A DNA stretch of 64,000 bases from Candidatus Berkelbacteria bacterium (GTDB taxonomy: Bacteria; Patescibacteriota; UBA1384; UBA12157), in contig JBAXXI010000002.1 in the NCBI GenBank assembly GCA_037127955.1, positions 8,377 to 72,376 of the forward strand, in the 5' to 3' direction. The notes below the pieces were generated by a model. That model made no database searches. It saw only the letters and a list, made by a program, of their open reading frames with translations, and was not told the DNA's origin. The stretch's first letter is position 1, and each line of letters opens with the position of its first letter. Positions 1 through 64,000 of this stretch are shown here, in pieces. A program made the translations under genes and the position numbers.

Positions 1-592
1 GCGGCATTGGCGGCATGACTGGAGCCTGACCACGCAAAGTCTGAAATACACTAGCGCGTGGCTCATTAACCTTAACTAAAGGTTCGTCATCGTAAGTACG
101 TGAGCCCATTTTCTCCCACAAACTCTTAAGTGATAAATTCAAGGTAACCAATAATGAAACAACGGTTAAACCAAAAAGCAACAAAATAGTAGCATATGGC
201 CCAACCATTTTTACAAATAAATCATGAATGAATGCCCCGAAAAATCCGCCGGCCGGCGAAATGAGTGCTGGAAAAAAGATTAAAGTAAAAATCATACCAA
301 TAACCGAAAATGGCGAAAGTTTGATTCTTTCCGGTAACAAAAAAGCGAGTCCATAAAACAAATAAATGAAAGGTATAATATAGCCAACTAGGCCCCAAAT
401 ATTTTTGGAAAGATTAATAAAAAAATGGCCCACAACACCAGCTAACGAAAATTCTCCTAATAGAATAATTAATCCTAATATAATCAGGATTACACCAGCC
501 GCTTCGCGTGTGGTATCGGGATTGATTTTCCAATCAAGCGATTCCCAAACTGAAACTTGCTGACCGCGTCGATGATATCTTCTTTTGGCCAT
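1..592 (-). CDS. DNA translocase FtsK/SpoIIIE family, N-terminal membrane domain. Partial: ATG at 592, reading frame stays open to the window's left edge.
   Basis: My own translation: MAKRRYHRRGQQ..., then about four hydrophobic helices, then a Pro-rich linker (PVMPPMP). This is typical FtsK N-terminal architecture. It is not in the ORF track because it runs off the edge. Confidence 0.45.
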   Translation of the reverse strand, partial: MAKRRYHRRGQQVSVWESLDWKINPDTTREAAGVILIILGLIILLGEFSLAGVVGHFFINLSKNIWGLVGYIIPFIYLFYGLAFLLPERIKLSPFSVIGMIFTLIFFPALISPAGGFFGAFIHDLFVKMVGPYATILLLFGLTVVSLLVTLNLSLKSLWEKMGSRTYDDEPLVKVNEPRASVFQTLRGQAPVMPPMP

Positions 593-845
593 TTTCCCTC
601 CCGCGTTTTGAAAACGCGTTTATCTGGGTAATCAAATCTTTTCCTACCCATTACTAATATTATATCATATTTTGAGGAAAATGTCGAGACCAATAGCTGC
701 GAAATTTCTTATTATTTGTTCAGCCGGGTAATAAGAATGTTCTCTGGCTTACTCAAACTAGCGCAAAGAATGGTTTTGAATTTAAATTATTTTCGGCCAA
801 CAATCTTTACGCTTTTTTATTTGGCTTAAATTACCAAAAAAATCA

Positions 846-874
846 TTGACTTTTTCAGGTTCATAGTATATAAT
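846..874 (+). promoter_or_regulatory. sigma70-type promoter TTGACT-17-TATAAT
   Basis: Perfect hexamers with 17-bp spacer, 60 nt upstream of ORF 936. The same AAAAATCATTGACT context recurs at 1444. Confidence 0.6.
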
Positions 875-935
875 TTTTTCATAAGTTAAGTGTTAATTTT
901 TCAAACATTTAACTGGCAACTTTGGAGGTAGAAGA

Positions 936-1394
936 ATGGATGATATTGTCAAAGAAGTAACCGACAAACTATCAAAATCTGGCTTTGTCGCGACCGAATT
1001 AGAAAAACTCGTCCTGGAAAGTTACAACTTTCATTTAATGAGGGGCTTCATTGCCGAAACTGGTTGGCCAAAACTTGGTGACATGGCCATGTGTACAGAT
1101 ACATATATGTTTGGCACAATAAAAATCAACAAGATCCACTTTCAACCTGGATGGTTACACGACGATACGGCTGGATTTGTAGGACATTTAATTGAATTGA
1201 TAATTTTTGTTAATAATCTAAAAAATCATAAATACAGTATTGATGAAAACCAAGATATTATCAATATCAACAAAAGACTGCTTTGCGATCTTCAAAACTG
1301 GCTCAATGGCGAAAGCAAACGAAAATTCCGCTGGGATTATCACTTAGAGCAGTTAAATCAGACTAATAACGAAGAAATCAAATTGCCTTACTAA
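936..1394 (+). CDS. hypothetical protein (152 aa)
   Basis: ORF with RBS GGAGGT. Consensus promoter upstream and a terminator hairpin downstream. No recognisable motif. Confidence 0.5.
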   Translation: MDDIVKEVTDKLSKSGFVATELEKLVLESYNFHLMRGFIAETGWPKLGDMAMCTDTYMFGTIKINKIHFQPGWLHDDTAGFVGHLIELIIFVNNLKNHKYSIDENQDIININKRLLCDLQNWLNGESKRKFRWDYHLEQLNQTNNEEIKLPY

Positions 1395-1410
1395 CAGAAA
1401 TAACGGTCTA

Positions 1411-1437
1411 AACGGATACAAAATATCCGTTTTTTTA
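1411..1437 (+). terminator. rho-independent terminator
   Basis: AACGGATAC-AAAA-TATCCGTT followed by T6. Confidence 0.7.
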
Positions 1438-1450
1438 TACTGAAAAATCA

Positions 1451-1479
1451 TTGACTGAGTTTACAAAAAATGTTACAAT
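1451..1479 (+). promoter_or_regulatory. sigma70-type promoter TTGACT-17-TACAAT
   Basis: Upstream of ORF 1525. Shares the AAAAATCATTGAC extended context with the promoter at 846. Confidence 0.6.
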
Positions 1480-1524
1480 TACTCCATATAGATCGCCAAG
1501 ATACTATATGGAAAGGAGTAAAAT

Positions 1525-1809
1525 ATGCGTGTAATTGTTGTCTCCACTCTTTTGGCCGGACTTTTGCTTATACCCGGCACATCCTACGCCCAGGCAGTCG
1601 ATGGTACCTATTTCAGCTCACAAATCCCTATTCCTGCTGATCCGGTTCCCGGCACACCACCAGTTAATTACGCCTGTAACCTCAACGAGATCAGAGAATC
1701 TCGTCGCAAGAAAAAGAAACGACAAAACCGCCACCCCAGAAACCAAGGCTTTTGGGATTACGACCCGTTTCGACCGAATTTTTACCGCACCGGCGTGCGT
1801 AACCACTAA
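1525..1809 (+). CDS. small secreted hypothetical protein (signal peptide, basic C-terminus)
   Basis: N-terminal hydrophobic signal ...LLLIPGTSYAQA. RBS GGAAAGGAG. Flanked by a consensus promoter and a terminator. Confidence 0.5.
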   Translation: MRVIVVSTLLAGLLLIPGTSYAQAVDGTYFSSQIPIPADPVPGTPPVNYACNLNEIRESRRKKKKRQNRHPRNQGFWDYDPFRPNFYRTGVRNH

Positions 1810-1815
1810 CCTCAC

Positions 1816-1841
1816 AGCGGACCTATAAGTCCGCTTTTTTA
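1816..1841 (+). terminator. rho-independent terminator
   Basis: AGCGGAC-CTATAA-GTCCGCT followed by T6. Confidence 0.7.
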
Positions 1842-1913
1842 TATCAAAATTTATACTAAAAAACCGCCTTTGATCTAATCTCCAGCGGTTTTTATATACC
1901 AATATTAAAATAT

Positions 1914-3689
1914 TTATATTTCGATGATCACCGGAATGATCATTGGTCGGCGCTCAGTTTCAGTAAACAAAAATTCACCTAATTCCTGACGCAAAGCTTT
2001 CTTGATAAAATCCCAGTTTGCCGGGTATTTTTCATTATGCTTATTAAAGGTTTTCTTGATTTCCTGGCGAGCCTTGTAAACCAAGTCTTCTCGTTCACGC
2101 ATATAAATAAACCCGCGCGAAATAATATCTGGACTAGTAATAGTTTTACCAGTTTCATGGTCAACCGTCATAATAATGACAAAAATACCATCTTTAGCCA
2201 TGGCTTGGCGGTCACGCAAGACAATATTGCCCACGTCTCCCACACCTAAACCGTCGACTAAAACATAAGAAGCGTCAACTTTTTGGTTTGAAATACGGGC
2301 ACCTTTTTCATCGATTTCGATCACTTGACCATCTTCAATAGTAAAGGTTTTTTCTTCTGGAATACCCAATTCTTGAGCTAAACGAGCGTGTAAAACCAAG
2401 TGACGAAACTCACCATGAATTGGCAAAAAGTACTCTGGTTTTACATTGGCAATCACCAACTTCAACTCATCACGTTTAGCGTGACCCGAGGAGTGAACTT
2501 TTTCTCGTTCTGAACCATAAAACACGTTTGAACCAAGTCGGTACAAATTATTGACGGTATCAGAGTAAGTGCGTTCATTACCAGGGATAGCACCAGCTGA
2601 GATAACCACTGTATCGCCTTTTTTGATTTTGATTTGGCGATGTTCGCCAGTCGACATACGGACCAAGGCTGAATATTCTTCACCTTGTGAACCGGTACAA
2701 AGAATAACTAATTGATTATCAGGAATCTTATCTGCGCCACGAATATCAACTAATATTCCTTGTGGCACCTTTAAATAGCCTAAATTCATAGCAATATTGA
2801 TCGCCTTTTCCATACTTCGACCAGCAATCGCCACCTTGCGGTGGTACTTCTGAGCCGAATTAATCACACCTTGAATACGATCAAGAGCGGAAGCAAACGA
2901 AGTCACAATCATACGGCCTTTGGCTTTACCAAATATACCTGCAATTGTATCGTGAACCACGCTTTCTGCGATTGGATTACTTTTAATTTCAACGTTAGTC
3001 GACTCAAGTAGTAATAATTTAACCCCACGAGCCGAAAATTCATTCAATTTATTTAGAATTTTTTGTGATTCTAATTTGTTTGGATCAAGCTTAAAGTCAG
3101 CAATATGAATAATTAAGCCTTCTGGAGTATCGATAGCCAAACCCACATCGTCCAAAAACGAGTGAGAAAATGGGATAAATTCGATTTTGAAAACACCTAA
3201 CTGAATCTTGTCGCCAGCTGTAATCAAACGGATTTGAGGTTTGAGTTCCATTTCTTCCATTTTTGATTCAATAAAACCAGCGGTGAGCTTGGTCGCATAA
3301 ATCGGGCATTGTAATTTTGGCCAAATGTAAGCAATAGCGCCAATATGATCTTCGTGTCCATGAGTAAAGACAATACCGCGAATCTTGGATTTACGTTCTT
3401 CAAGGTAAGCCACGTTTGGAATGATAAAATCGATGCCAAGCATTTCGGCTCGAGGAAACATGATACCGCAGTCAACGATTAAAATATCGTCGCCATACTC
3501 ATAAATTTGCATGTTTTTACCGATTTCGCCGTTTCCACCCATTGGGATAATTTTTAATTTTTTCGCCTCAGGCGCTTTGAAAGTTGCCAAAGGTTGGTTA
3601 CCGGTTTGTTTAGCTGGCCCATTGTATATCGGTCTGATATTAGGGTTAGCGGCCGGACGAGGTTGCTCGTAAGATTGTTTGTAAGCCAT
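1914..3689 (-). CDS. rnj: ribonuclease J (beta-CASP metallo-beta-lactamase RNase)
   Basis: KIIPMGGNGEIGKNM...; HGHEDHIGA (HxHxDH) motif; about 590 aa. This is classic RNase J architecture. Confidence 0.93.
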   Translation of the reverse strand: MAYKQSYEQPRPAANPNIRPIYNGPAKQTGNQPLATFKAPEAKKLKIIPMGGNGEIGKNMQIYEYGDDILIVDCGIMFPRAEMLGIDFIIPNVAYLEERKSKIRGIVFTHGHEDHIGAIAYIWPKLQCPIYATKLTAGFIESKMEEMELKPQIRLITAGDKIQLGVFKIEFIPFSHSFLDDVGLAIDTPEGLIIHIADFKLDPNKLESQKILNKLNEFSARGVKLLLLESTNVEIKSNPIAESVVHDTIAGIFGKAKGRMIVTSFASALDRIQGVINSAQKYHRKVAIAGRSMEKAINIAMNLGYLKVPQGILVDIRGADKIPDNQLVILCTGSQGEEYSALVRMSTGEHRQIKIKKGDTVVISAGAIPGNERTYSDTVNNLYRLGSNVFYGSEREKVHSSGHAKRDELKLVIANVKPEYFLPIHGEFRHLVLHARLAQELGIPEEKTFTIEDGQVIEIDEKGARISNQKVDASYVLVDGLGVGDVGNIVLRDRQAMAKDGIFVIIMTVDHETGKTITSPDIISRGFIYMREREDLVYKARQEIKKTFNKHNEKYPANWDFIKKALRQELGEFLFTETERRPMIIPVIIEI

Positions 3690-3726
3690 AGTGATGACTT
3701 TCTAGTTAAATTCTAAATATAGAACT

Positions 3727-4284
3727 TTATTGATTAATTTGAGATAAAATTTCTGGAATTTTTTTAAAATCTTCCTTCATTGCTTCGCGGACCGAAAGCT
3801 GGTGTGTAGCGGCCGCTGGCTGATGCATAATCAGATAAACCTGGCCGGCTTTTTGATAAGCCTTGCCGTGAGCATCTGAAACAGATTTTAATTGTGGGAA
3901 AAACACTTGCATCGAGTGCTTACCCAAAGTGACGATTAATTTTGGTTTAATAGTTCTTATCTGACTAATTAAATAACTATTCGTACAAATTCTGACCTCT
4001 TCTTCAAGAGGATCGCGATCGTGCGGCGGACGACACTTAACTACATTTGTAATAAAAACGTCTTCTCGCTTTAAATTGATTGAAGCCAGTAACTCATTTA
4101 AAAATTCGCCAGCTTCACCAACAAAGGGTCTGCCTGCCCGATCTTCCGGTTCACCCGGACCTTCGCCAATAAAAAGAATCTCGGCAGTGGGACTACCTTC
4201 ACCAGGAGTGGCGTTAATTCTTCCCCTATAAAGAGGACATTTTTTGCAAGATTGAATATCTTGCCCAATCGAATCTAGATCCAT
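3727..4284 (-). CDS. uracil-DNA glycosylase, family 4
   Basis: CKKCPLY...GEGPGEPEDRAGRPFVGEAGEFLNELL motifs are characteristic of family-4 UDG. Confidence 0.85.
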   Translation of the reverse strand: MDLDSIGQDIQSCKKCPLYRGRINATPGEGSPTAEILFIGEGPGEPEDRAGRPFVGEAGEFLNELLASINLKREDVFITNVVKCRPPHDRDPLEEEVRICTNSYLISQIRTIKPKLIVTLGKHSMQVFFPQLKSVSDAHGKAYQKAGQVYLIMHQPAAATHQLSVREAMKEDFKKIPEILSQINQ

Positions 4285-4461
4285 GCAATCTTTCTGAGAC
4301 CTTAATTTAGATCAAGAGAAATAAATAATTTATTTTACCAATGAGATCTTTTTATATGACACACCTAGTTTAACACTAATTTAGGCTTTTGTCAAGCTAA
4401 ACCTAGTTATAAGGTTTAAAATATTAAAAAAGAGGTAAAAATTTACCTCTTTTAACTTGGG

Positions 4462-4707
4462 TTAGGAGTAAGTGACGCGGATTCCTGCGTCGTGCTGAAG
4501 GTCTAATGCCTTTTGACCAATAATACTGTAATTTGTTTCGCGACCGGCGACAACTTTAGCTTTTTCGCGGAAATGATCCGTAAAAAATTGCCCCATTGCT
4601 TCTTCAGCGGTTGTGCCACTGGTTGCTTTTGCTGGTTTGTTGAATTCGTAAACTAAGAAATCCTTAGTCCGTTTTAACAATACCAGGTGTACAACTTTCC
4701 CATTCAT
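4462..4707 (-). CDS. hypothetical small protein (81 aa, possible alpha/beta-barrel fold)
   Basis: Start moved to MNGKVVHLV... because AAGGAG lies 7 nt upstream. No firm family assignment. Confidence 0.4.
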   Translation of the reverse strand: MNGKVVHLVLLKRTKDFLVYEFNKPAKATSGTTAEEAMGQFFTDHFREKAKVVAGRETNYSIIGQKALDLQHDAGIRVTYS

Positions 4708-4875
4708 TAACTTTCTCCTTATAAAGTGTAGTGACAGATCAAATCTGTCTTCGTATATTAGCACATATTAACAGGTTTGTCAAGGTTAGGACATAAAAAA
4801 CCTGCTGAGCGGCCGACTACTAAGGAAGGCGTTTCAACAGGTTTTTGTTAATATTTAAAACTTAAATACTTGAAT

Positions 4876-6984
4876 TTAATGGTCTTCGTTCATAGCATCT
4901 TTGATGCTGAGTGAGACGCGGCCTTTTTCCTTGTCCACTTCGACGACTTTGACCTTGACGATATCGCCGACTTTAACCTTGTCGGAAACTTTCTCAATTC
5001 GCTCATTAGCAATTTGAGAAATATGAACCATACCGTCTTTATTTGGTAAAATCTGAACAATGGCGCCAATTTCATTACCGCGCATGCGGTCTTTCAAGAT
5101 TTGAACGACTGGACCTTCGAAAATCTCACCGACTTTTGGTTCACGCATGGAACCCGTAATAATCGACTCGGCTTTGGCAGCCATAGCTGAATCAGTTGAA
5201 CTGATCATAACTAAACCGTCGTCTTCAATATCGATGGAAATTAATTCACCACCACCACAGTCTTCGATGATTTTACGAATATTTTTACCACCTGGCCCGA
5301 TTAATTCACCAATCTTATCGGCATCGATTCTGAGCGATGTGATACGAGGAGCATAAGCCGAAAGTTCAGCTCGTGGCTCAGTGATGACTTCATTGATCTT
5401 ACCTAAGATAAAATTGATACCGTCGCGAGCTTGAAAAGTAGCTTCGGAAAGCATGTTCATTTCAACACCCTTGAGTTTGGTATCCATCTGGCAAGCCGTA
5501 ATACCATCTTTGGTACCAGTTAATTTATAATCCATATCGCCAGCAAAATCTTCCAAACCTTGAATATCGGTTAAAACTTTGTATTTATCGCCCAAAGTCA
5601 TCAGACCCATGGCAATACCAGCCACTGGAGTTTTAATCGGCACACCAGCGTCCATCAAAGCCAAGGTTGAACCGCAAGTCGAAGCCATTGAGCTTGAACC
5701 GTTGGAAGCCAAAACTTCGGATACAACGCGGATAGTATATGGGAAATCTTCTTTGCTTGGAATAACAGCCACCAAAGCGCGTTCTGCCAAGGCGCCGTGA
5801 CCAATTTCTCGACGAGAAGTACCACGAATGGTTTTAACTTCACCGGTTGAATATGGTGGGAAATTATAGTGATGCATGTAACGCTTGGTTCCCTCTTCTT
5901 CCATGGTTTCAATAGTCTGTTCTTCACCAGGAGCGCCAAGAGTCACAATTGACATAACCTGGGTCTGACCACGAGTGAACAAACCTGTTCCATGGGTTCG
6001 TGGCAGTAAACCAACTTCAATATCGATTGGGCGAATTTCGTCTAGCTTTCGGCCGTCAGGGCGAATACCCTTTTCGACAATAGCGTGACGGACTTCTTTT
6101 TCGAGTAAATCCGACAAAGTATTTTTCAGTTCTGATTGTTTGTAGTTACCCTCAAAAGTCTTCAAAACATCGGCTTCAAAAGAAGCAACTTGTTCATCGC
6201 GTTTAGCTTTATCCATCTCTGTCATAACGCTAGCCAATTTATCGCCAAGGTGTTTTTTAACATCGGCAATAATAGCGGCTTCACCTGGATCAGCCACGGT
6301 GTGCTTGGTTTTAGAAATTAAAGCTTTTTGGACTTCGATACCTGGTTGAAGTTCTTTCAAACCAAATTCAACGGCGGCCATAAAGTCTTTTTCAGACACT
6401 TCTTCAGCACCAGCTTCAATCATCATAACGCGTTCCGAAGTTCCAGCAACAGTTAAATCAAGGGTAGATTTTTCCATTTCGGCCATGGAAGGATTGGTAA
6501 TAAATTTACCGTCAACCAAACCAACACGAACAGCCGAAACTGGTCCTTCGAAAGGAGCTGGAGTTTGACTAAGTGCAGCCGAGGCGGCAATAATACCTAA
6601 AATATCTGGGTCATTTTCACCGTCAAACGAAAGAACAGTGATAATCACCTGAACATCGTTTCGGTAATTTTTTGGAAACAAAGGACGAATCGGACGATCA
6701 ATCAAACGGCAAGTCAAAATGGCTCGGTCTGAAGGTCGACCTTCACGTTTAATAAAGCGGGAACCGGAAATTTTTCCAGCCGCATATAATCTTTCCTCAT
6801 AATCCACCATGAGTGGAAAATATTCTGCATCATCTTTAGCTTTTTCGGAAACAACCGCAGTCGCTAAAACAACTGTGTCACCGCAACGAACGGTGACGGA
6901 ACCAGAGGCTAATCGAGCGAGTTTACCGGTTTCGATAGTAAGTTCTTTACCACCAATGACGGTCTTAAACACATCGGATTTCAT
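4876..6984 (-). CDS. pnp: polynucleotide phosphorylase (polyribonucleotide nucleotidyltransferase)
   Basis: Two RNase PH domains followed by KH and a C-terminal S1 domain (…KVKVVEVDKEKGRVSLSIK). Start set to MKSDVFKTVIGGKEL...; the track ORF starts 26 codons further upstream. Confidence 0.95.
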   Translation of the reverse strand: MKSDVFKTVIGGKELTIETGKLARLASGSVTVRCGDTVVLATAVVSEKAKDDAEYFPLMVDYEERLYAAGKISGSRFIKREGRPSDRAILTCRLIDRPIRPLFPKNYRNDVQVIITVLSFDGENDPDILGIIAASAALSQTPAPFEGPVSAVRVGLVDGKFITNPSMAEMEKSTLDLTVAGTSERVMMIEAGAEEVSEKDFMAAVEFGLKELQPGIEVQKALISKTKHTVADPGEAAIIADVKKHLGDKLASVMTEMDKAKRDEQVASFEADVLKTFEGNYKQSELKNTLSDLLEKEVRHAIVEKGIRPDGRKLDEIRPIDIEVGLLPRTHGTGLFTRGQTQVMSIVTLGAPGEEQTIETMEEEGTKRYMHHYNFPPYSTGEVKTIRGTSRREIGHGALAERALVAVIPSKEDFPYTIRVVSEVLASNGSSSMASTCGSTLALMDAGVPIKTPVAGIAMGLMTLGDKYKVLTDIQGLEDFAGDMDYKLTGTKDGITACQMDTKLKGVEMNMLSEATFQARDGINFILGKINEVITEPRAELSAYAPRITSLRIDADKIGELIGPGGKNIRKIIEDCGGGELISIDIEDDGLVMISSTDSAMAAKAESIITGSMREPKVGEIFEGPVVQILKDRMRGNEIGAIVQILPNKDGMVHISQIANERIEKVSDKVKVGDIVKVKVVEVDKEKGRVSLSIKDAMNEDH

Positions 6985-7069
6985 GTTACCTTTCTGGCAT
7001 GAGTACGTAGAACACCTAAAGGAGCACAAATTTTTATGCGTCTTTACCTGCCCTACGTCCATGCAATTA

Positions 7070-7180
7070 TTTTATTAATTCCGAAATCCGAATTCTAAAT
7101 CTCAAATAAAATATCAAACTGTTAAATTTCCAATTGGGAATTCTGATTTAATGATTTTATTCGTCATTCGTCATTCGAAC
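7070..7180. mobile_element. MITE-like repeat copy A (ORF-less) with about 17-bp terminal inverted repeats AAATCCGAAATCCGAAT / ATTCGGATTTCGGATTT
   Basis: CCGAAATCCGAATTCTAAAT…AATTGGGAATT…TTATTCGTCATTCG…TTCGGATTTT. Shares both ends and the internal AATTGGRAATTT…TTTATTCG block with the copies at 27335, 47222 and 63408. Confidence 0.7.
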
Positions 7181-7195
7181 TTCGGATTTTTTAAT

Positions 7196-7453
7196 TTACT
7201 TTTTTAAACCTAAATCTTTAATAAGTTTTTCGTACTTTTTTGTTTCGTTTTTCTTGAGATAATTCAAAAGACGGCGGCGTTTTCCAACCATCATCAAAAG
7301 TCCGCGGCGTGAATCTGAATCTTTAGCGTGCTTTTTCAAATGTTTGGCTAATTCAGCGATTTTCTCTGTTAAAAGAGCGACTTGAACATCGGTTGAACCA
7401 GTGTCATTTTTGTGTGTTTGGTACTTTTTGACCAAATCTTGTTTTTCTGCCAT
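7196..7453 (-). CDS. rpsO: 30S ribosomal protein S15
   Basis: 85 aa, full-length S15-like sequence. Lies downstream of pnp in the usual rpsO-pnp order (both on the minus strand). Confidence 0.93.
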
Positions 7454-7614
7454 GTTTTCTCCTGTTCGTTATACTTCAGCCATGATTTACCCCGAGCTTG
7501 TCGAGGGGCCAAGACATAACCTGCCCTCAATATTATTGGGGCGATTAATTAATATGGATTAATTGTACTACATTTTCACCTATTTGACAATAGTCTTGAC
7601 AAAAGCTTGATTTT

Positions 7615-7632
7615 GAGAGAGAGAGAGAGAGT
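7615..7632. repeat. (GA)9 dinucleotide microsatellite in the rpsO / 7708-gene intergenic region
   Basis: GAGAGAGAGAGAGAGAGA seen directly. Confidence 0.8.
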
Positions 7633-7707
7633 AAATTTGAATTGGAAGGATTTTCCTTCTAATACAAATAATTTATCGTTCATAGCGGTAACAAAAAGGA
7701 GAAAACT

Positions 7708-8262
7708 ATGTCAGTGGAAAATCCAAATCAAATCGGACAATTTGAGCCAGAAGAAAGTCGTAGTTGGGACGAGCAAATGAACAAGACAGAAGAAGGCACC
7801 ATTAATCCACTCAATAAAACCAATGAAATACCAACAGAATTATACTATGGACAAAATAAATTACGCGACGGATTTAAAGTAGAAATTGGACCTGATGCCG
7901 AAAATAGATACTACGAGACTCGTGCTAAAAGAATTATTGAATTTGCTAATCAATATCTCGAACATGCAAAAAATAGTTTTAAAGGTGAAACAAATGAAGG
8001 CTGGAGAAATCAGCTAATTTTGAATGAACTCAACGATATGGTAAATGGCATAGTTGTTGCACGAGAAGCAATTGCATGCAATGCAATGGAAAAAAATACA
8101 AACATTTCTGAGACTTTCATTCAAAGAAGTGGTAAATTTGATCGCGATAATTTTGGAGACAGTATGGGCGTTGCCGACGTGAAACAAACATACAGAGATG
8201 ATAAACTAATGAAAGCAATTCAAAGTGAAATACTAAATTTAAACAAAACCGAAACTAAATAA
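7708..8262 (+). CDS. hypothetical protein (184 aa)
   Basis: RBS AAAAGGAG. A bidirectional terminator hairpin follows at 8285-8311. Confidence 0.5.
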   Translation: MSVENPNQIGQFEPEESRSWDEQMNKTEEGTINPLNKTNEIPTELYYGQNKLRDGFKVEIGPDAENRYYETRAKRIIEFANQYLEHAKNSFKGETNEGWRNQLILNELNDMVNGIVVAREAIACNAMEKNTNISETFIQRSGKFDRDNFGDSMGVADVKQTYRDDKLMKAIQSEILNLNKTETK

Positions 8263-8284
8263 TTTTTATTCAATTAAAACACCA

Positions 8285-8311
8285 AAAGCACACCTCGTAG
8301 GTGTGCTTTTT
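8285..8311. terminator. bidirectional terminator hairpin
   Basis: AAAGCACACCT-CGTA-GGTGTGCTTTTT, with A/T runs on both sides. Confidence 0.65.
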
Positions 8312-8335
8312 AATAAAAATAAACTTTTTAAGATG

Positions 8336-9502
8336 TTACGATTGCATATTTTGAGTTTTTTTGGCTTGCCAGTCGCGGATGGTAGCAATGACCTGGTTTC
8401 CACGGCTTTGCAAGCTCTCGCCTGCAATGTTAAAGGCTGCCGCGGCTTCGTGACCGCCGCCACCAAAAAGTCTGGCAATAGCCGAGACATCCACTCCGGC
8501 CTTGGCGGCTCTAAACGACCCGTGAAGACCATCATTTTTTTCACTTAGTAATAAAGCAAAATCAATGCCTGGCGCGGTTTTTAAGAGCTCGTCGAGTACA
8601 CCAGAGGTAGCCGAATCATCGGCTGCCGCACCAGCAAAATCCGCTCGATTAACCGCAGACCAGATAAACTTATAATTATTTTCATCACGAACATTTTCCA
8701 AGACTCGGCCCCAAAGTTTTAAGGTTGAAAGAGTTTTGGTTTTAAAAATCCATTTGATAATTTCTTGCTGACGAGCGCCAGCAGCCACTAATTGAGCGGC
8801 GACGGTAAATGATTTTGGGGTGGTATTAGAGTTTTGAAAACTTCCCGTATCAACGATAATACCAGTTAATAAAGCGGTAGCGACATCGGTATCAAGTAAC
8901 GGTTTTTCCCGACCTAAAGATTCAACCAAAGCTACCAAAATTTCAGCCGTACTGGTGGCAGTCAAATCAACCCAGTTAACTTTACCAAAATAATCATTAC
9001 CAGGATGATGATCGATATTAACCACCGGTGTTTCGTAAAATAGTTCTGTATTTTTATCATAAATAGCCCCTAATCGGTCTAAATCAGGTGCGTCGAGCAC
9101 AATAATCAAATCGTATTTAAAATTACCAAAAGAAAAAGTGACATCTTCAGATTTAAAACTACCGTTAACAGGAGTAATAACGACGTTAAGTTTATTTTCT
9201 TCAGGCACATTTTTATAGGCCAGTTTGTCAACTTTAACTTTGCTAGTGTTGACGGAAATAATAAAGTCTTTAGTTCCGGAAAAAGTTGAAGATAGACTAT
9301 CTTTTCCAGGTAAAAACTGTAAATTTTCCGGCAAAACCTCGCTCGTAACCGCGGTCACTTCTTTACCTAGTTTTTTCAGTACCAAAGAAAGAGCGATCAT
9401 TGATCCCAAAGCGTCACCGTCAGGGTTCACATGGCTCAAAATTAAAACTTTTTGCGCCGATCGAACCAATTCAATTGTTTGCTGTTTAGGGGTAAGTTCC
9501 AA
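8336..9502 (-). CDS. nrnA: DHH/DHHA1 phosphoesterase (NrnA-like nanoRNase / pAp phosphatase)
   Basis: DHH motif (VNPDGDALGS, NIDHHPGN) and a C-terminal DHHA1 GGGGHEAAAAF motif. Confidence 0.82.
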   Translation of the reverse strand: MELTPKQQTIELVRSAQKVLILSHVNPDGDALGSMIALSLVLKKLGKEVTAVTSEVLPENLQFLPGKDSLSSTFSGTKDFIISVNTSKVKVDKLAYKNVPEENKLNVVITPVNGSFKSEDVTFSFGNFKYDLIIVLDAPDLDRLGAIYDKNTELFYETPVVNIDHHPGNDYFGKVNWVDLTATSTAEILVALVESLGREKPLLDTDVATALLTGIIVDTGSFQNSNTTPKSFTVAAQLVAAGARQQEIIKWIFKTKTLSTLKLWGRVLENVRDENNYKFIWSAVNRADFAGAAADDSATSGVLDELLKTAPGIDFALLLSEKNDGLHGSFRAAKAGVDVSAIARLFGGGGHEAAAAFNIAGESLQSRGNQVIATIRDWQAKKTQNMQS

Positions 9503-9649
9503 AATAATTTTTCCTCTTACTTATGCAACTTACTAATATATTAAAAAACCGGCAAATTGTCAAGGGTTTTAGCTAAAAAAAATTAATTTACTATAGAACT
9601 TCTGCTTTAATCTTGATTTAAACTAAATTTTCTGGTATATTAAATAGTC

Positions 9650-10102
9650 ATGAATAATAAAAATATCTTACAAAATTTTAGAAAAGCTTTCTTCAGGGAA
9701 AAATATCGCTTTGATCAAGGCAATGCTTTTTTAGTATTCGTAAACTTTGCCCTCCTTGTCGCCGCTCTAATTAATCAAAATGGTGGTAAACCAGAAATAA
9801 TCAAATACTACGTCATCGGCGGTCTGTTTGCTACCTGGTTTTTAGGTTATATTTTAGATCGCGTGGTTCAAGTTCAGGATATCCAAGAACGCGTTATCTT
9901 AAAACGCAGCCCAATTTGGCAACAAAATTTTGCCCGTCACGACGATCATGAAGAAAAATTAGCAACGCTAATTTCAAAACTGGAAAATATTGAGAAAAGA
10001 CTGGAAAAAAATATTAAAAAGACAATGCCGACTAAAGAGTTGCAAACTCGAAAGAAATATGCTAATATTAACCTAAATCAGTCAAAAATGAAAACTGAAT
10101 AA
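9650..10102 (+). CDS. hypothetical membrane protein (2 TM plus coiled-coil tail)
   Basis: Hydrophobic helices LVFVNFALLVAALI and VIGGLFATWFLGYIL. Confidence 0.45.
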   Translation: MNNKNILQNFRKAFFREKYRFDQGNAFLVFVNFALLVAALINQNGGKPEIIKYYVIGGLFATWFLGYILDRVVQVQDIQERVILKRSPIWQQNFARHDDHEEKLATLISKLENIEKRLEKNIKKTMPTKELQTRKKYANINLNQSKMKTE

Positions 10103-10111
10103 AGGAAAAAC

Positions 10112-10411
10112 ATGCCAATTACCAAATCTGCGAAGAAATCATTAAAAGTTTCTCGCGCCAAACAAGCTCAAAATTACATCAAAACTGTTGCTTTAGAAAA
10201 AGCTATTCGTAAAGCCGATGTTAAAACCGTTAGCGAAGCTATTTCTCTAATCGATAAGGGTGCTAAAACTGGTTTAATGCACAAAAATAAAGCAGCCAGA
10301 CTCAAAAGCCAATTAACTAAGAAATTTGGTACACCAAAAGTCGAAGCTAAACCAGTAGTTAAAACTGAAGCTAAAGCTAAGACAGTCAAAAAAGCGGCTG
10401 CTAAGAAATAA
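10112..10411 (+). CDS. rpsT: 30S ribosomal protein S20 with Lys-rich C-terminal extension
   Basis: KSAKKSLK… and GLMHKNKAARLK motifs match S20. Confidence 0.85.
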   Translation: MPITKSAKKSLKVSRAKQAQNYIKTVALEKAIRKADVKTVSEAISLIDKGAKTGLMHKNKAARLKSQLTKKFGTPKVEAKPVVKTEAKAKTVKKAAAKK

Positions 10412-10417
10412 TTCAGT

Positions 10418-10512
10418 ATAAAGTTAAAAGTCCAAAGTTAAAAGTTGCTTGGAATTACTATAAATATGATTTTTTCCATCTACTTTAAACCTTAAACTTT
10501 AAACTTTTAACT
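10418..10512. repeat. heptamer-tandem palindromic element (AAGTTTA/AAGTTAA type) in rpsT-lepB spacer
   Basis: Left arm AAGTTAAAAGTCCAAAGTTAAAAGTTG. AT-rich loop. Right arm ACTTTAAACCTTAAACTTTAAACTTTTAACT is its approximate reverse complement. Confidence 0.7.
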
Positions 10513-10527
10513 GTTTGCTGGAGGGGT

Positions 10528-11109
10528 ATGAATCAAATTCAACAGGCGCTATCACCTAATACCAAACAAAAAATCATGTATGGAACAGGTTGCGCCTATG
10601 AACTCACAAAAGGAATCATTGTTGTGGCAATTGTCATAACCTTGATTCATTTTTTTATTGCCACCATTGCCATTGTCGACGGTATTTCTATGGAACCAAA
10701 TTTTCATACTGGCGATTACTTGATCGTTGATCGCTGGGACTATAATTTTGGTAAACCTGCCCGCGGCGATGCGGTTGTCCTACGCTTTCCTGGTGATCCT
10801 GATCACAAAAAATATATTAAAAGAATTATTGGCCTACCTGGCGAACATATTAAAATTGCTGACGGCCAAGTTTTTATTAACGATAAACTTCTTAACGAAA
10901 CATATATCCCAGGCACGACCGAAACAACTTCACCATCACGGGTAATCGACGAAATAGTCAAGCCTGATGAATATTTTGTCATGGGTGATAATCGTATGAA
11001 TTCCAATGATTCGCGCATCTGGGACACGGCCGGCTCTCGCTTCTTAATCGGTAAGGCCTGGATTGAGGTTTGGCCTAAACCAAAACAAATCGAAAAAGTT
11101 AATTACTAA
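10528..11109 (+). CDS. lepB: signal peptidase I
   Basis: SMEPNF…GDYLIVDRW, KRIIGLPGE and YFVMGDNRMNSNDSR boxes. Confidence 0.9.
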   Translation: MNQIQQALSPNTKQKIMYGTGCAYELTKGIIVVAIVITLIHFFIATIAIVDGISMEPNFHTGDYLIVDRWDYNFGKPARGDAVVLRFPGDPDHKKYIKRIIGLPGEHIKIADGQVFINDKLLNETYIPGTTETTSPSRVIDEIVKPDEYFVMGDNRMNSNDSRIWDTAGSRFLIGKAWIEVWPKPKQIEKVNY

Positions 11110-11174
11110 ATCGATTGCAATTTAATTTAAAATTATCTAGTATAAACTAAGAATACACTTAGGGGGATTTTAAT

Positions 11175-11390
11175 ATGCCAAAACGAGCCTGCAGTTCCTT
11201 TAGGCAAAACGCCATCGGAATTTTAAATCAAAGGCCAAAACCTTTAGAAATCGGCGGACAAGCTAATTCCGCCTATGTCGTTGATCGACTATCTGATCAA
11301 GATAACGATCACTTTCTCGAGTGCAGACCATGCAAAAAATTTGTCATTAATCAGGACAGACCAAACCCTTCCCCAGACAATCCGGCTTAA
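11175..11390 (+). CDS. hypothetical small protein (71 aa)
   Basis: Strong RBS AGGGGGA 7 nt upstream. A terminator lies immediately downstream. Confidence 0.35.
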   Translation: MPKRACSSFRQNAIGILNQRPKPLEIGGQANSAYVVDRLSDQDNDHFLECRPCKKFVINQDRPNPSPDNPA

Positions 11391-11400
11391 GCCGGATTTT

Positions 11401-12927
11401 TTAAACTGTTGGTTCGTGCGATTTATCTAAACTCTCGCCAATATAAGAGATAATTGGAAAAAGTTCACCAGCAAAAGTCTCAAGCGTTACCACCGAGGTA
11501 TCTGATTCATACCAATCTGGTTTGGCATAAGTTTCACTCATAAAACGTTTTGTCCATTCAACTTCAACCCCAAAAACAATCGCGTAAGGCAAAAACAAAT
11601 TATACCTGTCCTCAAGAGTCGAACCACCGTCGATTCTGCCGTTCAATTCCAAATATTTCTTAAATTGCATCCATTGACGCAAGGTTGTGGTACCGACCAC
11701 GCTTCGAGTTGGCATCAAATTAGATAAACCAATAATAACGCTGGCCGTAATCATTTGACCAACCCAGGCAAACAAAAGATATTTTGGTTCAGGTCCCCAA
11801 ATCGCCGTATAAAAAAACCCGGCTAAACTCAAAAACAGTAAACCAATACCGGTAAAACGCCAATAAAGGTGAATCACCATTGGGTTTTGAACAAAATAAC
11901 CACGTTTAGTTGCCTCATTGTAAATATTAAGGTAAACCATGGCGATTTTTTTCGAAAAGATATGGCGACCAATCCTCATCTCCACATCTTGACCAGTACT
12001 TTTGTATTTATCAGGTTCAAAAATCTTTGAAAGTAAAATTCGTTCGAATTCGTTCAATTCCGGTAAAGTTTCTAAGTTTAAGCTTTTACGCTTACCAAAA
12101 GAGAAAGTCCCGTCAGCGTGATGGGTAATAAAAAGATATTTACGTCTAGCTAAATCAATCAAAGTAGCCGCGATTTCGCGCGAACCGACTTTACCGTCCA
12201 TCAAGGCGCCGACAATCGCCGGTGGACTATCGTTTGGCGGTAAATTGACTACTTTTTTACTATTGTAAAAAATTTGATCCTGGCGACGTCTAACCACCAT
12301 AAAAATCAACAAAATTAAGGTGGCTAAAGGTAAAATTATAGCCAAAACTACATAACTTTGAGCCGGAATTTGAGCCAAATAGTAATTAAATTTTTTAGTA
12401 ACAGGCGCATCTAAAACACCAAGTGGCAAATCAGCCACAATTGTAAAAGAAGCTTGAGCATCGATATTAGTTGCTTCATAAACCAAAGTTCTTGAATCCG
12501 CCATGTATTCTTTATGACTTTCCACTCCATGAACTGCATAAACTCGTTGGTTAATTTGTGCTTGCGTCACATCGGCCGGTAAATGCATGACGGCCTTAAA
12601 GTTTCCGATAAAAACACCGGGGGCATCCAACACGATCATGCTAATTTCATACTTATCTGGTAAAATTTTCAAATTTCGAGAATAATTCTTAGTCTCGGTT
12701 AAAACATGACCATCAGACGTCACCGCGATATCTAAAACCTGATCTTCCACCAAACCTTCGTTTGGCACGCTCGCAATTTCAAATGCTGCACTGGTTTTAT
12801 TACTTTGAGAATTTACTAAAAAATAACCGCCACCAAAAACTGCGATTACCATTAAAAACGTAAAAAGTTTACGCCAATAAATACCTGAATTTTTCAGTAA
12901 TTGATTAATTACCTGCCAAGTCGTCAA
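11401..12927 (-). CDS. polytopic membrane protein, DUF2207-like topology
   Basis: N-terminal TM, an extracellular domain, a TM followed by an LPPNDSPPAIVGALMDG segment, and a C-terminal TM cluster. The family assignment is from memory only. Confidence 0.5.
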   Translation of the reverse strand: MTTWQVINQLLKNSGIYWRKLFTFLMVIAVFGGGYFLVNSQSNKTSAAFEIASVPNEGLVEDQVLDIAVTSDGHVLTETKNYSRNLKILPDKYEISMIVLDAPGVFIGNFKAVMHLPADVTQAQINQRVYAVHGVESHKEYMADSRTLVYEATNIDAQASFTIVADLPLGVLDAPVTKKFNYYLAQIPAQSYVVLAIILPLATLILLIFMVVRRRQDQIFYNSKKVVNLPPNDSPPAIVGALMDGKVGSREIAATLIDLARRKYLFITHHADGTFSFGKRKSLNLETLPELNEFERILLSKIFEPDKYKSTGQDVEMRIGRHIFSKKIAMVYLNIYNEATKRGYFVQNPMVIHLYWRFTGIGLLFLSLAGFFYTAIWGPEPKYLLFAWVGQMITASVIIGLSNLMPTRSVVGTTTLRQWMQFKKYLELNGRIDGGSTLEDRYNLFLPYAIVFGVEVEWTKRFMSETYAKPDWYESDTSVVTLETFAGELFPIISYIGESLDKSHEPTV

Positions 12928-12995
12928 ATTCCCTCCTCGACGAACTTTTACTCAATGTAAATATAGTATAGCAGATTCTATTTTTCTTTGCCCAG

Positions 12996-13937
12996 TTAAC
13001 TGGCTAAACTAAGAACTAATAGATCTAAAATGGTTCTCGGCGCCATTTTACCAGTTTTGGCCGCGATATCTTGCTCGAGCAAAAAACCATAGATCTTTTT
13101 GAGCTCAGCTAAATCATATCGCCGTACTAAATTTAGGGTTTTACCCGCCACAAACGGGTGCAGACTGGCCATTTTAGCAATTTCCCACTGCGAATTGATC
13201 CCCCGTTCCACCAAATCTCGCACCACCAACATATTACGAAATTGATAAACAATCATACTTAAAATATAAAGTTCATTTTCACCGTTATCTAAAAGTCTGT
13301 ACAACTCCTTTAAAGACTGGGTTTGCTTCCGGTTAGCCAAGGCATCGATCAAAGTGAAAATATCACTGGTAGTTTGAGCCTGAACCAGTAATTCGATGGT
13401 TTTTGGAGTGATTTTCGGGTTGTAAGTCACTAGTTTTGTAATCTCGTTAGTTAATCGCCATAAATCCGCACCAACAAAAACATAAAGTTTATCAATTCCG
13501 TCATAGTCAATCTCCCCTTTTTGCCTGGCCACTTCTTCACCAATCCACTTCTTAATTCCACCTTCATCAAGAAATTTGAATTCCTGAGCCTGTTTTGGTT
13601 TATTCAGTTTTTTAAATAAACTACCACGTTTATCCGGCACCCCACTTTCAGCAAACACTAAAACTGTTGTGTCCGGCACTTTCAGGATAAATTCACCGAT
13701 TTTTTCTTGCTCTTCTTTTTTACCTTCCAATAATAAGTTTTCTACAATCACCAACCGACTTTTAGCTAAAAACGGAAAAGCCAAAGCCTGACGGATAATA
13801 TCATCAGCCTTAACGGTTTTACCCTCCAAAACGGCCAAATTGGTATCGCCCAAAGAAGCGGAAATGTATTTTTCCTTCATATCTTTGATTTTTTGTTTAA
13901 GGCGATATGTATCTTCGCCAAATAAGAATAGGATCAT
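12996..13937 (-). CDS. holA: DNA polymerase III subunit delta
   Basis: N-terminus MILFLFGEDTYRL… with a central LVF…ESG region typical of HolA; about 310 aa. Confidence 0.75.
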   Translation of the reverse strand: MILFLFGEDTYRLKQKIKDMKEKYISASLGDTNLAVLEGKTVKADDIIRQALAFPFLAKSRLVIVENLLLEGKKEEQEKIGEFILKVPDTTVLVFAESGVPDKRGSLFKKLNKPKQAQEFKFLDEGGIKKWIGEEVARQKGEIDYDGIDKLYVFVGADLWRLTNEITKLVTYNPKITPKTIELLVQAQTTSDIFTLIDALANRKQTQSLKELYRLLDNGENELYILSMIVYQFRNMLVVRDLVERGINSQWEIAKMASLHPFVAGKTLNLVRRYDLAELKKIYGFLLEQDIAAKTGKMAPRTILDLLVLSLAS

Positions 13938-14003
13938 ATTCCGAGTATATATTATCTACAATCAAGTATCTAGTTCTATTTCCTTGGCCGCCAGACCCAT
14001 ATT

Positions 14004-14026
14004 TTTGGGTGTAGGGGTTGACTTTG
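14004..14026. repeat. solo copy of the GGGTGTRGGGGTTGAC motif, again forming a -35 box (TTGACT-17-TAATAT)
   Basis: TTTTGGGTGTAGGGGTTGACT lies upstream of the hotdog gene at 14081. Confidence 0.5.
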
Positions 14027-14080
14027 CCCTGTTTTTATAGTAATATATGGCTATCTTATTGTTCCTTAAAGGAGAAAAAA

Positions 14081-14833
14081 ATGGGTAAATTTCCAGTTGT
14101 AGTTCCGCACGGTCGGGACTGGCATTTTCTCGACGAAGTCGACGAAATTGATGTTACAAATGGTCGCGTCAGAGGTAAATACCACTTTCGCGCCGGTGAG
14201 GCTTGGTTAGCCAGTAATCATTTTGAAAACATGCCAATCATGCCTGGAGTTAGACAACTCAACCTGATAAAAAAGGCTGCCCGCCAAACACTCCAAAATC
14301 CCAATCCGAATCGATTATGTGAAATCGAAAATGTTGTTTTTATCGGTCAAGTCAAACCTGGCGACCAGCTCACGGCAAGTGCTGCGAGCTGCCAGGATTT
14401 CGAAAATGTTAAAGCTTTTTGCACGTTAATGGCAAACGATAAAACGGTCTGTGTAGCTAATTTAACTTTTTCGGGTCAGACAGCTAAAAATAACGAACCG
14501 GTTCTGGTGCCATTTAGCTATTCTGGACAAGAAATCTGGCAATCCGAAAATGGTTTACTTGACCCGGAAATGGTTCTGGAAGCAATGGCTCACAACACTA
14601 TTCAGATTGCCCAGGGCTACCCGGAAATAAAAGATAAACTTTTTCTCTTCCAGGGTATCCAAAAAGCTGAATTCGGCCCAGACATCTATCCATCAACTCT
14701 TCATTTGACCAGTAAAATCTCCTGGAACCAACCTGGCCGGCGCGGTATCGCGCATTGCACAGCCATGGTCGGTCAAGACAAAATGGCCCAGGCTACTATC
14801 GAATTTGCCTGCCTTAATCAGCGCAAAAAATAA
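14081..14833 (+). CDS. FabA/FabZ-like double hotdog-fold dehydratase-family protein
   Basis: HFENMPIMPGVRQLNLIKKAARQ resembles the FabZ HFPGxPVMPGV…Q catalytic motif, and a second hotdog-like half follows. ATG at 14081 lies after AAAGGAG. Confidence 0.55.
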   Translation: MGKFPVVVPHGRDWHFLDEVDEIDVTNGRVRGKYHFRAGEAWLASNHFENMPIMPGVRQLNLIKKAARQTLQNPNPNRLCEIENVVFIGQVKPGDQLTASAASCQDFENVKAFCTLMANDKTVCVANLTFSGQTAKNNEPVLVPFSYSGQEIWQSENGLLDPEMVLEAMAHNTIQIAQGYPEIKDKLFLFQGIQKAEFGPDIYPSTLHLTSKISWNQPGRRGIAHCTAMVGQDKMAQATIEFACLNQRKK

Positions 14834-14838
14834 CTTAC

Positions 14839-14862
14839 AACCACCCTTCGGGGTGGTTTTTT
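14839..14862 (+). terminator. rho-independent terminator
   Basis: AACCACCC-TTCG-GGGTGGTT followed by T5. Confidence 0.75.
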
Positions 14863-15042
14863 AATCTATTTTGTCGCAACAAAGAGATTAACCCACCAAT
14901 AATGAAATCTACTTGCAGATTCATATAATTAGGATACTGCAAGAGATTGAATTATGGTGGGTAAACAACAGTCTTGACTTTTGCCCTTTTAAGGTGTATT
15001 GTTTTTACTATTCAGACTATTTCGAAAAGGGAGGGTAGTACT

Positions 15043-16122
15043 TTGAAAAACTACGCAAAAATCATTGGAATCGGGTCATATGTACCCGAGAGAGTTCTGA
15101 CTAATTCAAATATCGAGCACATGCGACCAGATGGTGTTGAACCAGAAAATTGGACCAACGATGACTGGATTTTTTCCAGAACTGGCATTAAAGAACGCCG
15201 AATCGCTCAACTTCATGAAGGTTCAAGTGACCTGATGGTTAAAGCCGCCCGGCGAGCTTTGCTCGATGCCAACCTGACGATCGATCAAATCGATCTTATT
15301 GTCACTTCGACATCTTTTCCTGACAATGGCTTTAATGTACCTCGAACCGGCGAAATTTTTGGTTCTAAAATCAATGCCAAACCAGAAACGCTCATTATTG
15401 AAGAAAATGCCGCTTGTGCGGGTTCCACCTGGGCACTCGAACGCGCTCGCATGGAAATGATTATTCATAAATATACACATGTTTTAGTTGTTTCCGGCGA
15501 CAAGGTTAGCGCCAGTGTTGATTATGAAGATCGCTCAACCTGTATTTTGTTTGGCGATGGCGCCGGTGCCGTAGTTTTAGAGCGCGGCAATTGTGCCGGT
15601 ATCCTTAAAACCATCCGCCAAAATGACACTCAATATCTTGATAGTATCGAAATCCCCGGCGGCGGCTCAGCTTTACCGATGACTCAAAAACTCCTGGAAC
15701 AACACGCTCAGTTTATGCATATGCCCGGCGGCAAAAATATGATTGAAGTTATGGGTGGGAAAATTCTTCCTCAAATTTACGAAGAAATGAGCAGACAGGT
15801 CTTTAAGATTAAATACGTTATCCCACACCAGGCTAATATTAGAATTATCAATTTGGCTAAAAAGAAAATTGAAAGACAGTTAGCTAAAACTGGTAAAACC
15901 CTGGGAACCATATTTTTTACCGATAATATCGAAATTTATGGCAACACTTCCGGCTCCAGTATTTTTCTGGCGCTCGATACTTTATATCACCAAGGGTTAT
16001 TAGAACCCGGCGATCTGCTTCTTCTGGTCGGCTTTGGGGCCGGCTTCGTTTACGGAGCCAATCTCCTCGTCTGGACCAAAGAAAAATTCAAATCAAAGGA
16101 GGGCCCGTCTATGGGCGATTAA
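15043..16122 (+). CDS. fabH: 3-oxoacyl-ACP synthase III (FabH/KAS III family)
   Basis: Catalytic Cys (NAACAGSTWAL), His (IPHQANIRI) and Asn (YGNTSGSSIFLAL) motifs. TTG start lies 7 nt after AGGGAGG. Confidence 0.82.
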   Translation: MKNYAKIIGIGSYVPERVLTNSNIEHMRPDGVEPENWTNDDWIFSRTGIKERRIAQLHEGSSDLMVKAARRALLDANLTIDQIDLIVTSTSFPDNGFNVPRTGEIFGSKINAKPETLIIEENAACAGSTWALERARMEMIIHKYTHVLVVSGDKVSASVDYEDRSTCILFGDGAGAVVLERGNCAGILKTIRQNDTQYLDSIEIPGGGSALPMTQKLLEQHAQFMHMPGGKNMIEVMGGKILPQIYEEMSRQVFKIKYVIPHQANIRIINLAKKKIERQLAKTGKTLGTIFFTDNIEIYGNTSGSSIFLALDTLYHQGLLEPGDLLLLVGFGAGFVYGANLLVWTKEKFKSKEGPSMGD

Positions 16123-16148
16123 AAAAACACAATACCTATTCACCAAAG

Positions 16149-16175
16149 CAAGCCGCGATGCACACCGCGGCTTTT
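16149..16175. terminator. bidirectional terminator
   Basis: AAGCCGCG-ATGCACAC-CGCGGCTTTTT. Confidence 0.65.
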
Positions 16176-17089
16176 TAAAACAATGTTTGTTGATCGTTAG
16201 TTCTGGTTGAAACTGGCATACGAACTAAAAGTGATTTAAAACCGAGATCTAAAAAGAGTTTTTCCACTTTTGCCTGGTCAAAATCGTGAATACGACTGGT
16301 TTTGAGTTCAAACTCAATCGGCGCGTTTGACACAATTTGTGACAATTTTCGACTTAAAAATGCTTGTTCTTTGTTCTCTATTAATAAGGTTTGTAATTTT
16401 CCTTTTATTTTTTCAATATTTTCATAAATATTTTCTAAATTATTGTATTCCTGAATCAATTTGGCCGCGGTTTTTTCCCCAATTCCTGGTACACCCGGAA
16501 TATTATCAGAAGTATCGCCCTTGAGCGCCTTGAAATCAACAAAATCAGCCGGAGGCAAACCGTAACGGGCTTGGACTTTATTTTCGTCATACATGAGCGC
16601 GTGTTGGGCGCCACGAGCCATGGAATAAACCTTAGTCAAACCATCAACTAACTGAAAAGTATCAGAATCCCCGGTCACAATAATGGCTTCGATATTTTTT
16701 TGAATTTCGCCATTTGATCTTCGGATTTGCGCCACAATCGTGGCAATCACATCTTCCCCTTCATAACCCTCGGCCGAAACAATCGGGATATTCATCGCTT
16801 CCAGAATTTTCTTGCAATACTGAATCTGTGGTACTAAATCGTCGGGCATAGGTTTACGGTGAGCTTTATACTCAACATAATCCTCGTGTCTCTTGGTTTT
16901 CTTGGGTAAATCAAAACAAGCCACCAAGTACTCTGGTTGCAAATCTTTAATCGCGGCCAAAATGGCCGAGGCAAACCCGTAAGCCGCATTAATCGGGTGA
17001 CCATCGCGGGTTAGAGTTGGCGGGATGCCGTAAAACGCTCGGTAAATCAAGGCAAACGAATCAATTAAAACTAATCGGTTTTTTAACAT
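16175..17089 (-). CDS. 5'-3' exonuclease (Pol I N-terminal / FEN-like), stand-alone
   Basis: LVLIDSFALIYRAFYG… with a C-terminal helix-hairpin-helix region; 304 aa. Confidence 0.85.
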   Translation of the reverse strand: MLKNRLVLIDSFALIYRAFYGIPPTLTRDGHPINAAYGFASAILAAIKDLQPEYLVACFDLPKKTKRHEDYVEYKAHRKPMPDDLVPQIQYCKKILEAMNIPIVSAEGYEGEDVIATIVAQIRRSNGEIQKNIEAIIVTGDSDTFQLVDGLTKVYSMARGAQHALMYDENKVQARYGLPPADFVDFKALKGDTSDNIPGVPGIGEKTAAKLIQEYNNLENIYENIEKIKGKLQTLLIENKEQAFLSRKLSQIVSNAPIEFELKTSRIHDFDQAKVEKLFLDLGFKSLLVRMPVSTRTNDQQTLF

Positions 17090-17154
17090 GTTTTGATTGT
17101 AACATAAAATTCATTTTTAAAAGAAATTCTACAACAAGATATAACGCTTATACC

Positions 17155-17182
17155 TTGACAAAAGTCTTTTTTTGTGCTATAC
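17155..17182 (+). promoter_or_regulatory. sigma70-type promoter TTGACAAAAGTC…TATACT
   Basis: TTGACA, 16-17 bp, TATACT. Upstream of the lipoprotein gene. Confidence 0.55.
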
Positions 17183-17273
17183 TATTTAGTTACAAGATTA
17201 GCTATGTCTACTTGTGACCGCCGTGGATTTTCCCGGCAATTGTCTCCCGCTTAGCGGGAAAGGAACCTTAACA

Positions 17274-18179
17274 ATGAAGAATATCTTCAGTCTCGGAATG
17301 GCGCTTATACTGGCGCTTATTCTTACTCTGACCACCGCAGGTTGCGATGGCGGAAACGCAAAAAAATTGTCACCATCAGTGCCAAACTATCAGATTACAG
17401 TTAGTGCTCCCAACGATTCAGCCCAAAAAGTCAATCAGGATTTTGACGGTACCGGCTTTACTGCCTATACCGGACACCTGTATTTCGATTTAATTGTTGC
17501 TGGAACCAGAGGTGGCGCGCCTTCAGCAGATTTCCAATTATGGAAGTCGAGCGAACCGCAAAACTGGAATTCACCGAGCGACGATCTTAAAACCTTTACC
17601 AAGGTTTGTGATCTCGCTTACGAAAACGGCGAACTGCCCAATTATTGGTTCTTCGAACCAGGGCGTTATCTGATTAAGGCGTTTGCACTAAATTCAAAGG
17701 TTGAATACACGCATACACGGTTAACAATTAACAAAAAACCTGTAGTCGTACCAGTGATAGTGACGCCGCACTTGTCAATCAAAATGTCAGCCAGTGCCCC
17801 AAACGAAATCGGCGACAAAACTGTCACCATCGTTGTCAAGAACAATGGCGTAACCGCAGACAACATTACTGTCTCGGTTTTCGACTATTTTGACACCCCT
17901 GGCTCAATCATTGTTTACGCCGGCCAAAATGGCTTACAGGACTGGTTAACCGATTCCGGACCGGTTGAAATCGGCTACGGCATGATTTTCAAACCAGGAA
18001 CGGTCAAAATGACCAAGTCCGGTATGACTAATCCGATCACCGACGATATAATTACCGACGTTTATAACGCTGGTATTATGTCAACCGGTGAAGAGATTAC
18101 TTTCACCTGTATTTACACATTCGACCAAAACGCCCCAGGTAAAGGCATGACCCGGAAGATCAAAAGAATCAAATTATAA
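17274..18179 (+). CDS. putative lipoprotein
   Basis: Signal peptide ending in an LTTAGC lipobox. ATG at 17274 after GGAAAGGAA. Consensus promoter upstream at 17155. Confidence 0.55.
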   Translation: MKNIFSLGMALILALILTLTTAGCDGGNAKKLSPSVPNYQITVSAPNDSAQKVNQDFDGTGFTAYTGHLYFDLIVAGTRGGAPSADFQLWKSSEPQNWNSPSDDLKTFTKVCDLAYENGELPNYWFFEPGRYLIKAFALNSKVEYTHTRLTINKKPVVVPVIVTPHLSIKMSASAPNEIGDKTVTIVVKNNGVTADNITVSVFDYFDTPGSIIVYAGQNGLQDWLTDSGPVEIGYGMIFKPGTVKMTKSGMTNPITDDIITDVYNAGIMSTGEEITFTCIYTFDQNAPGKGMTRKIKRIKL

Positions 18180-18199
18180 TCTTTCATCTTAACCTAACA

Positions 18200-18228
18200 A
18201 AAACCCCAGATTTATTCTGGGGTTTTTA
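18200..18228. terminator. bidirectional terminator
   Basis: AAAACCCCAGA-TTTATT-CTGGGGTTTTT. Confidence 0.75.
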
Positions 18229-18263
18229 AGTATCTAAAAATTTCTACAAACAATAGAACTTTA

Positions 18264-20204
18264 TCACCGGATCCCAATGACATTAGTTAATAGAGCTTGA
18301 GCAGTATAAAGTAAAAGTAAACCTAGGACTACCCCCATCATTAAATCTTTGGCTGTGGTGATATTTTCTTGGTTACCCTGACTGGTCATGTACAAGTAAC
18401 CTGCGTACATAAAAATAGCAATAGCTAGTCCGCTTAAAATTGGTAAACCCCAAACAAAAAACTTGCTAATATAGTCACCAATATTATTAACCCTACCAAA
18501 GTCTGTATCTATATTACCTGTGGTATTTGATTGAGTTACGGGCGCGCCCACCGTTACATTGATTTTCCGAGATGGCGCCGCACCTTGAGCATAAACTTTA
18601 CTAAAAATATTTAAGAAACTTTCTTTCTGATTTTCCTCAATTAAAACTCTAACTTCATACTCGTGTTCACCTTCAGGAACATTTCTATCAATAAAGGTTC
18701 TACTGGCAGTTTCTCCAACCTGTTTTCCATCTCGATAGATTATAAAATTGGCTGGTGCATATAAATCATAAAATTGACCGATATCGATCGTAACATCATA
18801 ATTATTAACCGAGCTATTTACGGCGCCACTACTGTTACTACAATTTATACCGATTGTGGTAATATTCGACGGATTAACAGGATTTCGAGTACTAGCCGAA
18901 ACCGTACCCTCTTGTTTACAGTAATCTGTTTGATCGTTCGATTCGTTTTCATTAAAAACCTTAACCCTAATCAAATGATCGCCAGCACCTGTTCCCGAAG
19001 CAGATGTATTCCAGACATAATCAACAGTTTGATCCTCGCCAGTCAATAAACCGTGTGATTTCTGATAAAAACATTGGCCATTTTCAGGATTAGCGCATTT
19101 AGAACTCTTACTACTAACCCATAAATAATAAGTATAACCTTTTAACTTTTTAAAATTAATTTTTATTGGTGATTTCTGACCAAGTTTAATTTCACTCGGT
19201 GTGGTGATAATAATATCGCGTCCGCTTGATGGTATGACTGGATCGACTACTTTTGTCTGAGTCGGACTTGAAACAGTTTTATCGGGCGAAGTTGACGAAT
19301 CAGAATGAGGCTTACAACTATTTACTCCTGAATCAATATTATTTGGTGTGTTACCCTGCATTGAAACAACTTCTGCGCCAAGGTCACGATTAGTAATACT
19401 TAACAAAATATTCTTACCGCTTGGACAAGCCTGACGATACTCACTAGTAATTTTAGGAATATTAATACTTTGACCTGACTCACCAATAAAAACCTTCCTT
19501 GACAACCACTGAGTACCACTAAAAACCGTATTTGTCCCCTCTACTGGCAGATTCTCTCGACCCAACTGATCAATCGATGTAACAAATTTAACTTCATGAT
19601 TAGTATTTTTCCTGATTTTTGCTGCAAAAGGTTCAGTTTCAAAACTTTTACCGCTACCAGAAACTTTAAATATTAAAGAATTATCCTTTGGCACAGTTAA
19701 AGTCATAGTGACGGTTTCACCACTATGCCATTGAAAAGCTGGTGAAATAGGCGCCATATTCAAGCCGCTAGCTTCTGTTCTCCAGTAAGGACGAAAAACT
19801 ATCTGAGTTTGACTCGTATTGCCATTTTCGTCTTTACCAAGTTCCCATTCTAAACCAACATCTGATTCTTGTCCGTTAACATCTTTTATACCAAAATAAA
19901 TATCTGGATTATCCTTGGACTTACAATAATTATTAGAGGAATAAGTAACAGTCTGAAAACGATTATCATCAGGCTTAACACTGCCTAAAACAACGGTCGC
20001 CTCAATACCGGTAAAATTCCCCCGACTAGTATTTTTTAAATAATAAGCACCAGGAAAACAAGATTTTGAACTAACCATATTGTTAAGCTCATCCGCCGAG
20101 GAAAAAGGATTGCCTAAAACAAAAAACAAGATAATTAAAAAAACAATTATGATCAATGAGTACAACCAATATTTTTTGGCTTTAAATAGATTTCTTAATT
20201 TCAA
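18264..20204 (-). CDS. large surface protein with N-terminal TM and C-terminal VirB2/TrbC-pilin-like double-TM domain
   Basis: N-terminal anchor helix and roughly 550 aa of Ser/Thr/Asn-rich ectodomain. The C-terminal 70 aa has two hydrophobic helices separated by a short polar loop (…VWGLPILSGLAIAIFMYAGYLYMTSQGNQENITTAKDLMMGVVLGLLLLYTAQALL…). Confidence 0.55.
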   Translation of the reverse strand: MKLRNLFKAKKYWLYSLIIIVFLIILFFVLGNPFSSADELNNMVSSKSCFPGAYYLKNTSRGNFTGIEATVVLGSVKPDDNRFQTVTYSSNNYCKSKDNPDIYFGIKDVNGQESDVGLEWELGKDENGNTSQTQIVFRPYWRTEASGLNMAPISPAFQWHSGETVTMTLTVPKDNSLIFKVSGSGKSFETEPFAAKIRKNTNHEVKFVTSIDQLGRENLPVEGTNTVFSGTQWLSRKVFIGESGQSINIPKITSEYRQACPSGKNILLSITNRDLGAEVVSMQGNTPNNIDSGVNSCKPHSDSSTSPDKTVSSPTQTKVVDPVIPSSGRDIIITTPSEIKLGQKSPIKINFKKLKGYTYYLWVSSKSSKCANPENGQCFYQKSHGLLTGEDQTVDYVWNTSASGTGAGDHLIRVKVFNENESNDQTDYCKQEGTVSASTRNPVNPSNITTIGINCSNSSGAVNSSVNNYDVTIDIGQFYDLYAPANFIIYRDGKQVGETASRTFIDRNVPEGEHEYEVRVLIEENQKESFLNIFSKVYAQGAAPSRKINVTVGAPVTQSNTTGNIDTDFGRVNNIGDYISKFFVWGLPILSGLAIAIFMYAGYLYMTSQGNQENITTAKDLMMGVVLGLLLLYTAQALLTNVIGIR

Positions 20205-20222
20205 AATCCCTCCTTAAATTAT

Positions 20223-21536
20223 TTAGCCATTCATTCTTTTAAGTAAAGCATCTTTGGCAATTTTGCGATCAGACCAAGGAATTTTGTGATCTCCGACCAC
20301 CATACACTCCTCGGCGCCTTTACCAGTAATTAAAACTATATCACCTTTATAAGCTAGGTTTACAGCTTTCTCAATAGCCGCTTTTCGATCCAGCATTTTA
20401 AAGAAATTTTCACCTTCAATTTTTGGTTTCTTTGGGTCAGCCCCACGCGGCACACCACCGGCTACTTCTTCGATAATTTTATTAGCATCTTCGGTATAAG
20501 GATCTTCGTTAGTCACGATCACGATATCGGCAAATTTACCGGCTAGTGCTCCAAGAATCGGCCGCTTAGTTTTATCGCGATCACCACAAGAACCTAAAAC
20601 CGAAATAATCCGCGCTTTTTTAGCCATAGTTAAGGTTTGATAAACTTTTTCCAAAGCATCTGGTGTGTGAGCATAATCAATCAAAACCGCAAAAGATTGG
20701 CCCAACTCCACTTTTTCCATACGTCCAGGCACAAGCTCTAATTCGTCTAAGGCACGCTTGGCCACATCTAAATGGATTTTTAAGGCGTAAGCCACCGAAA
20801 GAGCGGCTAGGGCATTATAAATGTTGAATTTGCCAGGAAGCTTTAAATCAATAGCAATTTGACTAGTTGGTGTCACCACGGTAAACATCGAGCCGGTCGA
20901 TTCTAGAATAATCTTCTTAGCCAAAATATCCGGTCGACCCTTACGACCACGCTCTGGGCTTTCTGTACCATAACTCAAGGTTGTTCGAGACGGCATTTTC
21001 TCCAAGTACTCAAAAGTGCGTTCGTCATCATGGTTGATAATATTAATAGTTTTGCCAGTATTAAAAAGCTGACCTTTAGTATTTCTGTATTCATCAAAAG
21101 TTTTGTGATAATCCAAATGATCGTGAGTCACGTTAGTCATGACAGCCACCTGATAATCAATCCCAAAATTACGATTTTGAGCAATCGCATGAGAAGTCGT
21201 TTCCACAATTACCCAGTGGCACCCCGCCTTAAGGCAGTCCGCTAAAAACTTCTGAAGAGCAAACGGCGAAACCGTAGTCATTTTACTGGTATTAACCCAT
21301 TCTTCCTTATCAATTTTAAAGTTAATAGTCGTGGCCATACCAACCCTATAATTCGCCTTTTCTAAAATTCTGGCGATCATGTTACAGGTCGTGGTTTTAC
21401 CATTTGTACCAGTCACACCAATAATTTTGAGCTTTCTTCCAGGATAGCCATAATAAGTCGCCGCCAAAATACCCCTGACTTTGTGGGTCCAGAGGATAAA
21501 ATTTGGGGAAACAAATTGTTTGAGAAACTGCTTCAT
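20223..21536 (-). CDS. murE: UDP-N-acetylmuramoyl-tripeptide synthetase (MurE family Mur ligase)
   Basis: GVTGTNGKTTT P-loop, DYAHTPDAL motif and a C-terminal TNEDPYTED segment (MurE DNPR-region equivalent). Confidence 0.82.
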   Translation of the reverse strand: MKQFLKQFVSPNFILWTHKVRGILAATYYGYPGRKLKIIGVTGTNGKTTTCNMIARILEKANYRVGMATTINFKIDKEEWVNTSKMTTVSPFALQKFLADCLKAGCHWVIVETTSHAIAQNRNFGIDYQVAVMTNVTHDHLDYHKTFDEYRNTKGQLFNTGKTINIINHDDERTFEYLEKMPSRTTLSYGTESPERGRKGRPDILAKKIILESTGSMFTVVTPTSQIAIDLKLPGKFNIYNALAALSVAYALKIHLDVAKRALDELELVPGRMEKVELGQSFAVLIDYAHTPDALEKVYQTLTMAKKARIISVLGSCGDRDKTKRPILGALAGKFADIVIVTNEDPYTEDANKIIEEVAGGVPRGADPKKPKIEGENFFKMLDRKAAIEKAVNLAYKGDIVLITGKGAEECMVVGDHKIPWSDRKIAKDALLKRMNG

Positions 21537-21538
21537 GA

Positions 21539-22465
21539 CTAATTTCGTCTTAATTTTTCAATAATTTTAAATAATAAATACCAACAAGATTTATGAACCA
21601 AATCGTAGCTACCAAATGTCTGATAACTTTTGCCACCAAATTGCTCCTTAAACCTTGTAATACCAGCATATTTGACAGCTAATTTTTTATCAACATTTTT
21701 ACCAAAGGGCGAAACCGCCAAAAGATCGTAATAAGAACAACTTTTTTCTTTGGCTAATTTAATCGCCTCCCAGTGCAACAGGTATGGCGCCATCACTTCT
21801 CTATGCTCTGATAAAGAAGCGCCATATAAATAGCTAGCGGTTTCAGAGTAAAACGTAAAAATACCAGCCGCTACTGGAACCTTATTATACCTGGCGATTA
21901 ACATTTCGGCAAGACCATCTTGGTTTAATATTTTAAATAATTTTTCAAAATAACTTTTCGGCCTCACTTGAAAGCCGTCCCGGCGAGCTGTTTGACAAAA
22001 AATCTTGTAAAAATCATCGATATTTTTACTTTCTTCGATCACCACTTCGTGCTTTTGCGCTACCTTAATATTGTAACGACCTTTTGGCTTCATTTGAGCC
22101 AAAATACTTTCCTGTGAACCAGTAATTTTCACGATTTGACGGTACTCTGGCTGAATTTCCTCGAATGATTTAATAAACCGATTTGTTTTTAGAATATTTT
22201 CGATTTTTTGATTGAAAACTGTATATTTTTGATTTAAAAAATCTAACCTTGTAAATATCGAGTGAGATTTAACAGAAATTTCTTTAATTTTTGGCAAAAA
22301 TTTTCGAAAATCGATTTGAAAAAAATCAACTTCTGGCGCATATAAAAATGACAAACCAAATGGCAACGGTTTTTCGAGTACCAAAATTTCATCCAGCCAG
22401 TGAATTTTCCAACCTTGGCTTTCTCTTAGCGCAGCCCACTCTTTTGTTTGAAGCAAACTTTTCAA
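21539..22465 (-). CDS. FemAB-family peptidoglycan interpeptide aminoacyl-transferase
   Basis: N-terminal LQTKEWAALRE… resembles FemABX. About 300 aa. Sits directly adjacent to murE. Confidence 0.6.
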   Translation of the reverse strand: MKSLLQTKEWAALRESQGWKIHWLDEILVLEKPLPFGLSFLYAPEVDFFQIDFRKFLPKIKEISVKSHSIFTRLDFLNQKYTVFNQKIENILKTNRFIKSFEEIQPEYRQIVKITGSQESILAQMKPKGRYNIKVAQKHEVVIEESKNIDDFYKIFCQTARRDGFQVRPKSYFEKLFKILNQDGLAEMLIARYNKVPVAAGIFTFYSETASYLYGASLSEHREVMAPYLLHWEAIKLAKEKSCSYYDLLAVSPFGKNVDKKLAVKYAGITRFKEQFGGKSYQTFGSYDLVHKSCWYLLFKIIEKLRRN

Positions 22466-22549
22466 AGCAATAATCCTTACTATTAAAGCTTAATACAACT
22501 TGATTATAACAAATTTTTCAGGTAAAATGTAGTGGATGAAAATTAAATA

Positions 22550-22582
22550 AGTTTAAAGTTGAAGGTAAAAAGTTTAAAGAAC
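22550..22582. repeat. half-element of AAGTTTA-type heptamer repeat immediately upstream of tsaD start
   Basis: AAGTTTAAAGTTGAAGGTAAAAAGTTTAAAGAAC. No clear matching right arm. Confidence 0.4.
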
Positions 22583-23770
22583 ATGGAAAAAAACAATATT
22601 AAAATACTGGCTATCGAGACTAGTTGTGACGAAACCGCCGCCGCTGTTGTTGAATCTAAAAATGGCGAAGTTAAAATATTGTCAAACATTGTTAATAGCC
22701 AGATTGATCTTCATAAAGTTTTTGGCGGTGTTTTTCCAGAAATTGCCTCTAAGACTCATGTTGAAAATATCATTCCAGTGATCGAAGAATCACTGGATAA
22801 ATCCGAAATCAGAATGTCAAAATCCGAAAAATTGAATGACATAGATGTAATTGCTGTAACTAGCGGACCAGGTTTGATTGGTTCACTTTTAGTGGGCACA
22901 AACACGGCTAAAACCCTGGCTTTTACCAAAAGCAAGCCGATTTTACCGATTAATCATTGGCTAGGTCACATATACTCCACTTTCAGTGGAGAATTTCCAG
23001 TTTCCAGTTTCCAGTTTCCAAATAAATTATCTAATGAAGAAAAATCCAAAACTGAAAACTGTGAACTGAAAACTGAGAACTTGCCCCAATTCCCTCTTCT
23101 CGCTTTAATTGTTTCAGGTGGCCACACCGGTTTAGTGATTATGAAGAGCCACACCGAGTACGAAACTATCGGCCAAACCCTCGATGATGCCGCCGGCGAA
23201 GCTTTTGACAAGGTGGCCAAACTGCTCGAACTTGGCTACCCAGGTGGACCAGCGATTTCAGCCGCCGCTGAAAAGTTCACAGTTTACAGTTCACAGTTTA
23301 CATATAAAATAATTCCAAATATTAAATTTCCGCGGCCCATGATACATTCAGGGGACTTTAATTTTAGTTTTTCCGGACTTAAAACATCGGTACTGAATAA
23401 GGTTAGAGAACTTGCTCAAACATACACTTTAGATGAAATTAAAAATCAAATTGCTTACGAATTTCAACAAGCCATTATCGATACTTTAATTACTAAAACT
23501 TTAGAAGCTGCCAATGAATACAAAATCAAATCAATTTGTCTGTGCGGTGGCGTTTCGGCTAATAAGGAACTCCGAGACCAGTTGGCTTCCGCACTTGAGA
23601 ACTGGAAATTGGAAACTGGAAACTCTGAATTATCTCTTTTTGTTCCCCCGATGCACTTGACTGGCGACAACGCTGCCATGATCGGTATCGCCGCCGCTTA
23701 CCAACTCGCCAACGGTGTCGAACCAACGACTTTTGATCAGGTTAACGCGAACTCAAATTTAAAGTTATAA
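22583..23770 (+). CDS. tsaD: tRNA N6-adenosine threonylcarbamoyltransferase TsaD (Kae1/YgjD), carrying three in-frame repeat-derived insertions
   Basis: ILAIETSCDETAAAV, SGPGLIGSLLVG, HWLGHIYS, VSGGHTGL, DDAAGEAFDK and GGVSANKELR motifs. The protein is about 60 aa longer than typical TsaD. The extra segments are encoded by heptamer-repeat elements. Confidence 0.9.
   Translation: MEKNNIKILAIETSCDETAAAVVESKNGEVKILSNIVNSQIDLHKVFGGVFPEIASKTHVENIIPVIEESLDKSEIRMSKSEKLNDIDVIAVTSGPGLIGSLLVGTNTAKTLAFTKSKPILPINHWLGHIYSTFSGEFPVSSFQFPNKLSNEEKSKTENCELKTENLPQFPLLALIVSGGHTGLVIMKSHTEYETIGQTLDDAAGEAFDKVAKLLELGYPGGPAISAAAEKFTVYSSQFTYKIIPNIKFPRPMIHSGDFNFSFSGLKTSVLNKVRELAQTYTLDEIKNQIAYEFQQAIIDTLITKTLEAANEYKIKSICLCGGVSANKELRDQLASALENWKLETGNSELSLFVPPMHLTGDNAAMIGIAAAYQLANGVEPTTFDQVNANSNLKL
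22994..23080. repeat. heptamer-tandem palindromic element (GTTTCCA type) inserted in frame inside tsaD
   Basis: TTTCCAGTTTCCAGTTTCCAGTTTCCA-AATAAATTATCTAATGAAGAAAAATCC-AAAACTGAAAACTGTGAACTGAAAACTGAGAAC. 87 bp. Encodes FPVSSFQFPNKLSNEEKSKTENCELKTEN, which typical TsaD lacks. Confidence 0.75.
23275..23303. repeat. partial GTTCACA-type heptamer repeat inside tsaD (in frame)
   Basis: GTTCACAGTTTACAGTTCACAGTTTACA encodes …FTVYSSQFTY…, an 11-aa insertion relative to the E. coli TsaD alignment I did by eye. Confidence 0.55.
23596..23626. repeat. partial GAGAACT/GGAAACT-type heptamer repeat inside tsaD (in frame)
   Basis: GAGAACTGGAAATTGGAAACTGGAAACTCTG encodes …ENWKLETGNSE…. Confidence 0.55.
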
Positions 23771-23884
23771 CACTCACATGTCCTCCCCTCCTTTTCGAGG
23801 AGGGGCGTAAGGGTGGTTTTAATAATATAAAATTAATTAATTTTTTATATAAGAAAAGCGCCTACTTTTCAGTAGGCGCTTCTA

Positions 23885-24223
23885 TTATTTTTCGTCCATC
23901 GTCCTTACGTCTCGGTGTTCATTGCATGATGTATACTTCCATTTACAACCACATTCCTTACAACATGCTATTCTATACTCCTCCCACGAATACCTATCAT
24001 GCGTAACCCCGCGTGAACAAATCTCGCTTGTTTTAAGTAAATCTGATAAAGAATAATTACCAGCCACTTTACACTTTGGACAAATTTCATTTTGTTCGTA
24101 AAAAGTCTTTTTTTCAAACTTTTTAACTGCAGAAAGATTCAAACCGCATTCATCACAAATACGCAACCTACCTTCAGGAATTTTAGTCCCGCATTCTGGA
24201 CATACGAAAGCTTCATATGGCAT
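23885..24223 (-). CDS. Cys-rich zinc-ribbon hypothetical protein (112 aa)
   Basis: Multiple CxxC pairs. Strong RBS (AAGGGGGTGG) preceded by an A8 tract. Confidence 0.5.
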   Translation of the reverse strand: MPYEAFVCPECGTKIPEGRLRICDECGLNLSAVKKFEKKTFYEQNEICPKCKVAGNYSLSDLLKTSEICSRGVTHDRYSWEEYRIACCKECGCKWKYTSCNEHRDVRTMDEK

Positions 24224-24305
24224 ATTTCCACCCCCTTTTTTTTGAATTTAAAGTACTGTATATAGCCTAATACATTTTTTAAGGTTTGTCAAGGAGTAAC
24301 AATTA

Positions 24306-24330
24306 AAAAAGCCCGGAAAAACCGGGCTAG
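24306..24330 (-). terminator. rho-independent terminator on minus strand, 270 bp downstream of the nearest minus-strand stop codon
   Basis: On the minus strand: GCCCGG-TTTTT-CCGGGC followed by T6. A second terminator (ATCCGG…CCGGAT plus T6) sits at 24566-24600 directly after the 24604 gene. Confidence 0.55.
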
Positions 24331-24603
24331 CCCTGAGGAGTTGGATATGGTACCAAGCGTTATTTGGCAAATATTTATATTGGGGAGAAACAGTTGGCAA
24401 GACCCAAACATGTCTCCTCCTGAGGCATGAATAAATATTTGTATTTAGAAAGCTGCAAAAATTTCTGAGCGGCGACCGAACTTATCAGATCGCGGCGGCA
24501 AAACATTTACTGCAAACAAATAACGCTTAAGGCGATAATAACAAACCATTATTTAAAATACAAGCTTTTAAAAAATCCGGCAGAAAACTACCGGATAAAT
24601 GAT

Positions 24604-25041
24604 TTAGATTAAAGGTGAATAAGGTTCAGCATAATCTTTATTCACAATTTGCGTATAAAGATCTGTTTTGCATTTTTGTACATGTAGTGGTTCAACCACA
24701 AGCAGCGAGTCTGTCGCCCATTTTTCCAACTCTTTTTCGTTAGGCCGACGAATCAGAACCAAATGATGACAATCTTTCAACAACTCCATGTCAACATCTT
24801 GCGATTGGTGATTTTCGTGTTGAAAACCTAAAACTAAAACATTGGTACCAGGATGATGTTCAACAGGTTCGTGATCCTGAGCCTGAGAGATACCCAGAAT
24901 TTGTAAGGCCTTAACTTCACCATTATGGTTTAGGTAAAAGTCCAGCTCTGGGCAGGGACAACTTCCACAGGGGAAAATTGGCCATTCAGCCTTATTCAGC
25001 GCGCTGAGAATCGCCAATCTTTGTGTACGTGGCATACTCAC
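24604..25041 (-). CDS. His-rich hypothetical protein (145 aa)
   Basis: ORF with a terminator hairpin immediately after the stop codon. No family recognised. Confidence 0.4.
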   Translation of the reverse strand: MSMPRTQRLAILSALNKAEWPIFPCGSCPCPELDFYLNHNGEVKALQILGISQAQDHEPVEHHPGTNVLVLGFQHENHQSQDVDMELLKDCHHLVLIRRPNEKELEKWATDSLLVVEPLHVQKCKTDLYTQIVNKDYAEPYSPLI

Positions 25042-25215
25042 ATTTCTACCTCCTCTGAGTTACTGATTTTCAAGTGATTAATCAGAATAATAGACCATTT
25101 TTCGCCAAAAGTCAAGCCCCATACCCAAAATTTCAGCATGAGGATTATGTCTCTGGTCAAGGTTCAAAAAATTTGATAGAATAAAATCAATATTTAATCA
25201 CTTCAAAGGAATAAT

Positions 25216-27336
25216 ATGAAGGAACTAGCAAAAAACTACAATCCGAAAGAAACTGAAGATAAAATTTACGCGCTTTGGGAAAAAGCCGAGGCTTTTAAAC
25301 CTGTTATTGATAATCCGTCAGCTGATGGACAAAAACCTTTTGTAGTAGTTATTCCGCCACCGAATGTCACTGGCTCCCTTCATATGGGCCATGCTCTCAA
25401 TAATACGATTCAAGATATATTAATCCGCCGTTCGCGCATGCGCGGCGTGCCAACTTTATGGATCCCTGGCACTGATCATGCTGGTATCGCCACTCAAAAT
25501 GTGGTGGAGAAAAAATTAGCCAAAGAAGGCACTTCTCGTCACGAATTAGGTCGTGAAGAATTTACCAAAGAAATTTGGACCTGGGTTGACCAATACGGCA
25601 ACACCATTATCAATCAGTTAAAGAGTATGGGTTGTTCTTGCGACTGGTCGCGTCAGCGTTTTACCATGGACGAGGGTTACGCTGAAGCCGTCAAAGCCAC
25701 CTTTATTCGTTACTATGAAAAAGGTTGGATTTACCGCGGTGAACGCGTGGTCAACTGGTGTACTCGCTGCCAAACATCGCTTTCAGATATCGAGGTTGAA
25801 TACAAAGAAGAAAAAGGTAAATTATACTGGATTAAATATGGGCCTTTCACTTTAGCCACCACCAGACCAGAAACTAAACTGGGTGACACGGCCGTTGCAG
25901 TTCACCCAGACGACAAGAGATATAAAGATATGGTTGGCAAAACATATACGATTAAAGGCGTAAATGGTGATTTTGATGTGATTGTTATTGCTGATAGATA
26001 TGTTGACCCAAATTTTGGTACTGGCGCCGTAAAAGTAACCCCAGCTCACGATTTCTCTGATTATGAAGCATCTCTCAGACACAATGTGCCGATGAAACAA
26101 ATTATCGATAAATACGGTAAAATGATGGACAACTGCGGTAAATACGCTGGCATGAAGACCGCTGAAGCTCGCGAAGCTATTGTCGAAGATATGCAAAAAA
26201 TGGGCTTAATTGACCATATCGATGAAGATTACATCCATAATGTCGGAACCTGTTATCGTTGTGGTAAAATCATCGAGCCACAACCAAGTAAACAATGGTT
26301 TGTCAAAATGGACGAACTAGCTAAACCGGCTATCGAAGCGGTTAAGAGTGGTGCTATCAAATTTACCCCAGAGCGCTGGAGTAAAGTGTATTTAGATTGG
26401 ATGGAAAACCTGCGCGACTGGTGTATTTCTCGTCAAATCTGGTGGGGCCACCAAATCCCAGCCTGGGAAAAAGGCGACGAAATTTATGTCGGTGATAATC
26501 CGCCAGAAGGTTTTACCAGGTCGGAAGATGTTTTAGATACTTGGTTTAGCTCCGCCCTTTGGCCATTTGCCACCCTTGGCTGGCCTAGCAAAACCGAAGA
26601 TTTAAAGCATTTCTACCCTACCAGTGTGCTTTCAACAGCCCGCGATATCCTCTATCTTTGGGTTGCCCGCATGATTTTCTCTGGGTACGAATTTACTGGC
26701 GAAAAACCATTTTCCGAAGTTTATATTCACCCAACCGTTTTCAATAAAGAAGGTAAACGCATGTCCAAATCACTTGGTACCGGCGTTGATCCGCTACTTT
26801 TAATTGACCAGTACGGCGCCGACGCCATGCGTTTCGGTTTAAGTTATATTAATACCGGTGTCCAAGATTTGAAGTTCGACGAGGAAGCGATCAAAGCTGG
26901 TGGTAAATTTGCCAATAAACTCTGGAATATCTCTCGTTTTCTTACCTGGAAATTAGAAAACGAAAATCCAAAATCAGAAATCAAAATTACAAATGAAACA
27001 CCAGAACCTAAATCCGAAGCCGACAAAATCATATTAACTAAATTAAACGAAGTTATTTCTTTAGTCGATAAAGACTTAGATGAGTTCAAATTTGGCCAAG
27101 CCGCTCACGAACTCTACGATTTTGTTTGGCACGATTTAGCCGATGTCTATATCGAAGAAAGTAAAAAAGAACTAAATTTACCAGTTTTGCAGCACATTAT
27201 TACCTCTTCGATTAAACTTCTACACCCAATTATGCCTTTTGTAACTGAAGAAATCTGGCAAAACTTGTACGAAAACAAAATAGTTGATGAAAAATTATTG
27301 ATTAAAGCCAAATGGCCAAATGCTAAAAGCGTTTAA
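25216..27336 (+). CDS. valS: valine--tRNA ligase (short form lacking C-terminal coiled-coil)
   Basis: PPPNVTGSLHMGHAL (HIGH) and KMSKSLGTGVDP (KMSKS) motifs; editing-domain sequence present; 706 aa. Confidence 0.93.
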   Translation: MKELAKNYNPKETEDKIYALWEKAEAFKPVIDNPSADGQKPFVVVIPPPNVTGSLHMGHALNNTIQDILIRRSRMRGVPTLWIPGTDHAGIATQNVVEKKLAKEGTSRHELGREEFTKEIWTWVDQYGNTIINQLKSMGCSCDWSRQRFTMDEGYAEAVKATFIRYYEKGWIYRGERVVNWCTRCQTSLSDIEVEYKEEKGKLYWIKYGPFTLATTRPETKLGDTAVAVHPDDKRYKDMVGKTYTIKGVNGDFDVIVIADRYVDPNFGTGAVKVTPAHDFSDYEASLRHNVPMKQIIDKYGKMMDNCGKYAGMKTAEAREAIVEDMQKMGLIDHIDEDYIHNVGTCYRCGKIIEPQPSKQWFVKMDELAKPAIEAVKSGAIKFTPERWSKVYLDWMENLRDWCISRQIWWGHQIPAWEKGDEIYVGDNPPEGFTRSEDVLDTWFSSALWPFATLGWPSKTEDLKHFYPTSVLSTARDILYLWVARMIFSGYEFTGEKPFSEVYIHPTVFNKEGKRMSKSLGTGVDPLLLIDQYGADAMRFGLSYINTGVQDLKFDEEAIKAGGKFANKLWNISRFLTWKLENENPKSEIKITNETPEPKSEADKIILTKLNEVISLVDKDLDEFKFGQAAHELYDFVWHDLADVYIEESKKELNLPVLQHIITSSIKLLHPIMPFVTEEIWQNLYENKIVDEKLLIKAKWPNAKSV

Positions 27337-27795
27337 ATCCGAAATCCGAATTCTAAATTTCAAATAAAAGGCGAAAATGTCAAATGATGAAACCAAATTT
27401 GACTTAGAAGAAAGAACCGCTAAATTCGGTGAGGATGTTATAAATTTCGTTAAAACGATACATTTAAACGAAATCAATCGCCCATTGATCAGTCAATTAA
27501 TCAGATCTGCAACAAGCGTAGGCGCCAATTACTGTGAAGCAGATTGCGCAGAAACAAAAAAGGATTTCGAGCATAAGCTTGGAATATGTCGTAAAGAATC
27601 AAAAGAAACCAAACACTGGTTGAGAATGATGGCGACAGCCCAACCAGATTTAAAAGAAAATCTACGATCAATATGGAAAGAGTCCAACGAATTAAATTTA
27701 ATCTTCTCTTCAATAATTCGTAAATCTAGAAATAAATTGTAGAATTGGAAATTTAATATTTTATTCGACATTCGAGTTTCGTCATTCTGATTTAT
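27335..27795. mobile_element. Long copy B of the TIR repeat, carrying the four-helix-bundle (Avd/IVS-protein-like) gene
   Basis: Left end AAATCCGAAATCCGAATTCTAAATTTCAAATAAAA overlaps the valS stop codon. Right end AATTGGAAATTTAATATTTTATTCGACATTCGAGTTTCGTCATTCTGATTT. The ORF 27377..27742 lies between them. Confidence 0.7.
27377..27742 (+). CDS. four-helix-bundle protein (23S rRNA intervening-sequence protein / Avd-like family)
   Basis: LISQLIRSATSVGANYCEA and KKDFEHKLGICRKESKETKHWLRMM match the family signature; 121 aa. Located inside a TIR-bounded repeat. Confidence 0.8.
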   Translation: MSNDETKFDLEERTAKFGEDVINFVKTIHLNEINRPLISQLIRSATSVGANYCEADCAETKKDFEHKLGICRKESKETKHWLRMMATAQPDLKENLRSIWKESNELNLIFSSIIRKSRNKL

Positions 27796-27811
27796 AGAAC
27801 ATATCATTAAT

Positions 27812-28285
27812 ATGAATCACAAAACCACTATCATAATTATTCTTCTTGTAATCAGTTTACTGGCCTCTCTTTTAATTCTAAAAATCACTTATCAACAGAA
27901 AATTGACAAAATAAATCAAGAAAAACAATTAATGATTACTGGTTATACTGAAGAAATCAAGAATGAAACTAACCCCAATATCCTAATCGAAAGTGGTTTG
28001 AAACAGCTTGAAAATGGTCAACCAGAATTAGCCATGATTAGCCTGAAAAAAGCCGTAACTGTTGAACCAAATTTCCGAGACGGATGGTTAACCTTAGGTT
28101 TGGCTCAATACACTCAAAAAGATTATCAAGCCGCTCTTACCTCTTTTCTAGCGGCAGAGAAAATTGACCCGATCAATGCCCAAACCTATCACTTTCTTAA
28201 TCTAACCTACACTAAACTCAAACAAAAAGATTTAGCTCTCATTGCCCAGGAAAAATTCGTTTTTCTAAACAAAAACCAGAAATAA
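27812..28285 (+). CDS. TPR-repeat protein with N-terminal membrane anchor
   Basis: N-terminal TM followed by 34-residue TPR-like repeats (…AMISLKKAVTVEPNFRDGWLTLGLAQYTQKDYQAALTSFLAAEKIDP…). Confidence 0.65.
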   Translation: MNHKTTIIIILLVISLLASLLILKITYQQKIDKINQEKQLMITGYTEEIKNETNPNILIESGLKQLENGQPELAMISLKKAVTVEPNFRDGWLTLGLAQYTQKDYQAALTSFLAAEKIDPINAQTYHFLNLTYTKLKQKDLALIAQEKFVFLNKNQK

Positions 28286-28370
28286 CCCCGAACTTCACAT
28301 GCTATGCGAAACAAGCTTTTGTGTGATACAATATTAATAATCATTTATTGATTTATTGTCTGGAGGGGTT

Positions 28371-29639
28371 ATGAACTATTTGAAAAAATTAAATATAAAA
28401 ATTTTATATTATTTTATTTCGATTTTATTTTTATCAAGCGTTTTTACTCCTATTTCAAACATTAGAGCTCAGGTTCCATCAGCTGAAGGAATCTGTTGGA
28501 GTTGGTCAGGTATGCCAAATAATAGTCCTCAAGTTTCCATTAATAACTCTGATGGAACTCCTGTTTGTGGTACAAACTGGAAAAATGCAACTTCGAAGCC
28601 AACGGTTACCTCGCCATCAAGCGGGAGCACAACAACAACCAAACCCAGCACGACAACCACAACAAAATCAACCAGTCCTGCCAATAACTCTGGGGCCGTT
28701 CAAAACGTTAAAGCTTCACCATCAATCAATAATAATGTTTGCAAAGTCGTTCTTTCTTGGAAAAAACCTGCTAAAACTAACACTTCTTTTGCCCCTGCTA
28801 GTCCAGCTGACAATGTTAAATATGACGTTTCGGTTTTTGCTTTTTCTGGCGCAGTCAGCCTTAGTCCGCCTAATAATATTCAAGTTGTTGACTACAATAC
28901 CACTTCACTCACCTTTAATAATATAAAATGCGGTTTAACCTATAAGTACTATATTGTTACGAAAAGCCGCAATCCAAATACGACAGTATTTCAAATTGAA
29001 GATGGTAGGGCAAGTGGTCAATTTGCTGCTCCTATTGGGACAGCTGCTACCGCCTTTCCACCAGATGGAGCCATTATTGATTCACGTCAGAATGAAACCA
29101 CTAAAACTTATACGGGCACATTGCAATGGCGCGAACCGATCAACAAACCTGCTGGGAAAACGGGCAATGACCTTAAATACCGCTACACTCTAACAAAAAA
29201 AGGTGTAGCCAGTAGTCCGGTTACTGTTAACAAACCTCAAAGTGGTATCCCGGTTTTTACTAATATTAAATGCACAAACGAAGACTCAAGCGGTTGCGGC
29301 CAATACAAAGCTCTTATCGAAACCATGTTGGATGGCCAACCAATTGGCTCGCACACATCAGTCGTTACAATAGCCAAAGATGGACAAGCCGTCTCTCAAG
29401 CCGATAGTAATGGCCAAACCTTACTGGATATTGATAATTATGGTTCAGCTGATCAAAATGGAAATGCTGGTGAAAATGCTGCCTGCGGTAATGTTTGTGA
29501 ATCTAATGTATGGGGATGGTTTAATCCGGTCCAAGAAATAAAACATGTTATTTGCCAAATTCAATGCACAATTTTAGATTTTATTGCCGGAGCATTGGGC
29601 CAAGCATTTACTACAATTCTGCTACCAAATCTTTTATAA
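28371..29639 (+). CDS. secreted Thr-rich surface protein (possible FN3/Ig-like domains)
   Basis: ATG at 28371 lies after GGAGGGG. Signal peptide, then a TTTTKPSTTTTTKST linker. Hydrophobic C-terminus. Confidence 0.55.
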   Translation: MNYLKKLNIKILYYFISILFLSSVFTPISNIRAQVPSAEGICWSWSGMPNNSPQVSINNSDGTPVCGTNWKNATSKPTVTSPSSGSTTTTKPSTTTTTKSTSPANNSGAVQNVKASPSINNNVCKVVLSWKKPAKTNTSFAPASPADNVKYDVSVFAFSGAVSLSPPNNIQVVDYNTTSLTFNNIKCGLTYKYYIVTKSRNPNTTVFQIEDGRASGQFAAPIGTAATAFPPDGAIIDSRQNETTKTYTGTLQWREPINKPAGKTGNDLKYRYTLTKKGVASSPVTVNKPQSGIPVFTNIKCTNEDSSGCGQYKALIETMLDGQPIGSHTSVVTIAKDGQAVSQADSNGQTLLDIDNYGSADQNGNAGENAACGNVCESNVWGWFNPVQEIKHVICQIQCTILDFIAGALGQAFTTILLPNLL

Positions 29640-29648
29640 GAAATAAAA

Positions 29649-32354
29649 ATGTTTCAAAATTTTAAAAAAATTCCACAACTTTTATTCATTGCATTAGCTA
29701 TTTTTGGATTTGGCTATTTTTTGCAACATAATCATACAGATTTCAATACTAATATTGGTGTAGCCCACGCAGCCGTAACACTTGAACAATCGACCAAAAC
29801 CATAAATTCACTTCATGCCGAATTAACTTCAGCTACAGCTGCAAGTGAAGGCACTGCCTGGATCTTCAGCGTCTGGAAAGTCATGATGGGACTAGCCAAC
29901 GCTTTTGTCGCCATCATTTTGATTTTCTTTGCCTTTGTTAATATTGCCCATATCGAGTACGACACTTATCAACTCAAAAAAGCTTTACCGAAACTGATTA
30001 TTGGTATAGTTATGGCTAACTTTAGCATGCTTATTTGCCGCATGCTAGTTGATCTAGCCTCAGTCTTAACCGCTACTTTCACTCATAACCCAAAAGGTTT
30101 AATGGGTGGAATTATGTGCGCTATGGGCATTCATCCAAGTGGCAGTATCGGTGAATATTTTCTACAAATATTAGCTCAACAATGGCTCTGGATTCTTTTA
30201 GTTGTTTTGGCAGTCTTTATCTCGATTCTTTATCTAGGCATCTTATTACTCATTCGACATGGCGTTATCTTGGTTTTAGCAGCCGTCGCTCCAATTGCTT
30301 TTATTTTGCTCGCTTTTCCACCAACTGAAAGTTACTTTAAAAAATGGTGGGAATGGTTTGTTAGTTGGACTTTTATGGGTCCAATTATGACACTGATTCT
30401 TTGGATGGCTGGTATGGTTGGTGGCGCCGGAGAATTTACAGGCACAGTTTGCGCTCCAACTACAACTTTTAGCTGGCTCCGGGCGTTTACCACCCTGGCT
30501 TTACTCTATGTTGCCGGTATTGTTCCAAGTAAACTTGGTGGCGAAGTCATGGGCGCATACAAAAACGCGGTTCACGGCGCTGGTAAAGCTGCTTACGACA
30601 ATCCTTGGAGCAAACGCAAACGCGAAATCATGGGCAATGATCTAAAACACAAGTTTTATGGTAACACTAAACTTGGTCGCTGGATGGAACAAGGCGTCAG
30701 AAACGATGAAGCCATGCTTGAGGCACAAAAAAACGAAGAAGAAGTTCGCAAGGGTTTGCGCGACCTGACTACTCCTGACTCAACCGCTGAACGCAATGCA
30801 ATTGCTAAAGAACGTTTAATCAGATTAAAGACCGAACTTGAAAACCAGGGCGATGAAAGACTAGCTAAACATATGAAAATCAATATCGATGCCATTACTG
30901 ACACCGATTTAGCTAGCAAAAAACTCAAACGAGCCATGGATCAAATCAAGAAAAAAGGCATGACCGATGCCTACAAAGGCGCCAAAGGTGCAAAATTAAC
31001 TGAAGAAGATATTGAAGACGCTCAAGTTACTCGTGATCTTGACCAAGCTCAAAAACAACAAATGACGGCCGCTTATGACGACGATATTAAAGGTACGGCT
31101 TTGACTCAAAAAGATATTGAAGATGCTCGTGTGACCCGTGATTTAGAAGCAGCAAAAAAGAACAAAATGACACTGGCTTATAAAGGAGCAGGCGGCGATA
31201 AACTGGTTGAAGACGAACTTAAAGATGTTGTTGCTACTGGCAAAATGGAGAAAGCCAAAAACGATGCTACGGCTAGAGTTTATTTAGGTGCTACTGGTAG
31301 AAAAATGGCCGAATTTGAATCTGGTATTGCTAATTCACAAATGGCTATTGACAAAGTTAAAGACGATCAAAGAGTCTTAATGGCTACCGAGCGTTTAGCC
31401 GGCCATGAGATTATTCACGATTTAATTAAACAGTACGACAAAGACAACGAAGCCGCTGGCCGTCCATCAAACTTAAACAATGCTTATAAGGAAGTTGATA
31501 ACTTTACGATGGAATTGGCTAATGCTAAGACTGAACCAGAAAGAGTTGCCGCACAAGCTAAACTCGATATTGCCTTAACTAATTTAGAAACTGGAAAAAA
31601 AGCTTTTGCCGCCGACCTTCACAGTAAGGGTAAATTTGCAACAGCCAAAGACGCTGATGAATTTGTTGAAAATAGCCATTTACAACGCTACGAACGCACT
31701 AGACATATGGCTATTATCGGCAAGCGTGTTAATGACGATGCCACTGTCGATGCTCAAAGTATGTCTTCTAGCGCCGCTATCGGAGACTTGGTTAAATCAG
31801 ATGGCAGTCTCGACGGTGGTAGTTACGGCCCGTACACTTGGACAGCCAAGACCAATGAAGATTTCTGGAAAGGTGTTCGCTCTGACGATCCTGACTCCAG
31901 AGCTGGAGCCTTAGGTATTGCCACAAAACTTGATACCGTGAAACGTAAAATGCATGATTCTCAGACTCGAGGTGCGGCTATCAAGGATTACTCTAAGGTT
32001 ATTAGCGCCGGTAACCCTGAGTGTTTCAAAGCTCATATTTCTACAGCTATTCATGAATTAAAAGATGCTGAAAGAGCACAATTAGATAAAAGTCTTCGTG
32101 ATCGAGGTAAAACACCTGCAAGTGGTACAGATTTTACTTTAGAAGATTATAGTCGAATCTTAGGCGAAACAACTCTAGATACCACTACTCCTAATAGCGT
32201 TGAGAACAAATTTGCCAGTCGATTAATCAACTCTTTGCAACAAAATGATGATGCCGAAATAACTTACAAAGATGACGCTGGTGTCGATCAAACTATCAAA
32301 GGTGGTTTCACTGGTCTTGGTCGACAGTCACACTACTATGCCCGTATGGGTTAA
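29649..32354 (+). CDS. polytopic membrane protein, VirB6/TrbL-like N-terminal domain with about 500-aa charged repetitive C-terminal domain
   Basis: Roughly 6-7 TM helices in the first 300 aa with a VirB6-like topology (inferred, not searched). The C-terminal half contains internal repeats (DIEDAQVTRDLDQAQKQQMTAAYDDD / DIEDARVTRDLEAAKKNKMTLAYKGAGG). Confidence 0.4.
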   Translation: MFQNFKKIPQLLFIALAIFGFGYFLQHNHTDFNTNIGVAHAAVTLEQSTKTINSLHAELTSATAASEGTAWIFSVWKVMMGLANAFVAIILIFFAFVNIAHIEYDTYQLKKALPKLIIGIVMANFSMLICRMLVDLASVLTATFTHNPKGLMGGIMCAMGIHPSGSIGEYFLQILAQQWLWILLVVLAVFISILYLGILLLIRHGVILVLAAVAPIAFILLAFPPTESYFKKWWEWFVSWTFMGPIMTLILWMAGMVGGAGEFTGTVCAPTTTFSWLRAFTTLALLYVAGIVPSKLGGEVMGAYKNAVHGAGKAAYDNPWSKRKREIMGNDLKHKFYGNTKLGRWMEQGVRNDEAMLEAQKNEEEVRKGLRDLTTPDSTAERNAIAKERLIRLKTELENQGDERLAKHMKINIDAITDTDLASKKLKRAMDQIKKKGMTDAYKGAKGAKLTEEDIEDAQVTRDLDQAQKQQMTAAYDDDIKGTALTQKDIEDARVTRDLEAAKKNKMTLAYKGAGGDKLVEDELKDVVATGKMEKAKNDATARVYLGATGRKMAEFESGIANSQMAIDKVKDDQRVLMATERLAGHEIIHDLIKQYDKDNEAAGRPSNLNNAYKEVDNFTMELANAKTEPERVAAQAKLDIALTNLETGKKAFAADLHSKGKFATAKDADEFVENSHLQRYERTRHMAIIGKRVNDDATVDAQSMSSSAAIGDLVKSDGSLDGGSYGPYTWTAKTNEDFWKGVRSDDPDSRAGALGIATKLDTVKRKMHDSQTRGAAIKDYSKVISAGNPECFKAHISTAIHELKDAERAQLDKSLRDRGKTPASGTDFTLEDYSRILGETTLDTTTPNSVENKFASRLINSLQQNDDAEITYKDDAGVDQTIKGGFTGLGRQSHYYARMG

Positions 32355-32369
32355 TTCTTAAGGAGATAA

Positions 32370-33164
32370 ATGGACGATCCGATTTTAACCGACGATATAA
32401 TTACAATCGATTGGCAAAAAGTTGACGAGGCCAACGCGATTCGTGATGAAATTTGCGCCAAACCCTGGGATGAGTTAAAGAAAAACCCAGTGGTTTTAGC
32501 TAAAACTTTTTCTGAAGAATTCGAAGTTACGCCAGCCGAAATGATCATGATGGATGAAGCCGAGCTACTCGACTCAGTTTTTGAACATGCTGATAAAATC
32601 CCTGAGGAAAACAAAACCGCACTGATCAACCTCTATAAGGATTATAATTTTCACCAAGATGTGGCAACTATTCAAAATGATTATCAAAGTTTAGCCCCGG
32701 AAATTAACTTTCACGAGAATCTCGATCTTGAAAAAACTCAAAATCAGGCTAAACGAGTTTCTCAAGGGTTGGAAAACTTGCGTTTGATCACCTTTTACAA
32801 AGAGGCTGAAGACTTGACTATCGAAACTAATGCGCTAAAAACTGTTTCGGCTGAACGGGAAAAACTTTTATTTGACAAAGTCGACCAATTACTCAAAATG
32901 ATTAAAGCGGCGACGGACGAAAAGCGCCAACTGAATATTAACGAAATCAACGAAATTATTGAGTTCGAATCAAAATTCGGCCGCAACAGCGTGGGGCTCG
33001 AAGATCTTAAAGAAGAAACCGATCCGCTAGTTTACCTAACCGTCGTTCAAAAAAACCGTAAAGCTTTGATGGTTTTAGCCGCCGCCGATCGCGAAGATTT
33101 GCGCGAAAATTTAGGCGATGCCTTTACGGTCGCAAACTTAATCGAAAAATATCGCATCGAATAG
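32370..33164 (+). CDS. acidic cytoplasmic hypothetical protein (264 aa)
   Basis: RBS AAGGAGA. Begins 16 nt after the VirB6-like gene, so likely co-transcribed. Confidence 0.5.
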   Translation: MDDPILTDDIITIDWQKVDEANAIRDEICAKPWDELKKNPVVLAKTFSEEFEVTPAEMIMMDEAELLDSVFEHADKIPEENKTALINLYKDYNFHQDVATIQNDYQSLAPEINFHENLDLEKTQNQAKRVSQGLENLRLITFYKEAEDLTIETNALKTVSAEREKLLFDKVDQLLKMIKAATDEKRQLNINEINEIIEFESKFGRNSVGLEDLKEETDPLVYLTVVQKNRKALMVLAAADREDLRENLGDAFTVANLIEKYRIE

Positions 33165-33195
33165 TTTAGTACTAGTAATAAACTAACTCAACCTC

Positions 33196-33220
33196 TTGAC
33201 CCCCACACCCAATAAAATTT
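33196..33220. repeat. left inverted repeat flanking GIY-YIG gene (TTGACCCCCACACCCAATAAAATT)
   Basis: Reverse complement AATTTTATTGGGTGTGGGGGTCAA matches the motif at 33504..33530 in 22 of 24 positions. Confidence 0.6.
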
Positions 33221-33473
33221 ATTCTAAAGAATGCTTAATACGTTTTTTGAGTTGATTAAAAGCATTACTTCTTAATTTTAAGTTATGCTCTCTATGTCTC
33301 GCATCCTTTTCCGCCTTGTAAACTTCGGTATAAACAAGCTCGAAAGGAATGCGAGTTTTTGTTGAAAAAACTTTTCCACTATTATGTTCCTCTAACCTTC
33401 TTTTTAAATTAGAGGTCGAACCAATATATAATTTTTCATCTTTTAAACTTTTCAAAATATATAAACAAAACAT
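33219..33473 (-). CDS. GIY-YIG nuclease family protein (stand-alone, 84 aa)
   Basis: LYIGSTSNLKRRLEEH matches the GIY-YIG core (YIG…R…E). Confidence 0.85.
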   Translation of the reverse strand: MFCLYILKSLKDEKLYIGSTSNLKRRLEEHNSGKVFSTKTRIPFELVYTEVYKAEKDARHREHNLKLRSNAFNQLKKRIKHSLE

Positions 33474-33503
33474 GTATTAATTTTATCATATTTTGAAAAA
33501 ATG

Positions 33504-33530
33504 AATTTTGTTGGGTGTGGGGGTTGACAA
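33504..33530. repeat. right inverted repeat flanking GIY-YIG gene (AATTTTGTTGGGTGTGGGGGTTGACAA); also supplies the -35 of a consensus promoter
   Basis: TTGACA at 33524-33529, then 17 bp, then TACAAT at 33547-33552. Confidence 0.6.
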
Positions 33531-33740
33531 ATGGGCCTTTTTGTGTTACAATAGCATGTTCTTGAAAAATGATTAATTTAGTCATTTGGATAGTTACCTT
33601 AAAAATAATTCCAATTCTGCTTTAGATTGGTTTACATAGAAAAAGCCTTTCCGGCTAGTTTATTTTGCCAGGCCTTTTGCCCTGGAAGCGTTTTATAACG
33701 CACGACAGGGTCAATTGGACCCGCCACAGGAGATACTGTA

Positions 33741-34634
33741 ATGAAAAACACTCTGCTTGCCGCCATTTTAATGGCCATCATGACCTTAATCATAGGGTCA
33801 ACCTGTTTTGCTGCCGAAGCAGCCTGGACAACTAAGGGTAAACCTGCCTGTTTTGATGATTTAAATACCAATTTAAATTTTAATCAAAACCCGGCTAACC
33901 CGCCTGCTAACCCCACCTATATCCCTGTTAAGGGCGATCAAGGTGATCAGGGTCCAAAGGGTGACAAAGGCGAACCTGGAAAAACCATTGTCAAGACCGT
34001 CGTGAAGTATGCTCATGCTCACAGGAATCACACTTCAACTTCAATCGGTCACGAAAAGGTTTACCAGGAATTAAAAAAATGGAAAATCGCCTCTCAAGGT
34101 GATATTGATCGCAAGATCGCCGAACAAAAGTCCATTGATAAAAAAGATGGCAAGTCAGAAAACAAACCTGACACGACCGTGACCAAAGAGTCACAACCAC
34201 AGGAGAAGAAAATGTCAGAAACGTTAATTGGTTTTATCGCGGCCTTAATATTCATTGCAGCTGTTAGTATCACTTTAGTGATGTTAAACAATGCCAAAGA
34301 AGCTGCCGTATTGAAAGCTGAAGCTGCCAAGCTCGAAGCCGCTGAAAAAGAGCGCAAAGAAGCTGCTGCTGAACGAGAAAGAATTGCTCGCGAAGATCGT
34401 CTCGAAAGAGAACGCAAAGAAGCAACGATCAATGAGATTAAATGGACAATGGCTGGTAATATTGTTTCAAAACAATTCAGCCAAAAAAATGACCAGGAAG
34501 TTGAAAATTCCGCCAATATTATTGGCATCGGCAATTTCAGCTCCAAATCAAGTCCTGTCCGTATAACATCGGATAGATCTGATACCACTACTGATGCGAC
34601 CGGGGACGCCGGAGGCGCAATCTCTGATATCTAA
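33741..34634 (+). CDS. membrane protein with short collagen-like Gly-X-Y repeat and Ala/Glu-rich coiled coil
   Basis: Signal/TM at the N-terminus, GDQGDQGPKGDKGEPGKT, a TM (LIGFIAALIFIAAVSITLVML), then EAAKLEAAEKERKEAAAERER. Confidence 0.5.
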   Translation: MKNTLLAAILMAIMTLIIGSTCFAAEAAWTTKGKPACFDDLNTNLNFNQNPANPPANPTYIPVKGDQGDQGPKGDKGEPGKTIVKTVVKYAHAHRNHTSTSIGHEKVYQELKKWKIASQGDIDRKIAEQKSIDKKDGKSENKPDTTVTKESQPQEKKMSETLIGFIAALIFIAAVSITLVMLNNAKEAAVLKAEAAKLEAAEKERKEAAAERERIAREDRLERERKEATINEIKWTMAGNIVSKQFSQKNDQEVENSANIIGIGNFSSKSSPVRITSDRSDTTTDATGDAGGAISDI

Positions 34635-34651
34635 CATCTAACCCAACGCAC

Positions 34652-34684
34652 AAAAAAGGCGCACCGCAAGGTGCGCCTTTTTCT
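34652..34684 (+). terminator. rho-independent terminator
   Basis: AAAAAAGGCGCACC-GCAA-GGTGCGCCTTTTTC. Confidence 0.75.
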
Positions 34685-34812
34685 TATTTAATTTTTCTAG
34701 TACTCATATAAATTTAACTTGCCAAAACCACTTTATTTGCCTATTGTGAACCATTATAAGGCGCTGAAACAAGGTTTTAAGCCAAAACAGAACAATTGAC
34801 CGCTTGCCAAAA

Positions 34813-35871
34813 TTACTCAAATTTAGAGGCATCTAGCTCCATCTTCTTCTCTTGAGCGAGTAAATTCGCTTGGTTATTCTCGGTTAAAATAGTTTCTGTC
34901 TCCTTATCTTTACGCGATAACATTGCGCCAAGCTTGAACCCACCAAGTAAACTGACCATACCCATAAAAGCATTGCCCATTATCTTGGCGCCGTGGCCCA
35001 GATAAGGTTTGCCAAAGGCACTCCAGGCACCATCGACATAACGCACGGCATGATGAACTATATCTTGATCAAATTTGGCTGCGGTCATCATATCTAAACC
35101 TCCAAACAAACCAGCTCCCCAGCCTGCACCCAAACCAAGACCCAATCCCCACTTTCCGGCCGTTTCCTGGGCCTTATTCACCTCTTTTGAGTGGTCAGCT
35201 AACTGACCCTCTAACCGTAACATATCTTCTGATTTATGGTAAAAACCGTCAAAAATTTCTTTAGCCAAGGCCTCTTTCTCTTCTGGCTCCATATTTTCTT
35301 TTTGAGACATCCAGGCTTTAGCCTTTTCGCTTAATTCGGCCCACTCGCTAGACATTTGATGAGCAATATCATTTTGGCTCAATTTTTCCGCTCCCTTAAC
35401 CGCGGCAGCAATTTCCACTGAAGTTCGGCCAATCAATACGCCCGCGGCCGCCAAAACTCCTGGTAAACCAAACCCGCCACAGGCAAGACTAACTACACCA
35501 TAACTAACCAAACCCGTTACGGTCTTTTTATCAAATACGCGAGCAGTATGGTTTATAAATTCATTAAAAGTATTGTGTTTAACCAAGCCTTCCGGGGTCA
35601 GCTCGTAATTCAAATCCCCAGCCATTATCTGGTGTAATTTAGGGATTTGACGACCGTGTTTATGTTCTAATTGAACCTCTTGAGACTGTCGCGCATCCAT
35701 TAAGCTGACAAAATGAATTAACCCCTCGGCGTCACCACCCAAGTTTTTCAATCTTTCCTGCCAATTACTGGTTAAAAGTTCGCCTTTAAACTGTTCGTTT
35801 AGACGCACATTTTTTTCAGCATAAACATTAATCGGCTCATTTAAATTAATTTCGGATTTATCCATATTCAC
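34813..35871 (-). CDS. hypothetical protein with glycine-zipper segments
   Basis: GLGLGLGAGWGAGLFGGL and ACGGFGLPGVLAAAGVLIG motifs; 352 aa. Confidence 0.45.
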   Translation of the reverse strand: MNMDKSEINLNEPINVYAEKNVRLNEQFKGELLTSNWQERLKNLGGDAEGLIHFVSLMDARQSQEVQLEHKHGRQIPKLHQIMAGDLNYELTPEGLVKHNTFNEFINHTARVFDKKTVTGLVSYGVVSLACGGFGLPGVLAAAGVLIGRTSVEIAAAVKGAEKLSQNDIAHQMSSEWAELSEKAKAWMSQKENMEPEEKEALAKEIFDGFYHKSEDMLRLEGQLADHSKEVNKAQETAGKWGLGLGLGAGWGAGLFGGLDMMTAAKFDQDIVHHAVRYVDGAWSAFGKPYLGHGAKIMGNAFMGMVSLLGGFKLGAMLSRKDKETETILTENNQANLLAQEKKMELDASKFE

Positions 35872-35875
35872 CCTG

Positions 35876-36223
35876 TTAATTTGATGGATTTTGCGCTTGT
35901 GCGGTCTTAAAAAGTTCGTAAACTTCTAATTTGTAAGCTAAAGCTTCCGCTGCCATCAGCGCCGGCAAATCTAAATTTTTACGGCGCAAATATTCCTGAA
36001 CCTTGTCAAACTCATCTTGATCAATTAATTTATCAAATTCCGCCCCTTCCTCTTCGGAGAGCGTCGCATAAATTCGAGCAATGACTCGGTTTTGAACGGT
36101 TTTGCCAATTTCCAGGTATAATTCCTGCTTTTTTTCTGGCGCAAGATCATCGCCACCAATCAATTTTAAGATATCTTCATCGAAAAATGCCTTGAGTTCA
36201 GGATCGTTCATTAAATCAAACAT
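35876..36223 (-). CDS. acidic hypothetical protein (115 aa), operonic with 34813..35871
   Basis: 4-nt gap to the downstream gene. Divergent palindromic promoter upstream. Confidence 0.45.
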   Translation of the reverse strand: MFDLMNDPELKAFFDEDILKLIGGDDLAPEKKQELYLEIGKTVQNRVIARIYATLSEEEGAEFDKLIDQDEFDKVQEYLRRKNLDLPALMAAEALAYKLEVYELFKTAQAQNPSN

Positions 36224-36259
36224 AGACCTCCTTATCTACCTTTTTATTGTAGCTGATAC

Positions 36260-36288
36260 TTGACAAAAGTCAAAAAATGTGGTATACT
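36260..36288. promoter_or_regulatory. divergent promoter region with palindromic -35 (TTGACAAAAGTCAA)
   Basis: Plus strand: TTGACA-17-TATACT upstream of the 36414 gene. The palindrome gives TTGACT on the minus strand, followed by TACAAT toward 35876..36223. Confidence 0.55.
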
Positions 36289-36413
36289 ACTTGGTTAATC
36301 GATCTTTGACAATTTAATATATATCACCTTTGTTTTCCGGGCCCAGCCCGTTTTAGCTTATAGCACCAGACGGGCAGGTATATGGCTCGACAAAAATTTA
36401 GGGGGATACTGAC

Positions 36414-38204
36414 ATGTCAGTAATTTTTACCAAGCAAGAAAATGCCAAGCTTATCCAATTGTTCCCAGGCAGCCTGTTAAACAGGTTTACAGCCGCCCTT
36501 CGCGACGCGATTTGCACCTGCGACTTGTTTAAGTCAACGGTGACCAATATCGTTAACGCGATGTTCGCCTCTGACGCTTTTCAAGCGAAGATTGAGGAAA
36601 TGGTCAAGAATTCAATCAACAGAATTTTTTCTGGAAATTCGATCCAAGAAGTAGTTGAAATCTACATCAAGGAAAACGTTGAAGAAAGAATTGAAAAGAT
36701 TGTTAAAAAGAAAACTGAGAAGGCCGTTGAGGTGTCACTTGGATCTGATTTCTTCAAAGTAGGCATAGAGAAAATCATTGCCGAAAAAATGAAAATACAG
36801 CTTGACGGGATTGCCGATACAATTGAAGCATCGGTTGGGAAAGTAGCAAGCGATTTAAATCATCAAATCTCGACTGAAACAGAAAACATTCGAGAAGATT
36901 TAAAAGCAGAACTGCTGGCGCAAATAGCCAAAATCAATCCTAAACCAAAAGTTGATTCGCAAATTGTCTCGAGCACGATTTCTGGTTTAAGCCAAATTGG
37001 CTCAGCCTTAATCAACGCTAATGCCGCCAAAAAAGTGGCCAATATCAACAACCCGACAAGCGAAACGGAAACCACTGTTGAACCGGAAACAATCGTCAAA
37101 CCTGAAACAATCATCGAACCGGAAACAACTGTTGAACCCGAACCGATCAAGGTTGTGGATCCTGAAGTTGAAAAGGCTGAAGAATACGCCAGACGGCGAG
37201 CTTTAGCGTTAAAAGTTGGTAAAGACAAGAACCGTCAAGTAACTGAAGCCGAAATTGATGATATCTCAAAATGGGAAAAGAATATCACCGAAGAAAGCAT
37301 CGCTTTTTTCTTTGACCGGAACGATACCACTAATCAACTTGCTCAAATGTGCTTTGCTGCCGGTTTAAACCGTGCCCGCAAAACCATCTGGCGCTTAGCT
37401 TGGATTGTCGTTAAAAAATTAGCTACAATCGAACAGGTTTTCGAAGAACTTAAGGTTGAAAATGGCGACCCCGAAGAAATTATCGAAAGATATAGAAACG
37501 GCATTGCCAATAATATCAACGATGTCGGAGACTACCTGGACAGCCTAACCAAGGCCAAGATCGAAGCCACTTTGGCGGTTGACCCCATACTGTACACCAA
37601 ACTGCTCGACCCTGATAATTACGATGCAAATATCGATAAATGGTTTGAGCAGATTACCAAGGCACAAAATGACAATTTGGCAATGGAAGAAGTGATTGAA
37701 GAAGCTTTAGAAATTGTCAGGGGTATTAACCCCACGATTGAAAATGGTGGCATCTTACCTGAAAAGGTTAAAAATGTTACCCCACCGGATGATTTCCTCG
37801 ATAGTATTTTGCTCAACTCTGACAAAGAGAAAGGCGAAAATACTGAAGAAAACGAGCAAGAATTCAAGAATATTAACGACCTGTTCAAGGCCATCGATGC
37901 TCTTGGTCTTCCGGGGACTGAAGAGGAAAGTCAGGAAAACGTTCCTGAAGGCCCACCGACCGAAGCCGAAGTTCGCGAGTACACCTTGGCCGATCTCGAC
38001 CAAAAGATCCTAAAAAAGATGTACAAACGAGCCTTGACCAGAGAAGGTGCGCTAAAAACCATCGGACAGTTATTGGATGCTAATTTTGAAGAGTTGCTGG
38101 CGAAAGTCAGTCACAAAATTAACTCCAAAGAGTTGAAAGAAGCCAAGGACGCTGTTGAAGCCTATGTCCTGGCGACTATCTCTCCCGAACCAACCAAACA
38201 ATAA
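36414..38204 (+). CDS. large alpha-helical hypothetical protein with tandem PET/PE repeats
   Basis: 596 aa. ETETTVEPETIVKPETIIEPETTVEPEP repeat block. RBS AGGGGGA. Confidence 0.5.
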   Translation: MSVIFTKQENAKLIQLFPGSLLNRFTAALRDAICTCDLFKSTVTNIVNAMFASDAFQAKIEEMVKNSINRIFSGNSIQEVVEIYIKENVEERIEKIVKKKTEKAVEVSLGSDFFKVGIEKIIAEKMKIQLDGIADTIEASVGKVASDLNHQISTETENIREDLKAELLAQIAKINPKPKVDSQIVSSTISGLSQIGSALINANAAKKVANINNPTSETETTVEPETIVKPETIIEPETTVEPEPIKVVDPEVEKAEEYARRRALALKVGKDKNRQVTEAEIDDISKWEKNITEESIAFFFDRNDTTNQLAQMCFAAGLNRARKTIWRLAWIVVKKLATIEQVFEELKVENGDPEEIIERYRNGIANNINDVGDYLDSLTKAKIEATLAVDPILYTKLLDPDNYDANIDKWFEQITKAQNDNLAMEEVIEEALEIVRGINPTIENGGILPEKVKNVTPPDDFLDSILLNSDKEKGENTEENEQEFKNINDLFKAIDALGLPGTEEESQENVPEGPPTEAEVREYTLADLDQKILKKMYKRALTREGALKTIGQLLDANFEELLAKVSHKINSKELKEAKDAVEAYVLATISPEPTKQ

Positions 38205-38275
38205 GGAGAATCGAGACCCTGCGAAAGCGGGGTCTTTTCTTTGCTCAAAATTTCCCATTTTAACCATATAGACTC

Positions 38276-38304
38276 TTGACATTTAGCCAAATTTATGCTA
38301 TAAT
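38276..38304 (+). promoter_or_regulatory. sigma70-type promoter TTGACA-17-TATAAT
   Basis: Perfect consensus hexamers upstream of ORF 38365. Confidence 0.6.
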
Positions 38305-38364
38305 ATATAGTTATCTTTGATAACCTCACCTCGGTGAGATTTTAACAAAAGGAGGGCCCTAAAA

Positions 38365-38892
38365 ATGCTAGGGACTCAAAACCAACCGGCTGTCAAGCCA
38401 AATATTATCGGTCAAGGCCGCATCGTCATGATCGACTTACCCTTCCAGGGTGTCGAATTTAAGCCAATGAACCCAGATGACGTGGAAAGCCCGATTATCT
38501 GGAAATTCACAGGTGAAAAAGGTTTCTGGATCAATATTTATGATCACAGAATGAAAACCCGCCAGGCTTACGTGAAATTCTTTGAAAAAGAAATTCAAGT
38601 AATTGAATTGGTCAGAGAATTTCGTCGGGCAATGCCCTGCCTCGGTCGTTTCAGCCTGAAAGGTAATACCCAATACATTTCTCTCACTGATTTAGGTGTT
38701 GAGGACATGTTCGACTCTGGTGACCATGGGTTGAGACTGACTTTGGCTGGATCGTTTGACCACGACGCCTTCCGGGTTATCCGCGACGAAAAGTCCGGTA
38801 AAATGGCCATGCACCAAGCAACCAAAATTTGTCTGCTTGAACCACGACCGGCGAAACCGGAAATTTCTTCCAAGACGGAAGAAAGCATTTAA
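38365..38892 (+). CDS. hypothetical protein (175 aa)
   Basis: RBS AAAAGGAGGG. Consensus promoter at 38276. Confidence 0.5.
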   Translation: MLGTQNQPAVKPNIIGQGRIVMIDLPFQGVEFKPMNPDDVESPIIWKFTGEKGFWINIYDHRMKTRQAYVKFFEKEIQVIELVREFRRAMPCLGRFSLKGNTQYISLTDLGVEDMFDSGDHGLRLTLAGSFDHDAFRVIRDEKSGKMAMHQATKICLLEPRPAKPEISSKTEESI

Positions 38893-38982
38893 TCAAAACA
38901 AGCGCTGATAGGATATCGGCGCTTTTTTATTGATTCAAAACTAAAAATGAGATATACTGAACCTTGAAAGGAATTTTAAATT

Positions 38983-39924
38983 ATGAATACACAAGAAATT
39001 TTTGATCTCGGTATTAAAATGGGGATGAAGGCCGACCCTCGTGGAAAAGTTGGCGTGAAACGCTGGTTGGATTTACAAAAAAAGAAATTTGATAAACTTT
39101 CTAAAGAGGAAAAAGAATTTTTTGATCTTGAACGACTGAACAATCCTTATGCCGACAGCCGGATTCATTTTGCTAATAAAAAACCAGTCAAAACAGTTTT
39201 GGCCGGAATTGATGTGGAAGTCGGTGAAATTGCCTTGATCAAGGCTTTAAATAAAAATATCGATCTGATAATTACTCATCATCCTCAAGGTAAATCACTG
39301 GTTGATCTGGATGTCAATATGTCTATGATGGCTGATATGCTGGCTAGTTATGGCGTGCCAATCAATGTCGCCGAAGGCGTGATGCGCGATCGAATTCAAA
39401 CCGTAGCTCGCCGTATTTCTCCAGAAAATCATTTTCAATCAATTGACGCTGCTAAAATGGCTGAAATTCAACTACTTAATCTGCATACGCCTTGCGATAA
39501 TTTAGTTTGGCAATTTTTAGAAGACTTAATGACCAAGAAAAAACCTGAAACCGTTGGCGAAATTGTTGAAGCACTTAAAACTGTACCAGAATATAAGCAA
39601 GCAGCTAAGGAAGGTGCTGGCCCGATGATTTTTGCCGGAGCCCCGGAAAACCGCTGTGGCAAAATCGCTGCATTTGACACCACTGGCGGCACCTCTGGTA
39701 GTAAAGAAATCTACCCAGAATTAGTCCGTGCCGGCATTGGTACCGTCATTGGCATGCATATGAACGAAGAAAACCGTGAAGAAGCGCTTAAAAATCACTT
39801 GAATATCGTTATTGCGGGACACATTAGTTCTGATTCACTTGGTATGAATTTATATCTTGACGAACTCGAAAAACAAGGTATCGAAATAGTACCAATTTCA
39901 GGGTTGATAAGAGTGAAAAGGTAG
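38983..39924 (+). CDS. Nif3-like (GTP cyclohydrolase 1 type 2 family) dinuclear-metal protein
   Basis: DLIITHHP motif and a C-terminal IVIAGHISSDSLGMN segment resembling the Nif3 AGHYxxE signature. Assigned from memory. Confidence 0.45.
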   Translation: MNTQEIFDLGIKMGMKADPRGKVGVKRWLDLQKKKFDKLSKEEKEFFDLERLNNPYADSRIHFANKKPVKTVLAGIDVEVGEIALIKALNKNIDLIITHHPQGKSLVDLDVNMSMMADMLASYGVPINVAEGVMRDRIQTVARRISPENHFQSIDAAKMAEIQLLNLHTPCDNLVWQFLEDLMTKKKPETVGEIVEALKTVPEYKQAAKEGAGPMIFAGAPENRCGKIAAFDTTGGTSGSKEIYPELVRAGIGTVIGMHMNEENREEALKNHLNIVIAGHISSDSLGMNLYLDELEKQGIEIVPISGLIRVKR

Positions 39925-39964
39925 TCATCCTGAACTTGTTTCAGGATCTACTCATGAAGGATAT

Positions 39965-40258
39965 ATGAAAAAACAATATTATACATATTTTTTAACAAAT
40001 AAAAATAATACGGTTTTATATATTGGTGTTACGAATAATTTAATCAGAAGAGTCTACGAACACAAAAATAAATTAATCGATGGTTTTACTTGTCATTACA
40101 ACCTGGATAAGCTAATTTATTTTGAATTATTAGATGATCCAAAAACAGCAATTGCAAGAGAAAAACAACTAAAAAATTGGCACAAAGATTGGAAATGGAA
40201 TTTGATAAAAGCAAATAATCCTAACTTAAAAGATTTATATGACGAGATGCTGAAATAA
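39965..40258 (+). CDS. GIY-YIG nuclease family protein (stand-alone, 97 aa)
   Basis: YTYFLTNKNNTVLYIGVTNNLIRRVYEHK is a GIY-YIG core. Confidence 0.85.
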   Translation: MKKQYYTYFLTNKNNTVLYIGVTNNLIRRVYEHKNKLIDGFTCHYNLDKLIYFELLDDPKTAIAREKQLKNWHKDWKWNLIKANNPNLKDLYDEMLK

Positions 40259-40278
40259 ATTCAGCATGACAAATGTTT

Positions 40279-41430
40279 TTATTTCATCGCTTTCTTAAGC
40301 TCTTCCACCTTATCTGTCTTTTCCCAAGTCAGGTTTAATTCTGTTCTACCAAAATGCCCATAAGCGGCTAGTTTTTGGTATACTGGTTTACGTAAATCTA
40401 GAGCCTCGATAATCATGCCTGGGCGTAAATCAAAAACTTTATTGACAGCTTCGGCAATCTTATCATCTTCAAACTTACCGGTACTAAAGGTATCAACTCG
40501 AACTGACATAGGCTCAGCTCGACCAATCGCATAAGCAATTTGCACTTCGGCGCGTTCAGCGAGCCCGGCAGCCACAATATTTTTGGCAACCCAACGGGCG
40601 GCATAACTACCAGATCGGTCAACCTTACTTGGATCTTTACCAGAGAAAGCACCGCCACCGTGGCGAGCATAACCGCCATAAGTATCGACGATAATTTTGC
40701 GACCAGTTAAACCAGTGTCGCCTTGAGGCCCACCAATCACGAAACGACCAGTAGTATTAACATAGAATTTAGTTTTACTGTCCAAATATTTCTCTGGAAC
40801 AACTTTTTTAATCACTAATTCGATAATTTCTTTTTGCAACTCTTTTTGTTTAATATTTTCATCGTGCTGAGCCGCGATTAAAACTGATTCAACTCTGACC
40901 GGTTTGTTACCATCGTACTCCACTGTGACCTGAGTCTTTCCATCTGGTCGAAGACCTTTGATAATCCCTTTTTTCCTAACTTCAGCTAAACGCGCAGCTA
41001 ATTTATGAGCTAAAACGATTGGTAAAGGCATAAGTTCCTTGGTTTCGGAACAGGCATAACCAAACATCAAACCTTGATCGCCGGCGCCAAGTTTCTCCAT
41101 ATTTTCCGCATCAACACCGCGAGCAATATCTACCGATTGACCAGTAATAGCCACATTGACGCCGCTAGTTTGCCAGTGGAAACCATATTCTGAGTCTGTA
41201 TAACCAATTTCTTTAATTTTGTTGCGAACAATCTTTTGAACATCAACATAAGTGTTAGTGGTAATTTCACCAGCAACCAAACAAAAACCATTAGTCAAAA
41301 AGGTTTCGCAAGCCACCCTAGCTTGAGGATCGTCAGTTAAAATTGCATCTAAAACCGCATCGGAAATTTGGTCAGCCATTTTGTCTGGGTGACCCTCGGT
41401 CACTGATTCGGAAGTAAAAAACTTTCGCAT
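40279..41430 (-). CDS. metK: S-adenosylmethionine synthetase
   Basis: [29 protein letters not shown] and DTYGG motifs. Confidence 0.97.
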
Positions 41431-41444
41431 TTTGTCCTTTCATT

Positions 41445-41580
41445 TACAAAAAAATCACCTTTTAAGGTGATGTATATTTTTACATTTTTCCCTAAAGGGT
41501 CGGAATTAGCACCCAACTTAAAGGGTTGCTGGTGGATCAACGGGCCGAATCCCTAACCACACTCTGAATATATTTTAGTT
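41445..41580 (-). promoter_or_regulatory. SAM-I (S-box) riboswitch in the metK leader, with intrinsic terminator as expression platform
   Basis: Minus-strand leader contains AGGGAUUCGGCCCGUUGAUCCACCAGCAACC … GGUGCUAAUUCCGACCC, matching the SAM-I core (GAGGGA-YGGCCCGAUGA…GGCAACC…GUGCYAAUUCC). This is followed by UCACCUUAAAAGGUGA and a U-run just before the metK ATG. Confidence 0.7.
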
Positions 41581-41592
41581 ATTAATAAATCG

Positions 41593-41653
41593 ATTGTAAT
41601 ATTAACCTGTATTTTTGTCAAATATTGACAAGAAAAATTAATTTTGCTAGTAT
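41593..41653. promoter_or_regulatory. divergent promoter region with palindromic -35 pair (TTGTCAAATATTGACAA)
   Basis: Minus strand: TTGACA-17-TACAAT drives the metK riboswitch leader. Plus strand: TTGACA-17-TAGTATAAT lies upstream of the 41703 gene. Confidence 0.55.
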
Positions 41654-41702
41654 AATCTCACTCCATTTTTTTGATGGAGGTTTTGTTACAAAGGAGACTG
41701 TT

Positions 41703-42119
41703 ATGAGCAAACATTACACTAAATCATGGCTTTTCCGTTGCGCTGACGATCGTTACGGAAAAAATTTGGAATTAAGAAATGGCCTTAAGGCTATTTTGAA
41801 CGATGCTGATGTCAAGGTTGCATTTGGACCCATGACTCCTTTTGGTAATTCTCTTGGTTTCACTAATCAAGATTTTTGCAATTATCTTCCAAGTGAAATC
41901 AAAACAGCTCGTCACCTTGGTATCGAAGAAATTATCTTCATCGATCACCTTGATTGCGGTGCTTTTTCTCTAACCTATGGTAAATTAACTGCCGAAGAAG
42001 AAGAGAAAAAACATCTCGAATCAATCGAGGTCGCCAGACGTTTCTTCAAGCAAAATGCACCGGACATGAAATTTGTCGCTTATCTACAAGATTTCGATAA
42101 TTTCAAAAAAATCTGCTAA
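41703..42119 (+). CDS. short beta-carbonic-anhydrase-like protein (139 aa)
   Basis: CADDR (CxDxR) and HLDCGA (HxxCG) zinc-ligand motifs of beta-CA. ATG at 41703 after AAAGGAG. Shorter than canonical beta-CA. Confidence 0.4.
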   Translation: MSKHYTKSWLFRCADDRYGKNLELRNGLKAILNDADVKVAFGPMTPFGNSLGFTNQDFCNYLPSEIKTARHLGIEEIIFIDHLDCGAFSLTYGKLTAEEEEKKHLESIEVARRFFKQNAPDMKFVAYLQDFDNFKKIC

Positions 42120-42296
42120 CTCCATCCCCGCACTCGATGCGGGGTTTTTATTTTAATAATAGTAATAATTAAAATATTTTAACCATGAACCAAAAAATAG
42201 GGGTGTTGATTTTGTTTGACACATATGTTAGCCTAAAAAAAGCACGACTAAAAATAGTAAAATAGATTTTTCTAATTTATAGATCTTATTTATATT

Positions 42297-43040
42297 ATGA
42301 ATATTTCCCTAGCCGCTGAAAAAATCATTGAATTCGGCCCAATCGCCATTACCAATACCATGTTGGTCACTTGGGTAGTGGTCGCTTTCTTAATTATTAT
42401 CAGTTATTTTGCCACCAGAAATATGCAAAAAGTTCCAGGTAAATTGCAAAATATTTTTGAATTTATTGTCGAAGCGCTTTTAGGCTTAATCGACTCGATC
42501 ACTCAGAACCGAGAGCAAAGCAAAAAATTCCTACCTCTTGTCGCTACCATTTTTTTATTCGTATTAACATCTAACTGGACTGGTTTGATTCCTGGGTTTG
42601 AAACCGTTGGTCGTTTCGAACATCATCATGGCGAAGAGGTTTTAATTCCATTTCTCAGATCGCCTGCTTCAGATTTAAACACCACTCTAGCCATTGCCAT
42701 TATCACCATGATCACTGTTCAAGTTTTTGGCGTGATTAGTGTTGGTTTCTTCCGTTACTTTAAAAAATTTGTTAACTTTAAAGGCCCAATCGAATGGTTT
42801 GTCGGTGTCGTTGAAAGTATTTCCGAATTTGCTAAAGTTATATCGTTTTCCTTCCGTTTATTTGGAAATGTTTTTGCCGGTAGCGTTTTGCTGGCCGTCA
42901 TTGCCAGCCTTCTAACCTTCATTGTGCCGATTCCTTTTTACGCCATGGAGGTTTTCGTTGGCGCCATTCAAGCCTTGGTTTTCGCCATGCTTGCCACTGT
43001 CTTTTTACAAATGGCCACCGTTGCTCATGACGAGCATTAA
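42297..43040 (+). CDS. atpB: F0F1 ATP synthase subunit a
   Basis: FRLFGNVFAG with the conserved Arg; 5-6 TM helices. Confidence 0.9.
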   Translation: MNISLAAEKIIEFGPIAITNTMLVTWVVVAFLIIISYFATRNMQKVPGKLQNIFEFIVEALLGLIDSITQNREQSKKFLPLVATIFLFVLTSNWTGLIPGFETVGRFEHHHGEEVLIPFLRSPASDLNTTLAIAIITMITVQVFGVISVGFFRYFKKFVNFKGPIEWFVGVVESISEFAKVISFSFRLFGNVFAGSVLLAVIASLLTFIVPIPFYAMEVFVGAIQALVFAMLATVFLQMATVAHDEH

Positions 43041-43056
43041 TTTATAGATTTATTAA

Positions 43057-43308
<252 letters not shown>

Positions 43309-43372
43309 AGTTAAACAAGTAAAGAGTTTTGCTCTTTACTGTTTACCCTTAAATTTTATATACGGAGGTCAC

Positions 43373-43855
43373 GTGGAAGCATTAGGTATAGAACTTAAAT
43401 TATTAATTGGTCAAATAGTCAACTTTGGCATTTTAGTCACAGCCTTGATTTTCTTTTTGTATAAACCAATTGTTAAAATGCTCGAAGATCGGCAAAAAAC
43501 TATTGCCGAATCCTTAGATAATGCTAAAAAGATTCAAATTAATTTGACCAAGAGTGAAACCAAAACCCGCGAAGCTCTAGACAAAGCTCAAGCTGAAGCT
43601 CGCAAAATGCTTGAAGAAACCAGCAAATCTGCAGTCGAACAAAAAAATAAGATTATTGCCGAAGCACAAGCTCAATCAGATAGAATCATCGAAAACTCAA
43701 AAGCTGAAGCTAAATCCATGAAAGACGATGTTGTTCGCGAAGCTAAAAAAGAAATTTCTTCAGTGGTTTTGGCCGCGTTAGACAAAATTATTTCCAAAGA
43801 TATTGATAGCGAAACAAAAGCAAAATTAACCAAAAAAGCTATAGACGAAATATAA
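43373..43855 (+). CDS. atpF: F0F1 ATP synthase subunit b
   Basis: N-terminal TM plus a long amphipathic helix. GTG start after GGAGG. Confidence 0.78.
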   Translation: MEALGIELKLLIGQIVNFGILVTALIFFLYKPIVKMLEDRQKTIAESLDNAKKIQINLTKSETKTREALDKAQAEARKMLEETSKSAVEQKNKIIAEAQAQSDRIIENSKAEAKSMKDDVVREAKKEISSVVLAALDKIISKDIDSETKAKLTKKAIDEI

Positions 43856-43858
43856 AAT

Positions 43859-43940
43859 AGTTTCCAGTTTCCAGTTCACAGTTTCCAATTAAATAAAAAA
43901 TTGAGAACTAAATGAGAACTGAAAATTGAGAACTGAGAAC
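43859..43940. repeat. heptamer-tandem palindromic element (GTTTCCA type) between atpF and atpH
   Basis: GTTTCCAGTTTCCAGTTCACAGTTTCCA-ATTAAATAAAAAATT-GAGAACTAAATGAGAACTGAAAATTGAGAACTGAGAAC. Confidence 0.75.
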
Positions 43941-43947
43941 CTAAATT

Positions 43948-44331
43948 ATGAAGATTTCTGCAAAAATTTACGCTCAAACCTTAATCCAGTCAGCCACAGA
44001 AGATAATTTGAAAAAATTAGCTAAAAGTTTTTGGTACAAATTACAGAAAAATAAACAGTACAAAGATATGAGTAAGGTTTTAGAAGCTATTGATGAAGAA
44101 TCGGCAAGACTTGATAATAAAATTTTAGCCAAAATTTATTCAAAAAATGAAATTTCCCAAACAGAGAAACAAGCCATAAACGAAAAACTCAAAAATAAAT
44201 TCAAAAAAGAAATAATTTTGCAAAATATTATTGGCAAAAATATCACCGGTATTATCGTTAAAGTTGAAGATAAAATTATTGATTTAAGTTTAGAAGGTAA
44301 ACTCGATAAACTCAAAAGAGTTTTAAATTAG
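43948..44331 (+). CDS. atpH: F0F1 ATP synthase subunit delta (short form)
   Basis: C-terminal …GIIVKVEDKIIDLSLEGKLDKLKRVL matches the delta/OSCP C-terminus. Operon position supports the call. Confidence 0.7.
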   Translation: MKISAKIYAQTLIQSATEDNLKKLAKSFWYKLQKNKQYKDMSKVLEAIDEESARLDNKILAKIYSKNEISQTEKQAINEKLKNKFKKEIILQNIIGKNITGIIVKVEDKIIDLSLEGKLDKLKRVLN

Positions 44332-44420
44332 TTTCCAGTAATCAGTTCCCAGTTCACAGTTAATTTTTAAAATTTAATAAATTGAGAATTAATTGAAAAT
44401 TGGAAATTGAAAACTGAAAA
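44331..44420. repeat. heptamer-tandem palindromic element (GTTTCCA type) between atpH and atpA
   Basis: GTTTCCAGTAATCAGTTCCCAGTTCACAGTT-AATTTTTAAAATTTAATAAATT-GAGAATTAATTGAAAATTGGAAATTGAAAACTGAAAA. Confidence 0.7.
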
Positions 44421-44433
44421 TTTAGGAGAAAAT

Positions 44434-45954
44434 ATGTCAAATAACATTATTGAACAATTAAAGGCTGAGATTTTAAACTTCGATGCCACAGTCAAAGAAG
44501 AGTCCACGGGTGAAGTCGCCGAAATCGGTGACGGTATCGCCAAAATCTATGGCTTAAAAGACGCCAAAAACGGTGAACTTTTAAACATTGAAGCCAAGAC
44601 CGGCGTGGTTACTGCCATGGTTTTAAACCTTGAAGAAACTTCTATCGGCGCCATTATTTTGGGCGATTATAAGAAAATTCAAGCTGGCGACAAAGTCACC
44701 ACCACTTCAAAAGTGGCAACAATTAATGTTTCTGAAGATATTGTTGGCCGCGTGGTTAACCCACTTGGTGTCGCTCTTGATGGCAAAGCCGATATCAAGC
44801 CTGGCAAAGCCATGTTAATTGAAAAAGTGGCCCCAGGCGTCATTACTCGTCAGGGTGTGTCCGTTCCACTTCAAACTGGTATGAAAGCCATTGACGCTTT
44901 GATTCCAATTGGTCGTGGCCAGCGCGAACTCATTATTGGTGACCGTGGTACCGGTAAAACTGCTATTGCCATCGACACCATTATTAACCAAAAAAGTTTA
45001 CCAAAAGATAAAAGACCGATTTGTATTTATGTCGCCATTGGTCAAAAGCAAAGTAAAGTCGCTCGTATCGCTGCCATTTTAGCCGAGCACGGCGCCATGG
45101 AATACACCACCATCGTTTTGGCTGGTGCCTCTGACCCAGCTCCTTTAAGCTATATTGCCCCTTATGCCGGTTGCGCTATTGGCGAATATTTTATGGAACA
45201 GGGTAAAGACGTTTTAATTGTTTTCGATGACTTAACCAAACATGCTTGGGCCTACCGACAGGTTTCCCTTTTGCTTCGTCGCCCACCAGGCCGTGAAGCT
45301 TACCCAGGCGATGTTTTCTATTTACACTCACGACTACTTGAACGATCCGCTCGCTTAAACAAAGAATATGGTGGCGGTTCCATGACTGCACTGCCAATCA
45401 TTGAAACCCAAGCCGGAGACGTTTCCGCTTACATTCCAACCAACGTTATTTCGATTACCGATGGTCAGATTTTCTTGGAAAGCGATTTATTCTACCAGGG
45501 CGTTCGCCCAGCTTTAAACATTGGTATTTCGGTTTCCCGTGTTGGCGGCGCCGCACAAATTAAAGCCATGAAAAAAGTTGCTGGTAAATTAAAACTTGAA
45601 ATGGCTCAGTACCGTGAAATGGCCGCTTTTGCCCAATTTGCTTCTGATTTAGACCCAGCGACCAAGAAAACCATTGAACGCGGCAAACGCATGACCGAGG
45701 TTTTAAAACAACCTCAATACCAACCAATGCCAGTTGAAGAACAAGTTTTGGTTTTATACGCGGTTTCCAACGGTTATTTAGACGCTTACGAAGTTTCCGA
45801 AATCAAAGAAATTGAAGCTGGTTTAGTTTTGAAAGCCCAAACCGCTGGTAAAGAAATATTAGCCGAAATCAGAGAAAAAGGTGTGATTGACGAGACTTTG
45901 GAGAAAAAAGTCAAAGAGTTCCTTGAGAAAAATACAAAAAAAGCCAGCGTATAA
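44434..45954 (+). CDS. atpA: F0F1 ATP synthase subunit alpha
   Basis: [18 protein letters not shown] Walker A. ATG at 44434 after AGGAGAA. Confidence 0.97.
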
Positions 45955-45978
45955 ACACTGGCTACGATTTCAGATAAA

Positions 45979-46224
45979 TTATCCCCTTGATTCAACGCAA
46001 ACCTTAAATGGTTTAGCGGCTTCGATAAATTCTGAATGAAGTTGTTCGGATATCGGTGTACCTTCTGGCACTATGACCATAATTTCCATAGTTGCCTGTA
46101 ACACTTTTAAGTGATTCAAAGGAATTTTACTCTGAATCCGAACATCCGAAACGCGTCTGACCGAATCTTTAAGATCAGATGTCATTTCAGTCCAAGGAAT
46201 AAAAGTATCATTCTGATTATGCAT
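45979..46224 (-). CDS. small hypothetical protein (81 aa) encoded antisense between atpA and atpG
   Basis: ORF with strong RBS AAGGGGGTG 6 nt upstream of ATG. No family recognised. Confidence 0.35.
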   Translation of the reverse strand: MHNQNDTFIPWTEMTSDLKDSVRRVSDVRIQSKIPLNHLKVLQATMEIMVIVPEGTPISEQLHSEFIEAAKPFKVCVESRG

Positions 46225-46283
46225 TAGACACCCCCTTTATTACATAGTTTATATCATAAAAATATTAATTAGTCAAGAGAAAT

Positions 46284-47204
46284 ATGCCAAGCACACAAGA
46301 ATTTAGACGAAGAATTAAATCAGTTGGTTCGATTAAGCAAATTACCAAAGCCATGGAAATGATTGCTTCTATTAAGATGCAAAAATCGACCAAAACCATT
46401 GCCCAAGCCCGTAGTTATATTCAAAACGCTTGGAATATTTTACATTTGTTGGCTAGTAAAACTCTTGACCAAGACCACCCTTTACTTAAACCAAGAGAAG
46501 TTAAAAAAACGGCTGTCATTTTAATCACATCTGACCGGGGTCTTTGCGGATCTTATAATTCCGAGGTGATTAAAAAATTTGTCAATTTTGAAAAAAATGA
46601 ATGCGCTTGTAACAGCGAAACCAAAACATGTGGCGAATATTTGGGCAATTGCGATGTCATTGCTATTGGTAAAGTCGGCGCAGGGTATGTCAATCGCTAC
46701 AAAATCGGCAAACTAATTGCTGAATTCAAAGGCTTCGAGAACAACATTTCCATCGAAGACGTAGTACCGATTTCCAAACTCACCAATGGTGAGTATCTTG
46801 ACGGTCACTATGACCGAGTGGTGGTGATTTACAGTCACTTTATTTCGTCACTTAAACAACTGCCGGTCGTTAAACAAATTTTACCAATCGTTGAAGAACA
46901 TATCGACAACCCTGAACTTTGGGAAAAAGTTGAGATCGATGAAAACATTGATTTCAAGTTTGAACCAAATCCAGAAGCCGTCATTGATGGTGTTTTAAAA
47001 CAAATTGTCAGAAGCCAAATTCTCGGTGCTATATTAGAAGCAAATGCTTCAGAGCATTCAGCTCGTATGGTTGCTATGAAGAACGCCACGGACAATGCCA
47101 CCGATTTGGTTGATGAATTAAAACTGGTTTATAACAGTATTCGCCAAGGCAATATTACCAGCGAGATTGCTGAAATTTCCGGCGCCGCCGAAGCGATGAA
47201 ATAA
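46284..47204 (+). CDS. atpG: F0F1 ATP synthase subunit gamma
   Basis: N-terminal RRRIKSVGSIKQITKAMEMIASIKMQK and C-terminal LVYNSIRQGNITSEI(A)EI motifs. Confidence 0.9.
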   Translation: MPSTQEFRRRIKSVGSIKQITKAMEMIASIKMQKSTKTIAQARSYIQNAWNILHLLASKTLDQDHPLLKPREVKKTAVILITSDRGLCGSYNSEVIKKFVNFEKNECACNSETKTCGEYLGNCDVIAIGKVGAGYVNRYKIGKLIAEFKGFENNISIEDVVPISKLTNGEYLDGHYDRVVVIYSHFISSLKQLPVVKQILPIVEEHIDNPELWEKVEIDENIDFKFEPNPEAVIDGVLKQIVRSQILGAILEANASEHSARMVAMKNATDNATDLVDELKLVYNSIRQGNITSEIAEISGAAEAMK

Positions 47205-47221
47205 ATTTGCGCGCAAATTTA

Positions 47222-47323
47222 AAAATCCGAAATCAGAATTCTAAATGACAAATAAAATTCACGATTAATAAATTTTAAAATTGGACATTTTATTCGAAAT
47301 TCGAATTTCGTCATTCGGATTTA
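47222..47323. mobile_element. MITE-like repeat copy C (ORF-less) between atpG and atpD
   Basis: AAAATCCGAAATCAGAATTCTAAATGACAAATAAAATT…AATTGGACATTTTATTCGAAATTCGAATTTCGTCATTCGGATTT. Confidence 0.7.
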
Positions 47324-47371
47324 AAACAAATAAATATCATAAAAACTAAAAAAGATATTAAAAAGAGATAA

Positions 47372-48756
<1,385 letters not shown>

Positions 48757-48757
<1 letters not shown>

Positions 48758-48945
48758 TGACAAATCCTAATATTATAGAATACTTTTTAACTTTCTTATT
48801 TTTGGCTTCTTTAGTAGGTACAATTTTTGGATTTATTAAAAAAATAAAATGGCTAAAAATAACTGGTATTAGTGTCTTAATTCTTTTCTTGTTTTATATC
48901 GGTTTTATTAGCTGGATAGCTTTTCAAATAAGTAGTTGGGATTAA
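48757..48945 (+). CDS. small 2-TM membrane protein (62 aa) inserted between atpD and atpC
   Basis: ATG overlaps the atpD stop (TAATG). Two hydrophobic helices. Confidence 0.35.
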
Positions 48946-48949
48946 TTAA

Positions 48950-49363
48950 ATGAAAACATTCAATCTAAAACTTATCTCTCCCACTGGTATCAAGTACGAA
49001 GCTGAAGCAAATTCAGTCTTTTTGCCGACTCCAGACGGCGAAATTGAAGTTTTACCAGATCACATGCCTTTGGTAGCCTTGCTTTCACCGGGTGAAATCT
49101 TGATTAAACTTGATGGTAAAACTGAACATTTAGCCACCGATGGAGGTTTGGTTGAAATTAATAACAATACTGTCAAAATCATTGCCGATGCCGCCGAGTC
49201 TGCCGAAAACCTTGATGAATTAAAAATCATGGAAGCTAAAAAATTAGCCGAAGAAAGACTGGCCAACGCCAAAGACAATGTCGAATCCGCCGATGCCGCC
49301 GCTCACCTTGAAAAACAACTTTCCAGACTCCGAATTGTCACCAAGCACAAACATAGAAAATAA
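48950..49363 (+). CDS. atpC: F0F1 ATP synthase subunit epsilon
   Basis: N-terminal beta-sandwich (…VTPDGEIEVLPDHMPLVALL…) plus a C-terminal helical hairpin; 137 aa. Confidence 0.85.
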   Translation: MKTFNLKLISPTGIKYEAEANSVFLPTPDGEIEVLPDHMPLVALLSPGEILIKLDGKTEHLATDGGLVEINNNTVKIIADAAESAENLDELKIMEAKKLAEERLANAKDNVESADAAAHLEKQLSRLRIVTKHKHRK

Positions 49364-49383
49364 ATAATCAATCAAAGACACAA

Positions 49384-49416
49384 AAAACCGTTCTCAAAAT
49401 GAGAACGGTTTTTTGT
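49384..49416 (+). terminator. rho-independent terminator ending the atp operon
   Basis: AAAAAACCGTTCTC-AAAAT-GAGAACGGTTTTTT. Confidence 0.8.
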
Positions 49417-49460
49417 TGCATAGTACGCAAATTTAAATATTGTGATATAATTGATACAGT

Positions 49461-49558
49461 CTAAAGTTTAAAGATAAAAGTTGAAAGTTCATGGAATTAA
49501 TTATTTATATTAATGTTTTTCATATTACTTTAAACCTTTAACTTTATACTTTATACTA
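49461..49558. repeat. heptamer-tandem palindromic element (AAGTTTA type) upstream of PrgI-like gene
   Basis: CTAAAGTTTAAAGATAAAAGTTGAAAGTT - loop - ACTTTAAACCTTTAACTTTATACTTTATAC. Confidence 0.7.
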
Positions 49559-49588
49559 ACTTGGAGGAGGGATACTATTCAGTTTCAA

Positions 49589-50071
49589 GTGCCGCAAAAT
49601 ATAGATCTAGAGGACAAAATCGTCGGGCCACTCACGCTGACCCAGTTTTTGTATGTCCTAGGTGGTGGTTTGCTTGACTATATCTTGTTCCAATCTTTAG
49701 GTAAAAACTACTTCGGAATTTTCCTTTTAATCGGCGGCCCAATCGCCATCATTGCTTTGTCTTTAGCTTTTTTTAAGGTTCAAGAACAACCTTTGTCACA
49801 CTTTATTACTGTTGGTATCAGTTATTTAACTAGACCAAAAGTTAGAATCTGGAAAAGACTAGATAGCTACCCAACTGTTTTAACCGAACCACCAAAGAAA
49901 AAAGAAGAAGAACCGATTATTATTAAAAAACACTTAGAAAAAAGCGAATTAGACCAGTTAGCCTATAATTTAGACACTTTTCAGTCAGATAAACCAGAAG
50001 AGAAAAAGAAAATTGGCAGTATTACCAGCGCTTTTGAACAATTATTAAAAGAACAACCAAAACAAAAATAG
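49589..50071 (+). CDS. PrgI/VirB3-like T4SS membrane protein
   Basis: DKIVGPLTLTQFLYVLGGG followed by two TM helices. Sits upstream of the VirB4 genes as in Gram-positive T4SS. GTG start. Confidence 0.5.
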   Translation: MPQNIDLEDKIVGPLTLTQFLYVLGGGLLDYILFQSLGKNYFGIFLLIGGPIAIIALSLAFFKVQEQPLSHFITVGISYLTRPKVRIWKRLDSYPTVLTEPPKKKEEEPIIIKKHLEKSELDQLAYNLDTFQSDKPEEKKKIGSITSAFEQLLKEQPKQK

Positions 50072-50146
50072 ACTTATAGTAATTAAGACTTTTAGACTTA
50101 TAGAGGCGAACTATAAGCCTATAGATCTAAAAGTCTATAAGTCTGA
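50071..50146. repeat. heptamer-tandem palindromic element (TAAGACT/TATAGAC type) upstream of 50160 gene
   Basis: GACTTATAGTAATTAAGACTTTTAGACTTATAGAGG-CGAAC-TATAAGCCTATAGATCTAAAAGTCTATAAGTCTG. Confidence 0.65.
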
Positions 50147-50159
50147 TGCAGGAGGGGAA

Positions 50160-50849
50160 TTGGCAGACAAAAACTCACAACCAATTATCAGCACCCAAGA
50201 ATTTTTGAGTTTTGCTGAAATTCACGACGGAGTCGTCATTACTAAAACCGGAGAACTTCGGGTTCTATTAATGGCGTCATCGATCAATTTTTCCCTTAAA
50301 AGCGAACAGGAGCAAACAGCTATTGTTTATGCTTACCAAAATTTCTTAAACTCTCTGGCTTTTCCAATTCAAATTATGCTCCAATCTAGAAAACTAGATT
50401 TAACCAAATACATAGCTAAACTCAAAGAAATTAGTCGAGTTCAAACCAATGAACTTTTGCGCGGTCAAACCAATGACTACATCAATTACATCACCAGATT
50501 GATCGAAGTGGCCAATATTATGGATAAAAAGTTTTATGTGGTTGTCTCTTATATGCCACCGGTTTTAGACATAAAAAAAACTGGTCTATTTCCGTCGAAT
50601 AACGACACTTCGAAAATCAAAATGACCCCAGAAAGCTTTGAAAAATACCGTCAAGAATTATCGCAGCGCGTACAGGTAATTCAAAACGGATTAGGTTCAA
50701 TCGGAGTTCGTACTGCTCCACTTAATACTCAACAAGTTGTTGAACTTCTTTACGGTATATATAACCCTGAAGAAGCAGCTAAAGAAAAATTAATTAATTT
50801 TAATCATCTTAATTCAGATGTGATTGAGAGTGAAATAGAACAGCAATAA
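50160..50849 (+). CDS. VirB4 N-terminal-domain-like protein (229 aa), separate ORF
   Basis: FAEIHDGVVITKTGELRVLLMASSINFSLKSEQEQ… resembles the start of Gram-positive VirB4/PrgJ/TcpF proteins. TTG start after GGAGGGG. Assigned from memory. Confidence 0.45.
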   Translation: MADKNSQPIISTQEFLSFAEIHDGVVITKTGELRVLLMASSINFSLKSEQEQTAIVYAYQNFLNSLAFPIQIMLQSRKLDLTKYIAKLKEISRVQTNELLRGQTNDYINYITRLIEVANIMDKKFYVVVSYMPPVLDIKKTGLFPSNNDTSKIKMTPESFEKYRQELSQRVQVIQNGLGSIGVRTAPLNTQQVVELLYGIYNPEEAAKEKLINFNHLNSDVIESEIEQQ

Positions 50850-50889
50850 TTAGATTAAGGCTTGACGCGGAAATTTTCTGAGGAAAATT

Positions 50890-52935
50890 ATGAATAATCA
50901 AAATCAACAACCAAATATGCCAATGCAACCACCGAGACAGAATCCATTTTCTGGCGGTGCTGCTATTCCAATACAGGTAAACAAAACTCAACCTGTTAAT
51001 CAACCGATTCAAAATCCAAATTTAAGACAAAATCCTCAAGCGCCACAAGCTCAGCCACAGATGCAACCAAGGCCAGCTCAAATGCCGCCACAGGCCATGC
51101 CTCAAGTCAGACCAGTTCAAATCCCGAATACCAGACCGACTGTACCAACACAACCAGTCAAAAACATGATTCCAGTACTGAATCAACCAAATTTTCAACA
51201 GGGTCATAATTCACTTTTTGACTTGATTGCTCCCCCATCTTTTGAAAACAAACCGAACTATTTAAAAATCGGCAATATTTTTGTGCGCACTCTTTTTGTT
51301 TTTACTTACCCACGATACGTTATTACCAACTGGCTTTCGCCGATTATTAATTACGATATCACCATGGATATTTCCATGTTTATTCACCCAGTTGGGTCAA
51401 AAGAAACCATGGATCAACTTAAGAAAAAGGCCACTCAACTTGAATCATCGGAACAAATTGATCGCGAGAAAGGCTTAACCCGTGATCCAGAGAGAGAAAC
51501 TGCTATTTCAGATATTGAAAACCTACGCGACGTGCTTCAACGAGGTGAATTAAAACTGTTCCAGTACTCCTTATATTTTACAATTTATGCTCAAAGCGAG
51601 GCTGAACTCAACACCATTACTGAGCAGCTCGAATCGACTTTGGGCGGCATGTTAATTTATACTAAACAATCACTTTTACAGATGGAACAAGGCTTTAATT
51701 CCACGATTCCACTTGGTATCGATCAACTCAACGTTAAGCGAAATCTTGACACCGCTTCCCTCTCCACCACTTTTCCTTTTACTTCCTCAACTTTGTCGTC
51801 AAACGACGGTATTCTTTATGGTATCAATAGACACAATAATTCCTTAGTTTTATTTGACCGTTTTAATCTTGAAAATGCTAACTCAGTTGTTTTTGCCAAA
51901 TCAGGTTCAGGTAAATCTTACACGGTCAAACTTGAAGCGCTGCGTTCACTCATGCTTGGTACCGACGTCATTATTATTGACCCAGAAAATGAATATAAAG
52001 CTCTTTGCGATGCTGTCGGCGGTAATTATTTGGATATTTCTTTAAATTCCGATAAACGTATTAATCCGTTTGACTTACCAGTAGCCGGTATCGGTTTACA
52101 AGCTGGTGCTTCAGGAGACGACATTTTAAGAAGTAATATTACCATGCTCCATGGTTTAATTTCTTTAATGATGGGCAGAATCACTCAAGATGAATCCGCG
52201 CTTCTCGAAAAAGCTATTTATGAAACCTATAATCTTCGCGATATCACCAACGATATCAATACTCAAAAAAATGCCCCGCCACTTTTGGCCGATTTGCAGG
52301 CTATTTTAGCTAATATGACCGGCGCCGAAAGCTTAGTTAAACGTTTAACCAAATATACCGAAGGTACTTTTAAAGGTTTGTTTGACCAACCAACCAACTT
52401 TAATTTGGGTTCTGGCTTAACAGTGTTTAGTGTCCGGGATTTGGAAGATTCACTTCGCCCGATTGGTATGTACATGGTTTTAAATTACATTTGGCAAAGA
52501 ATTCGTTTTAATGTTAAAAAACGTATTATGATTATTGATGAAGCCTGGTGGATGATGCAATACGAAGATTCCGGTAAGTTCCTGTACGCCTTGGCCAAAC
52601 GTGGTCGTAAATATTTCTTAGGTTTAACTATTATTACTCAGGATGTTGAAGACTTTATTGATTCAAAATACGGTCGAGCCGTAGTCAACAACTCTTCGAT
52701 GCAAATTTTAATGAAGCAAAACCCAGCTTCAGTTGATAAAATCGCCACGGTTTTTGGTTTAACTGAAGGTGAAAAATTCATGTTACTTGAGTGCGAAGTG
52801 GGCGAAGGTTTATTTTTTGCCGGTCTCAACCACGTTGCCATTAAGGTTGTAGCCAGTTACACCGAAGACAGGATTATCACCACTAACCCACAAGAAATTC
52901 TTGATGCACAAAGCAAAAAAAGCTCTGATTTTTAG
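50890..52935 (+). CDS. virB4: VirB4/TrbE/PrgJ-family T4SS ATPase with P/Q-rich low-complexity N-terminus
   Basis: FAKSGSGKSY Walker A and IIDEAWWMM Walker B. …YPRYV…NWL…, DISMFIHP and FDRFNLENANSVV blocks. The first roughly 100 aa are Pro/Gln-rich. Confidence 0.85.
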   Translation: MNNQNQQPNMPMQPPRQNPFSGGAAIPIQVNKTQPVNQPIQNPNLRQNPQAPQAQPQMQPRPAQMPPQAMPQVRPVQIPNTRPTVPTQPVKNMIPVLNQPNFQQGHNSLFDLIAPPSFENKPNYLKIGNIFVRTLFVFTYPRYVITNWLSPIINYDITMDISMFIHPVGSKETMDQLKKKATQLESSEQIDREKGLTRDPERETAISDIENLRDVLQRGELKLFQYSLYFTIYAQSEAELNTITEQLESTLGGMLIYTKQSLLQMEQGFNSTIPLGIDQLNVKRNLDTASLSTTFPFTSSTLSSNDGILYGINRHNNSLVLFDRFNLENANSVVFAKSGSGKSYTVKLEALRSLMLGTDVIIIDPENEYKALCDAVGGNYLDISLNSDKRINPFDLPVAGIGLQAGASGDDILRSNITMLHGLISLMMGRITQDESALLEKAIYETYNLRDITNDINTQKNAPPLLADLQAILANMTGAESLVKRLTKYTEGTFKGLFDQPTNFNLGSGLTVFSVRDLEDSLRPIGMYMVLNYIWQRIRFNVKKRIMIIDEAWWMMQYEDSGKFLYALAKRGRKYFLGLTIITQDVEDFIDSKYGRAVVNNSSMQILMKQNPASVDKIATVFGLTEGEKFMLLECEVGEGLFFAGLNHVAIKVVASYTEDRIITTNPQEILDAQSKKSSDF

Positions 52936-52947
52936 ATTTATCAAAAA

Positions 52948-54147
52948 ATGAAACACATATACTTGAAACCAGAAAATAAAAAAGGTTTCGCGGTTGTTAT
53001 TGCAATTGTCATTGTAGTTATTTTGATAATTGTCTGTCTAATCGCTGCCGCTGCTTTTATTGGCGACCGTCAGGGAGCAAATGCTAATGGAGAGATGATC
53101 ACTAATAATTCTACTAATGGCAACAATGGGCAAACTACAAAATGTGCTAATATTAGCTTTGGTAGCAATTATTACCCTTGGATTAAAGATGCCTCTGCTA
53201 AATATTTAAATGGAGACGATGCCGCCTTAATAACCATGATAAACGCTGAATCAACATGGAACCCTAATGCTTCAAACCAAGGTCATGCAACTGGTTTAGG
53301 TCAATTTATGCCAAGAACAGCTAGAGGTTACCCAGAATTTGTTGGTGGTAACGATAAGCATGGTATCACTTGGCCAGCTGGAAATGTTTATGATATTTCA
53401 ACTGGTCATACTGACGATGCTCGATTCGATGCCAAAAGATCGATTTATGCTGCCGCGCATCTTCTTGGTGGGCAGATAGACCGATTTGGATCTTTAAAAG
53501 AAGCTTACGAGCAAGGTTATCACACTTACTGCAAAGAAAACACTGCTAAATGCCAACAACAAAAATCAGAGGCTCAAACGGCTAGTGCAAAAATCATCGA
53601 TAATTACAATATTCTAAAATCTGGCGGCAAATGTATTGATTCGTCTTCAAATATAGCCAATAGCACATCAAATGGTGCTTGCTTGCCAGTTGCTTTTATA
53701 CATGAAAACCACGGCGGATTTTGCGGTCGTGCTAGCCAAGCTCAAGTAGTTAATTATTTTAATCCGAATCAATATCCTTCTCCAACTTCTTCAGCTTTTC
53801 AAGAAAAAAATGGATTAAGCGCCAAGACAGTACATGATAAAAGTGGTAAACCATATATTGGTACAGGGCAATCAGCAAATATCGAAGCTGCCATCAACTC
53901 GATTCAAAAAGGTTTTCCGGTTATCGTTTATACTGATCTGGAAGGCGGACAACATATTTTTGTTCTAACCGGATATGATTCTGCCACTCAAACCTTTCGA
54001 GCAAACGACACTAACTCTGGAATTAGAGATAATTTTCAAACCACTTGTACATCAATTTTAGGCGGGCCAAGAGGAGTATTGCTAACAAAAGCAAATTTAT
54101 TAGCACATCTAGTACCTCAAGCAAACTATTTTATCCTAGTTCAATAA
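52948..54147 (+). CDS. VirB1-like cell-wall hydrolase: membrane anchor, lytic transglycosylase (SLT) domain, C-terminal papain-like (C39/CHAP-like) peptidase domain
   Basis: INAESTWNPNASN…ATGLGQFMP gives the SLT catalytic ES and GLxQ motifs. The C-terminus has Cys (…GFCGRASQAQ…) and His (GGQHIFVLTGYD) in a C39-like arrangement. Confidence 0.65.
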   Translation: MKHIYLKPENKKGFAVVIAIVIVVILIIVCLIAAAAFIGDRQGANANGEMITNNSTNGNNGQTTKCANISFGSNYYPWIKDASAKYLNGDDAALITMINAESTWNPNASNQGHATGLGQFMPRTARGYPEFVGGNDKHGITWPAGNVYDISTGHTDDARFDAKRSIYAAAHLLGGQIDRFGSLKEAYEQGYHTYCKENTAKCQQQKSEAQTASAKIIDNYNILKSGGKCIDSSSNIANSTSNGACLPVAFIHENHGGFCGRASQAQVVNYFNPNQYPSPTSSAFQEKNGLSAKTVHDKSGKPYIGTGQSANIEAAINSIQKGFPVIVYTDLEGGQHIFVLTGYDSATQTFRANDTNSGIRDNFQTTCTSILGGPRGVLLTKANLLAHLVPQANYFILVQ

Positions 54148-54177
54148 TTTTGATTAAAACAAGAGGGACAAAATAAA

Positions 54178-55215
54178 ATGAATAAAAAATTTATCTATAT
54201 AATTATCAGTATCGTTTTAGCCTTATTTATAGGAACTATTGCGCTAATTTTAATTACCACTAGTCCTGTCATAACACTTGGCAACCCCGCTAAAGATAGT
54301 ATTTTTATGCCTTTTATTGCGCCAAATAGCCGTACTATTTTTTACTATAACGGTGTCGATACAATCAAAAAATGGAACTTAACTAACAACCAAGTAGAAG
54401 ATTGGATTAAGTTTCCATTTACCTCTATCGACAACATTAATTACTCCCCTGATGGCAACCAGGCATTAATTTATTGGAGCAACCCACAAGGTAATAACAA
54501 TAATGAACGAACATGGCTTATTGATTTAAAAAATAAAAAAATCATTAAGGAAATTGGTCAAAACATCATAAATAATGCTTGGTCGCCAGATAGCAAAAGT
54601 ATTGTTTACCAGTTCTTTAGTCAAACCAATCACCAAAACGAATTAATAAAAGCCTTAGCAGACAATACTAATCAACAAGTTATTGCCAATCTTGACCTAA
54701 GTCTACCAATTGGTGAAGTTATAGATATTCTTTGGCCAAATAATCAAACTATTGTTTATTTTCCATTAAAAGAAGAAAAAACACCTGTAGACATTAAGTC
54801 GATCAATCTTAATGATCTCAAACAAAAAACTATTATCTCTCAAGTCTTACCGAATATAGCCAATATAATAACTGATCAAAATAAAATTATTATAAGTTTA
54901 TCTAATCAAGATGATGATATTGTCACTCTAAATATTTACGATCTAAACACTAATCAAACAAAAGCGATCGATAAAAATGATCTGTTTTTATCGAAAACCT
55001 CCCAAATCGCCAATACTAATATCTTTTATGCTGGTTGGCGCGGAGCAAAACAATCTACAGATAGTATTATCAGATTTGACACCGATGGAAAAATCGCAGT
55101 AATTAAGGCAAAATTACCAGACAAACTTGAAGTTTCCAACCTAATGTCTCCCGATAAGAAAACCTTATTTTTTCTTAACGGTAACCAACTTTATAAAATG
55201 ACAACCAACCTATGA
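54178..55215 (+). CDS. membrane-anchored PD40/TolB-like beta-propeller protein
   Basis: N-terminal TM, then repeated …YSPDGNQALIYWS… / …WSPDSKSIVYQF… blades. Confidence 0.5.
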   Translation: MNKKFIYIIISIVLALFIGTIALILITTSPVITLGNPAKDSIFMPFIAPNSRTIFYYNGVDTIKKWNLTNNQVEDWIKFPFTSIDNINYSPDGNQALIYWSNPQGNNNNERTWLIDLKNKKIIKEIGQNIINNAWSPDSKSIVYQFFSQTNHQNELIKALADNTNQQVIANLDLSLPIGEVIDILWPNNQTIVYFPLKEEKTPVDIKSINLNDLKQKTIISQVLPNIANIITDQNKIIISLSNQDDDIVTLNIYDLNTNQTKAIDKNDLFLSKTSQIANTNIFYAGWRGAKQSTDSIIRFDTDGKIAVIKAKLPDKLEVSNLMSPDKKTLFFLNGNQLYKMTTNL

Positions 55216-55222
55216 GGTCAAA

Positions 55223-55636
55223 ATGAAAAATAATTTTTTAAAAATTAGCTTAATTATTATCGGAATAATAACTGTGATTAGTATTGTTTTTATAGTTGTA
55301 AAAAATAATATAAAACAGGCACAAAACTCCCCTTCTAAACCAGTAACTCTAACTCAATTAGATCAATTCCCTGTCGAAAATGATAATTTTCGCATAACAT
55401 ACAATAACCAAAACAATACCTTGACCATCGTCCCTAAGATTCCTTTTGATACAACAGATTCACCAGAGTATTTTCTTTCAACCTATTGGAAAGACTATAC
55501 CAATCATGGCAAAGAAGCTCTTTCGTGGTTAAACACTCATAATGTTAATCAACAATTTAGAACTAATTATGGTATTGAAATTAACTGGTGGGCACAAGAA
55601 TGGTGGCCAAATGGCGTCACCGCACCAACGCTTTAA
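55223..55636 (+). CDS. small N-terminally anchored hypothetical protein (137 aa)
   Basis: Single N-terminal TM. Operonic with the upstream genes. Confidence 0.4.
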   Translation: MKNNFLKISLIIIGIITVISIVFIVVKNNIKQAQNSPSKPVTLTQLDQFPVENDNFRITYNNQNNTLTIVPKIPFDTTDSPEYFLSTYWKDYTNHGKEALSWLNTHNVNQQFRTNYGIEINWWAQEWWPNGVTAPTL

Positions 55637-55672
55637 CTAAAAAAGCAGTACATTTAAGTACTGCTTGCTGTA

Positions 55673-56611
55673 TTATTCTCCAGTATCATTTCCCCAATCT
55701 TCAGGAATGCACTCAAGACTGTTTTGTTTTTGATCGTAAGTAATTGAACAAGACCGAGTCGGATTGTCTTTACCGATCACATTATATAAATTATCAAAAT
55801 CGAAAAGTAAAGCTTCTGTTAGAGATAAATTCATATTCGTTTTGCCCGAACTTAAACGATCGCCAACCACCCCAGCTACTTCGATCTTGGGTTCAAACCA
55901 ATTAGCAATATTCTTTCGATACTTTTTATTAGTAAAATATTTTTTAGTTGCTGTGCCGCATTTTACTTTTTGTTCTGTTAAAAACTTGACTGGATCTCCA
56001 TCCTTTTTAACAATATCAATAATTTGCCAACCCATATGAATAAGTTTTGGCGCCGGATCAGAATAGGCTTTAGCTAAAATTTCCGGTGTTACCTTATAAC
56101 TTTTCTGATATTCCTGACTTAAATGAGGGTTAGGCCAACGAATTAATTTATAAGAAATCGTATCGCCATCTAACCATTCAGCCTCAGGAACATCATCGGT
56201 ACCTTTGACTGGCTTGGCGCAAAAACCAGCAATCCAATGAATATTTTTTTCGACTGGGTCAAAAATACCCAAAGTACCCGGGCCTCCATAATCATGCTTA
56301 TAGCTCTGATCAATCTCGTCATGGCAAGAAATAAAATCCATTAAAATTAAAAGTTTGCCTCCAGGTGACCAGCTGAAATAAACTGCCTGACCATTGTCAT
56401 CACTAAACCAAGTGATTCTTTCCCAAGTTGCGCCGGTGTCATAACTAATAAAAAGTTGCTGACCAGCTAACACTGTTCTAGCAATTTTTGCCATAACATG
56501 ATTCAGGGCTGGAGAGACAACCGCCTGATCAAGTTCAGAAATATTTTTATTTTCTTGGGCAAATGCCAAAAACGAAAATAAAAACACTAACCAAATTGTT
56601 AAGATACGCAT
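55673..56611 (-). CDS. secreted hypothetical protein (possible beta-propeller)
   Basis: Start set to MRILTIWLVFLFSFLAFAQ (signal peptide) with RBS AAGGGGA. The track ORF begins 20 codons earlier. Confidence 0.45.
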   Translation of the reverse strand: MRILTIWLVFLFSFLAFAQENKNISELDQAVVSPALNHVMAKIARTVLAGQQLFISYDTGATWERITWFSDDNGQAVYFSWSPGGKLLILMDFISCHDEIDQSYKHDYGGPGTLGIFDPVEKNIHWIAGFCAKPVKGTDDVPEAEWLDGDTISYKLIRWPNPHLSQEYQKSYKVTPEILAKAYSDPAPKLIHMGWQIIDIVKKDGDPVKFLTEQKVKCGTATKKYFTNKKYRKNIANWFEPKIEVAGVVGDRLSSGKTNMNLSLTEALLFDFDNLYNVIGKDNPTRSCSITYDQKQNSLECIPEDWGNDTGE

Positions 56612-56723
56612 GAATTTTCCCCTTTTTAAATAAGATGATTGTAGTTTACGCTTTTTCTCGAGAAAAGTCAAGGGATTATTTATAATTTTGCTAAGAAAAT
56701 GCTATGATAAATTAAGGAAGAAT

Positions 56724-59252
56724 ATGGCAGATAAAATTGATCCAAAGAAAATTGATGTCAAAACCACACCCAAAAAACCAGCCCCTGGTGGTTTTGATGT
56801 AACTCAAAATAAAGTCAGTGTTGAAGAAGTAAACAGTTCACAAGATAGTGTTATGGGTAGTACCGAAGAAACTCCAGAAATCCAAGAAATTCCTGTAAAT
56901 CAAGTAAATCAAGAGGTTCAACCAAATAATACTCAGGTCAAACAACAACCTGAAGCCCAACCTCAAACTGAATCTAAACCTCAAAATCAACCAGAAAAAG
57001 AAGAAGAACCGGCTCAGCAAGAAAATCCTGAGGAAGAGAACCCTGAAGAGGATGAAAAAGAAAAATCTGAGGACGAAAAAGAGGAAGAAGCTGAAGAAGA
57101 GGAACCTGAGGAGGAGGAAGAAAAAGAGGAAGAGCAGTCAGAACCAGAAGAAAACGAAGAAGAAAATCCAGAGAATGAAGAAAAGGAACCAGAAGAAGAA
57201 AGCCCCGAAACCGAAGAAAGTAATACACCAGAAAACGAAAATGCCGAAACTCCTGAAGCTGGCGAAACTAGCGCTTCACCAGAAGCTGCCGAAGGCGCAG
57301 AAGTAGCAGAGGGAGCCGAAACCGCCGAAGCAGCGGCAGCAGCCGAAGAAGCGGCCGTGGTTGCTGAGGAAGCCGTAGTAGCTGGCGAAGAAGTTGCGGC
57401 TGGCGCCGCCGGCGCCCCAATTTTACTGGTTGCTTTAGGTGTACTAGTCGTTATTTTATTGGTCATAATCGTCATTTTTGGCTTTATGGCTTGTCAGGCC
57501 TCTCAAGGTTATTTTGGTAAATCTACACCGATTCCTTCAGGTAAAGATTACGCCAACGTTAAAACTGTTTTAACAGCCGCAAACACCCAAACCAAAACCA
57601 GCACGGGCAAAAATATCAAAGGTTATAATCAATTAAATCTTAACAATAATGATAAAAAATTTATTGAGGACGGCTTAGCTGACAAACGCCTACTTGATGC
57701 TCTCAAATATCTATCTGATCGACACGCCTCTATTGGTATTAGTCATATTATCGACGGCTATCAAAATATGACGGTTAACCCAGAAGCCGGCGAATCCACT
57801 TCTCAAATTAATAGTAATATTTCGGCCCATAAAGAAGGTTTGGCCGCCGATATCGCCAGTGTTGATTTTGTTTACAAAGTTCTTGAGCCAAGCGAATATT
57901 GTCAAAATTTAGTCGCCTCAGCCTGCGGGCCGCTTGCTTTTGCCTGTAAACGTGCAGCCAAAGCCGCCAAGTGGGGCGATATTGTTTATTATCATGAAGA
58001 CGTAAAACAACCAAATTCAAATACCACTAATGTTGACGCAAACGGCAATCCTGTCACAAGTACCGACGGTTCAATCGATAATACTAATCTTGATCAAATC
58101 GGCACTAGTCTTGAAGAAATTAATGCTTCAAACACTGATATTTTAGCTCGATTAGAAGCTTTACAGAAAAAACTATCAGATCAAATTGCCAACTCAGGTC
58201 AAAATCAAGCAGCCCAACAGGATCAAATCCAACGACTTCAAAAAATTATTGACCAATATCGCATCACCATTACTAAACTAAACGATCTCAAAACCAAATT
58301 AGCCAAAATGGTCACTAGTATTCAAGATATGCAAACAAAACTTACTACTCTAAACACTAATTTAGGCACAGCTAGCAACGTCATGAGTAAACTCGGTGCC
58401 GGCAGTAGTACTCTAAACACACTTGGCGATATCACCAAGATTACCGGTCAAGTCAATCAAACCTTAAATATTACTAAAACTCAATTAAATAAATTGATCG
58501 GCGGTCTTAATCAAATCGTCATCACTTTTGTAAAACAATTAAGCATTGCGGAGGCCGCCACCAACTCAACTGATCTAGGTAATGCCATCGCGAACCTTGA
58601 AAGCAGTTCGTCTGACGCGAGCACCCTAGCGGGTTCAGACGCAATCAGCAATCTCGACACCGCCCTACCCGATCTAGATATTTTTAAAAATACTCTCGAT
58701 AGCGCGGCCATGGCTTTAGCCCAAAAAGAATTAGACAAACTAACTAATGAAGCTAAAGATGAAGCCGTGAGCAAGGTCAAAGATGAGTTAAATAAAGCTG
58801 TTGGCGAAAAGCTTGGTAGTGCTTTGGGCAGTCTTGGTCTGGGCGGCAGCGGCAATGAACTTTTACGCCAGAAATGTTTAGGAAATTTAACCTCTATCAC
58901 TCCTTCGAACACTAATTTCAATGGCACAGATTATGTCCAAGCCATCCCAATCAAACTTTCCTGGCAAGACAAAAAACCAGACGGCTTGATCGATCCGCGA
59001 GTTTATTATATGGTCTATCAACCAGAAGCCAGAGCCAAAGTTCACACTGTTATTAGCGAACTTCTTCAGTTTCCATATGACATGAATAACAAATTTTACT
59101 ATCGAATTGTTCAATTAATAACCTATAGCCAAGATCGCGATGTCGCCCCATTCTGGGATAAGCTCATTGATCTTTACGGTTTACCTCGGCCAGCCAATTT
59201 CGGACTTTTCTCCATGCCAGAAGCCTCGGATCAAATTCACGTCTCATACTAA
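56724..59252 (+). CDS. bitopic membrane protein with extreme Glu/Pro/Ala-rich N-terminal region and large coiled-coil ectodomain
   Basis: ATG at 56724 after AAGGAAG. Roughly 200 aa of E-rich low complexity, a TM (PILLVALGVLVVILLVIIVIFGF), then roughly 590 aa with helical heptads. Confidence 0.5.
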   Translation: MADKIDPKKIDVKTTPKKPAPGGFDVTQNKVSVEEVNSSQDSVMGSTEETPEIQEIPVNQVNQEVQPNNTQVKQQPEAQPQTESKPQNQPEKEEEPAQQENPEEENPEEDEKEKSEDEKEEEAEEEEPEEEEEKEEEQSEPEENEEENPENEEKEPEEESPETEESNTPENENAETPEAGETSASPEAAEGAEVAEGAETAEAAAAAEEAAVVAEEAVVAGEEVAAGAAGAPILLVALGVLVVILLVIIVIFGFMACQASQGYFGKSTPIPSGKDYANVKTVLTAANTQTKTSTGKNIKGYNQLNLNNNDKKFIEDGLADKRLLDALKYLSDRHASIGISHIIDGYQNMTVNPEAGESTSQINSNISAHKEGLAADIASVDFVYKVLEPSEYCQNLVASACGPLAFACKRAAKAAKWGDIVYYHEDVKQPNSNTTNVDANGNPVTSTDGSIDNTNLDQIGTSLEEINASNTDILARLEALQKKLSDQIANSGQNQAAQQDQIQRLQKIIDQYRITITKLNDLKTKLAKMVTSIQDMQTKLTTLNTNLGTASNVMSKLGAGSSTLNTLGDITKITGQVNQTLNITKTQLNKLIGGLNQIVITFVKQLSIAEAATNSTDLGNAIANLESSSSDASTLAGSDAISNLDTALPDLDIFKNTLDSAAMALAQKELDKLTNEAKDEAVSKVKDELNKAVGEKLGSALGSLGLGGSGNELLRQKCLGNLTSITPSNTNFNGTDYVQAIPIKLSWQDKKPDGLIDPRVYYMVYQPEARAKVHTVISELLQFPYDMNNKFYYRIVQLITYSQDRDVAPFWDKLIDLYGLPRPANFGLFSMPEASDQIHVSY

Positions 59253-59350
59253 ATAAAAAATCCCAGACATTTAGCCTGGGATTTTTTAGCTTGATACTCT
59301 ATTAAAAATAATGGATACTAATTTTAGGTTGATAAATTAAAGGATTACAA

Positions 59351-59629
59351 ATGGATATAATTAATAAATTTTTAGGCGGCAACTCCAAATATCAAAGGCT
59401 CGCCGGGCCGCTACGCGCCGCTCAAGTCTGCGACTCGGCCCGTTCGCTCGCCGATGGTCGTTTCGCGGTTCTGAGCTTTATAGACGGCTGCTTAACGGTC
59501 GGCGTCACCAGCTCCGCCGCCAGCGCCAACTTACAATTTGAACTACCTCAAATACAAAAAGAAATCAACGAAAAATTAAATTTCGAGTGGGTCAAAAAGA
59601 TCAGAATTAAAATTGTTTCAAGTTTTTAA
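59351..59629 (+). CDS. DUF721 (DciA-like) protein
   Basis: …LSFIDGCLTVGVTSSAASANLQFELPQIQKEINEKL… fits the DUF721 pattern (L.V.V.SSAWA.EL…LN) usually found near recF/dnaN. Confidence 0.55.
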   Translation: MDIINKFLGGNSKYQRLAGPLRAAQVCDSARSLADGRFAVLSFIDGCLTVGVTSSAASANLQFELPQIQKEINEKLNFEWVKKIRIKIVSSF

Positions 59630-60198
59630 AACTTGATTTGAGGCAAATTTAAAGTTCCGGAAATAAAGGCTGGAGCCAAGGAAATAAGGTATAAAGCCAA
59701 AGAAATAAATATACCATAAAGTAAAACTCTAATTGACCAGTTCAAATAATATTTGCGTGGCACATTGGAAAAACTAGTTAAATTATAGGTTTCCAAAATA
59801 TAAGCACTATAAATTTTTGTCTCGTCGCCCATAGTTTCTAGAATTTCTTTTTTATAAGCTTCTTCAGATTTACTATCAATCTGATGATGATAAAAAAGAC
59901 TTTCTTTTTGACCTTTTTTGCTGACAAAATGACTTGGTTTTAAAGCCATTAAGGCAAATAACATCGAGATCACGATGGCCGCCAAAGCCGCTACAAAGAA
60001 AACACTATTAGCCCACTCAGCCTTAAAATTACTGGCAAAAAACACAATCAAAGCCGAGTTAAAACCAATCATAATGTTGGTTCTTAAATCGAGCATATTG
60101 CGAATTTCGACCTGTTTATTTAATAAATCGGACACAAACGTAATTCGCTCAAGCGCGCCAAATTCGCCATCCCATTTAATTTCTTCTTTAGTTTCCAT
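59626..60198 (-). CDS. hypothetical 3-TM membrane protein (190 aa)
   Basis: TM pair after a roughly 45-aa N-terminal region, plus a third C-terminal TM. RBS AAAGAGGG. Confidence 0.45.
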   Translation of the reverse strand: METKEEIKWDGEFGALERITFVSDLLNKQVEIRNMLDLRTNIMIGFNSALIVFFASNFKAEWANSVFFVAALAAIVISMLFALMALKPSHFVSKKGQKESLFYHHQIDSKSEEAYKKEILETMGDETKIYSAYILETYNLTSFSNVPRKYYLNWSIRVLLYGIFISLALYLISLAPAFISGTLNLPQIKF

Positions 60199-60820
60199 AA
60201 ACCCTCTTTTTATATTATTTAATACTATCGTAACATATTTTTAATCGCGATAATATCAATCGCCAAATAAATTGTACAAAAAAAGCGCAAATCGATGTAT
60301 CGGCCCAATACTTATTTTAAAATTCAAGACCAATCGTTGCGCTTATATTTTTTGTTAGACCTAGAGATCATTCCAATCTTCCTCTAAAAAAGAAAATTAG
60401 AAAGTGGTCTAAAACCACCAGGTTGATAAAATCCCTCTCCTTTTTTAAGTGCTTGACTAACCTCCAGAAGGAAGCTAACCACGATTTATTTACTAAGGGA
60501 TTGTTTATATTGTATCGCGATTTCAATCGTTTGTCAAGGGTTAAACCTTATAGTTTTTAAAAGAAAATGTTATTTTTCAAAATATTTTTACATTTATATG
60601 GTTCAATTTTTAATATTTATAAAATCTAGGATTTTGTTTAAATTTTAGGCCTGGAAATTTGTGATTTTTTATACCTCTAAAATAGCTCGCCGGTTTTTTA
60701 ATAATTCTCTAAATGGAACGTTAGCCTTATACTTCCAACATCGCCTGGCCGAGTCACGGCCACCCCTCCAAAACAGCAAGAGTACATTTTTATTATACAT
60801 GTTTTTAAAAAATTTATACA

Positions 60821-60850
60821 AAAAATCCCGCGTAATTAAACGCGGGATTA
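60821..60850 (-). terminator. rho-independent terminator after the MBL-hydrolase gene
   Basis: On the minus strand: ATCCCGCG-TTTAATTA-CGCGGGAT followed by T6. Confidence 0.65.
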
Positions 60851-60854
60851 ATTT

Positions 60855-61718
60855 TTAAATAGGAAGTTTCATCCCATCATAAGCAATCTCAATATTGAGA
60901 CAAGTTTTACGAACCATTTTACACAAATCAGCATGATTTCCGTCATTAGCCCGGTGTCTGGTACCATCGATATGAGTCAAAATCGTCTGTTTAGGCCTGG
61001 TTAATTTGATAATTTCCAGATTTTCTTCAAAACTAACATGGTCGTGCCAAGGGTGCTTTTTTGGTAACTTGGCGCGAATTTTCTGAGTATCACCCGGCCA
61101 ACCCAGCTCCATAATCAAGTAATCCAAATCATTATAATAAGCATCAAGGGTTAGACCAAAGATTGAACATGGCGCGTACATAATGCGCTTGTTATTCACC
61201 TCAGTCAAAAACCCATAGCGATCACGATCTGCACGATTGAAATTAACTGGCGTGACCGTGACTTTTTCAAGCTTGATTGGCAACCGATCATCAACTTCGC
61301 GAATCACGGCCCAACCCATTTTTACAAAATACCAAAGTGTCGGACACCATCTCTCGAAATCATTATCTCCATATTCATCTACTCTGGTTTCAGGTAACCA
61401 AATATTAATCGGACTTTTGCGCTGCTCATGAGCATAAACATGATTAATGTTTTCGATAATGCGCATGCCTTGAGTGTGGTCTGGGTGCCAATGAGTAAAA
61501 AAAATATGTTTCAACTCTTTAATACCTTCTCTTTCAAATTGAAAACGAATTTCCTCTGGCGTATCGAAAAGTATGCCACCATCTTCAGGAATATACATAC
61601 TTGGGCCGGTTCGGGCATAAGGAATGCCTTCGTCGCGAGCTTGCTCGCAATTTACACAACGACAAAGCGCCCGTGGAAACGGCAATGCTCCACCGGAGCC
61701 TAAAATATTAATGTTCAT
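60855..61718 (-). CDS. MBL-fold metallo-hydrolase, PhnP/PqqB-like phosphodiesterase family
   Basis: ILGSGGALPFPRALCRCVNC (N-terminal Cys cluster as in PhnP/PqqB) and HWHPDHTQG (HxHxDH). Confidence 0.65.
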   Translation of the reverse strand: MNINILGSGGALPFPRALCRCVNCEQARDEGIPYARTGPSMYIPEDGGILFDTPEEIRFQFEREGIKELKHIFFTHWHPDHTQGMRIIENINHVYAHEQRKSPINIWLPETRVDEYGDNDFERWCPTLWYFVKMGWAVIREVDDRLPIKLEKVTVTPVNFNRADRDRYGFLTEVNNKRIMYAPCSIFGLTLDAYYNDLDYLIMELGWPGDTQKIRAKLPKKHPWHDHVSFEENLEIIKLTRPKQTILTHIDGTRHRANDGNHADLCKMVRKTCLNIEIAYDGMKLPI

Positions 61719-61869
61719 AGAAATCCCCCTTTTTTTCGTTTTCTAAACGACAGTTTATTAAACATCTAAAACTAAACTGTGTCAAGAGGTGACCTGATTA
61801 CATCTTGACTTTAACCGATTTTTGCCATACAATACACCTAGTTAATCGCACCTTTGAAGGAGAAAAAAT

Positions 61870-62247
61870 ATGACAAATACTATTTGTCCAAAATGTGGCC
61901 ACGAATTGACCGGTAACGGCAAAAATTGCATTGACTGTAATACCAGAGACGGACACGAGACGATCCGAGATACTTTGAAAACTCAGTTTAACAGTTTTTT
62001 CCACGAGCGTCACAAGTCAGACTGTCGCTCCTACGCCTTAACCTCGGTTTTAATCAGCTTGATCATTTTGGCGATTGTTTCATTCATTTTGACCTATCTA
62101 ATCCCGTCTATAATAGCTTTAGTGAACAATTTAGGCTGGAAAGCGGGAATTATTGCGCCTTGCCTTAGTATAATTGTCTATTTCTTGGCTTTTTACTACA
62201 AAAAGAATGCCCTTCGCAAGGAATTTATCGATTCGAATTTCAAGTAA
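61870..62247 (+). CDS. zinc-ribbon plus 3-TM hypothetical protein (125 aa)
   Basis: CPKCGHEL…CIDC N-terminus. RBS AAGGAGA. Terminator downstream. Confidence 0.45.
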   Translation: MTNTICPKCGHELTGNGKNCIDCNTRDGHETIRDTLKTQFNSFFHERHKSDCRSYALTSVLISLIILAIVSFILTYLIPSIIALVNNLGWKAGIIAPCLSIIVYFLAFYYKKNALRKEFIDSNFK

Positions 62248-62283
62248 TCTTAACCCATTAACTCGCAATCACTTGCGGGTTTT

Positions 62284-63366
62284 TTATTTATCAATTTTTC
62301 CAATCTCCACAATCCTGGCGGTTTTTTGTAATGATTTTTCAATATGGTCGAGATCGGTGGTGGTAATAATTGTTTGTTGACCAGACATAATTTTGGCTAA
62401 ATGCATGCGCCGATCATGGTCGAGTTCAGAAAAAATATCATCTAAAAGTAAAATGGGGCGTTGACCAAGTTTTTCAGACATAAACTCAAGCTCGGCCATT
62501 TTAAGCGCCACCAAAGCCGTGCGATACTCGCCGCGGGAAGCAAAAGTAGTGATATCTCGCCCATCCAACAAAAATACCAAATCGTCTCGGTGCGGGCCAT
62601 GACTAGTAGTGTTTTGACTAATATCACGATCGCGATCAATAGTTAAAATATCCATAAATCGATCTTCTTCCACTGAGGCTTTATAGGAAAGTTTTAAAGT
62701 TTCCTTTTGGCCACTAATTTCCGAATAAGCCTTGTCCAAAGTTTGATTGAAAAATTTAATAACACTTGTCCGTTGAGCAATAATAGCTCTACCTGCCTCC
62801 ACTAATTTTTGATCCCAAAACTCTAATTCATCTGGTTTACCCCGACGCAAACTAATCATTTGTAGTAATTTGTTTCGCTCTTTTAGAACTTTATTAAAAC
62901 TGAGTAAATTTAGGGCATATTTTTTGTCGATTTGAGAAAGCATGACGTCTAAAAACTTGCGTCTTAAGCCTGGCGCGCCATCTAAAATTTCCAGTGATTC
63001 TGGACTAAAAAGCACGGCTGGCAAAATTCCGAGTAGATCAATCAGGCGCTTTTTAGTACTGTTTACTTTGAGAATCTTTGGTTGCGGTCTATCTTTAGTT
63101 GGAATTTTTTGCAAAACCAAATCGATTTTTACAGATTTATCCCCACTTACCTCAGCTTCAATTTTAGCAAAATCATTTTCCCAGTTAATCGACTCAGCAT
63201 CTCGGTTTGTCCGCCAACTTCGGCCGGTCGATATAAGCCAAACCGCCTCTAAAACATTAGTCTTTCCCCTGCCATTTGGCCCAATAAATATGGTCACATC
63301 ACTAAAATCAAACTCGTTGCTCAACCAGTTTCGAAAATTAGTAAGTTTTATAGATTTAATAATCAT
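62284..63366 (-). CDS. recF: DNA replication and repair protein RecF
   Basis: IIKSIKLTNFRNW…FIGPNGRGKTNVLEAV Walker A and a C-terminal signature region; 360 aa. Confidence 0.92.
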   Translation of the reverse strand: MIIKSIKLTNFRNWLSNEFDFSDVTIFIGPNGRGKTNVLEAVWLISTGRSWRTNRDAESINWENDFAKIEAEVSGDKSVKIDLVLQKIPTKDRPQPKILKVNSTKKRLIDLLGILPAVLFSPESLEILDGAPGLRRKFLDVMLSQIDKKYALNLLSFNKVLKERNKLLQMISLRRGKPDELEFWDQKLVEAGRAIIAQRTSVIKFFNQTLDKAYSEISGQKETLKLSYKASVEEDRFMDILTIDRDRDISQNTTSHGPHRDDLVFLLDGRDITTFASRGEYRTALVALKMAELEFMSEKLGQRPILLLDDIFSELDHDRRMHLAKIMSGQQTIITTTDLDHIEKSLQKTARIVEIGKIDK

Positions 63367-63407
63367 AATACAGATCTAAAATCATGATGCAGATTTAGTA
63401 ATCATAA

Positions 63408-63505
63408 TGTCGAATAACAAAATCCGAATGTCGAACAAAATACTAAATTAATAAATCTCCAATTAGACGTTTTATTCGTCATTTGAAATTCGGATTTCGG
63501 ATTTA
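63408..63505. mobile_element. MITE-like repeat copy D (ORF-less) between dnaN and recF
   Basis: …AAAATCCGAATGTCGAACAAAATACTAAATTAATAAATCTCCAATTAGACGTTTTATTCGTCATTTGAAATTCGGATTTCGGATTT. Right TIR is perfect. Confidence 0.7.
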
Positions 63506-63507
63506 AC

Positions 63508-64000
63508 CTACTCGTCAATGCGTAACGGCATGATCACATATAAATAGTTTTTATCTTTATTACCACGGATCACCCCGGCCGCCATATTGTTAAGTAAGTC
63601 CAACGTAATTCTTTCTGAACCAATGACAGCTAAACAGTCCAAAATAAATTTAGCATTAAACGCTACTTCAAGTGAATCCCCTTTTACCACACCGGTAACT
63701 GTCGAGATATTATCGCCAACATGGCTCGATGTCGCCAAAACCTCAACCTTATCAGGCGCTGTAATTCGAAGTTTAATATTATTAGCTGATTCTCGGGCAA
63801 ACAAACTAGCCATTTTAATCGCATTATTAAACTCAGCTGTCGCCACCTCCATAGTGGTTTTACTTTCTTTTGGAATAATTTGAGCATAATCAGGAAAAGT
63901 TCCCTCGATCAATCGTGAAACTAAAATCGTATCTTCCATCACAAATTCGACTTGATTCTCCCCTGGTAGCACTCTCACCTTTTCCCCGGCGCTTGAAAGA
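63508..64000 (-). CDS. dnaN: DNA polymerase III beta sliding clamp, C-terminal part (partial; N-terminus beyond right edge)
   Basis: C-terminal domain sequence …GDSLEVAFNAKFILDCL…YVIMPLRIDE. Lies upstream of recF in the canonical dnaN-recF order. Confidence 0.9.
   Translation of the reverse strand, partial: LSSAGEKVRVLPGENQVEFVMEDTILVSRLIEGTFPDYAQIIPKESKTTMEVATAEFNNAIKMASLFARESANNIKLRITAPDKVEVLATSSHVGDNISTVTGVVKGDSLEVAFNAKFILDCLAVIGSERITLDLLNNMAAGVIRGNKDKNYLYVIMPLRIDE

What the first reader, a model, noticed from the sequence alone, without database searches (positions are those of the whole stretch)
33196..33530. GIY-YIG nuclease gene bracketed by a 24-bp inverted repeat whose core recurs as a promoter -35 context
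TTGACCCCCACACCCAATAAAATT (33196-33220) and AATTTTGTTGGGTGTGGGGGTTGAC (33504-33530) are inverted copies enclosing the 84-aa GIY-YIG ORF. The right copy supplies TTGACA of a perfect promoter firing into the collagen-like gene. A third copy at 14004-14026 (GGGTGTAGGGGTTGACT) also sits at a -35 position. Either the GIY-YIG cassette is a small mobile element with promoter-bearing ends, or GGGTGTGGGGGTTGAC is a transcription-factor or UP-like site and the symmetry is coincidental. A second GIY-YIG gene at 39965 has no such flanks.
Basis: seen in the sequence. Interest (0 to 1): 0.55.

Follow-up and report, generated by a model that had tools for sequence, protein, structure and literature searches.

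The report
Tiny mobile GIY-YIG nuclease element
The inverted repeat is real and marks the two ends of a 324-bp mobile DNA element that carries only an 84-residue nuclease gene and landed inside a promoter's -35 box; relatives in other bacteria show the same ends, a 4-base target duplication and matching empty sites.

Summary
Window 33200-33523 is bounded by 24-25-nt inverted arms (CCCCCACACCC... / ...GGGTGTGGGGG) and encloses an intact 84-aa GIY-YIG gene on the minus strand.

TTGA is directly repeated just outside both arms (33196-33199 and 33524-33527). It reads as a 4-bp target duplication. The right copy is part of TTGACA-17-TACAAT, so the promoter hexamer is target DNA, not element DNA.

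In 84 loci carrying close homologues:
- 59 have the same arm pair around the ORF.
- 25 of 53 non-redundant copies have a perfect 4-nt direct repeat, 11 different tetramers, in one register only.
- Flanks fit YNNR in 51/53 and 52/53 cases, against a 24% background.
- The arms covary.

One Omnitrophota pstA/pstB junction occurs empty, full, internally deleted, and as full copy plus hairpin in tandem.

The closest known system is Ssn/SRM (Chenal 2025): small GIY-YIG ssDNA nucleases flanked by their own hairpin repeats. No duplication or empty site was reported there. I rate this a new variant of a known kind. That it was inserted is well supported. How it moves is inferred.

The parts
33196..33199 (+). 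Left copy of the 4-bp direct repeat TTGA (putative target-site duplication)
   Evidence: Read from the sequence. It is identical to 33524-33527. Across the family, 25 of 53 copies have a perfect 4-nt direct repeat in exactly this register.
33200..33223 (+). C-rich terminal arm (CCCCCACACCCAATAAAATTTATT). It lies at the 3' side of the nuclease gene and overlaps its stop codon (33219-33221).
   Evidence: Read on the gene's strand, this is the G-rich arm that follows the stop codon, as in 59 of 84 related loci.
33219..33473 (-). 84-aa single-domain GIY-YIG nuclease gene, intact
   Evidence: Pfam PF01541, 61 bits. The residues invariant across the family (Y5, Y16, R26, H30, E62) are present. AF2 model pLDDT is 89, and the best fold matches are UPF0213 BH0048 and Slx1. 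dN/dS is 0.056 against the L006 copy.
33480..33488 (-). Extended -10-like TGATAAAAT, 6 nt before the ATG. There is no Shine-Dalgarno sequence, so this is a candidate internal promoter for a leaderless nuclease mRNA.
   Evidence: Read from the sequence. TGATAAAAT or TGTTAAAAT sits at the same place in L006, L008 and L009. Function is inferred.
33500..33523 (+). G-rich terminal arm (AATGAATTTTGTTGGGTGTGGGGG), upstream of the nuclease gene
   Evidence: Folded as ssDNA, the two arms pair in both the MFE and the centroid structure, z = -5.5.
33524..33527 (+). Right copy of the direct repeat TTGA. It forms the first four bases of the -35 hexamer.
33524..33552 (+). Sigma-70-type promoter TTGACA-17-TACAAT (TG upstream of the -10) for the 297-aa gene. 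This is host DNA into which the element inserted.
   Evidence: 11 of 12 matches. Removing the element and one TTGA restores ...AACCTCTTGACAAATGG... with the hexamer intact (inference).
33741..34634 (+). Downstream 297-aa orphan membrane protein with six Gly-X-Y triplets, served by the promoter above. It is context, not part of the element.
   Evidence: The only hit in 5.8 billion proteins is itself.
13988..14017 (+). Decayed gene-less copy: CCGCCAGACCC-atattttt-GGGTGTAGGGG. Flanks are TTGG on the left and TTGA (14018-14021) on the right. The TTGA starts the -35 of the fabZ-like gene promoter.
   Evidence: The hairpin is no longer significant as ssDNA, z = -0.5, so assigning it to the family rests on arm identity and flank.
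25112..25143 (-). Decayed gene-less copy on the minus strand: CCTCATGC-tgaaatttt-GGGTATGGGGC, followed by TTGA (25115-25112). The TTGA starts the -35 of TTGACT-17-TATTAT for the 145-aa ORF.
Evidence: Its fold is not significant.

Best explanation
Window 33200-33523 is one copy of a family of very small (275-334 bp) mobile elements. Each consists of an 84-86-aa single-domain GIY-YIG nuclease gene packed between two inverted arms: 5'-CCCCCACACC(A/T)A.. on the coding strand and ..(T/A)GGTGTGGGGG-3'.

This copy inserted at the tetranucleotide TTGA inside the TTGACA -35 hexamer of the 297-aa gene's promoter. The insertion duplicated TTGA, so an intact promoter remains to the right of the element. 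The nuclease gene points the other way. It probably has its own extended -10 promoter and a leaderless mRNA.

Shown:
- The arms, the exact 4-bp direct repeat and its YNNR constraint.
- Covariation of the two arms.
- Gene-less and internally deleted derivatives.
- An empty site in a close relative at one family locus.
- Strong purifying selection on the ORF.

Inferred:
- The encoded nuclease itself mobilises the element. It would recognise the stem that the two arms form in single-stranded or branched DNA, as the related Ssn nucleases do with their hairpin repeats.
- It nicks each strand 5' of a pyrimidine with a 4-nt stagger at GGGGG|YNNR.
- Host functions complete the joining and fill-in.

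The motif copies at 14007 and 25116 are eroded gene-less copies at two further TTGA(C) sites.
For: - **Bracket.** The arms lie within 60 nt of the start and 70 nt of the stop in 59 of 84 loci (53 non-redundant). Median element length is 298 bp and median IR length 20 nt. The C-rich arm is always at the 5' side of the coding strand. Nearly all remaining loci have at least one arm or are cut by a contig end.
- **Duplication.** A perfect 4-nt direct repeat abuts the arms in 25 of 53 copies, with 11 different tetramers. The permutation mean is 5.3 and the maximum 12 in 5000. The count is 0 of 53 if the boundary is moved by 1 nt, and 0 of 53 for 5-nt repeats.
- **Target constraint.** Flanks fit YNNR in 51/53 (left) and 52/53 (right) against a background of 0.24, p about 1e-29.
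- **Arm covariation.** 91.4% of cells are paired against 79.5% in shuffles (0 of 500). 10 of 16 pairs change on both sides. The covariation score is 0.297 against 0.094 or less when the pairing is slid.
- **Site states at the Omnitrophota pstA/pstB junction.**
  - L090 is empty: AAAAAATGGTAAAGTTTGAT.
  - L036, L047, L059 and L094 are full, with TAAA on both sides.
  - L095 carries a 139-nt internally deleted copy.
  - L094, L076 and L060 carry a full copy plus a hairpin in tandem, separated by TAAA.
  - Flanks are 85-90% identical between the empty L090 and the filled L076 and L091.
  - Removing the element and one TAAA predicted a 248-aa PstB starting MVKF. That is what 81 of the 120 closest PstB clusters have.
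- **tRNA site.** tRNA-Ile in L039 starts with the element's last GGG, and the orphaned GGGCACA remains on the other side.
- **Gene-less copies.** 32 arm pairs of 28-132 nt lie in the flanks of the loci.
- **Protein.** Catalytic residues are invariant. dN/dS is 0.05-0.2. The profile search gives 3,607 cluster representatives at E<=1e-10. Source names include Berkelbacteria, Margulisiibacteriota, WOR-1, Colwellbacteria and Bathyarchaeia at about 70% identity.
- **Precedent.** Ssn nucleases bind and cut their own flanking hairpin repeats, as ssDNA only (PMC11893778).
Against: - No empty allele was found for the window's own site. The 297-aa gene is an orphan. The only closer relative, L006, has the element at the same place. 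The only other relative, L005, is too diverged.
- Only 25 of 53 copies have a perfect duplication, and TAAA alone accounts for 9 of them.
- GIY-YIG enzymes are hydrolytic nucleases with no known strand-transfer activity. The joining step therefore has no assigned catalyst.
- The window holds only one intact copy in 64 kb. That copy has stayed at one site through a divergence of pS = 0.5 under purifying selection, which fits a domesticated gene as well as an active element.
- About 10 of 84 loci have both arms upstream of the gene rather than around it.
- Many copies have no room for an internal promoter.
Confidence: 0.8

Rival explanations
1. The element arose by insertion, but the window copy is now a fixed, host-maintained Ssn-like nuclease. 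Its arms and the scattered gene-less copies would serve as its recognition sites. The system would process single-stranded DNA, for example restricting or shaping incoming DNA, rather than propagate itself.
For: The element is at the same site in L006, with pS = 0.50 and dN/dS = 0.056. There is only one intact copy in 64 kb. SsnA in Neisseria limits transformation by NTS-bearing DNA, and its authors propose domestication. The gene sits beside a TrbL_3-type secretion or uptake cluster.
Against: Filled and empty pstA/pstB alleles are interleaved. Filled P0173 is 96% identical to empty P0137 but 84-93% identical to the other filled alleles. Tandem and deleted copies exist. The same protein at about 70% identity occurs across unrelated phyla. 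All of this points to continuing mobility somewhere in the family. This rival overlaps with the main explanation rather than excluding it.
Confidence: 0.3
2. The arms are the ends of a MITE-like hairpin element moved by some other enzyme acting in trans. The GIY-YIG gene would be a homing-type invader of its loop.
For: Gene-less arm pairs are common, and some of their loops have no similarity to the gene. Free-standing GIY-YIG homing endonucleases are well known.
Against: The ORF is packed against both arms. The ATG lies as little as 11 nt from one end, and the stop codon lies inside the other arm. L095 shows a gene-less form produced by internal deletion of the gene. At least 506 relatives were found in one scan, and in the 84 loci examined the gene travels with these arms across phyla. 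No transposase gene lies nearby in the window. The protein has no DNA-binding domain of the homing-endonuclease kind.
Confidence: 0.1
3. GGGTGTGGGGG is an operator or UP-like promoter element for a regulator. Under this reading, its inverted copy behind the GIY-YIG gene is coincidental.
For: Three copies in the window abut TTGAC of promoter-like sites. So does the dnaK promoter copy in L008 and L009.
Against: Across 53 non-redundant loci the arms abut any YNNR tetramer, most often TAAA. These sites include stop codons, gene overlaps and tRNA 5' ends, not promoters. The arms always come in inverted pairs that covary. The insertion is absent from an otherwise 85-90% identical site.
Confidence: 0.03
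4. The repeat acts at the RNA level. The arms would pair in a transcript to control translation or processing of the nuclease mRNA, as with the stems around 23S rRNA intervening sequences.
For: The arms covary. In many copies the start codon lies inside the pairing region.
Against: In the window copy the likely promoter lies inside the upstream arm, so that arm would not be transcribed with the gene. RNA pairing explains neither the 4-bp duplication nor the empty sites nor the gene-less copies. Ssn enzymes do not act on RNA.
Confidence: 0.05

Closest known systems
Ssn nucleases with NTS/SRM repeats (Chenal et al., Nat Commun 2025, PMC11893778; CDD cd10448)
   Same: Both are small single-domain GIY-YIG proteins (94 aa in N. 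meningitidis, 84 aa here). In both, the gene is bracketed by its own hairpin-forming repeats in inverted orientation, with further gene-less copies elsewhere. The residues mutated in SsnA (Y6, Y17, E64) correspond to the invariant Y5, Y16 and E62 here. The authors themselves note the IS-like layout.
   Different: Here the two arms pair with each other across the whole gene, rather than each flank being a self-contained hairpin. The motif has no GTC..C frame, and the published SRM pattern finds nothing in the window. The protein is a separate clade: 36% identity to the window's SRM-type paralogue, with UPF0213 as the nearest solved structure. A 4-bp target duplication, empty sites and deletion derivatives are seen here; the paper contains neither 'duplication' nor 'target site'. 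Named hosts include CPR lineages and Margulisiibacteriota, and the pstA/pstB loci are from Omnitrophota.
REP / REPIN sequences with RAYT transposases
   Same: Both have one nuclease gene per genome flanked by inverted copies of a short palindromic repeat that is also scattered, gene-less, in intergenic DNA.
   Different: RAYTs are HUH Y1 enzymes of the IS200/IS605 type, not GIY-YIG. REP and REPIN insertion leaves no target duplication (established knowledge of the family, not tested here).
Classical insertion sequences and their MITEs, such as Neisseria Correia elements
   Same: Shared features are terminal inverted repeats, a short target duplication, internally deleted gene-less derivatives, and frequent location at promoters with little damage to them.
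   Different: The element has no DDE, DEDD, HUH, serine or tyrosine transposase. The whole coding element is about 0.3 kb. From my own knowledge, the smallest recognised autonomous ISs are about 0.6-0.7 kb, roughly twice that size.
Free-standing GIY-YIG homing endonucleases (I-TevI, Seg proteins)
   Same: They share the catalytic domain and a selfish, horizontally spread gene.
   Different: The protein here has no linker or DNA-binding domain. There is no single homing site. Terminal repeats and a target duplication are present, which homing does not produce.
Slx1 and the UPF0213 family (BH0048, 1ZG2)
   Same: These are the best structural and sequence matches to the protein. Slx1 cuts branched and stem-loop DNA.
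   Different: Slx1 is a eukaryotic repair nuclease with a RING domain and a partner, Slx4. UPF0213 proteins have no assigned function or repeats that I know of.

Membership tests
GIY-YIG nuclease superfamily | Match to the GIY-YIG catalytic domain profile above the curated threshold | tested here: met
   PF01541, 61 bits against a cut-off of 22.6, covering residues 1-73.
GIY-YIG nuclease superfamily | Conserved catalytic residues: two Tyr, Arg, His/Tyr and the metal-binding Glu | tested here: met
   Y5, Y16, R26, H30 and E62 are invariant in 23 sequences at 67-93% identity to the window protein.
GIY-YIG nuclease superfamily | Alpha/beta fold with a three-stranded sheet | tested here: met
   AF2 model pLDDT 89.4, with strands 2-9, 15-20 and 44-52. 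Foldseek top hits are UPF0213 BH0048 and Slx1.
Ssn family (cd10448) with SRM repeats | Assignment of the protein to CDD cd10448 | not testable with these tools
   No CDD search is available. Indirect evidence: 36% identity over 64 aa to the window's SRM-flanked paralogue; PDB matches to UPF0213 proteins, which the paralogue does not match.
Ssn family (cd10448) with SRM repeats | Single-domain protein of about 90-100 aa | tested here: met
   84 aa, GIY-YIG domain only.
Ssn family (cd10448) with SRM repeats | Gene flanked on both sides by hairpin-forming repeats that also occur elsewhere in the genome | tested here: met
   The arms bracket the gene. Gene-less copies occur in the window and in related loci. 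The layout differs: one split palindrome rather than two hairpins.
Ssn family (cd10448) with SRM repeats | Repeats fit the published SRM pattern HGTCWYN(0-2)YYVSBRHN(0-5)WNVSBRGN(0-2)RNCYNB | tested here: not met
   0 matches in the window. The arms have no GTC..C frame.
Ssn family (cd10448) with SRM repeats | Site-specific cleavage of single-stranded DNA only | not testable with these tools
   This needs biochemistry.
Insertion sequence / DNA transposon (general definition) | Terminal inverted repeats | tested here: met
   25 nt at 92% in the window. Median 20 nt in 53 non-redundant copies.
Insertion sequence / DNA transposon (general definition) | Target-site duplication of fixed length | tested here: met
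   4 bp, perfect in 25 of 53 copies and in one register only. TTGA/TTGA in the window.
Insertion sequence / DNA transposon (general definition) | Filled and empty alleles of the same site | tested here: met
   Met for the family: L090 is empty; L036, L076, L091, L094 and L095 are filled. Not obtained for the window's own site.
Insertion sequence / DNA transposon (general definition) | Encodes a transposase of a recognised class (DDE, DEDD, HUH, Ser, Tyr) | tested here: not met
   The only ORF is a GIY-YIG domain.
Insertion sequence / DNA transposon (general definition) | Several copies per genome | tested here: inconclusive
   One intact and two decayed copies in 64 kb. The rest of the 228-kb contig was not read.
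REP/RAYT | HUH Y1 transposase gene between inverted REPs | tested here: not met
   There is no HUH domain; the protein is GIY-YIG.
Free-standing GIY-YIG homing endonuclease | Catalytic domain joined to a DNA-binding domain, with one conserved homing site and no terminal repeats or duplication | tested here: not met
   84 aa with no second domain. TIGR01453 scores 23 bits against a cut-off of 56. Insertion sites are many and different, and each carries TIRs and a duplication.
Promoter-associated regulator or UP-like site | Motif at a fixed distance from -35 in many promoters, independent of GIY-YIG genes | tested here: not met
   Three window copies abut TTGAC. Across 53 loci, however, the arms abut any YNNR, mostly outside promoters.

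The most novel reading that the evidence does not exclude
This is an autonomous DNA transposon of only about 0.3 kb whose sole protein is an 84-aa GIY-YIG nuclease acting as its transposase. If so, it would be a class of prokaryotic transposable element outside the DDE, DEDD, HUH, serine and tyrosine families.

In this reading the nuclease recognises the stem formed by the two arms. It cuts at GGGGG|YNNR on both strands with a 4-nt stagger. The resulting cohesive 4-nt ends would allow both precise excision and insertion, with only host ligase or repair needed.

If true, the Ssn-type gene-repeat pairs described in 2025 would be relatives or domesticated descendants of such transposons.
Probability: 0.4. 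Interest if true: 0.88.

Novelty: new variant of a known kind. Interest (0 to 1): 0.72.

Why it matters
If the 84-aa nuclease moves its own element, this would be a very small self-mobilising DNA element. From my own knowledge it is about half the size of the smallest recognised autonomous ISs. It would also add GIY-YIG nucleases to the short list of enzyme families that drive DNA transposition in prokaryotes.

It would supply what the 2025 Ssn work left open, namely evidence that such gene-repeat pairs really insert. The evidence here is a target duplication, empty sites and deletion derivatives. That makes the origin of these repeats directly testable.

The copies also show how insertions can be tolerated in tiny CPR and Omnitrophota genomes:
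- The duplication preserves a -35 box in the window.
- The element's last GGG rebuilds the 5' end of a tRNA.
- An arm donates a new start codon to pstB.

On the practical side, a family of very small nucleases, each with its own DNA recognition stem, is of interest as a source of tools.

Tried and rejected
- **Orthologous loci via the neighbouring 901-aa TrbL_3 protein in species-representative genomes.** This gave one relative at 41% identity (L005). It is syntenic and has no element, but its neighbours are not detectably homologous, so it is not a usable empty site.
- **Homologues of the 297-aa downstream gene.** The only hit was itself.
- **Exact-protein look-ups of the window proteins.** Every contig found carries the element.
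- **The published SRM degenerate pattern.** It gives 0 hits in the window, even at the second gene's hairpins.
- **Rfam and tRNA scans of the window.** Nothing lies at the locus. The only hit is a SAM riboswitch at 41479-41574.
- **Terminator scan at the arms.** None found.
- **Folding of the two solo copies as hairpins.** The folds are not better than shuffles, so I call these copies decayed rather than intact.
- **Plasmid and phage collections.** No protein match at 1e-8. Viral contigs gave only 2 weak matches, so no vector for the cross-phylum spread was identified.
- **Literature searches.** I searched for GIY-YIG with TIR/TSD, MITE, REP, Patescibacteria, COG2827/UPF0213 and the motif strings. 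No description of this element turned up; the Ssn paper was the only relevant hit.
- **Integron attC-type cassettes.** I considered and dropped this idea. The ORF lies inside the palindrome, there is no integrase or array, and a variable 4-bp duplication is present.
Full report
**1. The observation.** The repeat finder reports arms 33199-33223 and 33500-33524, 25 nt, 92% complementary, 276 nt apart. An 84-aa ORF on the minus strand (33473..33219) lies between them and matches Pfam GIY-YIG at 61 bits. The 16-mer GGGTGTRGGGGTTGAC is found 3 times at up to 2 mismatches, against 0.04 expected. Three of the four are followed at once by TTGAC and a -10 at 17 nt.

**2. A detail that changes the reading.** On the + strand the sequence is ...CCTC TTGA|CCCCCACACCC...GGGTGTGGGGG|TTGA CAAATG.... 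The TTGA on each side is in direct orientation, so it is not part of the inverted repeat. It has the form of a 4-bp target duplication. The element proper is 33200-33523 (324 bp). Removing it together with one TTGA leaves CCTCTTGACAAATGG, with TTGACA-17-TACAAT intact. The -35 hexamer is therefore target DNA that the duplication preserved. It is not a promoter brought in by the element.

**3. Source and surroundings.** The window comes from a Candidatus Berkelbacteria MAG (GCA_964547745.1, a 228-kb contig). The element lies between a 264-aa gene that follows a TrbL_3-type 901-aa protein and an orphan 297-aa membrane protein. The nuclease gene has no Shine-Dalgarno sequence. It has TGATAAAAT 6 nt before the ATG, an extended -10-like site that recurs in L006, L008 and L009. 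I infer a leaderless mRNA from an internal promoter.

**4. The same bracket elsewhere.** The protein has more than 340 relatives at E<=1e-5 in the word-indexed search. Most are about 70% identical and 84-86 aa long. Source names include Berkelbacteria, Margulisiibacteriota, WOR-1, Colwellbacteria and Bathyarchaeia. A profile search of 1.84 billion cluster representatives gives 3,607 at E<=1e-10. One metagenome scan found at least 506 loci, and I kept 80. Adding three close relatives and the window copy gives 84 loci.
- In 59 of the 84, a C-rich arm lies within 60 nt upstream of the start and the complementary G-rich arm within 70 nt downstream of the stop.
- 53 of these copies are non-redundant. 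Median element length is 298 bp (range 275-334) and median IR length 20 nt.
- The ATG can lie 11-14 nt from one end, and the stop codon often lies inside the other arm.
- Most of the other 25 loci are cut by contig ends, have a frameshifted ORF, or have both arms about 100 nt apart upstream of the gene (about 10 loci, including L008 and L009).

**5. Target duplication.**
- The 4 nt outside the two arms are identical in 25 of 53 copies. Eleven different tetramers occur: TAAA x9, TCAA x4, CACA, TTGA and TTTA x2 each, and CAAG, CTTG, TGAA, CACG, TCCG, CCTG once each.
- Permuting the partners gives a mean of 5.3 and a maximum of 12 in 5000 trials.
- The count is 0 of 53 if the boundary is moved by 1 nt, and 0 of 53 for 5-nt repeats.
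- A further 17 copies differ at one position.
- The flanks obey YNNR in 51/53 (left) and 52/53 (right), against a background of 24% (p about 1e-29). G is preferred just before the left copy, at 26 of 53.

**6. The arms covary.** On the terminal 16 nt of each arm (45 distinct rows), 91.4% of cells pair, against 79.5% in shuffles (0 of 500). Ten of 16 pairs change on both sides. Examples are CCCCCGCACC/GGTGCGGGGG, CCCTCACACC/GGTGTGAGGG and TCCCC.../...GGGGA. The covariation score is 0.297, against 0.094 or less when the pairing is slid. Folded as ssDNA, the window element closes on the arm stem in both the MFE and the centroid structure, z = -5.5. This result does not separate selection for pairing from concerted evolution of two ends read by one protein.

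**7. Empty, full and deleted alleles at one site.**
- Several Omnitrophota loci carry the element at the pstA/pstB junction...AAATGGTAAA|element|TAAA ATTC....
- Removing the element and one TAAA predicts an ATGGTAA stop/start overlap and a 248-aa PstB that begins MVKF.
- Of the 120 closest PstB clusters, 81 begin MVKF, and most of the listed clusters are 248 aa. Six are 253 aa and begin MTIGAG or similar. That N-terminus is the translation of the right arm, ATGACAATTGGTGCGGGGG.
- L090 (GCA_030655815.1) is the empty site...AAGAAAAAATGGTAAAGTTTGATATC... Its flanks are 90.5% identical to filled L091 over 740 nt, and 89.6% and 85.5% identical to filled L076.
- L094 has TAAA-full element-TAAA-52-nt hairpin copy-TAAA.
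- L095 has a 139-nt copy in which the middle of the ORF is deleted. This shows how gene-less forms arise.
- Filled alleles are scattered among empty ones. Filled P0173 is 96.3% identical to empty P0137 but 84-93% identical to the other filled alleles. This implies repeated insertion at the same TAAA or precise loss.
- A second kind of internal control comes from tRNA genes. In L039, tRNA-Ile starts 3 nt inside the element (GGG + CACATAGC...), while the displaced original GGGCACA remains on the other side.

**8. Gene-less copies, and the other window motifs.** The 2.5-kb flanks of the loci hold 32 further arm pairs of 28-132 nt. Several have perfect 4-nt repeats. The window copy at 13988-14017 reads CCGCCAGACCC-atattttt-GGGTGTAGGGG, with flanks TTGG and TTGA. 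The copy at 25143-25116 (-) reads CCTCATGC-tgaaatttt-GGGTATGGGGC, followed by TTGA. Neither folds better than shuffled sequence, so I call them decayed gene-less copies. In this sub-lineage every G-rich arm abuts the TTGA of a -35 box: three sites in the window and the dnaK promoter in L008 and L009. I could not tell whether that reflects target preference or the survival of harmless insertions.

**9. The protein.** Y5, Y16, R26, H30 and E62 are invariant. The AF2 model (pLDDT 89) has the GIY-YIG fold, and its best matches are UPF0213 BH0048 and Slx1. dN/dS is 0.056 between the window and L006 copies, with pS = 0.50, and 0.05-0.2 in other pairs. The nuclease is therefore under selection to work. 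No relative was found on plasmids or phages, and only two weak matches in viral contigs.

**10. What is known.** The closest published system is the Ssn family (Chenal et al. 2025, PMC11893778).
- These are 94-aa single-domain GIY-YIG proteins (cd10448). They bind their own flanking hairpin repeats (NTS/SRM) and cut a few nucleotides upstream, on ssDNA only.
- 42% of the genes have such repeats on both sides.
- The authors note the IS-like layout and suggest domestication.
- The paper mentions no target duplication, empty site or CPR lineage.
- The window's second GIY-YIG gene (39965-40258, 36% identical to the first) is flanked by two inverted GTCAT-stem-loop-stem-ATC hairpins, each with z about -4.7. 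It looks like that type, although the published SRM pattern does not match it.
- The element studied here shares the logic but differs in four ways: one split palindrome encloses the gene; the motif is different; the protein clade is different; and there is direct evidence of insertion.
- Other searches found no description of it.

**11. How it most likely works.**
- Shown: an insertion bounded by covarying inverted arms, with a 4-bp YNNR duplication, deletion derivatives, and a conserved active-site nuclease.
- Inferred: the nuclease recognises the arm stem in single-stranded or branched DNA. It nicks each strand 5' of a pyrimidine next to the G run with a 4-nt stagger, both at the element ends and at targets that resemble GG|YNNR. 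Host enzymes then join and fill in.
- A hydrolytic GIY-YIG enzyme has no known strand-transfer activity. This is the weakest step.
- The main rival is that the window copy is now a fixed, useful Ssn-like gene. That fits its long residence at one site, and it does not conflict with the origin by insertion.

**12. Verdict.** The finding is real and the mobile-element reading is right. The promoter belongs to the target, not to the element. I rate it a new variant of a known kind (GIY-YIG gene-repeat pairs of the Ssn type). The chance that it is a genuinely new class of transposon is substantial but unproven.

Noticed in passing
window 39924-40270: The second GIY-YIG gene (39965-40258, 97 aa) is flanked by two inverted hairpins: GTCATCCTGAACTTGTTTCAGGATC (39924-39948, +) and GTCATGCTGAATTTATTTCAGCATC (40246-40270, -). 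Each is significant as ssDNA, z about -4.7. The GTC-palindrome-C frame resembles the Neisseria NTS/SRM repeats of Ssn nucleases, but the published SRM pattern does not match.
   Followed up: partly
window 41479-41574 (-): A SAM riboswitch (RF00162, 54.9 bits) lies upstream of the S-adenosylmethionine synthetase gene 40279-41430 (-). This is an ordinary arrangement.
   Followed up: no
window 27377-27742 (+): A 121-aa four-helix-bundle / 23S rRNA intervening-sequence protein gene (TIGR02436, PF05635) lies directly after valS. This is another small gene type that is scattered in such genomes. Only a weak inverted repeat surrounds it (19 nt, 74%).
   Followed up: partly
L036, L047, L059, L094, L091 (Omnitrophota pstA/pstB junction): In filled alleles the pstB start codon and its first five or six codons (MTIGAG, MKIGVG) are supplied by the right arm of the element. 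Empty alleles start MVKF from an ATGGTAA overlap with pstA.
   Followed up: yes
L039 2777-2851; also L025 359-441: tRNA genes begin inside the last 1-3 G of the element. The insertion rebuilt the 5' acceptor stem, and the displaced original 5' bases remain on the other side of the element.
   Followed up: partly
L008 about 130-170 and L009 about 4610-4640: The dnaK promoter contains a perfect palindrome, TGTAAAGT-N2-ACTTTACA, overlapping the spacer between TTGACA and the -10. It is a candidate heat-shock operator and is unlike CIRCE or HAIR.
   Followed up: no
L008, L009, L015, L017, L030, L031, L040, L054, L055, L062: These loci share a second layout. Both arms, about 100 nt apart and often with extended ends (GGCCTG...CGTGCC), lie upstream of the nuclease gene rather than around it.
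   Followed up: partly
profile search hits, e.g. P0261-P0263, P0271-P0281: Many proteins of 230-370 aa (up to 514 aa) carry this type of GIY-YIG domain at their N terminus. I did not examine these fused forms.
   Followed up: no
window 29649-32354 and neighbours: A 901-aa TrbL_3-type membrane protein sits in a cluster of orphan genes beside the element. It may be a type IV secretion or DNA-uptake apparatus of this CPR bacterium. That would be relevant if the nuclease acts on incoming single-stranded DNA.
   Followed up: no

What the first reader, a model, noticed from the sequence alone, without database searches (positions are those of the whole stretch)
41445..41580. SAM-I riboswitch with terminator platform in the metK leader
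The minus-strand leader carries the conserved SAM-I core (…AGGGAUUCGGCCCGUUGAUCCACCAGCAACC…GGUGCUAAUUCCGACCC…) followed by a hairpin plus U-run ending 15 nt before the metK ATG. It is driven by a consensus promoter whose palindromic -35 is shared with a divergent gene.
Basis: partly seen in the sequence, partly recalled or inferred. Interest (0 to 1): 0.5.

Follow-up and report, generated by a model that had tools for sequence, protein, structure and literature searches.

The report
SAM-I riboswitch controlling metK (Berkelbacteria)
This is an ordinary SAM-sensing RNA switch (SAM-I / S-box) with a transcription terminator in front of the SAM synthetase gene metK; its only unusual points are that the host is an ultrasmall candidate-phyla-radiation bacterium and that the RNA is a trimmed-down variant.

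Summary
The finding holds. Window 41479-41574 (minus strand) matches Rfam RF00162 (SAM-I) over the full model, at 54.9 bits against a gathering score of 44.4 (E 6.3e-10). It is the only Rfam hit in the 64 kb. By itself it folds into the P1-P4 four-way junction. The P2-loop/J3-4 pseudoknot is present. 20 of the 22 positions a published survey lists as highly conserved are kept, including every base it names in SAM recognition.

A 7-bp hairpin plus U-run (41448-41471) follows. Then come a Shine-Dalgarno site and the ATG (41430) of a true metK (TIGR01034, 600 bits). Orthologous leaders from other Patescibacteria keep the same order of aptamer, terminator, SD and metK. Their helices, pseudoknots and terminator stems covary.

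The most likely mechanism is the classical S-box one: SAM locks P1 and P4, the terminator forms, and metK is switched off. The antiterminator I propose is weak and only inferred.

Novelty is low: a new member of a known kind. The host is a Candidatus Berkelbacteria MAG. The k-turn is non-standard (U at 2n and 3n), and P3, P4 and P1 are minimal.

The parts
41616..41621 (-). -35 hexamer TTGACA of the metK leader promoter
   Evidence: TTGACA/17/TACAAT, 11 of 12. TTGACA is conserved 61-64 nt upstream of the end of AGAGUG in 5 of 6 Patescibacteria leaders.
41593..41598 (-). -10 hexamer TACAAT. The inferred transcription start is about 41586, roughly 14 nt before P1.
   Evidence: Identical in L164 although the spacer differs at 4 positions. 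The start site is inferred, not measured.
41479..41574 (-). SAM-I (S-box) aptamer, 96 nt. P1 is 41567-41572 with 41481-41486. P2a is 41557-41562 with 41531-41535. The k-turn has non-bulged strand UUA 41554-41556 and bulged strand GUUGAU 41536-41541. P2b is 41551-41553 with 41542-41544. P3 is 41523-41530 with 41508-41514. P4 is 41497-41499 with 41490-41492.
   Evidence: RF00162 54.9 bits, E 6.3e-10, full model. The MFE of the aptamer alone is the four-way junction. Covariation.
41500..41548 (-). Pseudoknot: P2 loop UCGG (41545-41548) pairs with J3/4 CCGA (41500-41503).
   Evidence: Read from the sequence. It covaries with CUGG/CCAG in L168 and L001 (helix 4 has 3 of 4 pairs with changes on both sides), and likewise in L167, L081 and L171 (leader sequences).
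41461..41500 (-). Proposed antiterminator. UUUAGGG (41490-41496; P4 loop and 3' strand) pairs with CCUUAAA (41461-41467; terminator 5' arm and loop). It encloses the hairpin AUGUA (41481-41485; P1 3' strand) with UACAU (41470-41474).
   Evidence: This is the MFE of the full leader, -30.5 kcal/mol, against -30.2 for aptamer plus terminator. It excludes P1, P4 and the terminator stem. It is weak: z = -1.24 against shuffles. Inferred.
41448..41471 (-). Intrinsic terminator. Stem 41465-41471 with 41454-41460 (7 bp, 3 G-C), loop UAAA, U-run 41448-41453.
   Evidence: Hairpin -7.3 kcal/mol. Equivalent hairpin plus U-run with different stem sequences in L164, L165, L168, L001, L167, L081, L171 and L170.
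41435..41439 (-). Shine-Dalgarno AAGGA, 4 nt before the ATG
   Evidence: GAAAGG(A/T) is conserved before the ATG in the orthologous leaders.
40279..41430 (-). metK, methionine adenosyltransferase (383 aa): the regulated gene
   Evidence: Exact protein is MEI6039914.1, Candidatus Berkelbacteria MAG.
41625..41653 (+). Divergent promoter (TTGACA, 17 nt, TG-extended TAGTAT) for the 138-aa gene at 41703-42119. Its -35 is the other arm of the inverted repeat.
   Evidence: The -35 and -10 are conserved in L165.

Best explanation
A SAM-I (S-box) riboswitch in the 5' leader of metK in a Candidatus Berkelbacteria (Patescibacteria/CPR) genome acts as a SAM-dependent OFF switch by premature transcription termination. 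Transcription starts from a sigma-70-type promoter about 14 nt upstream of P1. When SAM is abundant it binds in the pocket between P1 and P3 of the four-way junction. This stabilises the all-A-U/G-U P1 helix and the 3-bp P4. The segment 41461-41474 is then free to form the terminator hairpin with 41454-41460, and RNA polymerase releases at the U-run 17 nt before the metK start codon. When SAM is scarce, the 3' strands of P4 and P1 pair instead with the linker and the 5' arm of the terminator (the antiterminator). The hairpin does not form and metK is transcribed and translated from its own exposed SD. Shown here: aptamer identity, its helices and pseudoknot, the downstream terminator-like hairpin, the gene identity, and conservation of this layout in relatives. 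Inferred: SAM binding, the start site, the antiterminator pairing and the direction of regulation.
For: RF00162 full-length hit above the gathering score. The aptamer MFE is P1-P4. On 14 aptamers, 90.8% of cells are paired against 34-47% when partners are slid, with 16 pairs changed on both sides and 0 of 500 shuffles reaching the covariation score. The pseudoknot UCGG/CCGA covaries with CUGG/CCAG. 20 of the 22 positions listed as highly conserved in PMC3764141 are kept in the alignment. These include the G11-C44-G58 triple that the paper names for the methionine moiety. They also include the P1 pairs A6-U88 and U7-A87 and the P3 pair A45-U57 around the pocket; their contact roles are from my own knowledge of PDB 2GIS. 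The two exceptions are U4->A, compensated by its partner, and G19 (k-turn 2n)->U. The window's k-turn non-bulged strand UUA is exactly the G2nU,G3nU variant that still folded and bound SAM in T. tengcongensis SAM-I (Kd 1.95 against 0.54 uM; PMC3651934). Terminator. Orthologous Patescibacteria leaders all place a hairpin plus at least 6 U after the aptamer, with unrelated stem sequences: L164, L165, L168, L001, L167, L081, L171 and L170. The antiterminator and terminator states are within 1 kcal/mol (-30.5 against -30.2/-29.5). An analogous pairing of the P4/J4-1 3' side with the terminator 5' arm appears in L164, L001 and L167. The gene is metK, the classic S-box target.
Against: The score is modest (54.9 bits against 66-95 for the Firmicutes leaders). 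The k-turn is non-standard. The aptamer is no more stable than shuffles (z -0.20). The terminator is weak (-7.3 kcal/mol, 3 G-C pairs). The antiterminator is short and not better than chance on its own (z -1.24, 24 of 200 shuffles). In the unliganded ensemble the terminator pairs still have about 0.78 probability. No comparable antiterminator was found by the same test in L165, and L168 gave a different alternative. There are no expression or binding data. Some relatives at 73-75% MetK identity (L172, L173) have no aptamer, so the control is dispensable.
Confidence: 0.85

Rival explanations
1. The aptamer is a genuine SAM sensor, but the switch does not work through the antiterminator I drew. 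The hairpin could be a largely constitutive, leaky attenuator whose efficiency SAM tunes kinetically (polymerase pausing or P1 folding speed), or some other alternative pairing could be used.
For: The proposed antiterminator is weak and not significant against shuffles. The terminator remains about 78% populated without ligand in the thermodynamic ensemble. The antiterminator pairing is not recovered in L165 or L168.
Against: The two states are near-isoenergetic, which is what a switch needs. The alternative pairing uses exactly the P1 and P4 3' strands that ligand binding would lock. Similar pairings occur in L164, L001 and L167.
Confidence: 0.1
2. The element is a decaying relic of a SAM-I riboswitch that no longer binds SAM. 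metK would then be expressed constitutively, past a weak hairpin.
For: Low bit score. Non-canonical k-turn (U at 2n and 3n). Minimal P3 and P4. A P1 with no G-C pair. Some Patescibacteria relatives lack the element.
Against: All the ligand-pocket positions checked are intact (against PMC3764141). Compensatory changes maintain P1, P2a, P3, P4 and the pseudoknot between leaders whose MetK proteins are only 75-88% identical to the window's. The same k-turn substitutions are tolerated experimentally (PMC3651934).
Confidence: 0.03
3. SAM binding controls translation, by occluding the SD, rather than transcription.
For: SAM riboswitches upstream of metK in Lactobacillales (the SMK box) act on translation (my own knowledge). 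The SD lies only about 9 nt after the U-run.
Against: Reading the leader, I found no segment complementary to AAGGA other than the terminator's own arm, and that pairs at most 4 bp. The SD is unpaired in all predicted structures. A hairpin plus U-run is conserved in all relatives, including L167, L170 and L171, where it lies 60-130 nt upstream of the SD.
Confidence: 0.02

Closest known systems
S-box / SAM-I riboswitch leaders of Firmicutes (Rfam RF00162), e.g. Bacillus subtilis metK and yitJ, and the Thermoanaerobacter tengcongensis aptamer (PDB 2GIS)
   Same: Four-way junction P1-P4, P2-loop/J3-4 pseudoknot, the same ligand-pocket nucleotides, a location upstream of a SAM/methionine gene, and a terminator expression platform in which the P1 3' strand is shared with an antiterminator.
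   Different: The aptamer is compact at 96 nt. P3 is reduced to 7 bp with an 8-nt loop. P4 is 3 bp with a 4-nt loop. P1 has only A-U and G-U pairs. There is an extra bulged U in P2a. The k-turn has U at 2n and 3n instead of G. The antiterminator draws on the P4 3' strand as well as the P1 3' strand. The host is a Berkelbacteria MAG, not a Firmicute.
T. tengcongensis SAM-I k-turn variant G2nU,G3nU (Schroeder, Daldrop & Lilley 2011, PMC3651934)
   Same: The non-bulged strand reads UUA before the C-helix, as in the window (41554-41556). The laboratory variant still folded its k-turn inside the riboswitch and bound SAM (Kd 1.95 uM).
   Different: That was an engineered change in a thermophile aptamer. 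Here it is a natural sequence, with U rather than A at 3b, so 3b.3n is U.U. Binding is untested.
SAM-IV (RF00634) and SAM-I/IV (RF01725), the other members of clan CL00012
   Same: They share the SAM-binding core (P1, P3 and junction nucleotides).
   Different: Those classes lack the P2 k-turn and the SAM-I-type pseudoknot. The window has both, and the clan competition in cmscan kept RF00162 as the best model.
SMK box (SAM-III) upstream of metK in Lactobacillales
   Same: Same ligand and same regulated gene (feedback control of SAM synthetase).
   Different: It is an unrelated fold that acts by SD sequestration. The window shows no SD occlusion and has a terminator instead.

Membership tests
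SAM-I riboswitch (Rfam RF00162, S-box) | Covariance-model score at or above the curated gathering score over the full model | tested here: met
   54.9 bits against 44.4, E 6.3e-10, model 1-108/108.
SAM-I riboswitch (Rfam RF00162, S-box) | Four helices P1-P4 around a four-way junction | tested here: met
   The MFE of 41479-41574 is exactly P1-P4. 90.8% of cells are paired and 16 pairs have changes on both sides across 14 aptamers.
SAM-I riboswitch (Rfam RF00162, S-box) | Pseudoknot between the P2 loop and J3/4 | tested here: met
   UCGG (41545-41548) with CCGA (41500-41503). It covaries with CUGG/CCAG in relatives.
SAM-I riboswitch (Rfam RF00162, S-box) | Standard k-turn in P2 (3-nt bulge followed by tandem G.A / A.G) | tested here: inconclusive
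   The 1b.1n G.A pair is kept (G41538, A41554), but 2n and 3n are U, giving A.U and U.U. The same substitutions (G2nU,G3nU) were tolerated in a solved SAM-I variant (PMC3651934). Folding here is untested.
SAM-I riboswitch (Rfam RF00162, S-box) | Conserved ligand-pocket nucleotides (2GIS numbering: A6-U88, U7-A87, G11, C44, A45, U57, G58) | tested here: met
   All are present in the alignment. 20 of the 22 positions listed as highly conserved in PMC3764141 are kept.
SAM-I riboswitch (Rfam RF00162, S-box) | Binds S-adenosylmethionine selectively | not testable with these tools
   Needs in-line probing, ITC or equilibrium dialysis.
SAM-I riboswitch (Rfam RF00162, S-box) | Lies in the 5' leader of a sulfur/methionine/SAM metabolism gene | tested here: met
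   The aptamer ends 48 nt upstream of metK (TIGR01034 equivalog, 600 bits), on the same strand, with no intervening ORF.
Transcription-terminating expression platform (intrinsic terminator with competing antiterminator) | G+C-containing hairpin immediately followed by a U-run, between the aptamer and the start codon | tested here: met
   7-bp stem, 4-nt loop, U-run 41448-41453. -7.3 kcal/mol. Conserved in position but not in sequence in 8 related leaders.
Transcription-terminating expression platform (intrinsic terminator with competing antiterminator) | An alternative helix that shares nucleotides with both P1 and the terminator | tested here: inconclusive
   A candidate exists and is the MFE of the leader. 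It is weak (z -1.24) and is not recovered in L165 or L168.
Sigma-70-type promoter | TTGACA and TATAAT-like hexamers 16-18 nt apart upstream of the leader | tested here: met
   11 of 12 matches with a 17-nt spacer. TTGACA is conserved at the same distance in 5 of 6 leaders. Such matches are not enriched over shuffles in this A+T-rich region, and the start site is unmeasured.

The most novel reading that the evidence does not exclude
The window's element belongs to a Patescibacteria-specific, streamlined branch of SAM-I. Within that branch the P2 k-turn is relaxed: 2n is not G in 4 of 5 aptamers. Sister lineages replace the k-turn's non-bulged strand with 40-60-nt helical insertions (k-junction-like; L167, L081, L171) or drop the k-turn altogether (L002). 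The curated Rfam model partly or wholly misses these forms. If so, native riboswitches are under-counted in CPR genomes, and this one would be a ready-made, host-compatible SAM-responsive control element for the genetic tools now being built for Patescibacteria.
Probability: 0.45. Interest if true: 0.4.

Novelty: new member of a known kind. Interest (0 to 1): 0.2.

Why it matters
As a riboswitch it is routine: SAM-I in front of metK is the textbook S-box arrangement, and any Rfam-based annotation would find it. Its value is contextual. It shows that a metabolite-sensing RNA and intrinsic termination are used natively in a Berkelbacteria/CPR genome. In the paper library I could search, riboswitches are mentioned for this group only as a hoped-for synthetic tool (PMC11665869), and no paper pairs 'SAM-I riboswitch' with 'Patescibacteria'. 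It also provides natural examples of SAM-I aptamers carrying the k-turn substitutions that were shown in vitro to be rescued by tertiary contacts (PMC3651934).

Tried and rejected
1. Translational control was rejected. Reading the leader, I found no anti-SD segment, and the SD is unpaired in all folds.

2. I looked for a single shared -35 hexamer. There are two adjacent hexamers in an inverted repeat. The repeat is not conserved in L164 or L165, so I do not read it as an operator.

3. Thermodynamic stability is not evidence here. The aptamer (z -0.20), the whole leader (z -0.78) and the antiterminator (z -1.24) are no better than shuffles.

4. I considered pairing of the terminator 5' arm with the P3 3' strand (GGGUG) or with P2a as an antiterminator. 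Only 3-5 bp are possible and none appears in any predicted fold.

5. Three of the 12 encoding-contig look-ups returned no DNA.

6. Rfam found nothing at E<=0.1 in L170, L171, L002, L037, L082, L083, L172 or L173. My own model R1 then recovered L170, L171 and L002 but not the others.

7. Two literature searches for native riboswitches in CPR/Patescibacteria found nothing specific. A third, listing CPR group names, ranked only the same PNAS perspective with 'riboswitch'. Absence from that library is not proof of novelty.

8. The AUG-UAA at 41484-41479 inside the P1 3' strand is part of the conserved SAM-I core, not a mini-ORF.

Full report
**Observation**

A cmscan of the whole 64-kb window against Rfam 15 returns one hit at gathering threshold. 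It is RF00162 (SAM riboswitch, S-box leader), 41574->41479 on the minus strand, 54.9 bits (gathering 44.4), E 6.3e-10, covering model positions 1-108 of 108.

**Anatomy of the aptamer**

Folded alone, the 96-nt segment gives the SAM-I four-way junction as its minimum-free-energy structure.

- P1 is UAUAUU/AAUGUA (41567-41572 with 41481-41486). It has six pairs and none is G-C.
- P2a is G(u)GUGG/CCACC.
- P2b is GGG/CCC.
- P3 is AGCA-A-CCC/GGG-UGCU with an 8-nt loop.
- P4 is CCC/GGG with a 4-nt loop.
- The P2 loop UCGG (41545-41548) is complementary to CCGA in J3/4 (41500-41503). This is the SAM-I pseudoknot.

I compared the window, through the alignment, with the positions that PMC3764141 lists as highly conserved in SAM-I. 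Twenty of 22 are kept.

- The kept positions include G11, C44 and G58, the triple that paper names for recognising the methionine moiety.
- They also include A6-U88, U7-A87, A45 and U57. That these form the rest of the pocket is my own recollection of PDB 2GIS.
- One exception is U4->A, which is compensated by its partner.
- The other is G19->U.

G19 is position 2n of the P2 k-turn. In the window the non-bulged strand reads UUA (41556-41554) and the bulged strand GUUGAU. The G.A pair at 1b.1n is therefore kept, while 2b.2n is A.U and 3b.3n is U.U. This is the same non-bulged strand as the engineered G2nU,G3nU variant of the T. tengcongensis aptamer. That variant still folded its k-turn within the riboswitch and bound SAM with Kd 1.95 uM, against 0.54 uM for the natural sequence (PMC3651934). 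The unusual k-turn and the shortened P3 and P4 explain the modest bit score. They do not argue against function.

**Gene and organism**

The ORF 40279-41430 (-) has the three S-AdoMet synthetase Pfam domains. It matches the metK equivalog TIGR01034 at 600 bits against a cutoff of 309. The exact protein is MEI6039914.1, from a Candidatus Berkelbacteria MAG, on contig CAZJOX010000001.1 of GCA_964547745.1. Its closest MetK relatives, at 72-88% identity, are from Patescibacteria/CPR MAGs. Berkelbacteria is a candidate phylum.

**Comparative evidence**

I fetched metK loci of relatives.

RF00162 hits lie directly upstream of metK in:
- L164 (MetK 88% identical; 55.0 bits)
- L168 and L169 (57.8 bits)
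- L165 (50.4 bits)
- L001 (45.7 bits)
- L167 (32.9 bits) and L081 (33.3 bits), both below the gathering score

I aligned 5 Patescibacteria and 9 other aptamers and imposed the structure read from the window. 90.8% of cells form standard pairs, against 34-47% when the 3' partners are slid by 1-3 columns. Sixteen of 29 pairs show changes on both sides. None of 500 shuffles reaches the observed covariation score.

The pseudoknot covaries. It is UCGG/CCGA in the window, L164 and L165. It is CUGG/CCAG in L168 and L001, and in L167, L081 and L171 (sequences).

A model trained on this alignment (R1) also finds aptamers upstream of metK in three loci that were not in the training set and that Rfam missed at E<=0.1:
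- L171 (34.0 bits)
- L170 (32.4 bits, Berkelbacteria)
- L002 (27.1 bits, Saccharibacteria)

L172, L173, L037, L082 and L083 have none. The element is therefore widespread but patchy in this radiation.

**Expression platform**

After the aptamer comes AUCACCU-UAAA-AGGUGAU (41471-41454), then UUUUUU (41453-41448). The hairpin is worth -7.3 kcal/mol. It is followed by 17 nt that contain the SD AAGGA (41439-41435), and then the ATG at 41430.

Every orthologous leader has a hairpin followed by at least six U in the same place, with different stems:
- L168: ACUACC/GGUAGU
- L001: UCUCAUCA/UGGUGAGA
- L167: AUUUCCU/AGGAAAU
- L081: AUCGUGCC/GGUACGAU
- L171: AUCUCCC/GGGAGAU
- L170: CUCACC/GGUGAG

This is good evidence that the hairpin is a selected terminator.

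The unconstrained MFE of the whole window leader (-30.5 kcal/mol) is not aptamer plus terminator. It is an alternative fold. In it, UUUAGGG (41496-41490; the P4 loop and 3' strand) pairs with CCUUAAA (41467-41461; the terminator 5' arm and loop). That helix encloses a hairpin of AUGUA (41485-41481; the P1 3' strand) with UACAU (41474-41470). The state with P1 and P4 enforced forms the terminator at -30.2 kcal/mol.

So the leader has two nearly isoenergetic, mutually exclusive folds, and ligand-stabilised P1 and P4 would tip the balance to the terminator. That is the classical S-box logic. Similar pairing of the P4/J4-1 3' side with the terminator 5' arm appears in L164, L001 (strong) and L167.

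The antiterminator has clear caveats.
- It is no better than shuffled controls (z -1.24).
- The terminator pairs keep about 0.78 probability in the ligand-free ensemble.
- The same test finds no such helix in L165 and a different one in L168.

The antiterminator is therefore an inference. The presence of the terminator is an observation.

**Promoter**

On the minus strand, TTGACA (41621-41616), 17 nt, TACAAT (to 41593) matches 11 of 12 positions. It would start transcription about 14 nt before P1. On the plus strand, TTGACA (41625-41630), 17 nt, TG-extended TAGTAT (to 41653) faces the 138-aa gene at 41703-42119.

The two -35 boxes are the arms of an inverted repeat separated by 3 nt. They are adjacent, not the same hexamer. 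Promoter-like matches are not enriched in this A+T-rich stretch (4 found against 3.6 expected). However, TTGACA is found 61-64 nt upstream of the end of AGAGUG in 5 of 6 Patescibacteria leaders. The plus-strand -35 and -10 are conserved in L165. The palindrome as such is absent from L164 and L165, so I read it as two back-to-back promoters rather than an operator.

**Comparison with known systems, and novelty**

The element passes the membership tests for SAM-I that sequence analysis can address. The exception is the standard k-turn, where it carries a variant already shown to be tolerated. It works like, and is a member of, the S-box/SAM-I family with a terminator platform. It sits upstream of metK, as in Bacillus and Clostridia.

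What is different:
- The host lineage is a CPR bacterium.
- The aptamer is compact.
- The k-turn is relaxed. 2n is not G in 4 of 5 Patescibacteria aptamers, whereas GA is present in all 9 others.

The paper library I could search holds nothing on native riboswitches in Patescibacteria. It holds only a suggestion to use synthetic ones (PMC11665869). That is weak evidence of novelty, because Rfam-based annotation would flag this element automatically.

**Verdict**

It is a new member of a known kind, of low interest (0.2).

Noticed in passing
L170:1234-1354, L171:1228-1354, L002:2766-2861: These loci carry SAM-I-like aptamers upstream of metK, in a Berkelbacteria MAG (L170), an unnamed metagenome contig whose MetK is 76% identical to the window's (L171) and a Saccharibacteria MAG (L002). 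Rfam RF00162 and its clan miss them at E<=0.1, but a clade-trained model finds them at 32.4, 34.0 and 27.1 bits. L002 has a plain G-C hairpin for P2, with no k-turn and no obvious SAM-I pseudoknot, so it is closer in style to SAM-IV or SAM-I/IV.
   Followed up: partly
L167:~1270-1411, L081:1807-1952, L171:1228-1354: Three related metK aptamers carry 40-60-nt insertions forming one or two extra hairpins. The insertions lie in the non-bulged strand of the P2 k-turn, while UGA is kept on the bulged strand. This could be a k-junction-like elaboration of SAM-I. For L167, Rfam misplaces the 5' half of the aptamer.
   Followed up: partly
window 41554-41556, and the same columns of L164, L168, L001 (alignment A1): k-turn position 2n is U (window, L164) or A (L168, L001) in 4 of 5 Patescibacteria aptamers, but G in L165 and in all 9 non-CPR aptamers aligned. 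These natural variants mirror the engineered G2nU,G3nU and G2nA variants that still bind SAM (PMC3651934).
   Followed up: partly
window 41703-42119 (+), with 5' UTR hairpin 41661-41679: The divergent 138-aa gene has no Pfam hit at threshold. It has a weak match to beta-carbonic anhydrase Pro_CA (E 0.024). A 142-aa and a 136-aa protein encoded near metK at two relatives' loci hit PF20393 Pro_CA_2. Its short 5' UTR begins with a hairpin CUCCAU/AUGGAG followed by GUUUUGUU. The hairpin recurs with changes in L165 (CUCUAUCG/CGAUGGAG). A strong terminator follows the gene at 42126-42144.
   Followed up: partly
window 39965-40258 (+): A 97-aa GIY-YIG domain ORF sits between metK and the NIF3-family gene. 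In L165, L167, L168 and L171 metK is directly followed by the NIF3-family gene. The ORF therefore looks like a lineage-specific insertion, possibly a mobile or homing-type nuclease.
   Followed up: no
window 36414-38204 (+): A 596-aa ORF contains a short tandem peptide repeat (ETTVEPETIVKPETIIEPETTVEPEP). I did not run it against any family library.
   Followed up: no
L172 and L173 (upstream of metK at 1501): Two Patescibacteria metK genes at 73-74% identity to the window's have no SAM-I aptamer. L173 has only a TTGACA promoter and a short leader. The riboswitch has therefore been lost or gained repeatedly within the radiation.
   Followed up: partly

Follow-up and report, generated by a model that had tools for sequence, protein, structure and literature searches.

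Palindromic Elements with Tandem-Repeat Arms in the Operon Spacers of Candidatus Berkelbacteria

Introduction

Several kinds of small repeats that have been described in bacteria resemble, in one aspect or another, the elements discussed here. For instance, ERIC sequences are imperfect palindromes of about 100-127 bp, non-coding and situated in transcribed intergenic regions; their locations vary between related species, they are flanked by TA in some lineages, and they can alter mRNA decay (PMC3184786). The Rickettsia palindromic elements (RPEs) form several families of palindromes of about 100-150 bp in a small, reduced genome and are found not only in intergenic positions but also in frame in unrelated housekeeping genes, where they are translated (PMC10969869). 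The cyanobacterial STRR and the TAACTGA repeats (Beggiatoaceae, Cyanobacteria, Bacteroidetes; MacGregor 2015, PMC4679880) are intergenic tandem heptamers located immediately before start codons; in many cases they overlap the upstream stop codon, and they leave no Shine-Dalgarno site, are occasionally found in frame and have a patchy phylogenetic distribution. The TAACTGA repeats are direct arrays, with one inverted case among 170 repeat sets and no predicted secondary structure (PMC4679880). REP sequences, as outlined in PMC3733652, are of 20-40 nt, G+C-rich and headed by GTAG or CGTC; together with BIMEs, they are abundant extragenic palindromes in operon spacers that are bound by host proteins, can stabilise the upstream mRNA and are conserved within lineages. 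Additionally, Correia/NEMIS (Neisseria), RUP, BOX and Nezha are small, non-autonomous, dispersed, polymorphic and co-transcribed elements with inverted-repeat ends, the hairpins of Correia being substrates of RNase III, and the classical MITE is recognised by its well-defined terminal inverted repeats, by the duplication of its target site and by its cognate IS. Long inverted arms made of tandem short subrepeats around a middle segment are a characteristic of the eukaryotic Foldback transposons, which are kilobase-sized.

The genomes of CPR/Patescibacteria are small and tightly packed and what is known of their mobile or repetitive DNA seems to be scant. Our literature search retrieved no paper linking these bacteria to MITE or REP elements, nor any bacterial foldback-type element, the only Foldback papers being eukaryotic. 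A preliminary description of a 64-kb stretch of DNA from a metagenome-assembled genome of uncultivated Candidatus Berkelbacteria (hereafter, the window) had reported six sites with hairpins built from tandem heptamers, of three sequence flavours, in the spacers between genes, and had suggested that they might be determinants of RNA processing or stability, or else translational regulators, rather than passive repeats. Here, we argue that they are, on balance, probably short palindromic insertion elements of the MITE/ERIC/RPE-like kind, forming several families of one superfamily. This superfamily is apparently undescribed, its tandem-repeat arms representing a new variant within the small palindromic repeats and MITEs.

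Architecture and Inventory of the Elements

Tandem arrays were searched for with a lag scan, in which a match was required at 16 or more of 21 positions at a given lag, for periods of 4-12 and with block-shuffled controls. The scan found 18 arrays of period 7 in the window, as compared with 0-2 of any other period and 0-1 in the block shuffles, and Tandem Repeats Finder lists the same arrays. All six sites that had been reported proved to be real after refinement of their ends, and at each of them an imperfect hairpin is observed, in which three to five tandem short units are followed by an A+T-rich loop and by a second array that matches the first, imperfectly, as its reverse complement. The elements of the window are 80-116 nt long, with arms of 26-41 nt and a Watson-Crick complementarity of 66-84%, and the intergenic copies hold no ORF of 60 aa or more. 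The expected secondary structure was borne out when the elements were folded and compared with dinucleotide shuffles, as nine of ten folds are long hairpins (z -2.3 to -6.6, with 0-2 of 200 shuffles matching them) and their mismatches are regular, about one per unit. Only the element at 47222 departs from this: its sense strand gives a z of -1.6, and 13 of 200 shuffles fold as well. No element reaches the gathering threshold of any family in an Rfam scan of the window; the sole Rfam match in this stretch is a SAM riboswitch at 41479-41574.

Instead of three flavours, at least four families can be distinguished, families A, B and D being represented by three to four copies each in the 64 kb. 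Two elements of family A flank atpH, as gene identification confirmed: one lies between atpF and atpH (43857-43943; fold -20.8 kcal/mol, z -4.6) and the other between atpH and atpA (44329-44424; -27.0 kcal/mol, z -6.6), the latter opening with the TAG that is the stop codon of atpH and ending at TAGGAG. The third copy, with four TTTCCAG units in one arm and five AAAACTG units in the other, is located in frame in tsaD (22988-23081), to which it contributes 31 extra residues. Family B (AAAGTTA / TAAACTT), which was assembled by alignment, comprises an element between rpsT and lepB that ends at a GGAGGGG Shine-Dalgarno motif (10412-10522; -25.5 kcal/mol, z -3.7), another in the leader of a prgI-like gene, downstream of the atpC terminator (49458-49560; -21.6 kcal/mol, z -3.9), and a half copy (22547-22589). 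This half copy, in which the 5′ arm and the beginning of the loop are present, can be aligned to the 5′ halves of the other two and provides, with the CATGGAA of its loop, the ATG of tsaD at 22583.

Family D, with AAATCCG/CGGATTT units, had been overlooked. It includes elements in the rpsO-pnp spacer, where both genes are on the minus strand (7077-7192; sense-strand fold -35.1 kcal/mol, z -5.3), between atpG and atpD (47222-47327, the weakly folding exception mentioned above), and between dnaN and recF, again on the minus strand (63418-63507; -20.4 kcal/mol, z -2.3), as well as a half copy between valS and a PF05635 gene (27332-27368), whose first unit contains the TAA stop of valS. These four copies align mutually and with elements of two other genomes. 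Family C is represented by the element between prgI and a traC-like gene (50068-50146; -26.5 kcal/mol, z -5.2), which has the TAG stop codon of prgI inside. Its units, AGACTTAT and ATAAGTCT, are of 8 nt, and similar octamer elements were found in L027; the proposal that all arms are built of heptamers thus holds for the hugely enriched period-7 arrays but not for this element, originally described as a TAAGACT heptamer type.

The location in gene spacers also needs to be qualified. Although the spacers are indeed occupied, arrays are found within genes as well: apart from the tsaD element described above, this gene contains, on the plus strand, an AGTTCAC/AGTTTAC array in an insertion of 8+3 residues (23274-23302) and an AACTGGA/AATTGGA array that encodes ENWKLETGN, in a 7-residue insertion common to some relatives (23595-23631), and a family D-like array on the plus strand of valS (26955-26998) lies at a 6+3-residue insertion relative to Thermus ValRS. 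Altogether, the elements supply the stop codons of atpH, prgI and valS and the start codon of tsaD, and a distance of 0-10 nt separates their 3′ ends from Shine-Dalgarno motifs, in agreement with the proximity to ribosome-binding sites that had been noticed at the outset.

Dispersed Families and Their Distribution in the Clade

Within each family, the copies align over their full length, loops included. The survey was extended to 433 kb around atpH from 46 metagenomic loci, in which 136 arrays of period 7 and 74 of period 8 were found, as compared with 21 or fewer for any other period, and 14 loci from reference genomes carry the same kind of arrays. When the window is counted along with these loci, the distinct hairpins number 107, with units of 7, 8 or 10 nt. 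For instance, family F (AATTCTTAATT...) is present in six genomes, with inner arms that are invariant, mismatches likewise.

These observations bear on the possibility that the arrays are heptanucleotide microsatellites expanded in place by replication slippage, with the hairpins being incidental. In many bacteria, heptanucleotides outnumber all other long simple-sequence repeats, according to Mrazek 2007 as cited in PMC4679880, and the number of units does vary between copies of the elements. However, the copies must be dispersed repeats and not products of local slippage, because the loops are shared as well as the arms: loops, arm order and even mismatches are common to unlinked loci and to different genomes. 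Moreover, an arm is always paired with a complementary array, and orthologous elements are almost invariant (see below), while microsatellites are hypervariable. Consequently, we consider this explanation very improbable.

Outside the clade, family F cores appear in A+T-rich viral contigs only as scattered single matches, and viruses were dismissed as carriers. CAGTTTCCAGTTTCCAG was found in 41 viral contigs, some of the matches belonging to MITE-like elements of about 135 nt whose ends are heptamers, which indicates that such units are not unique to the clade; none of these matches was linked to Berkelbacteria.

Insertion at Gene Junctions and in Protein Loops

In the surveyed hairpins, a median of 2 nt separates the stop codon from the hairpin and a median of 9 nt separates the hairpin from the Shine-Dalgarno motif; the arm itself contains the stop codon in 21 of 67 cases. 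This spacer, between the stop codon and the Shine-Dalgarno site, is where compact genomes can tolerate an insertion. The corresponding empty sites are found in relatives. For instance, a relative with an AtpH identity of 70% (L004/L006) has no heptamer array in 20 kb; in it, atpF and atpH overlap as TAATG at the site that is filled in the window, and in L006 the atpH/atpA and prgI/traC spacers are reduced to 9 and 13 nt, respectively, and the atpG/atpD spacer lacks the element.

Where the spacer is filled, it is not always filled by the same family. Between atpH and atpA, family A is present in the window and in L005 (a 91% relative), family D in L020 (85%) and in L023 (54%), and family F in L014 and L025, while L006, L026 and L035 lack any element there. 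Similarly, family D occupies the atpG/atpD spacer of the window and an unrelated element that of L005, despite the 90% identity of atpG, and orthologous spacers were seen to hold different families in L005, L020 and L029.

The copies located in coding sequences provide a further type of filled site. When the TsaD of the window is compared with a solved TsaD structure (8iey_A), residues 136-166 are unmatched, which corresponds to nt 22988-23080, exactly the element, and these residues are also without counterpart in several relatives. The smaller insertions of the protein coincide with the arrays at 23274-23302 and 23595-23631. Among relatives, the length of TsaD varies between 330 and 513 aa, with insertions at a minimum of six hot spots, and in one of them a hairpin with 10-nt units occurs four times in frame within tsaD. 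The element at 22988-23081 folds better on the antisense strand (-33.2 kcal/mol) than on the mRNA strand (-19.3 kcal/mol).

The elements have therefore entered by insertion, typically exactly between the stop codon and the next Shine-Dalgarno site in tight operons, where the inserted element often donates the stop codon, and also in frame in surface loops of the essential proteins TsaD and ValRS; and the same spacer is filled by different families in close relatives. The absence from the 70% relative, the family swaps in the 85-90% relatives and the in-frame copies in tsaD are what would be expected of insertion elements and not of dedicated operon regulators. In addition, they share with MITEs their small size, the absence of coding capacity, the terminal inverted repeats, the dispersed families and the polymorphism of presence and absence, and with RPEs the in-frame occurrence in unrelated protein-coding genes (31 codons in tsaD and the array in valS).

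Conservation of the Resident Copies

Once a copy is established, it changes very little. Between the window and L005, the element at 44329-44424 differs at 2 of 96 positions (94/96 identical), while the four-fold sites differ at 81 of 225 in atpA and at 11 of 25 in atpH. In the same way, the element at 43857-43943 differs from that of L020 at 1 of 87 positions, as compared with 9 of 24 four-fold sites in atpH. Divergence in these two comparisons is thus 1-2% in the elements versus 36-44% at the four-fold sites flanking them (P about 1e-16), and the early suspicion that these are not passive repeats was well founded. Even L014 and L025, whose AtpH proteins are just 58% identical, share a family F element with 94% identity, within an island of 93-97% identity whose flanks show nucleotide identities of 55-60% in atpH and about 78% in atpA. 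As the islands of identity span the element and no more than some 60 nt besides, regional recombination does not account for this conservation.

The closest pairs between genomes occupy orthologous spacers, while paralogues are only 60-88% alike. The greater likeness of orthologues suggests that each resident copy is either under selection or faithfully maintained, and is not predicted for a purely selfish element. In short, a resident copy changes 20-30 times slower than synonymous sites or is replaced wholesale. A comparable behaviour has been mentioned for ERIC sequences, which Wilson and Sharp, in 2006, reportedly found to be conserved far beyond neutral expectation.

This hyper-conservation is also expected under a function at the level of the host. 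For instance, the elements could be intercistronic RNA hairpins, selected by the host for mRNA stability, as sites for RNase III, RNase J or PNPase, or to tune downstream translation, with the repeats being the raw material. Along with the strong conservation of the resident copies, such a function would be consistent with the observation that atpH is flanked on each side, in nearly every relative, by some palindromic element from one of eight or more families, with the location in spacers between same-strand genes and with ends that adjoin the Shine-Dalgarno site. There are also precedents in ERIC, Correia and REP (PMC10969869, PMC3184786). Moreover, the window includes the genes for RNase J and PNPase, and the family D copy of the rpsO-pnp spacer has a strong fold on the sense strand.

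Recognition as RNA or as DNA

A structure that is selected as RNA should leave signals of its own in the sequence, and these are not observed. In the 66 hairpins that are flanked by co-directional genes, the sense-strand oppositions G.T and A.C are found in similar numbers (130 vs 123), so that there is no excess of G-U; no covariation was detected in family F, the best-sampled one; and the arms show no preference for an orientation relative to transcription (30 T-rich-first vs 23 A-rich-first). Translation-initiation regions are unmasked, being as accessible as their surroundings, and terminator features are lacking (see below). None of these tests supports the RNA-level roles suggested in the preliminary description. 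Furthermore, loops and mismatches are conserved too, beyond the needs of structure alone, and neither the empty sites of the 70% relative, with overlapping genes, nor the in-frame coding copies are easily reconciled with host-selected hairpins. Hairpins are denser in atp operons than outside (0.19 vs 0.10 per kb), but this enrichment is weak and not significant (P = 0.066). We therefore regard host-selected RNA hairpins as rather unlikely, and the RNA-regulatory interpretation that was originally given to the elements as unproven and not favoured.

Neither do the elements behave as intrinsic terminators or attenuators within operons. They are, indeed, intergenic stem-loops, but a terminator scan of 42000-50300 returned none of them, while it did return the bidirectional terminator of atpC (49380-49416), and none combines, as the latter does, a G+C-rich stem with a T run after it. 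Their positions between genes for subunits of one enzyme and, in one case, inside tsaD make this proposal hardly credible.

Although an RNA signature is missing, a role of the elements in mRNA is possible. Because they are located within operons, they are probably co-transcribed (transcription being deduced from position), and they would then fold into long mismatched hairpins that leave the ribosome-binding site free. Since either orientation yields a hairpin, mRNA stability could be affected; by analogy with ERIC, Correia and REP, the hairpin might block RNase J or PNPase or be cleaved by RNase III. We regard any such effect as a side effect or a later co-option.

Other features are those expected if the elements were read as DNA. 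The self-complementary AATT is present in 51% of the heptamer units, versus an expectation of 18%, ATAT and TATA are depleted, and about a third of the elements begin and end with AATT. The symmetry of the mismatches between strands, the free orientation, the AATT core and the conservation of loops and mismatches argue for recognition as DNA by a sequence-specific protein. As for orientation, the copies of each family all share one orientation within the window, which lies in a single replichore (GC skew is negative throughout, and dnaN and recF are at its right end). A replication-linked orientation was discarded, since L020 and L023 have family D reversed in their orthologous atp operon and orientation is unbiased overall.

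BIME/REP elements bind IHF and gyrase, and the host itself might use the AATT-core arrays in a similar manner, as platforms for nucleoid or topology proteins or as cruciform sites. The strand-symmetric mismatch types and orientation, the AATT excess, the conservation at all positions and the nature of the elements, which are A+T-rich inverted repeats with short loops, are all compatible with such a function. However, the families differ completely outside the core, and one binding protein cannot explain the other conserved positions; a 20-kb locus of a related genome has no such arrays; copies in coding sequences are hard to square with a positional role in the chromosome; and no candidate protein was found. 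In view of this, we find a host function at the DNA level improbable. DNA recognition is favoured over a host-tuned RNA structure, and the protein would most plausibly belong to the machinery that mobilises or copy-corrects the elements.

The Search for a Mobilising Machinery

Such a machinery was looked for in several ways. No transposase or other mobilising gene, and no RAYT gene, was found among the 40 proteins of the window that were scanned with Pfam, and no autonomous element with matching arms was found in the window or in the surveyed loci; matching inverted arrays separated by 300-4000 nt, which were considered as a possible autonomous partner, bracket just ordinary genes between neighbouring elements. 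A TA target duplication fits the two elements that flank atpH when filled and empty sites are compared, but such a duplication, of the Tc1/IS630 type, is not general, as only 7 of the 107 hairpins have TA...TA outer ends, while 37 start with AA and end with TT, typically as AATT...AATT. No consistent target-site duplication was found, and most families simply start and end with AATT. The window contains no near-identical pair of paralogues and, therefore, no sign of a very recent burst. Integron attC sites were also considered and dropped, as the flanking genes are those of housekeeping operons and not cassettes.

Comparison with Described Systems

The architecture and hyper-conservation of the elements match those of ERIC, as does their transcription, to the extent that it can be deduced here from operon position. 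By contrast, all ERIC copies belong to one family, whose sequence is unique and not repetitive, whereas here there are many unrelated families with tandem units of 7, 8 or 10 nt, a CPR host and in-frame copies in essential genes; given the periodic A+T-rich arms, homology to ERIC is implausible. The in-frame tsaD copies behave like RPEs, but these belong to an unrelated host lineage, so that the likeness is an analogy only, and the elements described here are mostly intergenic, at stop-codon/Shine-Dalgarno junctions. To our knowledge, RPE arms are not tandem short repeats. The Correia elements and MITEs differ in that here the entire arm is a tandem array, and the target-site duplication and cognate IS of classical MITEs are not established. 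REP sequences, being short and G+C-rich, contrast with elements that are of 80-116 nt, A+T-rich and periodic, with ends that are mostly AATT.

As regards the heptamer arrays, the 3′ arms of family A (GAACTGA/AAACTGA) share six of seven bases with TAACTGA, but they are always one arm of a hairpin, and every full element pairs its array with a complementary one across a conserved loop, with orthologues that are nearly invariant, unlike STRR. The architecture of the arms is shared with the Foldback transposons, which differ in their eukaryotic host and kilobase size. None among ERIC, RPEs, Correia/MITEs and the heptamer arrays combines paired tandem-repeat arms, many families of the same architecture and this host.

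Conclusions

Taken together, these observations suggest how short palindromic insertion elements of this kind might be maintained. Their arms consist of three to five short tandem units, of 7 nt in the window (8 nt in family C) and of 8 or 10 nt in relatives, in which an AATT-type core, repeated every 7 nt, could be read by a sequence-specific protein. The all-or-none conservation, which reaches the loops and the regular mismatches, would be kept by a sequence-specific constraint.

More tentatively, and with considerable doubt, they might be taken as an undescribed foldback-type mobile DNA of Berkelbacteria and perhaps of other CPR, with periodic arms, an enzyme of its own, targeting of stop-codon/Shine-Dalgarno junctions and protein loops, spread between lineages and near-invariance. 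An enzyme that reads the periodic architecture would then mobilise or copy-correct the elements, with the units of 7, 8 and 10 nt sharing an AATT-type core. If this were true, such DNA would rank among the main sources of the unusual insertions in proteins and of the filled spacers in these reduced genomes.

In practical terms, the elements may be used as markers for strain typing, and they call for caution in gene calling, as the repeats donate stop and start codons, and in the assembly of metagenomes. In biological terms, they could explain the variation in the length of TsaD and the filled spacers of these bacteria. The combination of slow change and wholesale swaps points to a strong sequence-specific interaction, which would represent either a new form of mobilisation or copy-correction or a widespread cis-acting function.

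Elements at gene starts and within genes

Translation of the prgI-like gene (window 49560-49600) probably starts at an ATT codon. This codon is found a few bases 3′ of GGAGGAGGG, and the window reads ATT-CAG-TTT-CAA-GTG at this point, compared with GTG-CAG-TTT-CAA-GTA in the locus of a 70% relative (L006). Hairpins are also observed within a coding sequence. In the tsaD gene of another relative (L120, 3001-4542), four hairpin insertions built from 10-nt units (AGTTACRAAM / GTAACCAATM) are present in frame, and they encode the repeated peptide VTNSYEKLQKVT.

The ValRS of the window (25216-27336, + strand) has only 706 aa, compared with 862 aa in the Thermus ValRS, and the alignment of both proteins stops at residue 696 of the Thermus chain, so that, judging from this alignment, the window protein seems to lack the C-terminal coiled-coil domain. 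Adjoining valS, there is a gene for a PF05635 “23S rRNA intervening sequence protein” (27377-27742, + strand), which is preceded by a half element. In L120, a PF05635 gene likewise adjoins a class I tRNA synthetase gene.

Nucleases, riboswitch and other repeats

Genes for RNase J (1914-3689, − strand) and PNPase (4876-7062, − strand) are both present in the window, and a family D element (AAATCCG / CGGATTT units) is found in its rpsO-pnp spacer. The E. coli rpsO-pnp spacer contains a hairpin that is cut by RNase III in the autoregulation of pnp. Additionally, a small stand-alone GIY-YIG nuclease is encoded at 39965-40258 (+ strand), and a similarly small stand-alone ORF of this type is inserted between atpA and atpG in L006 (11934-12260). 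These ORFs, of 97-108 aa, are possible candidates for the structure-specific cutting of hairpin DNA.

A SAM-I riboswitch (41479-41574, − strand; Rfam RF00162, 54.9 bits) was detected directly upstream of metK (40279-41430, − strand), which is a common arrangement. In the dnaN-recF spacer, near the presumed replication origin, 2.9 copies of the 19-nt tandem repeat AGATTTATAATCATAATGC (63352-63409) adjoin a family D element. Outside the window, MITE-like elements roughly 135 nt long are present in a contig from a viral collection (L090), at 380-570, 2310-2500 and 8460-8650, and their inverted ends consist of two CAGTTTC heptamers followed by GTACA. Arrays of CAGTTTC were also observed in 40 other viral contigs, and some of these contigs are rich in G+C and contain 18-22 heptamer arrays apiece.

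Variation in the atp operon

The atpE-atpF spacer contains a non-periodic hairpin (43305-43353), and a hairpin of unlike sequence is found at the equivalent position in L006. As compared here, its structure is retained while its sequence is free, the opposite of the behaviour of the periodic elements. Between atpA and atpG there is an antisense ORF of 81 aa (45979-46224, − strand), accompanied by a terminator-like hairpin (45942-45963); an ORF of comparable size is called in relatives. Because this region is only 54% identical to that of a 91% relative (L005), whereas the identity in atpA and atpG is about 90%, it is, by sequence comparison, a variable cassette within the operon. Between atpD and atpC, an ORF of 62 aa and unknown function (48757-48945, + strand) is found, and relatives have an ORF of 62-69 aa at this position.

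In the locus of an 85% relative (L020, 403-570), the atpF-atpH element is followed by a duplicated 5′ end of atpH, which is truncated and has diverged, then by an element of 8-nt units (AAATTGCT / ACAATGGA) and, finally, by the real atpH. This order hints that gene ends may be duplicated or imported through insertion or recombination at periodic elements.
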